DNA of 64,000 bases from Tubiluchus corallicola (taxonomy: Eukaryota; Animalia; Priapulida): positions 558,001-622,000 of the forward strand of contig JAQGDQ010000084.1 of NCBI GenBank assembly GCA_030141605.1, given 5' to 3'. Positions 1 through 64,000 of the stretch are shown here, one piece after another. Positions within the stretch are counted from its first letter, which is position 1, and each line of letters opens with the position of its first letter. Below the pieces are notes generated by a model that worked only from the letters and a program-made list of their open reading frames with translations, was not told the DNA's origin and made no database searches. Made by a program: the position numbers and the translations under genes.

Positions 1-271
1 TTAAAATGCCCGTTACTGTGACATTTTCTTGTTGTTGATAACACAGTACTTCCAAAATTGCCAATTTTAGTGCTGTAGTTATATTTTACAATTTTATGTA
101 AAATTACTGAGAATTTGTTCTCAAACTATGTTTCCTGTGTAACTGTCATTGGATGTTTTAAATATTTAATTTTCTCACTAACATTCTGAGTGTTTCTGTA
201 TTTTAATATCCCTGAGTTATTCATTGAGAGTATAATTTCGGATAATAAGTAATATCGTTTATTTTTCGCAG

Positions 272-461
272 TAATAAGGAAGTAGAAATACCGACTCGTA
301 ACCTGCGTAGAGCGTCAGCGCCAACCAGTCTTGTTAATCCACTGCGGTTTGTAAAAACCCCAGAGTCTAATTTAAAGCAGAAAGCCATTGAGCAGATAAA
401 GCTGGTTGAACAAGTAAAGAAGAATAAAGAAGTTAAAGTCGAGGAAACTGATTGGCAGTCG
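272..461 (+). CDS. LMO7: Internal exon (NKEVEIP...NPLRFVK...EETDWQS), phase 2 to 0
   Basis: ttttcgcAG acceptor and GTAAGT donor; open frame containing the family motif. Confidence 0.9.
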
Positions 462-502
462 GTAAGTTTGGCTTCCTTGTGTGTCAAGTTATGTTAAGTA
501 AC

Positions 503-925
503 CAGTGGCGGCTTGTAGTTAAATTTAGTGGGGGCGCTGCTTCAGAAAATTTTTAGCCATTGTTTTTATATTGTGTAAAACGAAACAAACATATATATAA
601 ACTTACACTTACACAACAGGATCAGCACTGTGTGAGCGACAGTGCTTTTTCTATTTAGCATGCAGCTTCTTATCTTGGGCATGCACACAACAGCCAAACA
701 CCGTGTCGCTGGAACTGTGATGCGCACAGTTCCCTAAAAGAATTTTTGTAATTTTTTTCTTCAACTGGGGAAAGGCTACTGACATTAAGCTCAAGGATTA
801 TAAAATGTACAAGTATAAAGAAAGAATTAAAGAAAAAAGACTCATTATATTGAATATTATCGATGATATCAAGTGAAATTAGGGGGTGCTGCAGTGCTGC
901 TGTGTCTATACACAACCCGCCACTA
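503..925. mobile_element. hAT-like MITE
   Basis: TIRs CAGTGGCGGCTTGT / ACAACCCGCCACTA with a perfect 8-bp TSD, TAAGTAAC (495-502 and 926-933). Confidence 0.85.
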
Positions 926-1116
926 TAAGTAACTAAGGAGTTTATATCAAAAAATTTAGCAAAATATTGAAAATACACAACTTTGAAACCATTTAATTAT
1001 ATTAAATTAGCAAGGAAAAGTAGTCTATTAAAATTGTGAAAGGTATTTTTAATCCTAGTGTCAAAATTAAAAACATTCTATGTAATATAGAGCAATCGCC
1101 TTATATTATTAAAAAA

Positions 1117-1668
1117 TGGAAAGAGTTTATAATTCCCCACTCAAAAATACCCTAACCCTAATCCTAATCCTAATCCAAACCTGACACTAACCCCAATCCA
1201 ATCCCTAACCCCAACCCTACCCCTAATCCCAACCCTAATCTTCATCGAACCCTATCCCTAACCCCAACCCTATCCCTAATTCCAACCCTAATCCTATTCC
1301 AACACTAACCCTATCCCTAACCCCAACCCTATCCCTAATCCCAACCCTAACCCCAACCCTATCCCTAATCCTAATCCAACCCTAACCCCAACCTTATGCC
1401 TAATCCCAACCCTAACTGCAACCTTATCCCTAATTCCAACCCTATCCCTAATCCCAACCCTAACTCCAACCCTATCCCTAATCCCAACCCTATCCCAAAT
1501 TCCCTAATCCCAACCCTATCCCTAATCCCAACCATGACCCTAACTCCAACCCTAACCCCAACCCCAAAACCACCCAACACTAACCCTATCCCTAACAATA
1601 ATCCCAAACCTAATCCTAATCCTCCTAACAAACTGATCTCTTGTATGGGGAATTGTAAGCTTTAGCCA
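1117..1668. mobile_element. Inverted-repeat element enclosing a degenerate (CCCTAA)n telomere-like array
   Basis: Ends GAGTTTATAATTCCCCA and TGGGGAATTGTAAGCTT are near reverse complements; interior 1150-1630 is CCCTAA/CCCAAT/CCCTAT hexamers. Confidence 0.7.
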
Positions 1669-2022
1669 AAAAAGACTTACTAATGAAGGTTTCATTTAAT
1701 GTAATTTTAGTACTTGTTTAGTTGGCAGTTTTTTGGTACCTTATTAAAATACTCATAAGATATTATTCCTGCTTACGCTTACCTATTTTATTATGTTCGC
1801 TTTCATTGTTGGATTATGAAATCCATCAGCATTGATGTAATTAGTTACAATGACTAAGTGTCAATAACTGCTAAACATGCATTAGTTTTTTAGCATATTT
1901 ATGAATCCCTCGTCAGCCACACTAAAAGTCTTTTAGATAACTGATAGTTATAAGTGTTTGGGAAGTGAAAGTGACTGGTGCTTGGCAAACGTGGAATTGT
2001 TTAATCTTTCTGTTTATCGCAG

Positions 2023-2162
2023 AATTTAGATCACTGGAAAAGTCGAAGAAAGAGGTTATCTTGTGGTCAGCTGTCCAGGCAGGTAGAGCGAGATGAAACT
2101 GAAACCACTGACACGTACACGACTAGACCGTCCCGTTCTTTCAAATCCTTGATGGAGGATAG
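2023..2162 (+). CDS. LMO7: Internal exon (NLDHWKSRRKRLS...SFKSLMEDR), phase 0 to 2
   Basis: tatcgcAG acceptor and GTAGGT donor; continues the conserved motif from the previous exon. Confidence 0.92.
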
Positions 2163-2209
2163 GTAGGTTTAAAATATTATTCAACATTTTATAGCTGCAA
2201 GTAGTCATA

Positions 2210-3083
2210 TGAAAATAGGATGATTTTTTTATATCCCACTCCATGTTGAAGTACGGCAAAAATTATACATTTTAGGTCATTTAGGCCAAAAAGTTTCTGC
2301 TAATTAAATAATAGGTAAAAATTTAATTAATGCGAGACGCGTTCAACTGGTGATGACATCACAACTGAACATAATTTTTAACAGCACAAATATTCCACGA
2401 GCGTGTTGCACGTGTTTGCAAAAGCGAAAATTGAAGTACAGTGCTACTGTAAGAGATTAAGTGTGTTGTACTTAATCTAGGCAAGTTTTAACATAAAATT
2501 GAAATTTTAAATTTACTGCTGTGCTCACACAGGAGCTCTCGAATGTGTGTTTTGCATCACAAACGAACGAGTCTATAGTGAGAGGTACAGCACCTATTTT
2601 TTCATGCAACACGTTTCCAAAATGCAGGCGCTAGTGCCCATCTAACTAACAACATTCAGTGTGATGTACAAAAACTCGGCGAATTTTAAGATAAAAATTC
2701 AAATTTCAAGTTTACCAGTGTGCTCTTACATAAGCTCTCAAATGTGTGCACTACGTCGCAACTGAACACCTGTGAGCTGAGATAGATACAGCGGTTGCTT
2801 TTTGTGCAACACATTTCCGAGATTGAATATCTTACAGTATCACTGTATTTCAATTTTCGCTTTTGCAAACACGTGCAACACGCTTGTGGAATATTTTTGC
2901 TATTGAAAATTATGTTAGTTTGTGATATCATCAATAGTTGGACTCGCCCGCTGTTAATTAAGATTTTAATCTATTATTTAATTATTAGAAACACTTTTGC
3001 AGTATTAATTGTGTTAAAATGTATACTTTTGATCGGACTTTAAAATGGGCTAGTAATTGAAAAATCATCCTGTCTTCCTTTAA
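2210..3083. mobile_element. Fold-back composite of TTAA-ended MITE family A
   Basis: About 2300-2455 is the reverse complement of about 2828-2985. It ends AAAATCATCCTGTCTTCCTTTAA like the copies at about 12.1-12.8 kb and 50.8-51.0 kb. Confidence 0.75.
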
Positions 3084-3566
3084 GCAAATTTTCACAGTTT
3101 CAGCAATACATACAAAATGCTACTTCCGATAGTTTTGCACTGAACTTGAGAGAAAAGTAAGGTTGATTTTTCCTTTTAAGCTTGAGTTGATCTAGAGGTC
3201 ATAAATGTTGTGACACGCTTGATAAATGAATCGTTTCGTTACATATTTTAAACATGTTTCACAGTGGTAAATATGTGTAATGAGTAATGACATTAGAGAG
3301 CATTAGTGACAGGTAAAAATGGTTATACCTGTTTGCTTTTCCTTGCTCGTACTTACAGCCGTGTAACAGTTACAAGGATACTTGCAGCAGGCATTCTTCA
3401 AATTGTCATTAGGAATGAGAGTATTGAACGGGATTACTGTTACACAACACATGGCTAATTATTTTTTTGTTTCGCGAGCTGACCGCTAGTTGGCGGGCTG
3501 TCACTTTATTTACGTCATTCCATCAGTGTAACCACATGTATACCTCTATATATAATAAATAAATAA

Positions 3567-3598
<32 letters not shown>

Positions 3599-4395
3599 AT
3601 AATAAATAAAAAACTTCAAAACTAAAAACTGCATATTTAAAAATGCAGAGTTAATTATTTGAGTCAATTGCTGACAGTTTTTATATACTGTCAGAAGAGG
3701 CCCGTACTAGACGTTTTTCAGACAGTTAGACGATTGATTCTACATTACTGTGAGTCTAATACACGGCATCTGCTGTATTAGCTTGTATAGGTAAATATGG
3801 ACAATTGGCAAATTTGGACCGACGTCTCCCCGTTTTTGCCAGGGCAAACTGAGATACGAGTGTACATGTTTCCCCATAATAACATTGCTAAAGCCGTATC
3901 TATTGTAAAACCTTAGCAAAACTCTGAATGAAAGTTCAGTATAGAAACTTTCCACATATATATTATATAGTAACTATTTTGCTAGTTGTGAATATAGTTT
4001 TCCAATATTTTTATCGAGGTCTGACCTTGTTGAAGATTGTATAATATGCTGGTAAGTGGGGTCATAGGTTTGAGCCTGGCTAGCAGGTTTTGTTTGGAGG
4101 GGAATTTGTGTCAGTTTGGGGTTTTGAATGGGACTTTGTTTGGTTGTGGGAGATTAGCATGTGTGGAATGTTTGGGTCTAAGAGATTTTTCTTTAAGTCT
4201 GTAATTTCTTTCGGAATGTTTTGATATCCAAGTCTGTATGTGCAGCTTGCATGTTTCCAAAATGCGGCAGTCAGATGCCTGCTGCTTGCCGTGTCTTTGA
4301 TTGTACGGTTAAGTGGAGAAAAAAATTCAATTTGATCAGGGTGCAGGAAGTGAATTGCATCTTTTTGGCAGGGTGTATTTAATTTCACTTGTAAG

Positions 4396-4905
4396 CAGGA
4401 ATATGGAGTTGATGCATTGAACTCCTGTTTCTGGCTCCGACTCCGATTCCTATAATTTTAGGAGCTTCAACTCCCGACTCTCCTCCAACTCCTATAATTT
4501 TAGGAGCTCCAACTCCCGGCTCTGACTCTAACTCCTAGAATTTTAGAAGCTACAACTCCGATCCTGACTCTGACTCCTAGAATTTTAGGAACCCCAACTC
4601 CAACTTCTACTCCTGCCTTTAAGTAATATTTTGTAGTACTCTCAATATTTAGCTACAGTAGCATTTCATCACTACTTCTTATGCTTGAAATTAATATGAA
4701 AGCTTTCCAAAAAGAGTTATGCATAGATGCGTTAAAAGTTAAAAGTAACTGGAGTTTGAATTTGTCTATTTTTATCGACTCCAACACAGACTCCTCTAAC
4801 AGTAAGTGTACTCCCGAGTCCCGACTTCGACTACAAAACCCTTAGTTTTAACAACTCTGAGTCCTTTAGCAGTAAATTTACTGCTGACTCAGACTCCCCA
4901 GCCTG
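4396..4905. mobile_element. hAT-like MITE with internal ~39-bp (GACTCC-rich) tandem repeats
   Basis: CAGG...CCTG termini with a perfect 8-bp TSD, CTTGTAAG (4388-4395 and 4906-4913). Confidence 0.85.
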
Positions 4906-5669
4906 CTTGTAAGACAGACCATTTCAGTTGGAGAAAATATCAAAATACCTGCATCACTGAATATAGATCTGTGTATGACTGGTGCATTGCTTGCATGCTG
5001 TGTCAACTGATTTAGAAGTTTAGAAGTTGAACATCTTGTATTTAATTAATGAACTAATCTGTATCTGAATCAATTTCACCATAGTTAATAACATACTTAG
5101 GGTAACCAATAGGCAGCTTTGAAACATTATCGGTTTTGTCGTTTCTTACGTTTCAGACGAATATCAGAAACCAAGTTGGTCTCAAAAATCCGTAAGAAAA
5201 AAATTTGAAATTGCCGCAACCTCGTAGTGGCTTAATACTATTGAGCTTTGTAACTGTGTAAAGTAATTGTTCGAAATAAAATTTTCCAACAGCTAATCGC
5301 ATTAATTGCACGTATGAGGGCGTCATTTGTGTGTCATAATTGGTGTTTCATTTTTGCTGGTAGGTGAGGAAGTGACATCATACATTTTGAGCTACAGGCT
5401 TGCTCTTTAAAACAATTAAAGCTAGCCTGCTTCGTTATATTTTTCTTTTACATAATAATTACCTTGTACTTTGTTTTTGTATTCTTTGGTTTTTGTATAA
5501 TCAGCATGTTTCATGGCAGAGTCTACGTAACATTGTAGGTTGTGGTAGAACTGGTACATTAGTGATAAATGGGGTAGTTCATTTTGAATGAAATGTTGAA
5601 CTGGTAGCGGTATCTTAACCTCATTTAAGTGTACACTCAAAATGAAAAGTGTCCAAAAGCATTTTCTTG

Positions 5670-5740
5670 GTGGTCAGTGGTCACCCATCCATTTGCACTA
5701 ACCAAGCTTAACTTTCACGCTCAAGCAAATCAGCTGTTTG
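5670..5740 (-). mobile_element. Decayed 5S rRNA-derived (SINE3-like) fragment
   Basis: Minus strand reads GTTAAGCTTGGTTAGTGCAAATGGATGGGTGACC, resembling the 5S internal promoter region (A/IE/C boxes). Confidence 0.5.
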
Positions 5741-6270
5741 CCTCTTGGCAGGAGCAAACTAACCCAGATTTTGTTTCGCATTAATTCTTAAAAAGATTTC
5801 TCTGCACATGTTTTATACGTTTTTCTGCGTGTTAAACAGATGTTGGTTGAGAATGGTTTACGTCTACAATTCCTGTGACATTCACTTTAATTTAAAACAT
5901 TTGAAAGTCCGTCTGTGGGAGACATCGTAGAACTGTTACACATGCTCACAATATGTCGTCCCGACAGTAATGCTGACTGGTTTATCTCTTCATTTCACGT
6001 GTTCGCTTTCTGCATCTTGAATAAAGAAAAAGCGCTTCGTAGCTTATAGAGTTTTTCAATTCGTTCTGTTTTTGATAAATACTACAGCTTGGCAGGGGGT
6101 GGTGGTGGTGTGTGTAATTTCCTTTGGCATCTGGATCATTTCAGCAATTCAATTATGATGTTTCTTTGTGTTCCTAATTTATATCATGCCAAAGTGACTT
6201 TAAATTATTTTGGTCTGAAACAAAAAAAACAAATGTTATACTATAATTATGAGGAATAAATTAATTGTGC

Positions 6271-6512
6271 ACCAGTTCTTGTCCTAATGGATTATAGTTA
6301 TGCATTGTTAGGCCTGCTGTGGTGAGTAGCTGGATAGATGACCATTAGAATTTGTAGTTGACTGTTTTTATTCACTATAAATCGTTGAAACAATATATTG
6401 TCCACCATTCCTTGTCGTAATGGATTATAGTTATGCAGTGTTAGGCCTGCTCTGGTGAGTAACTGGATCGATGACCATTAGAATTTGTAGTTGATTCGCT
6501 ATAAATCGTTGA
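6271..6512 (+). repeat. Two-copy ~130-bp tandem duplication containing 5S-like sequence
   Basis: GTTATGCA..GTTAGGCCTGCT.TGGTGAGTA.CTGGAT.GATGACC occurs twice. Confidence 0.65.
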
Positions 6513-6783
6513 AGCATGTTGTATCAGGGAAAGAATGCCGTAAACCTACTTAAACCCTTTGTTCTGTTAGTCCAATAACATCTAGATGCATTTTCATCTT
6601 GGCCTTGACTGCAGGAACTAATTGCTATTGCAGTTGTACTCAAGTAGTTACTTAGCTTTCTTGAATTAATGAATACTAAAAACGTAAATCTATGCTAAAA
6701 CAATTATTGTTTCAATGTGGGTAAACTATACAAGGTAGCATGAGTAAAATTATTCATAGATCAAGCTTTAATCAGGTTTTACC

Positions 6784-7144
6784 AATAAGCCTTTTCACAG
6801 TTTCTGCGATTGATGATGATCATGAAAAGGTCAAAGGTTAAATGTACCAGACAACGCATTTGCGTACACTTGACAATGTCTCGCAGCTCATGCTATTGTA
6901 ATAGTAACAGTTTTAACAGCTAGCTAGAATCTTACCTAGTTCATTTTTTCTTGTTCTCAAGCAAGACCCTGCTAGTAAATCACTACTCACAGACTAATGT
7001 ATAATTAAGTAAAGTCAATGCAAAACAACTGAAACTACTGAACTGATGTGGCAGACGGCTTTGCTTTACCGGCATGTCACATGACGGTTGTAGTTAAGAC
7101 ACATCGCCTTGGTACCCTAACCTTTGGCCTACATCAAGTGCCCG

Positions 7145-7146
<2 letters not shown>
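6784..7146 (+). mobile_element. MITE family E, truncated copy
   Basis: Reverse complement of the copies at about 29.0-29.4 kb and 50.0-50.4 kb. Confidence 0.75.
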
Positions 7147-7184
<38 letters not shown>

Positions 7185-7212
7185 GTTGTTATCATTGTTC
7201 TTGTTATTGTTG
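7146..7212. repeat. (TAT)n/(TGT)n microsatellite abutting a splice acceptor
   Basis: Read directly; it produces the poly-Tyr run in ORF 7124-7576. Confidence 0.9.
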
Positions 7213-7218
7213 TTTTAG

Positions 7219-7372
7219 GGCACGCATACAACAAGACTTGGATGCAACCGGAGGCCTGGACTATAAACCACAAAGCGGAATACTCAGTACCACTGGACTG
7301 GCCATGAGCTTCAGTTCATCTACAAAGAGCGATACACAATCTGACACACAATCTGACACTAACGAACTCAAG
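7219..7372 (+). CDS. LMO7: Internal exon (ARIQQDLDATGG...TNELK), phase 2 to 0
   Basis: ttttAG acceptor and AAG|GTACGT donor; phase matches both neighbours. Confidence 0.85.
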
Positions 7373-7535
7373 GTACGTCAGCTAGTGAGCCAAAATATTC
7401 ATTTCAGAAGTGACTTGGTTCTATGGCTCAGGCATTTGCACAGTCACATACTGCCTGAGCTTAAAGAACTTTGCAAAAAGAAATTCGCTAAATCTTGTGT
7501 TCGAGATGATATTTTTTCACTGCAGCTTGACTTAA

Positions 7536-10293
7536 GAACGAGTCCGCGAGAGCACCATGCAGAGGGTGGCACATGACGGATGACGAATTTATATCATTTT
7601 TTTCTAACATGAAGGTCGACCCCCCAAAACCACGTAACCAAGATATCAAATTGATCGAGCTACTATTGGCAGAGAAATGACCACATCAAGAAATTGACCT
7701 CAAAAGAGGCAAAAAATCGCTATTTTGGGGGGTTATTTTAACTTTTTCTCCTGTATAAACTATTACAGATGGATCGATGTAAGTTGGCTGGTACATAGAC
7801 CCAGACATTGTCTTCTGATATCCTAACCTTTTCTGACATACTATTAATAGTATCAGAGAACGGCATTTTTCAAATTCGGCTCTTTGTTAAGAGTCCAGGG
7901 AGAGGTTAAGTTGTAAGACTCATAACTCGCCCACTGCGGGGCTACAGAACTTCTGGTTTTCATGTATGTGTTAACCATCATCCTAACTAATAATATAAAA
8001 AAGAAAATTCGCTGGAGCCTGTTTCAGTATTTAGTACTGGCACTTTAAAATTTCACAAAAATCAGCAAAATTCCCCCTTTTTTGTAGTTTTTCAATATTT
8101 TTTCTATCTGTATGCTGCATTATAAGTGACAAATATGTATTCTAAATTTCATGAAAATGCACGAGCTGAGATAATATCACGAATGACATTATATAAAGGG
8201 GCACTGTTAGAAAAAACTGCCATATCAACACACTTTTTTGCTTTCCATAGTAATTCCGTCCATGTGTAAAAAGTAGACGTACATGGCTCAGGTCGTATAT
8301 GACAGTAGACATTTAGCCACGTTGAACATGCATTTTCTGTGACTAGTGCTCTCATTTCCTAGTAGCAATAGATTCCTTTGCCATGGAAATTGCTAGAAAT
8401 TTGCGAATTTCATCTTAAATTGGTTTAGTTATGTCGGAATTTTCATATGACTACAAATATGAATAATTGCCTCTTCTGATGGATTTCTGGACAGGACATC
8501 ATGCATGCCCCAGGTACTGAGTCCGACCTTGATTCAAGGCATTCTCTACACACTGAATCGCTAGTGGATACCAGGAAAGACTAAACAATAAGCCCTCTAA
8601 TAGAAAAGAAGTACCGATTGTTAAGATTGAGAGTCATTGCTAGCGAAAGAATCTGACAACGCTTGGTATATACATATAAATTAGAAATCCGTTCATTTTT
8701 ATACATTCGTAGATTTTTTATACATTTATATGAATAAGCTTCATTGCTATACATAGAAGATTATGAATATCAGTACAAAAATGAAAAACTACAAAACTCA
8801 GTCAGCATTAATTTCTCTAAGTCCAAAATACTGTTCCTATTGTAGCAGCATAATCCTAGCACTGAAGAGTAGTACAAGTAATCAAAACCGTAATATCTAA
8901 ATAATAGAGAAAGAATTATCGATGCAGGTAGATTATCCCTAGAAGATAGATACAGAAATATAGACAAATATATCATGGGGAAAGTGATAAAGCGAAAATC
9001 TTACAGTCTAAACACGAGACAATATAAGCACATGGGCCGCTTCTAGGGGGATGGCGGTGACATTTAGCTCAGAAAATTTTTCTTCGCCCAAAATTATTTG
9101 TGGCACAAAATCGATATTTCTGACAAAAAATATTAATAGTGCGATTGAATGACTGCGCCAATGGCACAAAAATTTTCGATGTTTTACAGTCAAAAAATCA
9201 CCGGACAAATGATATTTTGGGGGGAGTCTATCCCATACATTTTGGGCATTCGCTCAGATGTAGGGCAATTTTCTTTGTGTTCTGGCTTGTACACCTATGT
9301 AAGACAATGAGTAATAACTAGGTAATAACCTGCACATAACATTTACAAAGCATAGAAAATAAACAGTACATAAAACATTTTCCAGTCCTTGCAAGAAGCA
9401 ATTTCCATTCCATAGATATTTCATTTGTTTGAAGATGGAAGCGCTCTAAATGTGGTCTAGTGTCTTTAGTACAGGCTAATAGATTCACAATACTCGTTTC
9501 GTGCGGATTACTAGTCAGAATACCGCATTTAACGCTGGTAAGCAGCCCAGAAAATGAACATTTTAGTTCAGCAGTGGCCGCCATCTTGAATGCTAGAGTC
9601 CAGTCCTGTCGGTAGTTTAAGCAATGTGCTGTCCAGGCCCCTAGTTGCCAAAGATGAATATTTATGACGTTTTGAGGTATTTTGACAAGATTTGACAACT
9701 CATGTTACCTACACGAAGCTTTTTGATGAAGGTTGTTACCTATATTTTCACCCTGATATATGCCTCTTTCAAGGGTCATTTACAATAGGGTGGAAATTCG
9801 CTCCATCGAAATTGTCACTGCACCATAGTGGGATGGGATGCTCTATTCACATACATATCGATATTTTTGTTCCCGCCCCCGCAGTGGGTGAGATATAAGA
9901 CTTTGAAATGACGGAGTATTTGCATCTTGTGCGTAATACGAGCTTAAAGGCCCCCAGTAGAGCCGAAAGAGGGGGGTTTGGGACAAAAATCGAAAAGTCA
10001 TTTTGGAGAAGATAACAAGATCCAATACTGTGCAGAGTCAGATCTATTCAAACTCAGTGGTTGTTGCATGGTTAATCCTTCAAATATGAGTAAAAAAATA
10101 GAGAAAAATAGGCATTTTTTCATGAAAATCGGCCTATGCCGTACCTCTGCTACTATGAGGAGTTGGACCAAACGGATTCACATAGTGAATACTAGTGACT
10201 AGTGGACCTCACACCCGAACTTTGGTCCGAATCGGTTACCTAGCCTTGTGCCGGAATTTTTCGATTTTGCATGGTCTTCTCGCGGTCGCGTTC
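7536..10293. mobile_element. ~2.76-kb non-autonomous TTAA-target DNA transposon (Kolobok-like)
   Basis: TTAA|GAACGAGTCCGCGAGAGCACCATGCA ... TGCATGGTCTTCTCGCGGTCGCGTTC|TTAA, an imperfect ~26-bp TIR; no transposase ORF seen. Confidence 0.8.
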
Positions 10294-10304
10294 TTAAGGA
10301 CTTG

Positions 10305-10723
10305 CAGGGCTCCCATGGTCAGGGAAAATCCTGGAAAATCCTTGACAATACATGCTATCCTGGAAAGTCCTGGAAAAGTCAGGGGAAAAGTTAATTTGGT
10401 AAAAAGTCAGGGAAATTGGAAAGGGTTGCAAAAATAATCACCGTGAACCGATATTTTTCCAAACGTATTTTTCAGTGATTCGTGTTCAAATGAAATTTTC
10501 TTATGGCAGGTTTCTAGTTTCGATTTCTGTTCCAACAATAATGATTGGCCGACACCTTATATATCAGTATACGTATGAATGTCAATACACAAAAATGTTT
10601 GAATATGTATACTGATAATACAATTTCTGCTAATCTTGGTCATCGAAAATCAATATTTGGCCAGGGAAAAATCATGGATGAAAAAGTCAGGGAAATTCAT
10701 TTTAAAATTCTATAGGAAGTCTG
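10305..10723. mobile_element. MITE with CAG...CTG ends and GTCAGGGAAA subterminal repeats
   Basis: Several (GT)CAGGG(G)AAA / CCTGGAAA motifs; flanked by the direct repeat ACTTG. Confidence 0.65.
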
Positions 10724-11181
10724 ACTTGTAATTACTGTGCAATGTACTATGTGTACTATGAGTACTATTCTATAAAAGCTAATACATGTATTATATCCTA
10801 ATTAAAAACCTAATGGATGATCAAAGTGTGAAAATAGATCTGTAAAGAATTACACTCTCTCATTTTCAAAATAGTTTTAATGATTTTTTTGCTATAATTG
10901 TGTTACTTTCTTAATCAGGGCATTAGTGTTATTGCGTGTCAGTTGTCAGTTTTCCCGATTGGTTATGTATGATATATGATTGGTGCTTCTAATATGTGGA
11001 AAAAAGTTCAAATCAAAGTTATCATTTGGCTTATAGATAATCTTGAATGAGAAAAGTATTGTTTATTTGTTGACAAAAGTTGTAAAACAAAAAACTGTTC
11101 TTTTTTAAGTTTTCACAGAATTACTGTATATGCAAGAGCAGTGTTTGTGACAGTAGGTTTAGTTTTGTATGCCTTTAACAG

Positions 11182-11322
11182 ATGGAGCCACCCGCTGATG
11201 CACCTGTTAAAGCAGAAGGTGTGTTCACTGCCAAAGTTCAGTTGCGTGGTGGAGTAGATGCTTCCCCTACTGCTATCAGGGAAGTTATTACTAAAGAGGT
11301 AGCTCCATCTCGTGTGAAACAG
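11182..11322 (+). CDS. LMO7: Internal exon (MEPPADAPVKAEG...PSRVKQ), phase 0 to 0
   Basis: ctttaacAG acceptor and CAG|GTAAGC donor; open 141-nt frame. Confidence 0.85.
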
Positions 11323-12135
11323 GTAAGCTATTTGCTTGTAAAATAATTAGACTTTGTGCTATAATAAATAAACCAATCAGTAAAACGGTTCTCTTATGTG
11401 GAAAGTATTAGTGTAGGTTTGTTTGAATTTGTATAATTTTAAAGCACAACAAAACCCTTTGCTTGCATAACTGAAAAAAAAATCATCTTGAAATTTTTTA
11501 TCGCTTACCCGCCATCTTATTGCGTGCAGAGCTTGTGTAGGCAACAATGCTGTGTAAAACTTGTAAATTTAAACTCGAGTGTTACATTACAAACAGTACA
11601 TTTTACATTTATATTGGGCAAAGCCAATAATAATGATGGGTCATTTAAAACCAGTTTAGATTGCATAAGTGTAAATTTGAAGAAAGAGCATTTTTCCACT
11701 CTTCACTGACTAAGTAAAAGTATGAATTACCGTATGTTGTGAATTAGATTAAAAGTATGTTTTTTTGTTTGTGAGTCCTGTGGTGCACACTGGAAAGGTG
11801 AGACAGTGGCATTTTAAAATAGCTTTTTGTTCCCATTTACATAATAATTATGACTCATTCGTGTATCTCACTTGGCAAAAGTTGAACTAGCATGTTGTTG
11901 ATGCTCAGTTGTCTATGTAAGTTTCACTTTTGAAACACTCCATTCCGGAAATACTCAAGACACAAAATGATGATTAATTTGCTAAGCTTGTCTAATGTAA
12001 AATAAATAAGCACTTTTAGCTGTAGCATTCTTACTCAATTCGGCACACCGCAGGCTGATATCCAGCACTCAACGACTACTTATTTTCCTGGTGGTTGTAG
12101 CAGGACCAATACCTATTCATTATCAAGGATAATTG

Positions 12136-12776
12136 TTAAAGGAAAACTGGACCCATTCTTAAACTGTAGGTCAAAACAATCTACACTTTAAAATATTGAA
12201 AAGAAACGTACTATTTTTTTCAAAAATGACTTGCATAACGGTATTATTACCACACAAACACAATTTTGCATTCGCGCCACTAGTTCTTCGCTGTTAAATG
12301 CATTTCGCCATTCGCGAGTTACACGGGCACTAGCGCCTGCATTTCGGAAACACATTGCACAAAAACTGGTGCTGTGTCTCTCAGTTCAGATGTGTTAGTT
12401 TGTGACGAATTGCACACGTTCGACAGCTCATGCTTGAGCACAGCGATAAATTTGAAATTAGAATTTTTATCTTAAAATTTGCCTAGCTTTAGTACAACAC
12501 AGTGAATATCTGACAGTAGCACTGTACTTCAATTTTCGCTTTCACAAACACGTGCAACACGCTCGTGGAATGTTTTTGCTGTTGAAAATTATGTTAGTTT
12601 GCATTGCCATCAATAGGTGGAGCATTAATTAAGTCTTTAAACTATCAAACAACTATCAGAAATGCTTTTCCACTATTATTGCTGTTAAAATGTATACTTT
12701 TTACCATACTTAAAAATGTATATGAGTAGAAGGGCAGTATATGGCAGGGATGAAAAATCATCTTGTCTTCCTTTAA
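12136..12776 (+). mobile_element. TTAA-flanked MITE family A (Kolobok/T2-like), full-length
   Basis: TTAAAGGAAA ... TCTTCCTTTAA termini; related pieces at 2.2-3.1 kb, 44375-44470 and 50762-51001. Confidence 0.8.
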
Positions 12777-13531
12777 GATGAGTTACTGAACTGGCAGATG
12801 TGTTTTAGCCACATTTGGCTGTTTCATTTAGATGATGTAGACTATTATTTTCTTCAATGAGGAAGTAGCAGGAGGCAGTATTGTGGATGTAACAACTGTT
12901 TTTTTGGCAATCATGCATGCGTATACTAACCAAGTCCACTGTTACTTAACTTTAGATTTCCGAGTGCACACTGACAATTCAGCTATATCGGCATACTGGC
13001 AAAATTTTTGTCTCACTGGCCCCCTTTTGATAGATACACCAAACTGGTGCAATTTACATACGATTTGTTCCGCTAGAACTTACAAATTAGGAGGTATTTT
13101 TGACGATAACAAAACCATTAGTAAACTATGGTATTTTATTTCACACATATAACAGAACACATTTACAAAAATAGCATTATCAATGGGCAAATTTGGTTTG
13201 TGTGAGGGGAGTGTAGGACCAAGTGGGCATTTACACACTCTCCTTACATATTAGATGGTATAATTAGTTCATGGGGCCTGTAGAAAATTTATACAACTAT
13301 TACTATTATATTAACGTAGCAAGACAATAATTATTAGTATTAAAAAATTAGAATTAATTTATACAGAATTAGTCAATAATTTGATATGATTTGATATGGC
13401 GACTTACAAGCAAAACTGAAGAAGATAATAACAGTAATATTTGTGATGAGAGAAGGTTAATTATTGTATAATATTAAATAAACAAAACTAAGTATTAAAG
13501 AGGTAGGAAGTATTGAGAAGATTAGAAAATC

Positions 13532-13878
13532 ACTAATATTTGTAATGAGAAATACTTTACCTACATTAATTTTATATATACATATACATACATATACACA
13601 TATAACTAATATTTGTAATGAGAAATACTTTACCTATATTCATTTTATGTATACATACATATACACGTATAACTAATATTTGTAATGAGAAATACTTAGT
13701 TTACCTGTATTAATTTTATATATACATATACACATATAACTAATATTTGTAATGAGAAATACTTAGTTTACCTACATTAATTTTATATATGCATATACAC
13801 ATATAACTAATAGTTGTAATGAGAAATACTTACTTTAACTATATTAATTTCGTATGTACATATACATACATATACACT
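13532..13878. repeat. Minisatellite, ~65-73-bp unit, 5 copies
   Basis: ACTAATATTTGTAATGAGAAATACTT...ATATACACATATA repeated. Confidence 0.9.
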
Positions 13879-14300
13879 CAAATTTGTTGATAGCTAGAAA
13901 ACACGATGAGACAACGTAAAGTAATTATAGGTACATGCAGGAATTCAAGTATAGTGTACAGGAATTTAATTGCTTTGCTGTTGATCCCATGGTGAATTTG
14001 ATTCAGGTCTAACTCCAAGGTTAATGTTAGTCTCAAACTCCTGATACCTAAAGCTTATACAGCCTGTGGATTTTTAAAAGCTACTACCGGCACGTGAGGG
14101 TAGGTTTTTTCCCGGACATTAATCATATATATTATAAAATATAAACTGCCTTGTCTGCCCTGGAGCTGTTTGAGCTGATGGAATGGATCTTCCCATTTAT
14201 AATGGTTTGTGCACTGCATGCAGAGAGACAGTTTATTGGTGCTATTTAATGATATAATAATTCCTTCTACGAGCTGATCCCAGATGGGCAGTTTGAATTC

Positions 14301-15026
14301 GTGATGAAACGGTAGGTAGTTCATCTTTATTTGTGGACATCTATAGGTGATGAAATGGTAGGTAGTTCATCTTTATTTGTGGACATCTATACGTGATTAA
14401 ACGGTAGGTAGTTCATCTTTATTTGTGGACATTATACGTGATGAAACGGTAGATACTTCATCTTTATTTGTGGACATCTATAGGTGATGAAATGGTAGGT
14501 AGTTCAACTTTATTTGTGGACATCTATACGTGATTAAACGGTAGGTAGTTCATCTTTATTTGTGGACATTATACGTGATGAAACGGTAGATAGTTCATCT
14601 TTATTTGTGGACATCTATAGGTGATGAAATGGTAGGTAGTTCAACTTTATTTGTGGACATCTCTACGTGATTAAATGGTAGGTAGTTCATATTTATTTGT
14701 GGACATCTATAGGTGATGAAATGGTAGGTAATTCAACTTTATTTGTGGACATCTGTAGGTGATGAAACGGTAGGTAGTTCATCTTTATTTGTGGACATCT
14801 GTAGTTGATGAAACGGTAGGTAGTTCATCTTTATTTGTGGACATCTATAGGTGATGAAACGGTAGGTAGTTCATCTTCATTTGTGGACATCTATAGGTGA
14901 TGAAAAGGTAGGTAGTTCATCTTTATTTGTGGACATCTATAGGTGATGAAACAATCTTTATTTGTGGACATCTGTAGGTGATGAAACGGTAGGTAGTTCA
15001 TCTTTATTTGTGGACATCTATAGGTG
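14301..15026. repeat. Minisatellite, 46-bp unit, ~16 copies
   Basis: Unit GTGATGAAACGGTAGGTAGTTCATCTTTATTTGTGGACATCTATAG. Confidence 0.95.
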
Positions 15027-15574
15027 AATTGCATTTCTATGGTGATCACATTTTGGCAGTTTTTTTTAAATTATTTCCTGTCAATTTTTTTGATGAATGT
15101 CTAATAATTTAAAGTAGAAGAAAAGTGATTTTTGGTTGCCTATCAGCATCAGTTTTTTGTGTTTGTTGCTAGTGGTGTTGCACTAGGTGGAATTGCACTT
15201 GTGTACAGTACACACTGGTTTGGGATTGCGTGTTTTCCTTCGTTAAAATGGCGTTGCACTTTGGAATTTGTCGTCTGGTTTATGCTACGGAATGCGATGT
15301 GCGTATTTGCCCGGCTGAAGAATCTAAATAAAAGAATTTTTATTACTAATGCTTAGTGAACGTTACGTTCAGATGACTGTTACATCAGTTTTGTGTGAAC
15401 TGTTATTGAACTTTCTTAGTTTTAACAAGCTGAATCATTCAGGGCAGTAGAAATGCAAAACTTGCATGATGTATCACTGCTTTACCCGTTAACTTTTATG
15501 TTGGAATATCCAGTTTCACTGAGCCATGAGAGAAGGAGATTTAGCTGAGCTGTCATGTACAGTGTGGGTATTTG

Positions 15575-15628
15575 GTTGAAAAGTTAAGCAATGCCCGATC
15601 TAGTTAGTAAATGGATGGGAAAACCTTC
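15575..15628 (+). mobile_element. Decayed 5S rRNA-derived fragment
   Basis: AAGTTAAGCAATGCCCGATCTAGTTAGTAAATGGATGGGAAAACC resembles the 5S core AAGTTAAGC...GGTTAGTACTTGGATGGGAGACC. Confidence 0.5.
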
Positions 15629-15944
15629 TAGGTTTCATCTCTCTTGCGGACTGTGCTTGTACTAAGTTCAATATATCACTTCACTGGTCGTAAATTCCTG
15701 GTTTCCTTTCTTAATGAACTGGTTTCTATTACTATTAGTAAAATCTGCATTAAAAATATGTTGCTGTCGAGATGCTAGTTGCCAGATTACCGGATGCGTA
15801 AAAAATAATATCAACTTTTGTAAGGGGAAGAAAAAAGAATATTTCAGAGTACTTCCCAAAAAACTTTCCATGCGTAGTTATATTATTTAGCCATACGCTT
15901 ATCTGTTTGAAAGACTTCTGTAATTGGAAAAGATTAGTAATTTA

Positions 15945-16310
15945 AAATGTTCATGCTAGTTGGTGATAAGTCACTAACTCGCCTTCCCAGTGTGCATCAC
16001 TGTTTCACCGAAAAACGTATTGCATTGACAGCATAAAGTAATTTATGCTTTTGCTTCTTAGTGACGTGTGCGCTACAAAAAAGTTGCTCTGATTATTTTT
16101 TCAAACTTTATGCAATGTTATCTAAACTTGTTCCAAACAACTTATTGTTAAAATGGCTGCATCTAACGGTCATCGCGGGAAGTTAAATTTACAAGTTTTA
16201 TAGAGCATTACTGCTAATACAGCCCTGCATGCAATAAGATGGCATGTAAGTGATACAAAATATCAAGACGATTTTTCTAGCTTCACGTAAGAATAGTGTG
16301 TTTTTGTACT
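15945..16310 (-). mobile_element. TTAA MITE family C, partial copy
   Basis: Shares sequence with 24.5-24.9 kb and is the reverse complement of 52.85-53.2 kb and 57.85-58.2 kb. Confidence 0.75.
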
Positions 16311-16436
16311 GCTGACCCAAGCCCTGTACATGGTAAGACAGCATATAAGTGATATGAAACATCAAGAATAATTTTCTAGGCTTGGTTTTATTTCAGTAGA
16401 TATCTAATTTCTAACTGAAATTGTTATCAACCGCAG

Positions 16437-17036
16437 GTGGAGACTCAGGATGGCCGGTCAGCCGACGCCCGAGAACAGGAACGTGTCCAAAAATGGATTG
16501 ACAGTCAGAACTTCATGAACAGAAAAATGGAAATGGACAAGACAATGTCGAGTCCCAAAACTTCGAAGCAGCAGCCCCCAATTGAGGAGGAAACCATTGT
16601 AGTCGAGCACGTGTCTAATAAACGTGGCTTGCAGGCGACCGGGACGGATTTGAATAAACAGTTAGAAGCTGTCGAAAAGAAACTTACCTTGCCAAAGTCG
16701 TTACCACCTGTCAGTGTGACCGTGGATCTTAAACCGCATCCGAAAAGCGACAAGAACTTAAAACCGCTATTTGTAAATACTTCTGATAGGGAAGAATCTC
16801 CGTCGTGGAACGTTTCTCAGACCGTGAAGCTTAGCCCGAAAGCGGGGGCGTCGCCGGTAAAGAGTGCTCCCTCACCGACCGGTTACCGGACGAAGTCATT
16901 ACCGTCCGAGCCCGTGAGGCCAATAGAGGTAACTGTTTCGCTGAGGCCACCGCCGAATGCTGCATCGAAGACAGACTGGAAAAAACCTCAACAACTTAAA
17001 GAGTTTACGTTGTCGAAGGACGAGCTGGAACCGAAG
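16437..17036 (+). CDS. LMO7: Large internal exon (VETQDGR...DELEPK), Pro/Ser/Lys-rich, phase 0 to 0
   Basis: ccgcAG acceptor and AAG|GTGATA donor; GC-richer 600-nt open frame. Confidence 0.9.
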
Positions 17037-17375
17037 GTGATAAAAAATGTTGCATTTTCTTCAAAGTTTCGTTTTGTGAAATGAGTTTTATTTCATGTAA
17101 GGTGCTGTCAACAAATGAGGAAAATATTTGTTCACAATACTTGTCAAATCGAGCATGAATTAGAATATTTTTTATTAACGACAGTGACGGTTTGGTGATA
17201 ATCACAATTTTGGACAAGTTTCTTTTTCGTGGGAATTTATCAAGTATCGTAGCCGAAACTTTCGGAAGCATTCCCCCCCCTGAGGTTTTAGTTTAATTTA
17301 TTCAGCTTACCTTTTTTCTTCCAGATGTTAAAAGTTGTTTAAAAATTTTGGCTAAAATAGTTCAAATAAAGCGTA

Positions 17376-17492
17376 AATATCGTTTATTACACCATTTCTA
17401 ATATTGTTTATTACACCATCTCTAATATTGTTGATTACACCATTTCTAATATCGTTTATTACATCATTTCTAATATCGTTTATTACACCATT
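17376..17492. repeat. 24-bp tandem repeat, ~5 copies
   Basis: Unit AATATCGTTTATTACACCATTTCT. Confidence 0.85.
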
Positions 17493-18002
17493 ATTAAACT
17501 TGTTGCACCATTTCTGGCGTGTTTTTATGGCAATGCGGTATATCTTCAGCTGACGATTGTGAAGCTTTATGGTCTCCAGGCACAATCAACCAAAATATCA
17601 AATCATAATTTGAATAAAATCAAGTTTAATTTTACAATTTATAGAATATAGGCAACAAAAATATTTACCAAAAAAAATTGTCAATTTTTTTAAACTTCAT
17701 GATCTTTTGCTGTAAACATTGTTCTGCTTTTTTTGCTAAGAATTTTCGCCTAGCTACTTCGGTCAAGTTTGTATCAGACCAAATAAAAGCAAAAACAAAG
17801 TATTTTATTTATCTAAGAATTTCTTTTCAGCTTTGATGGCAGTTGGTTTTGAAAGAAATGATTTCCGTTCGGTTTTCATTTCAGTGTCGGTTTCCTATGT
17901 TTCATAAATTTAGGTTTCTGTTTCGGTCACATCCCTGATTAAAGGTTCATTTACAAGTTGTTTATTGTTTGTTATTTACAAGTTGATTACTTTTTTGTAC
18001 AG

Positions 18003-18141
18003 GCTAAAGACAGCAATACTTCCTACGTGGAGAAGCTGATCTCTATCACCCAGCTACCAAATTACGAGCGAGGATTTGGATTTTCCATAAAGGGAGGACG
18101 GGAATTTGATCTTCCCATTGTTGTAGACAGCATTATGCCAG
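18003..18141 (+). CDS. LMO7: PDZ domain, N-terminal half (RGFGFSIKGGREFDLPIVVDSIMP), phase 0 to 1
   Basis: GLGF-type loop; tttgtacAG acceptor and G|GTGAGT donor. Confidence 0.95.
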
Positions 18142-18585
18142 GTGAGTGGATGTTCGTATTTACGACAGACTAATCTGCTTCCAGTAATTGTCATGATTAT
18201 TTGTAAAAACCTGATCCGTTTAGATGCAATTAGATTGTTAAATGCGTTTGCTGATGCGGAATGATTAGTGAGTTCTGAGATTTTTAATAAGCATGAAATA
18301 TCCTTAGCGAATCTCTTGCAAGAATTCCTTTTGATCACCTTTGAGATTACCACCTTTTTTGATTACCACTTTCCCTAAAATAGACGCATGGTAAAACGGG
18401 TGTGCTATCATGTTGATTAGCCATTACACCTTGTCTTTTGTGCTAGTCTTTTTCCTACACCCCCCATAATTCATCTTCTGACTTCTTCTCACTTATACTG
18501 CTCTCCAATTACGTTATTAGTAGGTAATTATTTTTTACTTTTACCCTGTAAAATGTGTATTTTAAGGAGATAAATAAAAATTTTC

Positions 18586-19190
18586 TGTGTCTTGTCTATG
18601 TCTGTGTCTTGTCTATGTCTGTGTCTTGTCTATGTCTGTGTCTTGTCTATGCCTATGTCTGTGTCTTGTCTATGTCTTTGTCTTGTCTGTGTCTTGTCTA
18701 TGTCTGTGGCTTGTCTATGTCTGTGTCTTGTCTATGTCTGTGTCTTGTCTATGTCTGTTTCTTGCCTATGTCTATGTCTGTGTCTTGTCTATGTCTATGT
18801 CTGTGCCTTGTCTATGTCTGTGTCTTGTCTATGTCTGTGCCTTGTCTATGTCTTGTCTGTGTTTTGCCTATGTCTGTGTCTTGTCTATGTCTGTGCCTGT
18901 GTCTTGTCTCTGTCTGTGCCTGTGTCTGTGTTTGTGTCTTGTCTATGTCTGTGCCTGTGTCTATGTCTTGTATCTGTCTGTGCCTGTGTCTATGTCTGTG
19001 CCTGTGTCTGTGCCTGTGTCTGTGTTTGTGTCTTGTATATGTCTGTGCCTGTGTCTATATCTGTGTTTGTGTCTTGTCTATGTCTGTGCCTGTGTCTATC
19101 TCTGTGTTTGTGTCTTGTCTATGTCTGTGTTTGTGTCTTGTCTATGTCTGTGCCTGTGTTTGTGTCTTGTCTATGTCTATGTATATGTCA
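18586..19190. repeat. Degenerate TGTCTA/TGTCTG/TGTCT hexamer-based satellite
   Basis: Read directly; it gives the Cys/Leu/Val pseudo-ORFs in three frames. Confidence 0.95.
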
Positions 19191-20252
19191 TGCTAATGAA
19201 TTGATACATGGTCAATTGTCGTTTTAAGTTTTTCAAGCATTGGATCTAACAATTTGGTAAGTTTTACTGAGTTTTATTTCGAATTTTAAGTGTCAAAAAA
19301 GTTTCAGCAAATCAGGCAAATTTTAGCTATTTCTGTAGAGAAGCTATGTTGCATTTTTTTGAAAGTTTGAGCAAAATCAGATTAGATGTAACACTGTTTT
19401 ATGGAAAAAATAATGTAGTGGTACAAAAATCGAATTAAAAAACTGGTACAAGGATAACCGGACCCGGATGTACTATTTACTTTCTGGTAACTGTAGCTTC
19501 CTGTAGTTTCATCATGACAGGTTTTCCTCTTTGACAGGTGTTAGTATTACTCACAGTGAAGTAATTAATTAACTCGGGGTGAAACAGCTACTTAGCTACA
19601 CTGTTTGGTGTAATTAGTCTGTGTGGAAAAATAGTCTCATACAGACTAATTTTAATGTACACTTCTTGCGTCTTTTCCGGTATTTAATTAGTCTGCGATT
19701 TCCAAAATGGTCTGTATTGTGCTGTGCAGCCCAGATTTGGAACACAAGAAACAGTAGACTGTGCAGACTGGGTGCTGATTTTGTGTCCGCCGTTGTTGCT
19801 TAGCAAGCAAGACAAATGCGCCGTGACTTTTGCCAGTAAGGAAGCAATGTTATGCAATAGATGCAGGCGGCAAAAGGAATATAACTCAATTGTACCCAGT
19901 GTTGCAGGAAATCATAAAGAGTTCTATAGCAAACCGGTTGATGAAGAAACCTCTAGCTCTGAGTCTGCCGTAGAAGATTCTGATAGAAAAGCAAAAGATT
20001 GTTCCTGTTGTTCATTGAAAGTAAACTTCATATTGGAATGAAAAGATCAGACGGAATTAGTCTGTGTGAAAAATTACTCTAACACAGACTAATTTTGATA
20101 GTGCATGTTGAAAAGTTAATAAAATTACCATTGTGTCTTAATTTCGAAATTAAATCTCAATGTTAATTAAACTCAGAGTTTTAATTAATTATTACCTGCT
20201 CAGTCTGTACTGCAGTTCTCTGATGCTTGTGGCATTTTCCCTATTATTTTAG

Positions 20253-20414
20253 ACAGTGCAGCCGGAGGATCGGGACTTTTAGTAGGAGATGAAATTCTTG
20301 CCATAAACGGTGAAGACGTCGGATCTCGTCCAAAGAACGCTGTATCTTTTGCAATACGACAAGCTGTTTTTACCGGTCAGATCGAACTAAAGATTCGCAG
20401 ATATCCTTTGCCAA
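20253..20414 (+). CDS. LMO7: PDZ domain, C-terminal half (DSAAGGSGLLVGDEILAINGEDV...IELKIRR), phase 1 to 1
   Basis: Classic PDZ 'GL.VGDEIL.ING' motif; ttttAG acceptor and GTAAGT donor. Confidence 0.95.
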
Positions 20415-21204
20415 GTAAGTTTTTAATTGGGAATTATTTCTTGCAATTTGTCACATTTAAAATGTTTAATACTTGCTCTTGCGTTACATTATGTAAGATG
20501 GGGTGAGAGGGTTGGGCTTTTTAACTAACCGTTTAAATGTTATTAATTGCGGTCGGTTTAACCGTTTACGATGATGTCATACATTCATTTATTCATTCCT
20601 TGTCTGAGTAAGCAGTGGGGTTCAAATCTAGCATGTGCCAGCGACAATGTCCAAGATGGCAGCATCCTCGTAATGCGAGTGAAAAACCTTTTGCAATTTA
20701 CCATTTAGATGCTTCTTAGACAACCAGATTAATTGAAACAATGTTGTAAATAGTACAATTTTATGCAAGCGGGACATTGCTAACTGTGTACGCCAATTCA
20801 GAAAACATACAAGGTTTCATTAATACGGATACGTAGAAAACTTGACTAAGTAACGGTTAAACAGTTAGCGGTGTGTTAAAAGTTTAAATGGTTGACCGTC
20901 TCACCCTTCATGTAAGGTAAAGTTAATTTTATTTTTTGAAAATATGTCATTTCGGCAATTTAAAAAAGAGATGTTGTTGGAAAAGCTGAATTTTTAAATC
21001 AATAAAACATACTAACTACGATTACTTGAATGAAATTTTTTGCTCCATTTTGGAAAAAAATCTAACAAATAAACTAATAATTTTGCTAAGAAATTCTACT
21101 TATAGTCGTCGTAAACATCAACGTAGCCGTGGTAAGGTGCTTAGGTTTCCTGATACTAAACATGAACTTGAGGTAGAATTCAGAGCATTGCCTTATACTT
21201 CGGT

Positions 21205-21490
21205 ATGAACTTCTGAAACAAATTTAAGGAGTTTATTAACTAATTTCTTTACTGTTTTATATTTTCAATGACAAATTTGATTTTGTTATGGCTTATATGA
21301 TTCATTATGAACTTCTGAAACAAGTTTAAAGAGTTTATTAACTAATTTCTTTACTGTTTCACATTTTCAATGACAAATCTTACTTTATCATGGCTTATAT
21401 GCTTAATTATGAACTACAGAACCAAATTTAAAGAGTTTATTAACTAATTTCTTTACTGTTTTACATTTTCAATGATAAATCAGCCTTTGT
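21205..21490. repeat. ~102-bp tandem repeat, ~3 copies
   Basis: ATGAACTTCTGAAACAAATTTAA.GAGTTTATTAACTAATTTCTTTACTG... repeated. Confidence 0.85.
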
Positions 21491-21570
21491 TATTGGCTTC
21501 ATTTTGCTGAAAATAGATTCTTTGCTAATCAATGCTGCTGCTTCTTTTTAACGTTCTTTTCCGCTTTTAG

Positions 21571-21597
21571 CACAAAGAGAGTCTGCCGACACTGAAG
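21571..21597 (+). CDS. LMO7: 27-nt microexon (TQRESADTE), phase 1 to 1
   Basis: Long pyrimidine tract ending ttttAG; AAG|GTGATT donor; frame-preserving. Confidence 0.65.
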
Positions 21598-21707
21598 GTG
21601 ATTTGTAGTGCTTTCCGTTACAGCTAATTCTGCCATCTAGAAAACATCGTGCATTGCATAATCTGGCAAAGCTTCTCAATCCATCTTCCAGATTATGCAC
21701 TCGTAGA

Positions 21708-22120
21708 TGGGGGCTATTAACCAGTAGGCTAACTAGACTATAGCCTAGGGCAACAAAGTTTGAGGGGCATCACACTTTAGAAAAAATTCTACGAAAGTGT
21801 GTGTACTTTCATATTCAAGTAAAGTGCGCATTTTATAACACACCACAGGCAGTTACTGAGAGCAGCTTTCATATAAGAGCCACATAATGAACAGGTGCAA
21901 GGTATTACACAACAAGCAGTTGAGCAGCTTTCGTGAATATAACAGCTATGCGAATACATGTAATTAATATTTGCCACTTAGAAATTAGGTTTAATAGTGT
22001 CTAATACACCACAAGTAATTGTTTATTCTGCTCATTACATAAACAACCATCAATTCACAATGGAGATGGGCAGGACAGAACTATCAACCTAGGGTGCCAA
22101 AAAGTTTTGAGACGTCCCTG
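21708..22120. mobile_element. Decayed hAT-like MITE
   Basis: Ends in ...GTCCCTG; near-perfect 8-bp TSD CTCGTAGA / CTCGTATA. Confidence 0.5.
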
Positions 22121-22684
22121 CTCGTATATGCATGCATGTTTTTTTATGGCAGAATTAGCCTTGTTTTAAAGTAATGCTTTGTTTACTAACTCTGTGTTGT
22201 CAGATAGCTTGTTCTACTAACAAATGCCTAATGACGTTGTTTTTCATTTTTACTTTTTCCAGTGGAAAACTGACCACATAGTTTAACAGCATGATACCTG
22301 TGCACTATTCTCACCTGTACACAAAGAACGAATTGAGTTAACAGTGTGGTGTCTAGACCTATGTAAAGTGTACACACAAAGAAAGCATTAAGTTAAATTG
22401 CTTACTGTGCACCGTATCTGTTTGGCACAAAGAGCACGTCGGAATGCTTCTGTAACCGTTTAAACATCCGTGAAAATTTCAGCTGGTCTTAAGCTCCGTG
22501 TATCATTCGGTTTAATCTTTCTGTGAAAGATTATGTCTTTACTGTTGTTGTTGTACATTGCATGCCTTCGATAAACCGTTATGTGCTGACCCATTCACCC
22601 CCCCTCCCCCACTTCTAATTATTTGAAATATAAATACCATAGAGAAAGATTAGATTTTTAATTAGAATTTAATGTTTTCTGCAG

Positions 22685-22711
22685 AGCTGAGAGCGAATAT
22701 AAACCGGTTGG
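22685..22711 (+). CDS. LMO7: 27-nt microexon (ELRANINRL in phase 1; also open as AESEYKPVG in phase 2)
   Basis: ttttctgcAG acceptor and G|GTAAGA donor. Confidence 0.65.
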
Positions 22712-22904
22712 GTAAGAATTTTACACAAGTTTCAGCATCACAGTGCATCTTGTATTATTACTTTCACTATTAATGCATATCCTACGCATTGAATTCACAG
22801 AATCAGTCTCGTCTTTATTTGGGATTTTCTCTCCGTCTTGAGCCGATGGATAAAAAGGAATCTTCGATTTGTTGGGATTTCAAACTTTTCAGCATTTGGA
22901 GAGG

Positions 22905-23422
22905 TTAAAGGAAAGGTCAAGCCTTTTGGGAAGTTAGGGTTATTTTATGTTCGGGCAAAATTTTAGAAGGATTTAGTAATAAAAGTGTGATAAGTGTTTT
23001 GTATGATTACTAAAGTCGCAATTATTTCACGCTTAAGCGCTACATTTTGAGTGACCATTTGACATCGTTCATTGGCTGAACAAAAGCAGTGCAATATTGA
23101 GTTTAGTTTTTATAAAACATTAGACATTTAATTTTGTGATATTTTTGCGTGAACATTGAGGAAGTTGCAGAAGTTCAAATTAGTTTAGGCAGCACAAGCT
23201 TACGAAATCCATGAAACGCTTACGAAAAGTCACGAAGTCTCCCAGTTACATCATGATTGTCAAGTGAATGGCGGCGACCACCACGTCTGAAAATTTCTAT
23301 TCAGAGGTAGTTTATTTTAGATTTATGCTTTATAGGCAGTTCTTTGCAAATTTCTTTGTTAAATTTTTCAAAATAAAAGTAAAATAAACCCAACATGCTA
23401 AATGACTTGTCCTTTCCTTTAA
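22905..23422. mobile_element. TTAA MITE family B (Kolobok/T2-like)
   Basis: TTAAAGGAAAGGTCAAG ... CTTGTCCTTTCCTTTAA; inverted copy at 54315-54683. Confidence 0.85.
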
Positions 23423-24260
23423 TTAATAACAAATTACGTGGTTTTTTGTCAATGAAGAATTTTTTAGCCTTTGCATATATCGCTTGTATTTTGTAAATCT
23501 CTGACACTCTTGGGTACCGTTGTCTGGTTTCAAAGCTGCTGTTTCCAAACACTGAATTTGTTTTGCAACATTTGCTACGCATGCGCACGATTACTGCTGC
23601 TAATTGAGAATGAACACTTGGTAAACGATTATACTAGAGGGACTCAATGACTGCAGCTTGCATGAAGTGTCTCACTGAACTTTGACACAACTGTTTTTAG
23701 ATCACTATAGTATAGATCACTATACATTAACTATTTGGCATTGCATGCGTTTAAGAGTAAGGTTTGACAACAATATTGCCAAATGTCTGAAGGGCGAAAA
23801 GGGGAGTTTTAAGGTAGGGAGTTGCATACAAAATTGTATTACTTTACATTTTCTGAAAACAATGTTGTCCGACCGGTCTACAACTTTACATCATGTAGGA
23901 AGCTTTATGTCAATTCATTAGATTTATTTCGCAATAAATATATATATATATATATATATGCATTACATGTGCATCGATAATCAGTTTCTGTTAATACATA
24001 ATTAGGATACAATTCATGAATTCTGCGCTAGAGACCTAAGAAGCTAGCTTATGCTAGGCCACTAGAATTAGTTACGAGAAAAATTACAACATATTGTTAA
24101 TGGTTAGTGTGAGGTACAATGAGCGTTAGTAGTATTAAATTTTCATAATTACGATGTAAACTGATGGTCGGTACAGAGAAATGATAAATGCTTTAACACA
24201 TTCGCTAAGTATTTGTGGAGGGAGGCAACATGCTGTACTAAGCTTTACATGTTCCTATAG

Positions 24261-24392
24261 TGCAAGACTTAAGCAAAAATTGCAGAGATGTACACCAGGT
24301 CCGCTTCACGACGTCGAACCCTCTGATACGAGTGCTGACTCAACTCGCGATGCGGTGACCAACAAACTCAGTTCCATGTAACTTATAATAAA
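24261..24392 (+). CDS. Candidate alternative terminal exon after the PDZ domain, with AATAAA
   Basis: Branch-like TACTAAG and ttcctatAG acceptor; GC-richer exon-like composition; stops at 24356 (phase-1 entry) or 24379 (phase-2 entry); AATAAA at 24387-24392. Confidence 0.5.
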
Positions 24393-24404
24393 TAGTTTTC
24401 ATGA

Positions 24405-24909
24405 AAATCTACTGCTAGTCATATTAGTAAGGGAAAACGGAATTTTGAGTACATCCAAAAGTTCCATTACTCTCACCTGTTTGAAAGACTTATGTAACTG
24501 AATAAGAATTTTTTTAGTTATTCAAATATTCACAGCAACTGGTAAAACGTCACTGGTTCGCCTTCCCAGTGTGCACCACTGGCACACTAAAAAAACACAT
24601 TATTGATCTTATAGACAATGTAAAATAATTTAAACTTTTGCGTACTTAGTGAGGTGTGCGTTACCAATGCTCTGATTATTTTTTCAAACTTTATACAGTT
24701 ATCTAAACTTGTTCCAAACAACTTCTTTCAAATGACTTCCCATTAAAATAGGTGCACCTAGAAGTCATCGCGGGAGATTAAATTTACAAGTTTTATACAG
24801 CGTTACTGCTAGTACAGCCCTACATGCAGTAAGACTGCACGTAAGTGATACAAAATATCAAGACGATTTTCCTAGCTTGATGTAAGAATAGTGATTTTTT
24901 GTACTTTAA
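24405..24909 (-). mobile_element. TTAA MITE family C
   Basis: Ends TGTACTTTAA; reverse complement of the 52849-53526 family. Confidence 0.75.
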
Positions 24910-24959
24910 ATGTACGGATCTTAAATTCGCCTAATCATTGAAGCGTCAAATATTCGAAA

Positions 24960-25646
24960 TTATTCATGATTCCGTGTTTCTACCCGGTATTTCCACCTGT
25001 GCTCCGTTTCGTCAGGTAAATCCGATCTACTGTGTAAGACCTTTAAACTAAACCGCAAAGGATTGTCGATATTTTTCTAAGTCTATCGTTTCATTATCTA
25101 TCGTGTCACCAAAAATAACCCGCCCCACGCTTTTCTATTGCAAATTCCCATTCAAATCTTTATCTGTGATAACCATCTGCTTCGGCATATTAAGCCGCGT
25201 CCCTGAATGGTTGGTGAATCGCGGCTGACCTCTGCCTAGTTTTATGCAGTTAACCCGTCTCAACAAAACCTGCGCATGATTCTCCCCCCCCCCCCCCCAT
25301 TTGCATTCCTTGCTGGATTAAACTACTTGCATTTAGACGCATCGAAGCGCGGCTCCTGGTGTGGACGTGGAGGAGGACGAGGGGGGCAGATACACCAGTG
25401 TCTAACACCCTAGTTCTTCTTTCTCGTATTTCTAATCGAATAAACGTCATTGCTATAGCAGAGATGTGTATTTTATATTTCATGATTTCTGGGTTTGAAT
25501 TGATTCTCGCATTTGCCGTTTTTCTGGAATGTAAGGTGACGTAGAACTGTCGATTTTACAACCCCCCCTCTCCTTTCTGGACCACAGCGGAGTTTTGCGT
25601 GATCACAGGTGAATCGTCACACGTAAGTTGACCCGAGGGTTGCGGG
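24960..25646 (+). promoter_or_regulatory. Candidate internal promoter / alternative first exon region
   Basis: CpG-richer non-repetitive sequence with a GC box (CCCGCCCC, ~25119), a poly-C tract and a strong downstream donor GTAAGT at 25793. Confidence 0.45.
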
Positions 25647-25790
25647 ATGCTGCTTTGCCAACAGATTAAACTTTCAGAAATTCCAAGGTTGTTCTTATTG
25701 ATTTTCTGCTGCCTGCCTGTGTACGTATGCCTCCAGTGCCTTGAGGAGGAAGCAGATAAGAGTAAAAGTAGTTTCGAATCGGACGAGTAG
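25647..25790 (+). CDS. Small ORF, 47 aa: MLLCQQIKLSEIPRLFLLIFCCLPVYVCLQCLEEEADKSKSSFESDE (putative membrane micropeptide or uORF)
   Basis: ATG with G at -3; a hydrophobic Cys-rich stretch then an acidic tail; stop codon 2 nt before a GTAAGT donor. Confidence 0.45.
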   Translation: MLLCQQIKLSEIPRLFLLIFCCLPVYVCLQCLEEEADKSKSSFESDE

Positions 25791-26014
25791 TTGTAAGTAT
25801 TCGTAATTAAGTTTTCTTTTAAGCTGCTTTTGGTACTAAGCGATGTTACTTACTTTGATGTTTTTATGCAATTATTTATGATGATAGGTTCGTTGTTGTA
25901 ATCCTATCTTGATTTTAATTGTAGGAAAGTGTAATAAAAATAATATACTAAGTTTAGCTGTCTGGTAAAAACTCTCTAATAAACATAGATTATAGATTTT
26001 TTTGTTCATCCGTT

Positions 26015-26494
26015 TAGCACAGTTATACAAGTTATACAAACACAGTACAGCAAAATACAAGTTATACAAACACAGTTCAACAAAATACAAGTTATACAAA
26101 TACAGTACAACAAAATACAAGTTATACAAACACAGTACAACAAAATACAAGTTATACAAACACAGTGCAGCAAAATACAAATTATACAAATACAGTACAA
26201 CAAAATACAAGTTATACAAACACAGTACAACAAAATACAAGTTATACAAACACAGTACAGCAAAATACAAGTTATACAAATACAGTACAACAAAATACAA
26301 GTTATACAAACACAGTACAGCAAAATACAAGTTATACAAATACAGTACAACAAAATACAAGTTATACAAACACAGTGCAGCAAAATACAAGTTATACAAA
26401 CACAGTACAACAAAATACAAGTTATACAAACACAGTACAACAAAATACAAGTTATACAAATACAGTACAACAAAATACAAGTTACACAAACACA
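26015..26494. repeat. 30-bp minisatellite, ~16 copies
   Basis: Unit CACAGTACAACAAAATACAAGTTATACAAA. Confidence 0.95.
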
Positions 26495-26613
26495 GAATTG
26501 GCAATGCATTGCAGCAGAAGAAATTAACTTATAAGCTTGGCTTCATATACACTTAATTAATGACATAGTCAACACAAAATACGTTAAATGGAGAAAAGCA
26601 AATGGATGCGAGA

Positions 26614-26785
26614 AGATGATGATGATGGTGATGGATGATGATGATGATGATAATGGTGTGTGATAGTGATGATGATGATGATGGCGATGGTGATGATGAC
26701 AATGATGACAGCATTGGTAATATTACTGCTGACGACAATGGTAGTGATGATGCATTAATAATGAATTGATGCTAATAATGATGAC
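26614..26785. repeat. Degenerate (GAT)n microsatellite
   Basis: Read directly. Confidence 0.9.
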
Positions 26786-27099
26786 GGACTCATTTGAACT
26801 AATAAAGCCATTTTTGCAGTCATTAAAATAATATTAAAATATATATGTTAACTATTTGAAAAATATAAAAATGTGTTACTTATTAATTACAGAAATTGAT
26901 TAATTAGGCCCACACGGCTCAAGTATTCCTTTTTTAAATTTATGTTTCCATATATGTGCTCTGATTTAACACTTTCTTTTTGTGCTAAGTTTATACCATA
27001 AAAGGGGCCCAAATGAATGTTAAATGATGTTATATAAAAAGGAAGGTGTGTTTTAATCTGCATAGCAGGGAAAGCATTTTTACACTTGAAAAAAATCAG

Positions 27100-27676
27100 A
27101 TCAAAATTTTACCGGTATCTTAAACTTTCAAATTGAATTTTTACTGAATTAGGTATTTTAAAGATGAAAATTTTTCTAGATTTTAAACTTTCAATTTGAA
27201 TTTTCACTGATTTAGGTATTTTAAAGATTAAAATTTTTTGCAGATTTCAAACTTTCAATTTGAATTTTTACTGAATTAGGTATTTTAAAGATTAAAATGT
27301 TTCCAGATTTTAAACTTTCGATTTGAATTTTTACTGAATTAGGTAGTTTAAAGATTAAAATGTTTCCAGATTTTAAACTTTCGATTTGAATTTTTACTGA
27401 ATTAGGTATTTTAAAGATTAAAATTTTTCCAGATTTGAAACTTTCGATTTGAACTTTCACTGAATTAGGTATTTTAAAGAAAAAATTTTTTCCAGATTTT
27501 AAACTTTCAATTTGAACTTTCACTGAATTTTACCAGATTTTAAACTTTCAATTTGAATTTTCACTGAATTAGGTGTTTTAAAGATCAAAATTTTTGCAGA
27601 TTTGAAACTCTCATTTTGAACTTTCACTGAATTAGGTATTTTAAAGATCAAAGTTTTCGCTGAATTAGGTATTTTA
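27100..27676. repeat. 63-bp minisatellite, ~9 copies
   Basis: Unit ACTGAATTAGGTATTTTAAAGATTAAAATTTTTCCAGATTTTAAACTTTCAATTTGAATTTTT. Confidence 0.95.
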
Positions 27677-28999
27677 ATTATGACTAATTCATTTGTTATT
27701 TTAATAATTCATGGTATGAAATCGAGGCACTGATTATGCTGTGGAATGAGGAAGGTCACGCGACCTAGCTCTTAAAATATTTCCACGATTTTACTCAAAT
27801 TAATTAGTGACGAAAATGCTTGCTATTTAAAATATTTGCTAAAAACTCTTGATGATGAGCAAGATTAGGTAGTTCTGGGAGCACAAGGTTGGTTGAATTT
27901 TCTAAGTGCTGGAGCTTGAACTTGTGTTTTATATTGTGGTTAGAATTTTTTGTAATTTGTTGTATAAAGAAAATTCTGGGTGTTCGTTTTCCCAAATTCC
28001 TCGAAGTTTGAATTCAGCGTATAATCGTTTTAGAACAATGTTCTTCAGTTCTGGTTTCCTTTCTGAGTTTATACCTGTAGACAAATTTTGCGTGGAAGTA
28101 CTAACTCTTTGCTTAATTGTTATTTTCGGAGGAATTTGTTTTGAAGTTTAATGATATGTTGATTTATGCGAAGCTGAACTAAGTATTGGAATGTGAGACG
28201 GATCCATTATTCATTCATTTTTGTCAGTTGCTGGATGTAATAGAATTTAAATGAACAGCCATTATTTAAACAATTATTAGTTGAAATCATAGTGACCAAA
28301 CGATTCCTGATGTGATGTCGTCTCACATAGTTTGTCATTTCACATTAGTTTTTCAAAATTTACTTGCAAATTTTAAGTGTTTGCATAAAGTATATCATAT
28401 AAAACATCTATTTTTGTTTCTGAAACAATAGGTAGGTGGCTGTGTTATGTATTTCGTTGTTTTAACTATGTTGTAACTACGGCCCCCTATTAGGAAATGT
28501 TGAAAACTCAGCTTGTTCGAATAGAAAGTTTCTCGCGTAGACAAATATTAATGAGTTTATAAATGAAAATGTTAACTGGTTATTCCCTTTTTCTGTCTTT
28601 GCCTCACGGCTATTTGTACAAAACGTCATTTCTAAACGTAAAGGCATTTAATCTGTAATCTTTCATCTATAAGACAACTTGTAATGCATGAGGGTTGTCC
28701 AAATGCCATCCTCATATTATATTTGTGTGGCTAACAACGAACTGGCCTAAAGTAAGTTTCAACGTGGGGCAGCGCACTTTTCTGTAGAATTGAATTTTCC
28801 GATAATTTTTGGATAGTTTTAGTTTTACAGTTCTTACATTGGTTGTTTATGTGAATTTTTTCTACAACTTCACTTCAACCTGCATGGGCGCATATTTAAT
28901 GCACGTTGCATGTTGAGAAATTGGACTTGTGAAACTCTCGTGTTTTTTACATCACTTAGTTTTGTTGAAACTCTGAATTTAAACTGATGTTTAAATAAT

Positions 29000-29385
29000 G
29001 ATGCACTTTTCACAGTTTCGTTGTGCGCACACACACTTGCTGTAGGTCAAAGGTTAAGTGTAGCACAGTATCGCATCTTAACTACAACCGTCATGTGACA
29101 TGTGAGTAAAGCAAAACCATCAGTCGCATCAGTTCAGTAAGTTCAATTGTTTTACGTAGGCTTTACTTAATTATGCAGTAGTCTATGCGTAGAATGATTT
29201 GCTAGCCTGATATTGCTTGGGAACAAGAAAAATGAAGTAGGTAAGGTTCTAGCTAGCTGTTAAAACTGTTACTACTACAAGGATTGGAAGGCGTTGTCAA
29301 GTGTACACAAATGCGTTGTCTGGTACACTTAACCTTTGACCTTTTCACGATCACCATCAGTCGCTGGAACTGTGAAAAGGCGTGT
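29000..29385 (-). mobile_element. MITE family E
   Basis: Inverted ends CTTTTCACAGTT ... AACTGTGAAAAG; colinear with 49997-50386. Confidence 0.8.
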
Positions 29386-29845
29386 TGATTGGTTCTTAAT
29401 CATCACATGAGCCTGTAAATTTACACTTTTTGTGCAGATGTTTTGTAGTTAAAATTTTCCAAGTTATTCGATATGAAACAAAATTTTATAATATGCCTTA
29501 TAAATTTACATTATAGTAAATATTTTGATGCAAAATGATTAGCTTGTATTGTGCACTTATTCATGAATTTACAATAATCATTTTTGTAAAGAGTTTGGCT
29601 ACCTCGGTATCAAATTTTGTGAAATAATTTTATCATTTCAAGTTCACGATTTTCTCTTCATGGTAACTTTTCCATTTCTGTAAATTTGCATTCTGTTTCT
29701 TCTTCCATTAATGACCGTTCTGCTGTGAAATGCTTGCTGTTAACGTGTTTCAATTAATTTGTTTCATACATTACAGAAAGCGCAGGTTGTGAGACAGTAT
29801 TTAGTTCTGCTTTTACGTTTTCTTATAGGTTTTGTTTTGTTTCAG

Positions 29846-30609
29846 GGTTGAAGTTGTCGGAACTTGACATTAAGCCGGTAAAGCAAGAGGGATTGATAGC
29901 CGACAGAAGGGACAAATATTTGGTTAGCTTGGAACACGATCAAATCAAAGACGTAGATAAAAAAACGTACGATCCCGAGCAAGAACCTAGAGTGAGCGTT
30001 ACCGCTAAACTGAACAAGTTCGAGCATACGACTGACGATGTGAGCGTTGAGTACAAAGTGTCGCCCACGGAAATGCCGGGTGTCGCCGAGATGCGGAAAC
30101 AGTTCCAACAGCCTAAGCATGAGCAGCATGCCGGCTTCGATAAGTCAAAATTGGCTGATGATCCTAGCCAAGTCTGTGGTGTGAACGAGTTAAAGACGCG
30201 TCTCTTGCAGAAAGAACAACCCGCGAAGAAAGAGTTCAACAAAATCGAACTTGTCGAGATGGAAGAGGATGCTCCGATTCCGGACATTTCGAATCGACGG
30301 AGCGTTTTCGAAAAGCGGGATAGTTCCCCGACTAAGGCCGTCAATGGGCATAGATATCCGGAAAAGATTGACATTTATAGCGAGCCTGTGCAAGATTACT
30401 TTCATAATGAAACTGAGCATGTGCCGACCCGTACATCACAACTGAACACGAACAATAATAACAATAAACAATGGAACATTGCCCCACTGAAAATTTCACC
30501 CCGTGCGTGGGACAAATCACCTCTTAAAATTTCTCCCAGAGATCAGCCTCCGGCATTGGAAAGACCTACAGGACAGCTCTCGCCCAAGAAGCATAACACT
30601 CAATTAAAG
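29846..30609 (+). CDS. LMO7: Large internal exon (GLKLSELDIK...HNTQLK), phase 1 to 0
   Basis: tttcAG acceptor and AAG|GTAAGA donor; 764-nt open frame. Confidence 0.92.
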
Positions 30610-33600
30610 GTAAGAATTTTTGCCATTTTTTTGACAATTTTTGCCTTCCAGTGACAAGTTTATTGTTCATGTGTGACATAAATATCATGAAATCTGGTAA
30701 CATAACATAACATGAGATAACATAATGTATCGTAACGTAAGGTACATAACATAATCTTTTATTCATCTTGCAATACACACACAGTTATAATACAAATACT
30801 AATAATTTGAAAAAACATTTTGTGAAGAAAGGGCACCGAATGATCAATTGGTCATCTAGTCAGCTGCCCTTTGGTCAGTGATGATCATTTTTAAAGGTGC
30901 TGTGCTATGAAAAATAAACAGAAAAACTGATATTACAGCTGCTTATAGCAGAGAATTGCCACATTTATTTCTTTCTTGTAAAGAAGAAACATTTTGGGGT
31001 TACCTATTATGTTTTATCCTTGGTACTAGAGTTTTGTGTTCAAATATCTTAACAAAATGTGCGTGTGTGTATGTATGTAATTGTGAAAGCCAAGCCACAG
31101 TTGTGTGCACAGTGAACAAATGCTAAAAGTAGTGCCATTCACTTTCATCAAGTTAAAAACCGTCACACCTTTGGCAATAGGCTCTGTGTAAAGAAGTTAT
31201 GTGTAACACTGTACATAATGAATGGTACCACCCAATTACTCATCAAAACCAGTACTGTTTAACTGTGAATGAAAATTTCCTCCTGCAGAATGTTCATCAT
31301 AGTTGGCAGCACAGCTTTACTGTGTATATGGAAAAAAATCTGTCAGTGTTTGTCGGAAATCGACAGAATTTGAACAATGCAGGGAGATTAGTTCTATTGC
31401 TAGAGGCGGTATCCATTCACTTCCTGGTGAGAACAGATCGCTAACGTGTGCAAATTATTCCAGGATTAGCACAATTGAGAAAACGTTTATGAAGTTCATT
31501 GCACTTGTTTTACACTAATTACCAAAGAATGTGCAATTACTTACAAGAATGCGAGATTTGTTCATTGCGTAATGGATTTAGGGCCCTTAGTATCCTAGAA
31601 CCCTTAAGCTGGGCCTAGTACAATGCAAGTCCGTCTCCACAGGTGTGCTATTGCATTACTGCTATTTCAATTGTTATGGATGCTTGCCTTACTATAGGGG
31701 TCAAAGACTAATTATGGACTATGCACACATATCTCTCATTCGTGTTGTAGTATTAAAACTAACTGTGTTACTAGCTGTTGTCAATTCAATAATATTTTAA
31801 ATAAATTGCAACCTCGGCAACGTTAACATTGGCCGTGCAATATGCGTAACGTGGTGACATCTGCTGACGAGAAACGAAGCATTATAAACTTATTCCCCTT
31901 TAAATAAGTGATATTTAAATTGTATTTAATGGTAGAAAGAAACCCTATCTTCTTCTTTGTCTTTATTCAATAAAGGAAATGGAGGGCATACCCTAGGCAT
32001 GTTGAAGCACTCAACCCAATCAAGTAGTTTGGGAATTATCAATAGACACAATATTGCCAAGAGACTCCGTTATCATACTTTTGTATAACTAATAGGATGA
32101 TGTACATTGATAATTGTTTCTGGTGTCCTTCTGTACTCTGTGAGCTTTGTATATCTCAATTTTGAGTGTTATCTAATGAATTACTTGTGTTTTTGTATGT
32201 ATGTCTGCTCTCAACTAAATGTATTTGTTACACAGTGGAAAAACTCCGATCAGTAAATATTACTGTAAGTCTATCCACTTAAAATAAACAAAGTTTTTTA
32301 AAAATAAATATATAAAATATATATATATATATATATATATCAATAGACACATTTCCTAATATTTAAAGCGGTCTCCTCTTAGAATGTCGTTTGGCTTGTA
32401 TGGTGCAAATAATTTATCAAAAAAATGTTAAGGCGACCGAAACCGTGTCAACGTACTGCGTAGTTAAAAATCAAGGGCCGCTACACTTGTAAACGTATTT
32501 TAAATTAATTGTTTTTGTGCACGCTACCCCAGTTCCGCTATTACCAGTTAACAGGTACAAAACAATGGTTTTTATGCTGTTTTTTCGTCTGTTGGCACGT
32601 TAGGAATGTGACAATCTTTCTGTGTGTTGATTTTGCTGAGTAACGGAGGATGTAATCTCATTACTGCTGTTGTTATAGACGCTGTGCAGAGCTTGTAATC
32701 AGTTGTGCATATTGACTGTTTTTCTACTGCGCATGTTAAATCAGAGACTGGAAAGTTTTCCAGCGTTAAAATCCGAATTACAGGATGCTAAAATAACTGG
32801 ATGACTCAGAGGTAATTCCAGTAATTCGGGACAGTGACATCGTCATTACATTTCTAGTTTCAGACTAGAACTGACTTGGGACTGGCAGTATCCTTCTCAA
32901 AGCTCATGGGAACGTGCAGGGGTCATTAAGACGGGTAAATAACTGAGTCAGAACTTGAATGAAACGTTGTTGTTTTTGTGTTATGGGACAAGGAAAGGTG
33001 AACATTTATCCCACTTATCCCTGAAATCTAGCCCTGAAATTCACACGGTCTTTGCCCCCTGCTCTGTTTCCGACTACACACCCCCTTTCTGGTGAACATG
33101 GTTAATGAATTACTGCGAGCAGTCATCATTTTTCCTCTTCACAGCTAGACGTTTTTATGACCCATGGCAAGGGAGAGCTCTTCGACCACTTCTGATTGAG
33201 TGGTGGTGCAAGCGACACGTCTAATATAACCGTCTGCACTTGAAAACTCATTCAGCTTCTTCAAATTTCTGGTTTTTCCACCAATCTTTCTGTGCCGTGT
33301 TTATTATAGTTAAGAAAATTCAACGCGCTTTTCATTCTGAGCAGGGATTGGTAATTAGTTTTTACCTAAATTGAGCACTTCTCCTTCAACGTGTGAAGAA
33401 CACAATTAACTGATGCAGTTTGGTAGTTGAATTATGATAGGTTCTAGTGACGTGTCTAGATTGGATGGGACCGGTCCTCCTGAGTTTAATCAGTTGTTTC
33501 TTTCTGAATTAAGTGTAGAAAATAATCGAGAATGGTGTTGTGTCTCCATCTGGCCGTATTTGGACATGTGCAGCAGTGTGGCTTTCGCTAATGAGGTAGG

Positions 33601-33929
33601 GTACAATGGTCAGTTTTTTTTCGTGGACACTTTGAATTAACGTATTGGTTTTATTGAACGTGATTCGTGTTTATTTCAAGTCGGCTTTTTCGATGAAGTT
33701 TAGTTTAGTTTACTCCATTTGCTATAACAAAATAATACATAAATATGGTGAAAATACAAAATATCAGATTAAAAGAAACAAGTAAATAATAAAGTTGATT
33801 AATGAATCATTGGCGCTGTCCAAAAAGAAAACTTCTAAAGGTCAGGCGTTTACCTGAACAGTTAACATAAAAACTCCAAAGGGCTTTCATTGCCGACTGT
33901 AAAAAATAATCTACAATCAACTGCAAATA

Positions 33930-34025
33930 ACAGAGACTGTTGTTACCCCACTTTTACCCTAAATACCACACACCAGGCAGGGCAACAGCAGGTACCATTT
34001 TTTAAAGTCTTTGATACGACCCGAT
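33930..34025 (-). mobile_element. SINE core fragment (Meta-domain-like)
   Basis: CCAGGCAGGGCAACAGCAGGTACCATTTTTTAAAGTCTTTGATACGACCCG resembles, from memory, the MetaSINE central domain. Confidence 0.45.
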
Positions 34026-34079
34026 TCTAAGTATTACTAATAAACAGAAATTTCCAATGTACAATTGCAGATGTACCAC

Positions 34080-34620
34080 TAACATAGGTCAGCTCACATG
34101 AATATCTCAACTGAAATGACCACTGTGATAAGATAAAATCTAAAAGTAATGTCATCTTGGGCTTTCTTCGAAGAACGCTTACTGATTGTTCTGAGGAAGC
34201 AAACCAGATTGCTTATCACACCTTAGTTACGCCTAGGATGGAATATGTTTGCTGTGCTGGGAGTTCTTATACCCAGCGTAAAATTACTAACTTGTAGAAG
34301 GTTGAACACCAAGCAGCTCATTTTGTTAAAAGTGAATATCGCCAAATGGATGGTGTTGTGACATCACTACTTCAGCAACTGGAATGGGACACTTTGAAGA
34401 ACAGACTTGTTGCTCCACCAAGCCAATGTGTTCTGGTGGACTGGTGAATATACCCTTTCCTACGTGCGTTGTACCACCCTCCTTACGCACTAGTTCTTGC
34501 CACTAGTATAAATATGTCCATGTAGTGTCCTCTCCTACACATATTCCCTTCATCCTTGAACAGTCAGTATACAGAACAGGCTTCCAGCCATGGCAATAAA
34601 TGCTAGCTCCATTGAGGCAG
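34080..34620 (+). mobile_element. Decayed CR1-group (L2/Crack/Daphne-like) LINE, ORF2 3' end
   Basis: Translates as AYHTLVTPRMEYVCCAGSSYTQRKITNL*KVEHQAAHFV...VTSLLQQLEWDTLKNR, matching the 'LVRP.LEY...W...LEKVQRRAARFV' region after the RT domain. Confidence 0.8.
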
Positions 34621-35332
34621 GTGACCTTGACACTATTAGAGGCATGGGGCCACCTGTTCATATAAGAAGATTGTAAAAATATTACACGTTTTTTAAATGC
34701 ACACTAATAATCCACTTCCAGCACGTTGTTCGTCTATGATATCAAGTGGACATAGTTGGATGATGCACGTGGCATGGTGACGTCACTCATCATTCCAGTT
34801 TAGCTATTTTGAGTTTTTGGAATTATCGATTGAAGACGTCAGTATCGAAGTCTCGACCTGCCATACTGAAAGCGGACGTGTCACCACTAGACCGTCTGGT
34901 ATGAGTTGTGCTGTTGTACAACAGTACGGCTGCAACTTCCATCAGTCCTATGCCTTCTTGATCCACAGCTTCTTTCCATTCTTTTGTGATTCTATTTTAT
35001 TCTGCAACTGTAATTTGTGCCAGAGGGATTGGCGCAGTTTCATATAGGACTTCTTCCAATGTCTAGGCCTGTATTACTTTACGAAAATACTTTGTCAGTG
35101 CTTAACCCGTGGGTCCCCATATTATTCCCAAGATCACAGCATCACAGGCCCAAAACAGTTTTTTTCGTGTTTCTGCTGTTTCAACTTTACTGTACGGTCA
35201 TTTGCATCCTTTTTCCACACTGTATAGTGATTGTATTTGCTTCCACATTACAACATATTTTTCGTGTTACTGAATTTTAAAAATATCTGAATATTTCTGT
35301 GTTCTGTTAAACTTGCGGAGATAAATAAATAT

Positions 35333-35971
35333 GTGTGCTTGTATAGCAAAATGGTCCATAAGTTGGCAAAATTAAGTTTTTCTAGTTATTCACATATCCC
35401 GAATCTCCATTTCATGAGGATCATTTTGGTACCAAGTTCATCGCTCTATGTTATTACTAAGCTGAGATAATCCACGTTGAAGTTGAGGTGCAGGCTGCGC
35501 ACTGAAAAACAATGTTAAAGTCAGCCATTGTATTTGTTGCGTTTCTACAAAACACTTAGCAACCACTCAAATGTTGCTTGCTACAGATCTTGCAAGAACA
35601 CGTTGAAGACATGTTTAAATCCAGTAGATGGTTCTTCCTGAGGAAAACGTTCCCTTGGCAATAGAAAAAAATCAGAAGCAAAATGACAGCTTCCATGAGT
35701 TACTATCGGAGTTTGAAAATACCAGTTTTTTTACAAATGCAGTACTACCTTCTAGCCAGAAAAGTGGGTAATGAGTTATAAAATTTAATTTTTAGTATTT
35801 TTTGAACATTTTCTTGATAATTAATGCTAGAATATAAAAGTCCAGTATATTCTTTGTTTTTATAAAAAAAGAAAAATTGATATTCGACCCCTTGTTTGGT
35901 ACATTCTAGTTTGAAGCATAACGTAGTTTTAACTATGCCAACTTATGGACGGTTTTGGTTTGCAAGCAAAC
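35333..35971 (+). mobile_element. MITE family D
   Basis: ~35-bp imperfect TIR containing GTCCATAAGTTGGCA / TGCCAACTTATGGAC; other copies at 45471-46101 (inverted) and 58834-59445. Confidence 0.85.
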
Positions 35972-36446
35972 ATGTATTCTACATGTATACATTCATAATT
36001 TCTCCAGTGACAGCTTATCGACAGTGTCGTCATAATTGCTGTAGCTATTTTTTACAGTTTTAACAATGATACGTGTGTGAATTTAGTATTTCAATTGTCA
36101 TTTTATGAAATCGGAAGGGATGCGATTTCTAGATCTCATTTTGTAATTGTGTTGTGATAACATCAGTGATAACATACATATATCTTATCTTATCCTATCT
36201 TCAACTTGACAATAAATACCGTTAGTATCAACAGTACCGTATGTGAATGTGTAGGGTTACAGCTTTGTTGTCGACTGCAGGGACACCGTAGTGATGTTGT
36301 CTCGAACACTGTTTGATGTCTATTGTTGTTTATTTTAAACATTCATTATTGATATTATGAATAACTAGTATATGACAGTGCTGTGTCTTTTCATTTTCGA
36401 TCATTTCTTATTAAATTGTGGCTTCTATAAAGCACAATTGTTTCAG

Positions 36447-36530
36447 ATCGAGCTGTCTCCTAGAGGAATGCCTGTTCAAGAGAAGAGAGCCGAGATTGGT
36501 TTACTCATTGTACCTGAAAAAGAGCAACAG
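36447..36530 (+). CDS. LMO7: Internal exon (IELSPRGMPVQEK...EKEQQ), phase 0 to 0
   Basis: tttcAG acceptor and CAG|GTAGTT donor; 84 nt. Confidence 0.8.
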
Positions 36531-36699
36531 GTAGTTTTAGATTTCAGTTTTTTTTGCATAAAGATGATTCGTTTACGTTTGTTCGCAGTTATGCAAAAAT
36601 TTGCGAGAATTGATTGCTAGTAAGTTCACCATCAGTTCAAGGCATGTAGAAAAAAATCATAATTTCGTAATTACTGTAATTCTTTCGTATCAAAATACA

Positions 36700-37255
36700 A
36701 TAAACTATGTGTAACTCGAACACCTCGGGACCGAAATGCGAAAGTTTGAGTTAGACAGTGTTCATAAGAAAACAAGATGAAGTCGCTCATTGATGTCGGA
36801 CAATACACTGCAGCGTGTGAAAATGACAAACTGAGTCTTTAATCAAATATCAAACAACAGTTTTTACGAATAATCAAAAATAAAATGTCTGGCCCACCTC
36901 TACTGTAGCATGGTCAATAGAATTCGGCAATAATAATATTATGATCTACATTTAACCAAGTTCATTAAGCCATATCGTGTGCAGCGTTCTGCTAAGGTAA
37001 TGCAGGAAATCTTAGCATTTATTGCTGAAATTAGCAGTTAAAGTTGTAATGTTGTCCACACTTTCGTACGGGAGATTGTTCAAGATAGGTGAGGTAATTT
37101 CAGTTAGATTCTGATAAATTGAACCAGGAATTCAGTTACGCGACAATATGAGTAGCAGATTTCGAGTTACGCTATGTTTGTTAAAGGGAAAGATGAAATC
37201 AAAAATCCACAAGATTTGAGATGCGCAGCAATTCGAGTTATACGTAGTTTTCTGT
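36700..37255. mobile_element. Decayed pogo/Tigger-like MITE
   Basis: TAACTCGAACACCTCGGGACCG at the left end and TTCGAGTTA repeats at the right end. Confidence 0.5.
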
Positions 37256-37399
37256 ATATGCAAATTTACAAACACGCCATCAGACATATTAGTGGTTTTC
37301 ATTGCATCTCGCATGTCTGCTGACCTCTTAATTCTTGCACTTGTCCGTGTAACGAGTTTTATCAGTATTTAATATTGTGACATCACCATAGATAGATTA

Positions 37400-38480
37400 A
37401 TTGATTGACTGATTTTTCAATTATTCCAAACATAAAGTTCATATTGAAACTACAGTTACAACAACACTAAATAACAGTTAAGAACGTACACATAACTTAC
37501 AAAATAGAGTTACGTTTTCTAAATTTTTATGAAAACCCGAATTCCATGACAACGGTACTTGCTGATCTGAACGACATACCCAGGCAGTTGGACAAAAAAA
37601 CTTAATAAGTGAGCAACCCGATGCTTGACGTTGCAGAAATGCATTCTATTTCTGACTGCTTTGTGCTGCCCTCTTATGTGAGTCCTGTTAATCTTAAACT
37701 TTTATTGTCCTAAGCCAACACAATGATGACTTTCATTCCACAATTTGCATTCAGGGCCGTGAGATAAAGCTATAAACATCTGGTTTATTGTTGTTTTATA
37801 CGCCTAGTTGACCTACTTATCGCAATTTAATTGTAGGTTAATATCACACCATGGGTAATAAAAGAGTGACAGTTTTCCTAAATATTATTGAGGATTTTTA
37901 TTGTCAAGTTCACAAACCTTAGTTTCTTATCACGTATTCTGAAACTCGTGTTATCATAAAGTTTAGTTAGTAGGGCATGTGGGCTGAGCGTGTATACCTC
38001 CTCATTATCAAGTAATCCGTGCCCTTTGCTGTGTCTAACACTGTATTACGCAAATCATGTATAGCCTACCTGATTTTATTGACTTGATATTCTGTCTTCT
38101 TTAACTTCTTAGCTTTAATTTTGAAAGGGCCTAAGTAACGTTGGTTTAGTAGTTCCATAATTTTTGCTTTTTACTCTGCGGAGTTAAGGAGTGGTAAGTG
38201 TAGACTTAGTACCAGGTTGCTGTATGGTAATAGAAAGGAGTAAGATAGGTGACACTCTTTACGCCTTGTTTCGTGGAGCCAGGACCTGTGTTTAGTAGAC
38301 ATTCAAGTAAAATATGCTTTTAGCCTCATGCAGTCTTTGGTAGAGCTCTCATAGATGGATAGTTCGTTTTAATAAGGTAGGTTAGTTTCTGTAGATTGTT
38401 AGTTTAGCAAATTCCTCTGTGGCACTTCACTAGAAATGTGCAGTTCAGGAACTAATAGTTTATCTGAATAGAACAGCTCC
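37400..38480 (-). mobile_element. Highly decayed CR1-group LINE 3' fragment
   Basis: Minus-strand peptide remnants LSYSFLLPYSNLV and GPECKLWN, typical of L2/Crack ORF2 ends. Confidence 0.45.
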
Positions 38481-41049
38481 TGATAGCACCACTTCACTTA
38501 TCATTTTTTACTGCAAGCAGCATTTGCTGCAAAAAACGTGATTTAAAATGCATTTTTGTTTTAATATCTTTCTTATCCAAGTTCTTTTTATTTTTCTTAA
38601 CCAAATTATTTTGAAGGACTTACAAAGTAAATTTTCTATATGGCATTTTTAAATAAATTTTAAGAATATTTATTGCATAAATTATTTGCATTCAAATGCA
38701 AAAGATTAGATGAACTAAAATCATATATTTAAATATCAATTTTTGCTATTTTATCTTTCTAGATACTGTTTTCCATCTGTCCTTGTATCAGTAAAGAAAA
38801 AACTTTTATTTTGACATGTTAAAGGTGCATATAATATGTTTACACATGGTAGCACACGCATATTATCCTTTACCCGGTAGTAGCAGCATTGCTTTTGATA
38901 ATTCTGGCACCTTAATTGCTAATCAAACCTTCTAGTTTTCCGTGTGTCTTAACACTTTCAGTTTGCATTTACTCAGCTTAGTAACTGCGTAGCTTTGGTT
39001 TTCTTGGTTCTTTGATTGCCCTTGTGTAAAGCAGCTAGTGTCATGGTGGCCTTGGTATGGATGTTTTACAGTTGGCGATGCTCATAAACTAACATTCTTG
39101 CGTGTTTCACTGTGTAATTGTGTAAGACACAGTCTTGTTGTCAACAATGAGGAGAGTTTAGTGATATTGTCTCAAACATTGTTTGTTGTCAATAATGTGG
39201 ACTCTATAGTGACATCGCTTCAAGCATTGTTTGTTATGAACAATGCAGACGTTTTAGTAACATTGTTTGGTATCAACAGTGCAGACGTCCTAGAGATACT
39301 ATTCCAAACTGTGTTTGAAATTTAACATTACCAAGTAAAATTTATTTTCAATGGTATGTAGATAACTTAGCTAAACATAATTATACAACTCCTAAGTCTC
39401 AGTGTTGCAAAAACTTGCTAGTTTATAAATTCAAAACACCCATTTTCTACGAGGTTTTGGTCAAATTGCTAACGTAAAGGGTTACAGGGTAATTAGCTGT
39501 TTAAATTTAAGCTTTGACGGCTTCTGCATATATTTTACTTGTGCTCAAGCAGAAATCTGCAATTTAGACAATCAATTTTACTAAGACTATTTTTTATCTT
39601 CCCGTTGAATAAGCAAGCAGTTTTTAAACTTAGAGGTCATTTTCGTCCCGAGAAAAGCAGTAGCTGTCTATCATTTGATTCTGTTGCCATTACAGTGAAG
39701 CTAAATAATCGTTGTCAAAATAGAGGAAAAGTCGTATTTGCCTTGAGGGTAAAGAATGTTTTTAAAGTGTTTACAAGGCTGTAGCTGTTTTCTTTGCTTG
39801 AGAAATTACTTTACCAGTTTCTAGCTCATTTTGTGGTTAAACACTTTTGCTGGTGTCTGCTAGAATGATTTATGCCGTTCTCAAGCAACATTGAGGTACC
39901 AAGGAAGTCATCAACCCCCAAGCAGGTATCAATCGTCTCGATGTTTATTAAGTTTTGGAAAAAGTTAGCAAAAAATCAGCAGTAACTGGAATTGGTGTTT
40001 ATAGAAAGCAACTATTTTTCACGAATTTGTAGCTCACAGCTGGAAGATAGTGGTCCACAATTTAGTAAGAAGTACTCTTGTAGCACAGAGCTGTCTACTG
40101 TTTGTGATCTAGAAAAAAATCACCTCTTAGTGCAAACATTTCACGAGAAATTGGTGAATTGAATCGGGGTGCAGAGATTCCCAAGTCTTAATCCACATTT
40201 TGTGACCTCTGAAATTTACTGTGACCTCAACTGAGCCATTTTTTATCTCTTTCACTACCATGTCATCACTTCCCTTATATACCATATGCATTTCTCTGCA
40301 TTTAAAATTGTAAGTAGAAAACTGGATTATTGATTTAATTAATTTGGGGGGGGGGCATTTTTTGTACATGATAGTAGGTACGGTAGAACTTGTTGATTGA
40401 GCCTGGGTTTCAAACTAAACCTCACAAGCTTCCACACCCCTGAAAAACCGGGCATGCACTGCCCCGACATGAGCTGTCTTATTTCTTTTCAAATTCTCTT
40501 GTCAAAACTAAATGCCCGTACAACTGCATTAACATGGTGCTATAGAAACCTTGCAAAATAAGTGACATCCCAACATTGCACCAATACTGATGCAGGTAGT
40601 TCAAATCTCATACTCTAGCATATTTTTCTTACATTTTTCACTGCAGTAATGTTTATCAGTGAATATAATAACACTTATTTTGTTCTAACAGGGCAGTAAA
40701 CCACAATTTGCCCAAAAATTACTGTCATTTGTTTCGTAATGTACGGTTTCGGATACCCTGTCAACCTCGACACGGTTTTCACTTTCAACGTTTTTCTTGA
40801 CAAGATTTTTTTTTACTTGAGATGTTTGATTTTTGTGATGTGCAGAATGGATTGGTATCCAGACATCCAACAACATTGTAGAGAATCGTGTTACATTTGT
40901 GCTAAACTCGCTGCTATTCATCGGAGGAGTAGAATAAATCGTTTGGTACATTGTTGCCTGAAATTTAACAAAACCATAGTTAACAAAACCGAATATTTAC
41001 AAAAGTGTTGCTGGTTATGTTATTCACTTAGTCTAGAAAGTTTGGTGCA

Positions 41050-41305
41050 GATTTAAATTTACCAAAGTTTTTAGTATGGCATGGATTTAAATCTAATTAC
41101 CTAAGTTTTTACTATGACATGGATTTAAATTTACCAAAGTTTTTACTATGACATGGATTTAAATTTACCAAAGTTTTTACTATGACATGGATTTAAATTT
41201 ATCAATGTTTTTACTATGACGTGGATTTAAATTTACCAAAGTTTTTACTATGACATGGATTAAATTTACCAAAGTTTTTACTATGACATGGATTTAAATT
41301 TATCA
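41050..41305. repeat. 34-bp minisatellite, ~7 copies
   Basis: Unit GATTTAAATTTACCAAAGTTTTTACTATGACATG. Confidence 0.92.
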
Positions 41306-41391
41306 GTGTCTAATCACATTTTATTGCTATTTATTCTACGGGCAGTGAATGTAATAGAGACTTGATGAAATAATGATGTGCTTATTTGCAG

Positions 41392-41422
41392 GTAAAAGAG
41401 AAGCTTACATCTACCACCACAG
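41392..41422 (+). CDS. LMO7: 31-nt microexon (VKEKLTSTTT), phase 0 to 1
   Basis: tttgcAG acceptor and CAG|GTAGGT donor; needed to bridge phase 0 (36530) to phase 1 (44061). Confidence 0.8.
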
Positions 41423-41689
41423 GTAGGTACATATGTCTGTGTGCGTGCGTGCAAGGGTGCATGCGTGCGTGTGCATGTGTGTTAAGGCTTAAGAGGACAT
41501 CAAATGCAGATACGGTGTGTGGCATATGTACGTGCATATTATAGTCTAACAGCCCATGAAAGTAGGCAGAATGGGCTGTTATGGTGTAAGGTAGAATGTG
41601 CGGCGATTGACGGGCGCTGAGATGCGTGTGGGACGGGTTGCTGCACCACAGGTCATGAACATTTCTTGTTGATTGTCGCATACTCTGGG

Positions 41690-43880
41690 CCTACGGTCAC
41701 ATCTTCCATCACTGCACATCCTGGATGTATTGCACATCTTCCAGCACCGCACATTCTGGACCTATCAGTCACACCTTCCATTACTGCACATTCTGGACCT
41801 ATCAGTCACACCTTCCATTACTGCACATTCTGGACCTATCAGTCACACCTTCCAGCACCGCACATTCTGGACCTATCAGTCACACCTTCCATTACTGCAC
41901 ATTCTGGACCTATCAGTCACACCTTCCATTACTGCACATTCTGGACCTATCAGTCACACCTTCCATTACTGCACATTCTGGACCTGTCAGTCACATCCTC
42001 CAGCACCGCACATTCTGGACCTATCAGTCACACCTTCCATTACTGCACATTCTGGACCTATCAGTCACACCTTCCATTACTGCACATTCTGGACCTGTCA
42101 GTCACACCTTCCATTATTGCACATTCTGGACCTATCAGTCACACCTTGCATTACTGCACATTCTGGACCTATCAGTCACACCTTCCATTACTGCACATTC
42201 TGGACCTGTCAGTCACACCTTCCAGCACCGCACATTCTGGACCTATCAGTCACACCTTCCATTACTGCACATTCTGGACCTATCAGTCGCACCTTCCATT
42301 ACTGCACATTCTGGACCTGTCAGTCACACCTTCCATTACTGCACATTCTGGACGTATTGCACATCTTCCAGCACCGCACATTCTGGACCTGTCAGTCACA
42401 CCTTCCATTACTGCACATTCTGGACCTATCAGTCACACCTTCCATTACTGCACATTCTGGACCTGTCAGTCACACCTTCCATTATTGCACATTCTGGACC
42501 TATCAGTCACACCTTCCATTACTGCACATTCTGGACCTATCAGTCACACCTTCCATTACTGCACATTCTGGACCTGTCAGTCACACCTTCCATTATTGCA
42601 CATTCTGGACCTATCAGTCACACCTTCCATTACTGCACATTCTGGACCTATCAGTCACACCTTCCATTACTGCACATTCTGGACCTGTCAGTCACATCTT
42701 CCAGCACCGCACATTCTGGACATGTCGCACATCTTCCATCACCACACATTCTCGACCTATCAGTCACATCTTCCATCACCACACATTCTCGACCTGTCAG
42801 TCACATCTTCCATCACCACACATTCTGGACCTATCAGTCACACCTTCCATTACTGCACATTCTGGACCTATCAGTTGCATCTTCCAGCACCGCACATTCT
42901 GGACGTGTCAGTCACACCTTCCATCACTGCACATTCTGGACCTATCAGTCACACCTTCCATTACTGCACATTCTGGACCTGTCAGTCACACCTTCCATTA
43001 TTGCACATTCTGGACCTATCAGTCACACCTTCCATTACTGCACATTCTGGACCTATCAGTCACACCTTCCATTACTGCACATTCTGGACCTGTCAGTCAC
43101 ATCTTCCAGCACCGCACATTCTGGACCTATCAGTCACACCTTCCATTACTGCACATTCTGGACATATTGGTCACACCTTCCAGCACCCCACATTCTGGAC
43201 CTATCAGTCACACCTTCCAACACCGTACATTCTGGACATGTCGCACATCTTCCATCACCACACATTCTCGACCTATCAGTCACATCTTCCATCACCACAA
43301 ATTCTCGACCTGTCAGTCACATCTTCCATCACCACACATTCTGGACCTATCAGTCACACCTTCCATTACTGCACATTCTGGACCTGTCAGTCACACCTTC
43401 CATCACTGCACATTCTGGACCTATCAGTCACACCTTCCAACACCGTACATTCTGGACATGTCGCACATCTTCCATCACCACACATTCTCGACCTATCAGT
43501 CACATCTTCCATCACCCCACATTCTGGACCTATCAGTCACACCTTCCATCACCGTACATTCTGGACATGTCGCACATCTTCCATCACCACACATTCTCGA
43601 CCTGTCAGTCACATCTTCCATCACCACACATTCTCGACCTATCAGTCACATCTTCCATCACCACACATTCTCGACCTGTCAGTCACATCTTCCATCACCG
43701 TACATTCTGGACATGTCACACACCTTCCATCACGGCACATTCTGGACATATCGCACACCTGTCACTGCACCCTCTGGACATATCGCACACTTTCTGTCAC
43801 CGCACATTTTGGACATATTGCACACCTTCCATCTCCGCACATTTTGGACATATTGCACACCTTGCATCACCGCACATTCT
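41690..43880. repeat. 37-bp minisatellite, ~59 copies, with a variant gradient
   Basis: Unit CTGGACCTATCAGTCACACCTTCCATTACTGCACATT; no + strand stops, hence three ~750-aa pseudo-ORFs. Confidence 0.97.
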
Positions 43881-44060
43881 ATATACGTATGCATACATCC
43901 TAACTTTCATACGTCTTAATGTGCTGAAACTATCTTGCTTGTTGAGTCTTGCAAGAAGAGATTTAATCGTTTTTGATAATTATAGATTTCATCATAGTAA
44001 AATCAGTTAGTAATGATACTTTTAACACGTAATAAAGTAATTGAATTAAATTATTTGCAG

Positions 44061-44217
44061 GTGCTCACTTACTAAAGAGAGAAGACTGGGAAGAGTCGCC
44101 ACCACCGTTACCACCTACTGAAGCTCCACCTCTCCCTCCCACTGGACCTCCCTCCTCCACGGACGATGACAGTCCACGCAAAGTAGAATACTATGACTGG
44201 ACTGTTTCAAGTGGAGT
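44061..44217 (+). CDS. LMO7: Proline-rich exon (AHLLKREDWEESPPPLPPTEAPPLPP...), phase 1 to 2
   Basis: tttgcAG acceptor and GTGAGT donor. Confidence 0.85.
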
Positions 44218-44484
44218 GTGAGTAATATTGAACTTGAATATTTTTCGTAGACAGTGGCAGGGAGATAGCTAAGTTGTGATGGTACGTGCTTCATAACAAA
44301 ACTAAGCAACACAGAGACTGGTCACTGAACTGATGAGTAATATCTAGGTCCACCCTTGCTTTGGTGGTTTTGCAAAGGCAAAATCGGACCACACCTTAAA
44401 CTGTAGGTCAAAACAGTCTACTCTTTAAAATACTGAAAGGAAACATATTATTTTTTCAAAAATGACTTACGTGAAAGAATTATA

Positions 44485-44930
44485 CCACCTTTGGTACATA
44501 TAATCTAAATTAGCGCCTAGTGTGCATTTATTTCAGTAAAACGACATCATCTTCGGTACATATAATCTAAATTAGAGCCTAGTGTGTATTTATTTCAGTA
44601 AAACGACATCATCTTTGGTACATATAATCTATATTAGAGCCTAGTGATTATTTATTTCAGTAAAAGGACGCCATCTTTGGTACATATAATCAAAATTAGA
44701 GCCTAGTATGTATTTATTTCAGTAAAACGACATCATCTTTGGTACATATAATCTAAATTAGAGCCTAGTGATTATTTATTTCAGTAAAAGGACGCCATCT
44801 TTGGTACTTATAATCAAAATTAGAGCCTAGTGTGTATTTATTTCACTAAAATGACATCATCTTTGGTACATATAATCTAAATTAGAGCCTAGTGATTGTT
44901 TATTTCAGTAAAAGGACGCCATCTTTGGTA
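44485..44930 (+). repeat. 62-bp tandem array (7 copies) of an intron-exon junction
   Basis: TTTCAG ends at 44536, 44598, 44660, 44722, 44784 and 44908; the sixth copy reads TTTCAC at 44846. Confidence 0.95.
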
Positions 44931-45047
44931 TCCGACCAAGAAAAAGAAGAGCGTCAAACGAAGCGTGATGAGGAACTTCGACAAAGGAGAGAAAAGCAGA
45001 GGCAGAGCATGCTACAGTGGCAGATAAACAAAGCAAATTCTGACGAC
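44909..45047 (+). CDS. LMO7: Coiled-coil exon (KRTPSLVSDQEKEERQTKRDEELRQRR...ANSDD), phase 2 to 0
   Basis: Acceptor is the last repeat copy; GAC|GTATGT donor; bridges phases between 44217 and 46158. Confidence 0.85.
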
Positions 45048-45470
45048 GTATGTTGTACTGTATAAGAACATAGTTTGTACTATAGACAGTCAAATCAAAT
45101 AATTGTTTGCTGGCTCAGAAAATGCTGGTTGTGAAATGTGAACTGACACAACTGATGATAATTATTAGTTTCCTACTTGGAAGTTTCACCTTTTACTGAT
45201 CCATGGAAATTGAATTAGTCTTTAGTTTCGTTTTGCACAATTCAAACACTGCATCACATCGAATGCTGCATGTACTTTTTTACTGTATTTCTCTAGCGAA
45301 CCGTTATTACTGTCTACATATTTAGATATTTTTACAACATTCTGATTGTAGATTTAGTAATGAACTTAACAGACAAGAACTGTAATATTGTTAAGGATAT
45401 GTAAGGAAAGGGCAATTGACGTTGACGCATCAGTGCATTGGCTTCAAGTTCCGGCTATAAATAAGAATTC

Positions 45471-46101
45471 TGTGTTTGCAAACCAAAACCGTCCATAAGT
45501 CAGTATAGTTAAAACTACGTTATGATGCTTCAAAGTAGACTGCACCAAAAATTTGGTCAATTCGTATTTTGTTTAAACCAATGCTGAATATATTGGACTT
45601 TTATATTCTACCATAAAATTATCAAGAAAGTGTTCAAAAACACTAAAAATTTAATTTTATAACTCCTTACCCACTTTTCAGTCTAGAAAAACTAATAAAC
45701 TTTAATTTTCAAACTCCTGTAGTAGCTCATGGAGCTGTCATTTGCTTCGGGTTTTTTTGAATGAGAAGAAGCCCAAATCTTCGTCAGGAAGAGTCATCTA
45801 CTGTATTTAAATATAACTTCAACGTGCTTTTGCAAAGTCAATAGCAACCACACTTTAATACGGTTGGTAACTATTTTGTAGAGATGAAACAAAAAACAAT
45901 GGCTGACGACTGTTTTCTCAAGATTATGTTTTTCACTGCATGGCCTGCGCCTCAGCTTCAATATGGTTTATCTCAGCTTAGAAATAACGTAAAACAATGA
46001 ACTTGGTATCAAAATGATCCTCATGAAATGAAGATTTAGGATATGTGAATAACAAGAAAAGCTTAATTGCCGACTTATGCACGTTTTTGCTATGCAAGCA
46101 A
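45471..46101 (-). mobile_element. MITE family D, inverted copy
   Basis: Reverse complement of 35333-35971. Confidence 0.85.
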
Positions 46102-46157
46102 GTTCTCACAATTAATATGGACTGCTTTACAAATTTGACTATTGGTGATTTGTTTAG

Positions 46158-46268
46158 ACTGCACCCCTTAGCCCTCGTAGCGATGGCTCCAATGTAGATC
46201 AAGGAGTTCTCGGACTCAACAAAGGCGATAAAGTGAAGCGCAGCTTCGACCATCTCAAACTGGACGAG
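46158..46268 (+). CDS. LMO7: Internal exon (TAPLSPRSDGSNV...HLKLDE), phase 0 to 0
   Basis: ttgtttAG acceptor and GAG|GTCAGT donor. Confidence 0.85.
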
Positions 46269-46338
46269 GTCAGTTTTCAACATTTTGTGTTCATAGTTTT
46301 GTCACACGTTCATTTTTTTGTTTAGTCTTTACTGATTA

Positions 46339-47042
46339 CAGTAAGTCCTCACTTAGCGATGCAAGTGCATTCCAGCAAAATACGACGTTAAGCGAAACGT
46401 CATTAAATGAAGCCAAAACTTTCATAGAAAGTAACGTAAAAGAATTGAGATACGTTCCAGAGGCAAAAATCAGTGCTGCTTGGATCATATAAATTAAACG
46501 TTGTATGACTTTTACTGATGCTTCTGTTGATTAATGTCTTTCAGTTTGCTTGAAACCACCTACATATCTTACTCGCCTGGCTAGCAGTTTCTCTTTAGTT
46601 GACCATTAACTGTTTAAATCTAGGCAGCGGTTAAACAATAAACACTGCAGCATAATCAAAGCCAAGTCATGAGGTGACCTTGGGAATTTTATCTAGAAAT
46701 TAATATTCACTTTTCTGGTTGCTATAGTAACGGACAGGCAAAATTCCTTGGCATAAACTTTGCTCCCAGACTTCGCTTGATACAAACGGCTAGCATTTAG
46801 TGGTCAGTTTGGAAATGTTTATGTTACTAGTGCATTTTTGGAACAGAAATGAGGCAACATGTGCTGTTTTATGCATCAAATTAGGTAAAACAAGTTGATA
46901 AAATAAAAATTGGCTATGAGTAAAGCAAAAAAATCGTCGTTAAAACGAAGCGTTGCATCCTTCAGCAAAAAAAGATGTGAAATGTTCAATACGTTAAAAA
47001 GAAATGTCGCTAAACGGGGAGTCGTTGAGCGAGGACTTACTG
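46339..47042. mobile_element. Tc1/pogo (Tigger-like) MITE family F
   Basis: TA|CAGTAAGTCCTC ... GAGGACTTACTG|TA. Confidence 0.88.
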
Positions 47043-47210
47043 TACGTATTAGTGTTTACCACACGATCACATTTTGTTATTTTTTTAGCTCACTAATGCA
47101 TTTTTTCGTTTGTTTATCTCACTTAGTACTGATATAATACACAATGATTTGTTTATGCAAAAGTAAAAGTAATAATGAAGTGTGTGTAATTGTGTACATT
47201 CATTTTTTAG

Positions 47211-47234
47211 CCTGACTTGGATTCACATGTCAAG
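47211..47234 (+). CDS. LMO7: Candidate 24-nt microexon (PDLDSHVK), phase 0 to 0
   Basis: cattttttAG acceptor and AAG|GTAATT donor; several downstream TGCATG motifs. Confidence 0.55.
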
Positions 47235-47908
47235 GTAATTTCAAATGCACATACCTTATTTAGTTTTCTGCTTGAATTTCTGGTCTTATTAGTGCTTCCA
47301 TTTTTGTTCTGGTGCTCATTAGCGGTTCTAGTGGCTGTTTTTATCTGGATTATGCTGCATGGTGTTTGTTTGCAGACAGGTAAATAGTTGAGGCAGTTGC
47401 TGGATGACATACTAAGTAGAGGAACTTTTTGCATGCTTGTTTTTGGGATGTGTTAAATGATAGCAATGTATATCAGCATGTAACAGTTCAAAATTTGCTA
47501 AAGAATAGAGTTATAATAGATATTGCTTAGTTGAATGACGTACTATGTAGAGGAAATTCTTTCATGTTTGTTTATGGGATGTGTTAAATGATAGCAATGT
47601 ATTTCAGCATGCAGCAGTTCAGAATTGCTAAAAAATACAGTTATAATAGATATTGAATAGCTGTACTTTATACCCGTGCATTTTGCTATTTCTGTTAGCG
47701 ATATTAATGCTGTCCCATTCATGTTTATGCATGTGCATGAAAATTCTGGGTCTGAATTCATAGATAATATCTGTACATCTGTTGCACGTTGAAGGCTGGC
47801 ATTACAACACTGTTTTTATGTCTGATTACCATTTTTTGAATTTGAAGTAAGATAATACCGTTTGAAAATGAGATAGTACTCTTCTGAGTCTTGCCATGGT
47901 CATAGTCG

Positions 47909-49421
47909 TAAAGAAGACAAAGTGTCGTTTAAATCTCAGAAACTTTCATTTTTCCAGAAGCTTCCATCCTTCACGGACTTTGTAAACTGTAAGGTAGAGA
48001 TACAATAAATAAAATCATAAAAGTTACAGATAAAAACTAAATGTAAAGTGTAAGTATACAATGACATTAAAATAAGGGATACAAAATGCATTAAGCTCTA
48101 TTAAAAACTGAATTAGAAAAAGAATATAATTCATTAAAGAAGCTGTATTAAAAACTGAATTAGAAAAAGAATAAAATTCATTAAGAAGTTGTATTAAAAA
48201 CTGAATTAGAAAAAGAATAAAATTCATTAAGAAGTTGTATTAAAAACTGAATTAGAAAAGGAATAAAATTCATTTAGAAGCTGTATTAAAAACTAAATTA
48301 GAAATAGAATAAAATAAATTAACAAGCTGTACTAAAAACTAAATTAGAAAAAGAATAAAATACATTGAGAAGTTGTATTATAACCTAAAGTAGAAAAGTA
48401 ATGAAATTCATTGAGAAGCTGTATTAAAAACTGAATTAGAAAAAGAATATAATTCATTAAAGAAGCTGTATTAAAAACTGAATTAGAAAAATAATAAAAT
48501 TCATTAAGAAGCTGTATTAAAAACTAAATTAGAAAAGAATAAAATTCGTTTAGAAGCTCTACTAAAAACTAAATTAGAAAAAGAATAAAATACATTGAGA
48601 AGTTGTATTATAACCTAAAGTAGAAAAGTAATGAAATTCATTGAGAAGCTGTATTAAAAACTAAATTAGAAATAGAATAAAATACATTAAGAAGCTGTGT
48701 TAAAAACTAAATTAGAAAAATAATAAAATTCATTAAGAAGCTGTATTAAAAACTAAATTAGGAATAGAATAAAATTTGTTTAGAAGCTGTACTAAAAACT
48801 AAATTAGAAAAAGAATAAAATTCATTTAGAAGTTGTATTAAAAACTAAATTAGAAAAAGAATAAAATTCATTTAGAAGCTGTATTAAAAACTAAATTAGA
48901 AAAGTAATGAAATTCATTAAGAAGCTGTACCAAACACTAAATTAGAAAAGTAATAAAATTCATTAAGAAGCTGTGTTAAAAACTAAATTAGAAAAGTAAT
49001 AAAATTCATTTAGAAGCTGTATTAAAAACTAAATTAGAAAAAGAATAAAATTCATTTAGAAGCTGTATTAGAAACTAAATTAGAAAATGAATAAATTTCA
49101 TTAAGAAGCTGCACTAAAAACTAAATTAGAAAAAGAATAAAATTCATTTAGAAGCTGAATAAAATTCATAAAGAAGCTATATTAAAAACTAAATTAGAAA
49201 AGGAATAAAATTCATTAAGAAGCTGTACTAAAAACTAAATTAGAAAAAACCATTACAATTACTAATTAAGATGATACTAGTGACAAACATACCTGAAGCT
49301 ACTTGTACGGCCTAAATTTTTATTATTGTATCTCTACCTTACAGTTTACAAAGTCTGTGAAGGACGAAAGCTTCTGGAAAAATAAAGTTTTTTAGACTTA
49401 AAGGGTACTTTGTCTTCTTTA
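47909..49421. mobile_element. Fold-back-type element: ~105-bp inverted arms enclosing a 46-bp satellite (~25 copies)
   Basis: 47909-48016 is the near reverse complement of about 49315-49421; array unit TTAAGAAGCTGTATTAAAAACTAAATTAGAAAAAGAATAAAATTCA at about 48095-49250. Confidence 0.85.
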
Positions 49422-49813
49422 TAAAAAATCTCAGTAGTAGTCTGTGTGAGCTTCATTGGGAAAACTGAAATGTTGCTGTTTTAGTCAAGCTGTTAGCTTG
49501 AGAAACTGGTTTGTTAATAGCACATTAATTGGTATTAACAAATTAAGTTGTGGTTTTGACGGGTGAATGTATTTATCAACAATGAGTTTACACTGTTTGT
49601 TGTAGTGTGTTCATCACAGTCGTGTCTCTGTTCTACTTTTCATTGCCCTCGGCACAGCCACTCAACTGTTACAATTCTCTGTTTGGCCCCCCTGCATACA
49701 AATTAACTACATTTGCACATAGAGGTTCATTTCTCTGCTATTTGCTTTCGGTATATAGTGTATCATTTGTGCAAAGCGTTTTGCAAAGTTTTTCCGACTT
49801 CTCGTGCAACCAG

Positions 49814-49837
49814 GTACCAGACTTGCTGAGTGTGCAG
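49814..49837 (+). CDS. LMO7: Candidate 24-nt microexon (VPDLLSVQ), phase 0 to 0
   Basis: aaccAG acceptor and CAG|GTATTT donor; frame-preserving. Confidence 0.4.
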
Positions 49838-49996
49838 GTATTTTTGAAAGCTGTTACTACAGGGGTATTAACTGCAGATGAAACAGCGTATTGATGACTA
49901 GGTCTAGAAAACGTACACTGATTTTGCTATTATTTAAGGTGTTCAGTAATCAGGAAACGGTTCTTTCACTGTACATCTTAGCATGTTACACCTTTT

Positions 49997-50386
49997 AATA
50001 AGCCTTTTACAGTTTCATTGTGCGTACGGGCACTTGCTGTAGATCAAAGGCTAAGTGTAGCACAGCTACGCATTTCAACTACAACCGTCACGTGACGTGT
50101 GGGTAAAGCAAAACCGTCTGCTGCTTTAGTTCAGTAATGTTAGTTGTTTTACGTGGATTTTACTTAATTATGCATTAGTCTGCACGTAGAGTGATTTGCT
50201 AGCAGTATCTTGTTTGGGAATAAGAAAAAATGAACTAGGTAAGATTCTAGCTAGTTGTTAAAACTGTTACTATTACAACAGCCTGAGCTGTGAAGCGTTG
50301 TCAAGTGTACACAATTGTTTTATACACTTAACCTTTGACATTTTCACGATCATCATCAATCGCTGGAACTTTGAAAAGGCTTGTTT
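49997..50386 (-). mobile_element. MITE family E, full-length
   Basis: TIR AATAAGCCTTTT.CAGTT ... AACTTTGAAAAGGCTTGTT. Confidence 0.85.
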
Positions 50387-50413
50387 AGTGACGTTTCTTA
50401 ATTGGTGTTTCAG

Positions 50414-50581
50414 ACGGTTTCTTTGCCCAGCATCAGCTTGTTTGACTTGGAGCAGGAGAAGCTGAGAAAGAAGACAGTCGAGCGGGAAGAGCGGGAGCAA
50501 AAAGAGATACAGCTGCTGCAGGAAGAGTACAAGAAGCAGCAGACTAAGATGCGCGAGGAAGAGATGAAGCAGAGAGAGAAG
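50414..50581 (+). CDS. LMO7: Coiled-coil exon (TVSLPSISLFDLEQEKLRK...KQREK), phase 0 to 0
   Basis: tttcAG acceptor and AAG|GTATGG donor. Confidence 0.9.
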
Positions 50582-50761
50582 GTATGGATGCTTCTGGGAT
50601 CTATCATTTATAACTAGTGATGGAATTGATTGTATTTTCATTATCGATTAATCGGACAAGAAACTGATTCAATAATCTATTATAATCTATATGCGCACAT
50701 GAAAACCACGTGTTCATGATCGTGAGAAACCTTCACGTGTAAGTGTCTGTGCCATCGAGAA

Positions 50762-51001
50762 ATTCAATACTTCAATTTTACTTTTGCATACATGCAACAC
50801 GCTCGTGAAATATTTTTGTTGTTGAAAATTGTGTTCGTTTGTGATGTCATCACTAGTTGGGGTCGCTTGCCGTTAATTAAGTTTTTAATCTATAGTTTAA
50901 TTATCAGAATCGCTTTTGCAGTATTAATCGGGTTAAAATGTATACTTTTATCAGACTTGAAAATGGGGAAGTATGTGAAAAATCATCCTGTCTTCCTTTA
51001 A
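50762..51001 (+). mobile_element. MITE family A, right-end fragment
   Basis: Ends AAAAATCATCCTGTCTTCCTTTAA. Confidence 0.75.
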
Positions 51002-51259
51002 TCTAAAAAAAGCATTAAAAGATGAAAGAAATAAAAGCAGCTACCGACTAACACAATTTTGTATAATTAGCGTAAGATATAGATTTTAGGTATATAGTTT
51101 GTAATTAGGTAGTACGTAGCAATAACAATTAAATTCTTGTCTATAAATGTCTATATTAATTTAGTATTAACTTGATAACATAGTAATTGTGTAGTAACAT
51201 ACCTGTTAAAGTCACCTACTAACAACTAAAAATTTGATAAGTTTACATTTTACTTATAG

Positions 51260-51286
51260 CGCGTTTGCTGGAAATTGACAGACGAG
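51260..51286 (+). CDS. LMO7: 27-nt microexon (RVCWKLTDE), phase 0 to 0
   Basis: TACTAAC at 51217-51223, cttatAG acceptor, GAG|GTTAGT donor, TGCATG at 51344. Confidence 0.65.
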
Positions 51287-51424
51287 GTTAGTGAACTTGC
51301 AGTTGTTAAACGTTCTGTGTGGTTCTATTATCCTTTTTGCAATTGCATGTTGATTTTACAAGGAATAATTTACCTGGCAGCAGTCTATGCAAAATCACTC
51401 TTGGGCAGCACATTTTCTCATACA

Positions 51425-51725
51425 AAACTGTATCACAAATTGGTGCTGTAAATTCAGAATTTTTTTTATGAATTTGAAGGTTGAAATATTGAATATGTTT
51501 CGTTGAAGTATCATGTATAAAAAGTAATATCAGATGCAAGAACTGCTTTAGTATTTCAGACGTTTACCATGTGAAACTCTATCACAAATTAGTGCTGTAA
51601 ATTCAGAAATTTTTTTATGAATTTGAAGGTTGAAATATTGCATACGTTTCATTGAAGTATCATGTATAAAGGGAAATATCATATGCAAGAACTGCTTTGG
51701 TATTTCAGACTTTTACCATGTGAAA
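51425..51725. repeat. Two-copy ~150-bp tandem duplication
   Basis: ATCACAAATT.GTGCTGTAAATTCAGAA...TTTACCATGTGAAAC occurs twice. Confidence 0.85.
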
Positions 51726-52848
51726 CATAATCAGTGCTGTGCAAACAGTGAATTGTATGATAGCAAGTGGTAAATTATTCCGCGTATTATGACAACAGTG
51801 AATTTTCTGAACTTCTTTCATTTTAATGTGAGATAACTGTACCTATCTCACATAAATGTATCTTATGAAGAGCAAGATAACATCATATCTTATCTTGCAA
51901 GAGCTCATAACTGCATAATAATCATTGTTTCTTCATTGATGATAGATCTGGTCTTTTTTTTTTGAATTTGGTTTCTAATGTCACATTGTTTGCGTATTAT
52001 AACAGTTACCAGTAACAAATTTTAAACAAAATTAATGGAATTATGAAAAATTGCATATAAAAGCCGATCAAAATCAGAAAAAGTTTACTAAACATTACTC
52101 TTTTAGATAGAATTTCTGTCTTACAAACATGGGATTTTTTTATTTGATTTAGTCACAAACAATTTGCATTGCTGTTGTAGAGTGTCTAACAATGTATCAC
52201 ATATACATATCATCGAACTCTTTTTTTAAAAGTATCTTTCTTGTTCCCATTAATTTGGTTCATTAGTCGGCATGGAAACTCTGCCGTTTATCCAGAAAAT
52301 ATTGGACATGAAAATTACACGTGTACTTTGTTAATTTCATTAATCACTTCATTAATTTCAAAACTATTGAATAGTTTGTATTATATACGAGTGAAAGGCA
52401 CAGGTATATATTTTGCATTTGCACGGGTAAATTCCTCGCTTTTTCTAAATAAATACTATTAGGATTTTATAAATAATTTAAATTATTTAATGGGATTATG
52501 AGATGGCAATCGCGTAGGGAAATGCACAACTGCACTCTACTTGAAGTTTAACTTTCTATGTACATGTATCTCTGCGATGATTTCAAACTATAAATGTGTA
52601 AAATTTAATAAAGTCTGCACTACTTTCACTACTTTTTCTCTTTTAAATCACGTGTCTTATGTCCGGCTATTTGTTACTTTCAAATACATGCTTTAGTATT
52701 TGCTTTCTTTAATTTTATTAAATCTAGTATTTTTCCCCAGTATTTGTTGCGAGTATAAAAAGGCAAAATTACCTCTTGCAAAAGATAATTGTATGACATT
52801 TCGGACCGAAACTGATTTTTATGGAAAGAACTTTCCCAAAATTTTTCG

Positions 52849-53526
52849 TTAAAGCACAAAAAACTGTCCACTTACATAAAGTTTAAAAAGTTCATCTCGA
52901 AATTTTATACCACTTACATACTACCCTTTCCTATAAACGGCTTGTATCAGACTTAATGCTGTATAAAACGTGTGAATTTAAACTCCTGCAATGACCGTTA
53001 GGTGCAGCCATTTTAATGGTAGGTCGTTTGAAACAAGTTTTGGTAACATTAAGTAATGTTTGAAAAAATAATCAGAGCATTCGTAGCATACATGCTGCTA
53101 ATTAAGTAAAATTCTAAATTACTGTATCTTGTCAATAAGATCAAAAATACGTTTTTGGCTAGTGAGTGGCGCACCCTGGAGGTGAGTCAGCGACATTTTA
53201 CCAACTGGCACAAACATTTTAAATTATTAAGTCTAGTTACATAAGTCTTTCCAGCAGGTAAGTGAAATGCTAAGTAATATAATTTTGTACGGAAAGTTTG
53301 TTGGGACACAATTTACCATTGCTTTTCTTCCCCTGATTTACGTTTGCGTAGTGACGTCATGTAATGGCGCAGTCGGAACAGTGTTGCGGGACATTTAAAA
53401 TGAAAACAAACAAAAAATCCTTTTGATGCAAATACGCTACGTGCGTAAAGTTTCTGTAAAGTAATATAATTTTTTACGCCGATTTTTCTGAAACCTAGTT
53501 TAGGTACCTCTTTTCTTGTCCTTTAA
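52849..53526 (+). mobile_element. TTAA MITE family C, full-length
   Basis: TTAAAGCACAA ... TTGTCCTTTAA; colinear with 57847-58504. Confidence 0.85.
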
Positions 53527-53981
53527 GAAACAATTTACAGTGTTAAGAAAATGTCTTTTCCTATTCAGATATAGAAACTGAAATTATTAAAACAATGCTT
53601 GAAGAAATCTAATTATAACCTAATAGTGTACTTCAGTCCAAGCCATCTAAAATACTGGAGTCTTTAATCATTTAAAGTTTGGTAGTCTACACCCGACAGT
53701 GCATAGATGTTATTTTAAAAAGATTGTTTTTTGTTGTGCTAATTGATTTTAAACTGTAGATATTTTCGTTAAAAATTGTCCTGTGAAGAAAATAAAAATT
53801 TTGAACTTAGAACAAAAATTTCATGATATCCACAAAAGTTTTTATCGATTAAACAGATAAATTCTGAGTTTTATGCAAGACCAATTAAAAAGATTGTTGC
53901 TATAATGCAAATTAGTATTTTTATCGTGTTTTAGAAAACCTTTGAATCAGTTTTTGATGCAGTGCTTATTGTCGTTTTTAG

Positions 53982-54138
53982 GAGCAGAAAAAAATTGCGG
54001 AAAAACAGAAGGATGATCCAATTCAGAAAAAAATAATGAGCGAAGTTCATCGTTATCAGTTGGAACTGGAAAGGAGCAGTGATGAGGAGAAGGAGCACGA
54101 AGGAAGGGAAATGGCAGAGGAGGCAGACAGAAAACAAG
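53982..54138 (+). CDS. LMO7: Internal exon (EQKKIAEKQKDDP...ADRKQ), phase 0 to 1
   Basis: tttttAG acceptor and AAG|GTGTGT donor. Confidence 0.88.
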
Positions 54139-54314
54139 GTGTGTGTAAATGATGTAAAAGAGAAGAAAAAAATTGAGGCGAAATATAGAACACTAGCGGT
54201 ATGTAAAAATAAGCGAGTAGTTGTTACATTTGCATCAAGTGACCAGCAAGCAGTGGAGTGATGCTGAGAAGAGCACAACAACATAGCTATACAAACTACA
54301 GGGGAAGTGAAAAC

Positions 54315-54683
54315 TTGAAGGAAAGAACAATTCACTCACTATGTCGGATTTATTTTACTCTTATCACTTAAACTTGGAAAAATATAACAAAGAAATTTGC
54401 AAAGAACTGCCTATGTAACATAAATCTAAAATATACTACCTCCGAATAGAAATTTTCAGACGTGGTGGTTGCCGCCATTCACTTGAAAATTATGACGTAA
54501 TTAGGAGACTTCGTGACTTTCCGTTAGTGCATCGTGGCTTTCCGTAAGCGCGCGCTGCTTAAACTAACTCAAAATTCTGCAGCTTACCTAATGTTCACGC
54601 AAAAATATTACAAAAGTAACTCTCCTTTTGTAAAAAGTAATTAGACTTTTAATGAAGATTGACAGTGCGCTACTTTCCTTCAA
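54315..54683. mobile_element. MITE family B, inverted copy
   Basis: TTGAAGGAAAG ... CTTTCCTTCAA; interior is the reverse complement of 23140-23370. Confidence 0.8.
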
Positions 54684-54848
54684 GACAAATGACGTTACTG
54701 GAAGAAGAATGGGTGTTAAAAGTTCAAACATGAAGTGATTGTGACTTTAAAGTGATTTTACTAGTTACACGAGACAAATATAACACAAACTGTATAATGT
54801 TGATTTATAAATTAACTGATGCAAAATTTCCTTTTTTTCATTTTTTAG

Positions 54849-55063
54849 AAGAAGAGGAAGATGGGCACTTCGCCTCCAGGAACAGACAAAGTCGAGAAAA
54901 TGAACGTAACACCGCGGCAGAGCGTAAAATGGAGGATGAAATTAAACGAGCAGAAGGCGAACGGAGGAGGGCCGAGGAACGAGCCAAGAGGCTACAGGAA
55001 GAACGACGACGGTTAGAAGAGGAAGAATTTGGTGATGGTGATTTTTCACATATACAGGAACAG
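54849..55063 (+). CDS. LMO7: Charged coiled-coil exon (EEEEDGHFASR...LQEERRRLEEEE...QEQ), phase 1 to 0
   Basis: ttttttAG acceptor and CAG|GTGTGT donor. Confidence 0.9.
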
Positions 55064-55182
55064 GTGTGTGTATTTGCTTGCATTAAATGTATTTTAATGA
55101 ATTTATAAATATATTTTAATATGTCATGTCTGCCCTTTTTGTCTCTAATCTATTTTAATTAAAATTAAGTGTATGTGTAGTA

Positions 55183-55666
55183 CAGTCAACCTCGGATATA
55201 AGGGACACCTTCGGACCGGAAAAAATCGTCCCTTATATCCGATGTACCTTATAGCCGAAGTTGAGTCAGACCGAGAGTGTATTTAGGCCTGTACTTTTCT
55301 GTACTTTTGCCCATATTTTTATGGATTATTGCTGCACATTCAGTGCAAACGGCACGTAGGAAGCTCCTTCAGTGATGCGAGATGTATGTGACTGCTGAAA
55401 CTGAGCTGTTTGAAGTCCGAGTTTGCGAATAATTGAGGTTAAAAATCGATCAATTTCGCTTTGATCATAAGGTCCCTTATATGCGAGGTAATTACCTGGG
55501 TTTCTATTACATGGGACCTGAAGATATCGTCCCTTATATCCGAATACCTTATATACGAAGATTTTTGTAAGGGAAAACATTACGAAAAATCGGGACCAGT
55601 GTTGGTGGTCTCTTATAAGCGAATGTCCCTTATCAGCGAGTACCTTATACCCCATGCTTGACGGTG
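55183..55666. mobile_element. pogo/Tigger-like MITE
   Basis: TA|CAGTCAACCTCGGATATAAGG start, repeated CCTTATATCCGA motifs and a degenerate right TIR. Confidence 0.75.
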
Positions 55667-55954
55667 TATATAAAAATATATTTGTTAGAAATGAGTTAAT
55701 TAATTGTGCTGTTTGTCCCATTGTTTGAACTGTGCCACACTTTCATTTGTTTCACTAATTAGATTTTGTGCTACATAAGAGAGCCCTGCCCTGAGAACAC
55801 AAACATACCCTGGTGGGTTGAGATCTTGTGTAGATTATTGTATTTGCCTCGGTCTATCAAAATTCGAGATTTCATAACATTCACGTTAACGAACGTTCTG
55901 TTATCTTGAATGCCTGAGCTGCTGTAAGCAATAGTAATGGTACTATTACGTGTC

Positions 55955-56040
55955 AGTACAGGTGGCCAAGTGGTTAAGGTAATGGACTGTGGATGCTTCT
56001 CTGATTGCAGCGCGAGTTTGAATCTCACGACCACCTGTAT
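55955..56040 (+). pseudogene. tRNA-derived sequence (SINE head or tRNA pseudogene)
   Basis: A-box TGGCCAAGTGG with GTTAAGG, B-box-like GTTTGAATC; anticodon arm degenerate. Confidence 0.55.
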
Positions 56041-56224
56041 TTGCACAAATAGTTTTTAGCTGTATTAGTTATTTGTGGCGTCTCAGTGTTCTTGTGTTCA
56101 TAAAGAGTCGCTTATAGTAGCCTATGGCTAATGTTGTCTGTTGTCCCAGCGACTGTAAGTAAGTGTCTTTGTTTTTTCCTTGTCCTTTTGTACTAAAAAG
56201 CTTAGAAGTTTTGTTTATATGTAG

Positions 56225-56361
56225 ACTAGAGACCTTCAATTCTTACAAAAGCAGAGGCTTGATGCAGCGAGAGACAAATATAATATGCAGCCAAAACTGG
56301 GTTTTCATAACGAAGAAGACTTTCCAGACCGAAGACCAGCTGCGAATACTCACGTTGTAAA
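56225..56361 (+). CDS. LMO7: Internal exon (TRDLQFLQKQRLDAARDKY...THVV), phase 0 to 2
   Basis: atgtAG acceptor and AA|GTAAGT donor; phase matches the exon at 57112. Confidence 0.85.
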
Positions 56362-56405
56362 GTAAGTGTTTTTACTGTTTCTTGTATAGAAGTATTTTGC
56401 TAATA

Positions 56406-57011
56406 CAGTAAGTCCTCACTTAACGATGCTAATACGTTCCAGCAAAACGCGACGTTAAGTGAAACGTCGTTAAACGAAGCCAATTGGGATACATTCCAGA
56501 GGCAAAAATGAATGCTGCTTCTAAACATATAAATTAAAGGCTTTATGAGTTTTATTCGTGTTTCTATTAATTAGTTTCTTTCTGCTTGCTTAAAACCGCC
56601 GATCTTTCTTATCATATCTAGCTCAGTGTCATTGCTATAGGAAGAAGTTGTGGGCAAAATTCCTTCATGTAGATTTTGTATTCAAGTGCCTGGAGGCATA
56701 TAAACCACGAGTCGAGTATTATGCTCGATACAAAAAGACTAGCATTTAGTAGTCGGTCGGGAAGGAAAAACATAATTGTCCTGTTTTGCATTACCGTAGT
56801 TTTTAGAATACATTAATGCAACGTGTACTGTTTTAATGCTTCATATTTGGGTAAAAAAAGTTGTTGAGCAAATGAAAAATAACTTTGAGCAAAGGAAAAA
56901 GTCATCAGTTAAATGAAACATGCTTTGTTAAGTGAGGAAAAGGTGTCAAATATTCAGTGTCGTTAAAACGAAATGTCGCTAGGTGGGAAATCGTCAAGTG
57001 AGGATTTACTG
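56406..57011. mobile_element. Tc1/pogo MITE family F
   Basis: TA|CAGTAAGTCCTCACTT ... AAGTGAGGATTTACTG|TA. Confidence 0.88.
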
Positions 57012-57111
57012 TATCTTTAAAAATTCAGTAATAGGATATTTTAATTCATTTGTCAGTACTGAAAATTATGAATTTTAAAGCTTAATTTATGATGGTTTTG
57101 TACTTTCGCAG

Positions 57112-57782
57112 AGCACCTGTTCCTCAAACTATTCAAGCTCCACAAAACAAGAATGCCAACTGGAATGATGCAAGAATACCCGTGAAGAGTGAACAACCAG
57201 TACATTCTGTCGTAACTCCTAGTGAACCAATACGCAGGAGAGACATAACGAAAGTAAACGCGGCTCCTAAGGCTCGTTTAAGCGACAATTGGGCAAAATC
57301 CGATCGCGGGCAGCCAAAACGTCGTACTGACGTGGAACCGGTGAAAAGATCCGATATACTACGTCGCGAAACGTCCAACCCTCAAGAACACTGGGTCGTG
57401 CAAGAAGCGGAACGGCGCCGCTTAGCCGATCACAATGAGAAGGAGAGACTGCAGAAGTTGCAGAGTCGACATTCGGCGCCCTTCAATTACAACCAGTCTT
57501 ATATCCAGGAGTCAAAGAACAAATTTGAACCGGCCCATCGCAAAGACGTGTCGGACAGATACAAGCCTGAATATAAACTAGGAAATAGCATTCCCGGACC
57601 CGTGAAAAATACTCTCATCGAGCGAACAAATGGACCAAAGTACCCGGAGTTAAACGGAGACGTTATTCGCGAGTCGGTACATACTGCTAGTTATTCTCAG
57701 AACAGAAAGGGTTCACCAGAAGGGGAGAGAGTAATCACCCTGAGTGGAAAGGAAAAATGCGGAAACTGTGGACATGAACTAG
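57112..57782 (+). CDS. LMO7: Large exon with EHWVVQEAERRR motif and LIM start (SGKEKCGNCGHEL), phase 2 to 1
   Basis: ttcgcAG acceptor and G|GTATTA donor; contains the first CxxC of the LIM domain. Confidence 0.95.
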
Positions 57783-57846
57783 GTATTATTTGTTGGATAA
57801 TTTTGCGCTGTTTTAAGTGTGGCGAGGCTTCCATGTTTATAAATGC

Positions 57847-58504
57847 TTAAAGCACGAGAAAAACCTCACCTTACGTAAAGCTTAAAACATTCGTCTTGAA
57901 ATTTTATACCACTTACGTACTGCCTTTTTGCATGCAGGTCGGCAGCAATGCTGTATAAAACGTGTAAATTTAAACTCCCTAACAGAGTTTGCGATGACTG
58001 TTAGACGCAGCCATTTTAATGTAGGTCATTTAAAATAATAACATTGAGTGAAGTTTGAAAAAATAATGAGCATTCGTAGCATACATGTTACTTACTAAGT
58101 AAAATTTTAAATTAGTCTATTTTGTCAATAAGAGTAAAAATACGTTTTTAGTTAGTGAGTGGTGCGCCCTGGAGGGTGAGTCAACGACATTTTATCAGTT
58201 GGCACAAACATTTTAAATTACTATTTCTAGTTACATAAGTCTTTCAAGTGAAATGCTAAGTAATATCAAATTTGCATGAAAAGTTTTTAGGGACATAGTT
58301 TAACATTTCCTTTTTTCCCCTAATTTATGTTTGCATATATGACGCGATGTAATGGCGCGGTCATAACAGTGTCGCGGGAGATTTGAAATGAAAACATACA
58401 AGAACGCGAATATGATATACGCATAAAATTGCTATAAAGTAAAATAATTTTTAAAGGCGATTTTTCTGAGACCTACTTCAGGTACCCCTTTTCTTGTTCT
58501 TCAA
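57847..58504 (+). mobile_element. TTAA MITE family C
   Basis: TTAAAGCACGAG ... TTGTTCTTCAA. Confidence 0.85.
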
Positions 58505-58833
58505 AGGTTCTTATTATATTTATTTGAAACGACTAAACTCTATTTTGGGTCGTGCAGTCTCATTCGTCTCTGTCATTAGCGCTGTGTTGTATATGTACCC
58601 TTTTTCAAATCTCTCAAGCGACTAAGCTCTGTTCTCTGCTTATTAAAGTCTTTTTCATTCTGGTGGGTGTGTTGACACAGATAGGATGACCATATAATCC
58701 GTCACAAAAATTAGTAAGATAATTATCTTACACTGATTGTTGTGATTATAGTGAAACAGCACTTAGTGGCTTATATCATCGCAATAAAGGTGGTTTATGT
58801 AGGTTTAAATTTGCTTTGTATATGTGTACATAT

Positions 58834-59445
58834 GTGCTTGCATAACAAAATCGTCCATAAGTAGGTAATTAAGCTTCTCTAGTTATTCACATATCCTGGA
58901 TCATTTTGATACTAAGCTCATCACTCTATGTTATTTCTAAGCTGAGATAATCCACGTTGAAGTTGAGGTGCAGGCTGCATACTGAAAAACATAATCTTCA
59001 GAAAATCACTATTAAAGTCAGCCATTGTTTCTTGTCGCATTTCTACAAAACACTTAGCAACCACACAAATGTTGATTGCTATGAACTTTGCAAGAACACA
59101 TTGAAGTTATGTTTAAATCCAGTAGATGGCTCTTCGTGACGGAGATGTAGGCTTCGCAACAGAAAATACCTGAAGTAAAATGACAGCTTCAAAGAGCTAC
59201 TATGGGAGGTGGAAAATAAATTTTTTATAATTGCGATACTGGTTTTTATTAAGCGAAGTGGGTACAGGGTAACATTTTTTTGATAATTTGATGCTAGAAT
59301 ATAAAAGTCCATATATTTAATGTTTGTTTTTATAAAAAAACAAAAAAATGACACTTGACCAAATTTTTGGTGCATTCTACTTTGAAACATCACAACTCAG
59401 TTTTAACTGTGCCAACTTATGGACGGTTTTGGTTTGCAAACAAAC
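58834..59445 (+). mobile_element. MITE family D
   Basis: Colinear with 35333-35971. Confidence 0.85.
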
Positions 59446-59683
59446 GTGTGTTCTACATGTATACATTCTTCGTTTCTCCAGTGACAGCTTATCGACAGTG
59501 TCGTCATAACCGCTGTAGCTATTTTTTTACAGTTTTAGCTATGATACGTGTGTTAATTTAGTATTTCAATTGTCATTTTATGAAATCGGTAGGGATGTGA
59601 TTTCTAGATCTCATTTTGTAATTGTGTTGTGATGACATCAGTGTTTTAATGCGATGAAGCTTTAAAGCCGAATATTTTTTTAG

Positions 59684-59848
59684 GTGGCGGTGCAGCCATG
59701 ACCATTGAGAAACTAAATCTAAACTTTCACATAGATTGTTTCCGTTGTTGCGTCTGCAGTATTCCGCTTGGCAACGGCTTGAGAGGTGCCGACGTCAGAG
59801 TCAGACATCACAAATTACATTGCCAAAATTGCTACAGTAATGATGAAG
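59684..59848 (+). CDS. LMO7: LIM domain exon (GGGAAMTIEKLNLNFHIDCFRCCVC...DVRVRHHKLHCQNCYSNDE), phase 1 to 1
   Basis: Completes the zinc ligand spacing; the 'G.GAAM.IE.L.L.FH..CF.C..C...LG....G.DVRVR...LHC..CY' pattern is the LMO7/LIMCH1-type LIM. Confidence 0.97.
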
Positions 59849-61039
59849 GTAAAAAAAATTCAGTCAGCAATAGGCCAAAATGTTGAGAACTAACTGCATG
59901 TCGGGTTTGAAAACATATAAGTGAGGTTATTAAGTGTAGTGCAGTATGATCTATAATAGCTTAGATCTGGTCTTACTAAAGCTAATGATACATTTGCATT
60001 CGCGACTGGCATGTGCATTTAGCGTCTCGGGTAACACGCGCTGCTAGAGGTGATACACCAGAGCATCAGGATTGGCATGATGGTAGAAATACAGTACTTG
60101 CTTATTTGGCGGGAATTTGTGTTGTCTTGTTAACTGTAGGCCGTGTAAAATAAAAACCTGTTTGTTTGATGATATTCGATTATTGTTTAGACGAAAAAAG
60201 AGAAGAAATAGGATAATTTGGCAGCACAAATGGATAGCTAAGAGGTATAAACACGGTGCTTACCACAAACTGTTGCCTGATTTACAATCGTGATTTATTT
60301 GCATGTAAAAATTTTAATGAGTGGATGTTCAAAGTTTCAGTGAATTAACTGATTTGGTTACGTCTTTCATTGAGCGTCGGAACACTAAATTTCGATATTG
60401 ACAGTAGAAAAGTGACTCGGCAGATGATTGGATGCTTCATTGCTGACATCACACACACGAGCAGCAACTGTTCAAAAAATAGAAGGTCCGTCTACTTCTC
60501 GCAAGCAGTCGTCCAGCTGCCACACGTGCACGCGAGTCGCGAGCGCAGATGTATCATTACTTTCATCTGCTTGCCTGAGAAGTGATTTCAAATACAAGAT
60601 GGGGACTAACAAACACGTGTTAGTTCACTAGTGTTCTTGAGGGGCATTGTAATCCTGCTTGGGAGTTTAGGAACTAAACGTGAAGATAAAAATGGCCTTG
60701 CCAGTTCCTTGTAGCATGGCTCATTACTTAAATAAGGTGACTAATGTTGAAAAAAAACAATACATTGTTTTTGTTTGATGATGCACGTTGGAAACATTGA
60801 AGGTCACACTGCTTACTTCATCCAATTCAATTTAATCGATTTTATTTCCTCAAACATTCATTTCACATTATAATATTATAGAAGTAGAATATTTCAATAA
60901 TATTTGAGCAGGAGCAGCGAAAGACCAATTGGTCACTAACTCAGCTGCTCCTTTTTAAACAACAGAATTTTTTTTTGAAAGGCACAAATGAAAAAGCAAA
61001 TAAGAAATATCAAAGCCTACATATCTTATGTATAACAAT

Positions 61040-61275
61040 CCAAAAGCAAAACAAAAAGCAAACGAAAATCATAAATCAGCTCATGGGAACGCAAAACAAA
61101 AACCAAACGAGAAATCAGCTTAAAGCAAAGCAAAACAAAAATCATAAATCAGCTCAAGGCAAAGCAAAACAAAAACAAACAAAAAATCAGCTTAATGCAA
61201 AGCAAAACAAAAACCAAATAAAAATCAGCTCATTCCAAAGGCAAAACAAAAAACAAACAAAAAATCGGCTCAGTG
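61040..61275. repeat. A-rich degenerate tandem repeat (AATCAGCT...GCAAAACAAAAA), ~6 copies
   Basis: Read directly; it explains ORF 60975-61349. Confidence 0.8.
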
Positions 61276-61375
61276 AAAAATTCGCATTTAATTTTATTGT
61301 AACTGTTAGCGATGAACATTTGGACCCGGTTTTGCATTTTTGTGGATAATAGTAAGCACGTTTTCATTTTTCTAG

Positions 61376-61401
61376 CCGGATTACAATACAGTGCCGTATA
61401 G
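61376..61401 (+). CDS. LMO7: Terminal coding exon (AGLQYSAV*), class I PDZ-binding motif
   Basis: tttttctAG acceptor, phase 1; S-x-V C-terminus comparable to the FSCV end of Drosophila Smallish. Confidence 0.88.
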
Positions 61402-63707
61402 AACTAATGACGATGTGGGCTGGTGTTATTATATACAATCAGTTTAACCCTTTCTACACCCTGGATGGCTCAACTTCAACACTCAGCAGTGAAAACTCAA
61501 GACACTGACACTAAAATATGGATTTTTTAATCTATAAGGAGTATTAGCTACTCGCTGTGCAATAGTGCAGCTTTGAACTACTTTGATGGACGATGCCTTT
61601 TTGTGTGAGCACAGACAGATGCTTACATCATCACATTGACACGTGTCTCAACAAGGAAGAGTTTGTAAGACGCCATGAATTGTAAATCATGATGGAGAAA
61701 TGTTGAATTATTGTCCATAGAATTGTGATTCATGGGATTGTTAAAGTATCTATCCATGTTAGCAGTTAGTAACATGTTACTAACCTGGTTGTAACTGTGT
61801 GTAATGAAACAGACTTGTATAAAAGTCTGTTGTTTTTATTACGCGTATGTAATTTTAGTGGTCACCACGTATTTTATAACACTTTTTTATATTTACGGTT
61901 GTTTTTTACAAAATCAAGTGTGAATTGTATATGATATAGTATAATACTTTTACCAGCGGCTCTTAAATTTTTAGTTTTAATAATTCTCTTACCTTGTGTA
62001 TATTTTTCTGTAAATCCTGTTTAAAATGTATCCACTAATGGTATTACTGTCCTAATTTAAAATGGTATTTTACTCACTTACTTGATATAGACAATTATGG
62101 TTGAAAATCACTGTTGGAAAATTACACCCATCACTGTTTTTGTTTTATTAAAATTTATTTTTTTTTGTATATATTTAACCAAGTTATTCTATGTGCGACA
62201 TATATAGTGTAAAACTGCTTTTCCTCTTTGTACACCCATAATATAACTATAATTTTGTGTAGTGGGTGCTAATTTCTTGTTTTGAGCGTTGTGAGAAATG
62301 CTTTGAAGTTTTTATGCATACAAGCAAATGTAGGTCACTAGAAAGGTTGTGATTTTGCTTGTGAATGTCAGTAAAGACTTTGTTGTCATTTTCAGGCCTC
62401 GTAATTTCATGTCAACGTTCTTTCGGATTATGCCTGAGTTATGTAAAAAAAAATTAGACCAAATGGACTTCAGTGCCACTGTCATGTTTACTTTATTCAT
62501 CACGCCTTACCTACTGCTTGCTGTCAATCTTAAAAGAGCTTCCTTCAGTATTTTAGACAATATTCATAATTTTTTCGCTAATTGTCGTATGGTAGCCACC
62601 ATAATTGCACAACGAATATTAGGATTGCCGAATGGACGAATATTAAGCCAAACGCAATCAAATCTAGCCAAATCTGTGAGTTAAATAATTCAGTTTGTAG
62701 TCAATCAATAATCAATAATCGATGTTTAGTTTTATCATTCGAAAGCAGCAATAATGTTTGCCGATTTTAAAGAAACATTCCTTGGTTAAGCGAAATATCA
62801 ACACCATTGTTATACAGAGCTTTTATTTTTGCAAATATATAAGCAAACTTGATAATTGGTAGGTGAACAATGGGTTACGCAAGCCAAATGCAACGAGAAT
62901 GGGTTTTGGACATTATCTAAATTTATGGAATTTTGAGGCCTGAACTTTGCTAAATTTCAAGTGGAAGGTATTTCAGCTATGCGTAATGTTTGTAATAATG
63001 TGTGCTCTAAGCTTCACTGAAATACCTTGAGCAGATTTGCAAATGTTAAAACAAGCCCAGTGACAAGTTGTGGAAATTTAATAAATTTGTGCATCTTATT
63101 ATTTATTTATTTGTTGTACATAGGTTAATTGGACGAATATTAGGAACCTGTTAAAATTATTCAGCAATAACGTGTAATCGTGTCATTTAATTCGAACTTT
63201 TATACCAGCTTAGCCACATTGAATAACATCGTACAGTTTTGGACAAGTTAGATTGTTATTCTTGCAGTAGCTGAACAAAATACTATAGCATTTCACAGTT
63301 AGCTTGAGACACGAAGATTTAATGTTTGCTACCCGAGTCGCAAACACACAGGTTGAGAGAAAAAGTGTGATCTGCACTATGTCGGAATTGTATATTTTGT
63401 TGAAAGCGTTTTTTAAATAAAAGGCATGAAGTAATTCATCATATTCAAGTATTATGTTTTTTATTTTGCATTTAATGTTTCGAAATTAACAACTTGCTTA
63501 AATCCATTGAAGAAAATAGGCAAGCTACATAATTGAGTGCACTTTTAGCACGAATTATTGTTTATGTCATAATTACGTAAAAAGTGCTACCTAACTACAA
63601 ACCATTATCATCCAAAATATTAACGAATTAAGACGAGTCATTTATTCGGATTTGCTTTCATCTTACCAATTTAATTTTGAATGCATCCACTAGATGGGGA
63701 AAACACC

Positions 63708-63721
63708 GTTGTTGTGACAAC
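63708..63721. promoter_or_regulatory. RFX X-box-like palindrome
   Basis: GTTGTTGTGACAAC versus consensus GTTGCCATGGCAAC, ~180 bp upstream of a cilia/sperm gene ATG. Confidence 0.45.
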
Positions 63722-63899
63722 CGCACAACAAAGCCATACAGTGCACACTCATGATTACGTTATAGCAGTTGCTGCGCTTTTCTTGTGACCTTGTGTAAGA
63801 TGTACTATAGGATAAGTGACTACCATGGATAGATCTAGCACTTTTTGCGACAATGATGATACGTTTTAAAAAAAATTTCCAAAAGTTTTTGAAATACAA

Positions 63900-63976
63900 A
63901 TGGCTGCACTTCCAAGAGAGGTGCTGAAATGGCTTCAAAGTTTAGATTTGAGTAGTCCAGTAAGAAACACAAAATG
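63900..63976 (+). CDS. SPATA4: First coding exon of a SPATA4-like (SPEF1-family CH domain) protein, MAALPREVLKWLQSLDLSSPVRNTKW
   Basis: LPREVLKWLQSLDL is the characteristic N-terminus; TG|GTAAGC donor; the gene continues beyond the window. Confidence 0.8.
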
Positions 63977-64000
63977 GTAAGCTAGTCTGCAGTACACTTA

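What the first reader, a model, noticed from the sequence alone, without database searches (positions are those of the whole stretch)
25647..25798. Hidden 47-aa Cys-rich hydrophobic micropeptide ORF in a putative internal first exon
Seen: an ORF below the 60-aa track cutoff, MLLCQQIKLSEIPRLFLLIFCCLPVYVCLQCLEEEADKSKSSFESDE*. It has an ~18-residue uncharged core with four Cys, an acidic tail and a purine at -3. Its TAG lies 2 nt before a perfect GTAAGT donor, inside a unique CpG-richer intronic island. Inference: an alternative first exon encoding a membrane-anchored, possibly palmitoylated microprotein as a uORF. The mRNA would be bicistronic with the LIM-containing half of LMO7, whose first in-frame ATG in the next large exon is at about 30073. 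I do not recognise this peptide family.
Basis: partly seen in the sequence, partly recalled or inferred. Interest (0 to 1): 0.8.

Follow-up and report, generated by a model that had tools for sequence, protein, structure and literature searches.

The report
Candidate membrane micropeptide inside LMO7 intron
Inside an intron of an invertebrate's cell-junction gene LMO7 lies a 47-codon reading frame with a greasy core and an acidic tail, at the end of what is likely an internal first exon; it may make a small membrane peptide that would also damp production of a short LMO7, but transcription, translation and conservation are all untested.

Summary
The ORF is real: 25647-25790, 47 aa, G at -3, TAG 2 nt before GTAAGT, and a public run's contig has the same letters. 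It lies after the PDZ exons of an LMO7-like gene of an unidentified invertebrate, at the 3' edge of the most CpG-rich non-exonic patch of the window, where composition turns intron-like. Hydrophobic short ORFs are common here (14 of 169). The in-frame pairing of core and acidic tail is rarer than local shuffles give, and synonymous codons lean weakly coding (z 2.2, likelihood ratio about 2.7); these tests are largely post hoc. The donor is weak on its exon side. The patch also holds stronger donors upstream of the ATG, three earlier ATGs, an in-frame hydrophobic leader (ATG 25464) and a 21-nt microexon candidate. No homologue was found, but no close relative of even the LMO7 exon was found, so conservation is untested. 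Best reading (0.38): internal first exon with a translated, out-of-frame membrane micropeptide uORF. Main rival (0.27): incidental ORF. Interest is moderate until RNA or orthologues are seen.

The parts
25124..25650 (+). Single-copy GC- and CpG-richer patch; inferred internal promoter and 5' leader
   Evidence: 27 CpG, 47.6% GC; overlaps the top-ranked of 1,110 non-exonic 500-nt windows; single-copy depth. Promoter role inferred.
25647..25790 (+). 47-codon ORF: 14-residue N-region, 18-residue uncharged core with four Cys, 15-residue acidic Ser/Lys-rich tail, TAG
   Evidence: same letters in X1 contig
25793..25798 (+). Candidate donor GTT|GTAAGT, inferred 3' end of the first exon
   Evidence: weak matrix score 2.1 but sharp composition step
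25464..25544 (+). Upstream 26-codon hydrophobic ORF in the same frame; its donor at 25531 would join it in frame to the 29846 exon
   Evidence: no coding-like synonymous signal (z 0.03)
25588..25608 (+). 21-nt phase 1/1 microexon candidate (acceptor 4.8, donor CAG|GTGAAT 4.8); the donor could instead end a shorter first exon without the ORF
25623..25628 (+). Donor CAC|GTAAGT (4.9), 24 nt upstream of the ATG; its use would remove the ORF start
25737..25792 (+). Purine-rich 56 nt after a weak acceptor (0.9); encodes the acidic tail; possible small exon on its own
25933..25983 (+). Two AATAAA signals (25933, 25978) downstream of the stop
   Evidence: 82 AATAAA in the window, so weak
20253..20414 (+). 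Second PDZ exon of LMO7 (ends phase 1), upstream boundary of the host intron region
22685..22711 (+). 27-nt phase 1/1 microexon candidate of full-length LMO7
   Evidence: best-scoring of 8 paths against Lingula, 42 vs 33-39; small margin
29846..30609 (+). Next large LMO7 exon (phase 1 acceptor); alternative acceptors at 29777 (phase 1) and 29829 (phase 2); AUG-UGA at 30038; first in-frame ATG 30073
59684..59848 (+). LIM-domain exon reached by a stop-free 673-codon path from ATG 30073

Best explanation
The CpG-richer patch is likely an internal promoter and alternative first exon of an LMO7-like gene ending at 25792, and the 47-codon ORF at its end is likely translated into a small, predicted membrane-attached peptide that lies out of frame with LMO7. 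Shown: the ORF, its frame, the splice-site sequences, the composition step and the downstream path to the LIM domain. Inferred: transcription starts inside the patch, probably after about 25530 if the ORF is to be the first AUG; the exon splices to 29846; the short Cys-rich helix inserts in or lies on a membrane, perhaps held by S-acylation, with the acidic tail exposed. The ORF would act as a long uORF that represses the short PDZ-less, LIM-containing LMO7 (ATG 30073, 229 nt downstream on the spliced RNA). That protein would come from leaky scanning, or from sister transcripts that use the upstream donors 25609 or 25623 and so lack the ORF. Donor choice would then toggle between peptide-making and short-LMO7-making mRNAs.
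For: Patch is single-copy and the most CpG-rich non-exonic stretch. Of four candidate donors only 25793 shows the GC drop and T rise seen at most inferred real donors. In 6 Mb of order-4 intron simulation, 1 of 8,339 ORFs had such an acidic tail, 1 of 8,339 was hydrophobic with GTRAGT within 10 nt, and none had all features. With local dinucleotide shuffles the core is reached in 0.09% in frame (0.26% any frame; 0.6% and 1.5% if only the T-rich 48 nt are shuffled) and the tail in 0.5% (1.6% any frame). The core (KD15 2.81, no stop) exceeds all 33 frames read upstream of 11 inferred real acceptors (max 2.55). The X1 contig has 0 substitutions in 635 nt against 25 in 2,163 nt over five other mostly intronic contigs (very uneven, weak). 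Precedent: short LIM-containing Smash PI is functional in Drosophila (PMC5839775, passages); human LMO7 uses alternative start sites (PMC3208247, passages); uORF-encoded membrane microproteins exist (PMC13303939, abstract).
Against: The amino-acid statistics are post hoc: the ORF was picked for these features from a very large scan. The synonymous test has low power (true exons mean z 0.7, likelihood ratio about 2.7), the +1 frame also scores 1.4-2.0, and in a first version without local-composition control the +1 frame scored higher than the ORF frame (4.6 vs 3.4). Donor 25793 is weaker than all 8 inferred real donors and than 25609 and 25623. Three ATGs precede the ORF in the patch. The core is short, has an internal Pro and is marginal on an approximate insertion scale (+0.1 for 17 aa, +2.2 for 19 aa). 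T-rich non-coding DNA readily encodes membrane-like helices (PMC7005711, abstract); database entries P0008 and P0011 show intron read-ins giving Met-started hydrophobic leaders. uORFs over 30-50 codons are poor for reinitiation and can trigger decay (PMC9786829, passages). Among the LMO7 cluster members listed for molluscs and Lingula, no isoform starts after the PDZ with a hydrophobic leader (two large clusters listed only 15 of 20 and 15 of 176, and most members were judged by length).
Confidence: 0.38

Rival explanations
1. The patch is an internal promoter and 5' UTR for a short LMO7, but the ORF is incidental: a neutral uORF, or a frame straddling a 114-nt intron (25623-25736) and a 56-nt purine-rich UTR exon (25737-25792), where the pyrimidine tract reads as the hydrophobic core and the purine-rich exon as the acidic tail.
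For: A strong donor lies 24 nt before the ATG and a CAG acceptor lies exactly at the core/tail boundary. Hydrophobic ORFs are common. Intron read-ins give similar leaders in P0008 and P0011. It removes the long-uORF problem.
Against: The acceptor scores only 0.9 and the putative intron is 42% GC and 37% T, not intron-like. T is concentrated at codon position 2 (11/16/6). The core exceeds 33 control frames. Weak in-frame synonymous signal.
Confidence: 0.27
2. The real coding first exon starts at ATG 25464 and uses donor 25531: a 22-residue hydrophobic leader is spliced in frame to the 29846 exon, giving a membrane-anchored short LMO7 of at least 771 aa, like small ankyrin 1. The 47-aa ORF would then lie in the intron.
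For: Phase-1 donor matches the phase-1 acceptor and the path to LIM is stop-free. It is the first ATG after the GC-rich core, with G at -3. It is a slightly better membrane span on the approximate scale (-0.5 for 19 aa).
Against: Donor scores 2.5 and is followed by 51% GC, not intron-like sequence. The segment is 46% T, so hydrophobicity is expected. No synonymous signal (z 0.03). One in three donors is in frame by chance.
Confidence: 0.1
3. The patch holds cassette or terminal exons of the full-length transcript: an in-frame 21-nt microexon (25588-25608), or 25588-25622 plus 25737-25792, which would end LMO7 after the PDZ with the acidic tail, or a poison exon.
For: 25588-25608 has the best paired splice scores of three phase 1/1 candidates between the PDZ and 29846 exons. 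Oysters have an 8-residue alternative microexon right after the PDZ. Mollusc and Lingula LMO7 are acidic right after the PDZ. A LIM-less isoform exists in Drosophila (PJ, PMC5839775). AATAAA follows at 25933 and 25978.
Against: Paths through the patch align worse to Lingula than the path that skips it (33-38 vs 42). The peptide's best score to 134 stored LMO7-related proteins (39) is within shuffles (31-44). It does not explain a 500-nt CpG-rich patch.
Confidence: 0.08
4. The patch is a non-transcribed intronic enhancer and ORF and donor are chance.
For: CRE-like and E-box-like words occur (25444, 25537, 25606; motif names recalled). GTAAGT occurs 24 times in the window.
Against: Composition step at the donor and frame-specific features.
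Confidence: 0.08
5. The ORF is a stand-alone nested single-exon micropeptide gene, polyadenylated near 25950-26000, with no splice to LMO7.
For: Two AATAAA 143 and 188 nt after the stop. It avoids the reinitiation and decay problem.
Against: AATAAA is frequent (82 in 64 kb). GTAAGT sits exactly at the composition edge, which this reading leaves to chance.
Confidence: 0.05
6. The ORF is the membrane-anchoring N-terminus of short LMO7, joined in frame through the phase-2 acceptor at 29829 by stop readthrough, a cryptic donor before the TAG, or because TAG is a recent nonsense allele.
For: 25792 joined to 29829 is in frame after the TAG, and that acceptor scores 4.9.
Against: In-frame donors before the stop all score below -1.3. 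No stable structure around the stop (z -0.07). UAG-UUG is not a readthrough context I recall. TAG is also in X1.
Confidence: 0.04

Closest known systems
uORF-encoded membrane microproteins on bicistronic mRNAs: STREMI/AltSLC35A4 (PMC13303939, abstract read; PMC12183330, search listing only)
   Same: Small hydrophobic ORF upstream of and separate from a host ORF; would double as a translational brake.
   Different: STREMI is conserved, detected and on the main transcript. Here the ORF is in an inferred internal first exon, has no known relative and no expression data.
TP53BP1 SEP53BP1 (PMC10193022, abstract read)
   Same: An alternative promoter brings a new 5' leader with a uORF and changes the protein output of a large gene.
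   Different: There the small protein overlaps the main CDS and is made by reinitiation after the uORF; here the candidate peptide is the uORF itself.
Small ankyrin 1 (sAnk1/Ank1.5; PMC11927728, passages read)
   Same: Short isoform of a large cytoskeletal scaffold with a new N-terminal membrane segment (its internal promoter is recalled, not read).
   Different: sAnk1's segment is in frame with the scaffold's C-terminal part. The 47-aa ORF stops before the donor; only the upstream ATG 25464 reading matches.
Drosophila Smallish PI and alternative start sites of human LMO7 (PMC5839775, PMC3208247, passages read)
   Same: Shorter LIM-containing isoforms of the same gene family exist and function.
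   Different: The passages read mention no membrane segment or micropeptide; the human short form there lacks only the calponin-homology part.
De novo transmembrane ORFs from thymine-rich DNA (PMC7005711, abstract read)
   Same: Orphan short ORF whose hydrophobic helix comes from T-rich sequence.
   Different: Described for yeast intergenic DNA; here within an intron, and age cannot be dated without relatives.

Membership tests
LMO7/Smallish (host gene) | PDZ domain upstream and C-terminal LIM domain, similar to LMO7/LIMCH1 orthologues | tested here: met
   Pfam PDZ_6 E 1.5e-6; LIM exon up to 75% identical, 31 hits among 42 candidates; tblastn tiling
uORF-encoded membrane microprotein (STREMI type) | ORF separate from and not in frame with the host ORF | tested here: met
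   joins to 29846 or 29777 are out of frame; stop precedes the donor
uORF-encoded membrane microprotein (STREMI type) | ORF lies on the same mature mRNA as the host ORF | not testable with these tools
   no usable RNA run was served (see Tried and rejected)
uORF-encoded membrane microprotein (STREMI type) | Membrane-spanning helix | tested here: inconclusive
   KD 2.81 over 15 aa, 2.18 over 19 aa, marginal insertion estimate; AlphaFold helix is matched by a control ORF
uORF-encoded membrane microprotein (STREMI type) | Conserved frame and codons across species | tested here: inconclusive
   no hits, but the neighbouring LMO7 exon has none either
uORF-encoded membrane microprotein (STREMI type) | Translation shown by Ribo-seq or proteomics | not testable with these tools
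   only an indirect codon test, z 2.2
sAnk1-type membrane-anchored short isoform | Hydrophobic first exon spliced in frame to the C-terminal part | tested here: not met
   not met for ATG 25647; possible for ATG 25464 by sequence only
CYSTM cysteine-rich membrane module (features recalled) | Pro/Gln/Tyr-rich N-part and C-terminal Cys-rich membrane module matching the Pfam model | tested here: not met
   0 Pfam families at E up to 1; core is central, followed by an acidic tail
SERCA regulins: phospholamban, sarcolipin, sarcolamban (features recalled) | C-terminal single helix with the SERCA-binding motif | tested here: not met
   0 Pfam families, 0 PDB chains at E up to 10; helix is not C-terminal
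S-palmitoylated peptide | Acylated cysteines next to a membrane segment | not testable with these tools
   four Cys in the core are compatible; no predictor or assay available

The most novel reading that the evidence does not exclude
One internal first exon of LMO7 works as a three-way switch by donor choice: donor 25531 makes a membrane-anchored short LMO7, donors 25609/25623 make a cytosolic short LMO7, and donor 25793 makes a new acylated membrane micropeptide that shuts LMO7 translation down and may partner LMO7 at cell junctions or muscle membranes.
Probability: 0.12. Interest if true: 0.72.

Novelty: new member of a known kind. Interest (0 to 1): 0.4.

Why it matters
If the peptide is real it would be an orphan membrane microprotein hidden in a junction and muscle scaffold gene. 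It would show that an internal promoter plus donor choice can trade a truncated scaffold for a separate small protein. Such uORF microproteins are known mainly from mammals and flies (listing), and my searches found none reported for LMO7. If it is incidental, the patch is still a likely unannotated internal promoter for a PDZ-less, LIM-containing LMO7, which is ordinary. One RT-PCR or one related genome would settle most of it.

Tried and rejected
RNA: no RNA holder listed. X1 behaves as DNA. X2 ('RNA?' by guess) laid 20 contigs in 14500-34400, mostly short partial pieces at repeats, and none on 24950-26050. This is no evidence on expression. Homologues of the peptide: no candidate among 25-83 aa proteins; 0 hits among 1.84 billion representatives of any length; no usable Atlas hit, recognition 1747, which says nothing on reality; exact sequence not in the collection; 0 Pfam; 0 PDB; 0 of 597 pattern matches confirmed in metagenome contigs. 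These blanks are uninformative: the 254-aa neighbouring exon also found nothing (0 of 134 candidates, lengths 139-445 only; 0 of 283). No whole genome is held. AlphaFold single-sequence model: one helix, pLDDT 81.9; a control hydrophobic ORF from the same intron gave a helix at 73.8 with a core block of 92, so it does not discriminate; no fold search was run. RNA folding of 25700-25900 and 25450-25792: z -0.07 and 0.62. Rfam: 3 sub-threshold snoRNA hits on a GAT repeat at 26640-26733, rejected. The bacterial promoter scan does not apply to an animal. Donor clustering in the patch is not unusual. The first codon test was confounded by GC. One search had a one-base coordinate slip, corrected. 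A second Atlas look-up of the 96-codon frame 25254-25541 was unavailable, so that frame is unsearched there. Earlier findings: nothing near, by words or by sequence. Supplements of the cited papers were not opened; isoform tables for Smallish or LMO7 there could bear on short-isoform precedent.

Full report
Observation. The ORF at 25647-25790 translates to the 47 residues given. The ATG has G at -3 and C at +4, and the TAG is followed by TT and GTAAGT at 25793. Residues 15-32 are uncharged with four Cys; the last 17 residues hold seven Asp/Glu. One contig of public run X1 spans 25290-25924 with no substitution and one C-run length difference, so the frame and stop are unlikely to be assembly errors; X1 may be the window's own sample. 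Depth there is about 17-20 against hundreds to thousands at flanking repeats. The patch carries the top-ranked CpG counts of 1,110 non-exonic 500-nt windows and is 47.6% GC.

Host gene. A PDZ domain is encoded at 18003-18141 and 20253-20414 and a LIM domain at 59684-59848. The LIM exon finds 31 proteins among 42 candidates, most of the named ones LMO7/LIMCH1-like, the best 75% identical. The pre-LIM block is closest to Lingula and the second PDZ exon to Nymphon, so the animal is an unidentified invertebrate without a close relative in these collections. A 27-nt microexon candidate at 22685-22711 followed directly by the 29846 exon gives the best of eight paths against Lingula (42 vs 33-39), which suggests, by a small margin, that full-length LMO7 skips the patch. 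From ATG 30073 a stop-free path of 673 codons over seven exons reaches the LIM domain; these exons are predicted from splice signals and more may exist.

Anatomy of the patch. It has four ATGs from 25464 on (25464, 25482, 25529, 25647) and several donor-like sites. On a generic hand-set matrix, 25609 and 25623 score 4.8 and 4.9, 25531 scores 2.5 and 25793 scores 2.1; eight inferred real donors score 2.6-9.0. Composition points the other way: only 25793 has purine-rich sequence before it and a drop to 29% GC and 49% T after it, as most inferred real donors do. The 29846 acceptor is phase 1. Joined from 25792 the ORF is out of frame with LMO7, with 229 nt and one AUG-UGA before ATG 30073. Joined to the phase-2 acceptor at 29829 it is in frame but behind the TAG. 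ATG 25464 with donor 25531 gives a 22-residue hydrophobic leader in frame with LMO7. 25588-25608 is a well-flanked in-frame microexon candidate. A weak acceptor at 25737 falls exactly between core and tail, so donor 25623 and this acceptor would excise the ATG and the core.

Is it more than chance? Hydrophobicity alone is not: 14 of 169 ATG ORFs of 35-70 aa reach a 17-residue mean of 2.0, and simulation gives 1.7 per 50 kb at 2.4. The combination is rarer: of 8,339 simulated ORFs one had the acidic tail, one was hydrophobic with a donor within 10 nt, none had all. The core exceeds 33 control frames upstream of 11 inferred acceptors, and its T lies mostly at codon position 2. These features are the ones the ORF was picked for, so the figures overstate the case. 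Synonymous codon choice is more independent. Uncontrolled, it was not frame-specific. Controlled for local composition it gives z 2.23, best of six frames and reached by 1.1% of 935 intron windows, but the +1 frame gives 1.4-2.0 and true exons average only 0.7, for a likelihood ratio near 2.7. The zero substitutions in X1 against 25 in 2,163 nt of five other mostly intronic contigs are weak, because those range from 0 of 456 to 18 of 613.

Outside evidence. No relative of the peptide was found, but the 254-residue neighbouring exon found none either, so conservation is untested rather than absent. Transcription could not be tested. Among LMO7 cluster members listed, molluscs and Lingula show no post-PDZ start with a hydrophobic leader. 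Oysters have an 8-residue alternative microexon right after the PDZ. Nymphon has a predicted 703-aa isoform that starts after the PDZ with its own Cys-containing 24 residues, which may be a prediction artefact. The AlphaFold helix is matched by a control ORF.

Mechanism. The reading I think most likely (0.38) is an internal promoter and first exon ending at 25792, with the ORF translated into a short membrane-attached peptide and acting as a long out-of-frame uORF. Reinitiation works mainly after uORFs under 20-30 codons, and those over 30-50 can trigger decay in mammals (PMC9786829, passages). The short LMO7 would therefore come from leaky scanning or from sister transcripts ending at 25608 or 25622. 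All of this beyond the sequence facts is inferred. The main rival (0.27) keeps the promoter and makes the ORF incidental; T-rich DNA readily encodes such helices (PMC7005711, abstract). Smaller rivals: in-frame leader from 25464 (0.10), cassette or terminal exons (0.08), enhancer (0.08), stand-alone gene (0.05), fusion through 29829 (0.04). The chance that the patch is a transcription start or first exon at all is about 0.75-0.8.

Comparison. It would work like STREMI/AltSLC35A4 (PMC13303939, abstract) and resembles the promoter switch of TP53BP1 (PMC10193022, abstract). It fails the in-frame test for a small-ankyrin-type isoform (PMC11927728, passages), and Pfam and PDB give no match to CYSTM or regulin families (their features are recalled). 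Short LMO7-family isoforms are known (PMC5839775 and PMC3208247, passages), as are unannotated tissue-specific Lmo7 exons (PMC7000147, passages). PMC11267500 and PMC10018040 (passages) added nothing on membrane isoforms. Searches showed no LMO7 micropeptide; the library lacks most subscription papers and I opened no supplements.

Verdict. If real it is a new member of a known kind.

Noticed in passing
window 25464-25544 and donor 25531: Second hydrophobic ATG ORF in the same frame; its phase-1 donor would fuse 22 hydrophobic residues in frame to the LIM-containing half of LMO7 (771-codon path).
   Followed up: yes
window 25588-25608: 21-nt in-frame microexon candidate with strong acceptor and donor; the C-run length difference in run X1 lies in its pyrimidine tract.
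   Followed up: partly
window 22685-22711 (also 21571-21597): 27-nt phase 1/1 microexon candidates after the PDZ; the first resembles the matching Lingula segment.
   Followed up: partly
window 29777, 29829, 29846: Three tandem acceptors in an open frame; 29829 is nearly as strong as 29846 but in another phase, so its use by full-length LMO7 would shift the frame.
   Followed up: partly
P0062 vs P0060 (Ostrea), P0099 vs P0025 (Magallana): An 8-residue alternatively included segment sits right after the PDZ domain in two oyster LMO7 genes.
   Followed up: no
P0126 and P0125 (Nymphon striatum): Predicted 703-aa isoform starting after the PDZ with a unique Cys-containing N-terminus, and a 682-aa isoform ending after the PDZ; may be prediction artefacts.
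   Followed up: no
window 19610-20100: Between the two PDZ exons, a 117-codon stop-free frame (19688-20041) with Cys pairs and an acidic stretch is flanked by two similar ~40-nt hairpin-like repeats; possibly a mobile-element remnant. No Pfam hit.
   Followed up: partly
window 7219-7371: Exon-like open frame with good acceptor and donor, not matched by any LMO7 homologue in tblastn.
   Followed up: no
window 25990-26500; 1136-1630; 41620-43900; 48000-49300: Tandem arrays of 30, about 6/18 (telomere-like CCCTAA), 37 and 46 nt; they explain the long repetitive ORFs.
   Followed up: no
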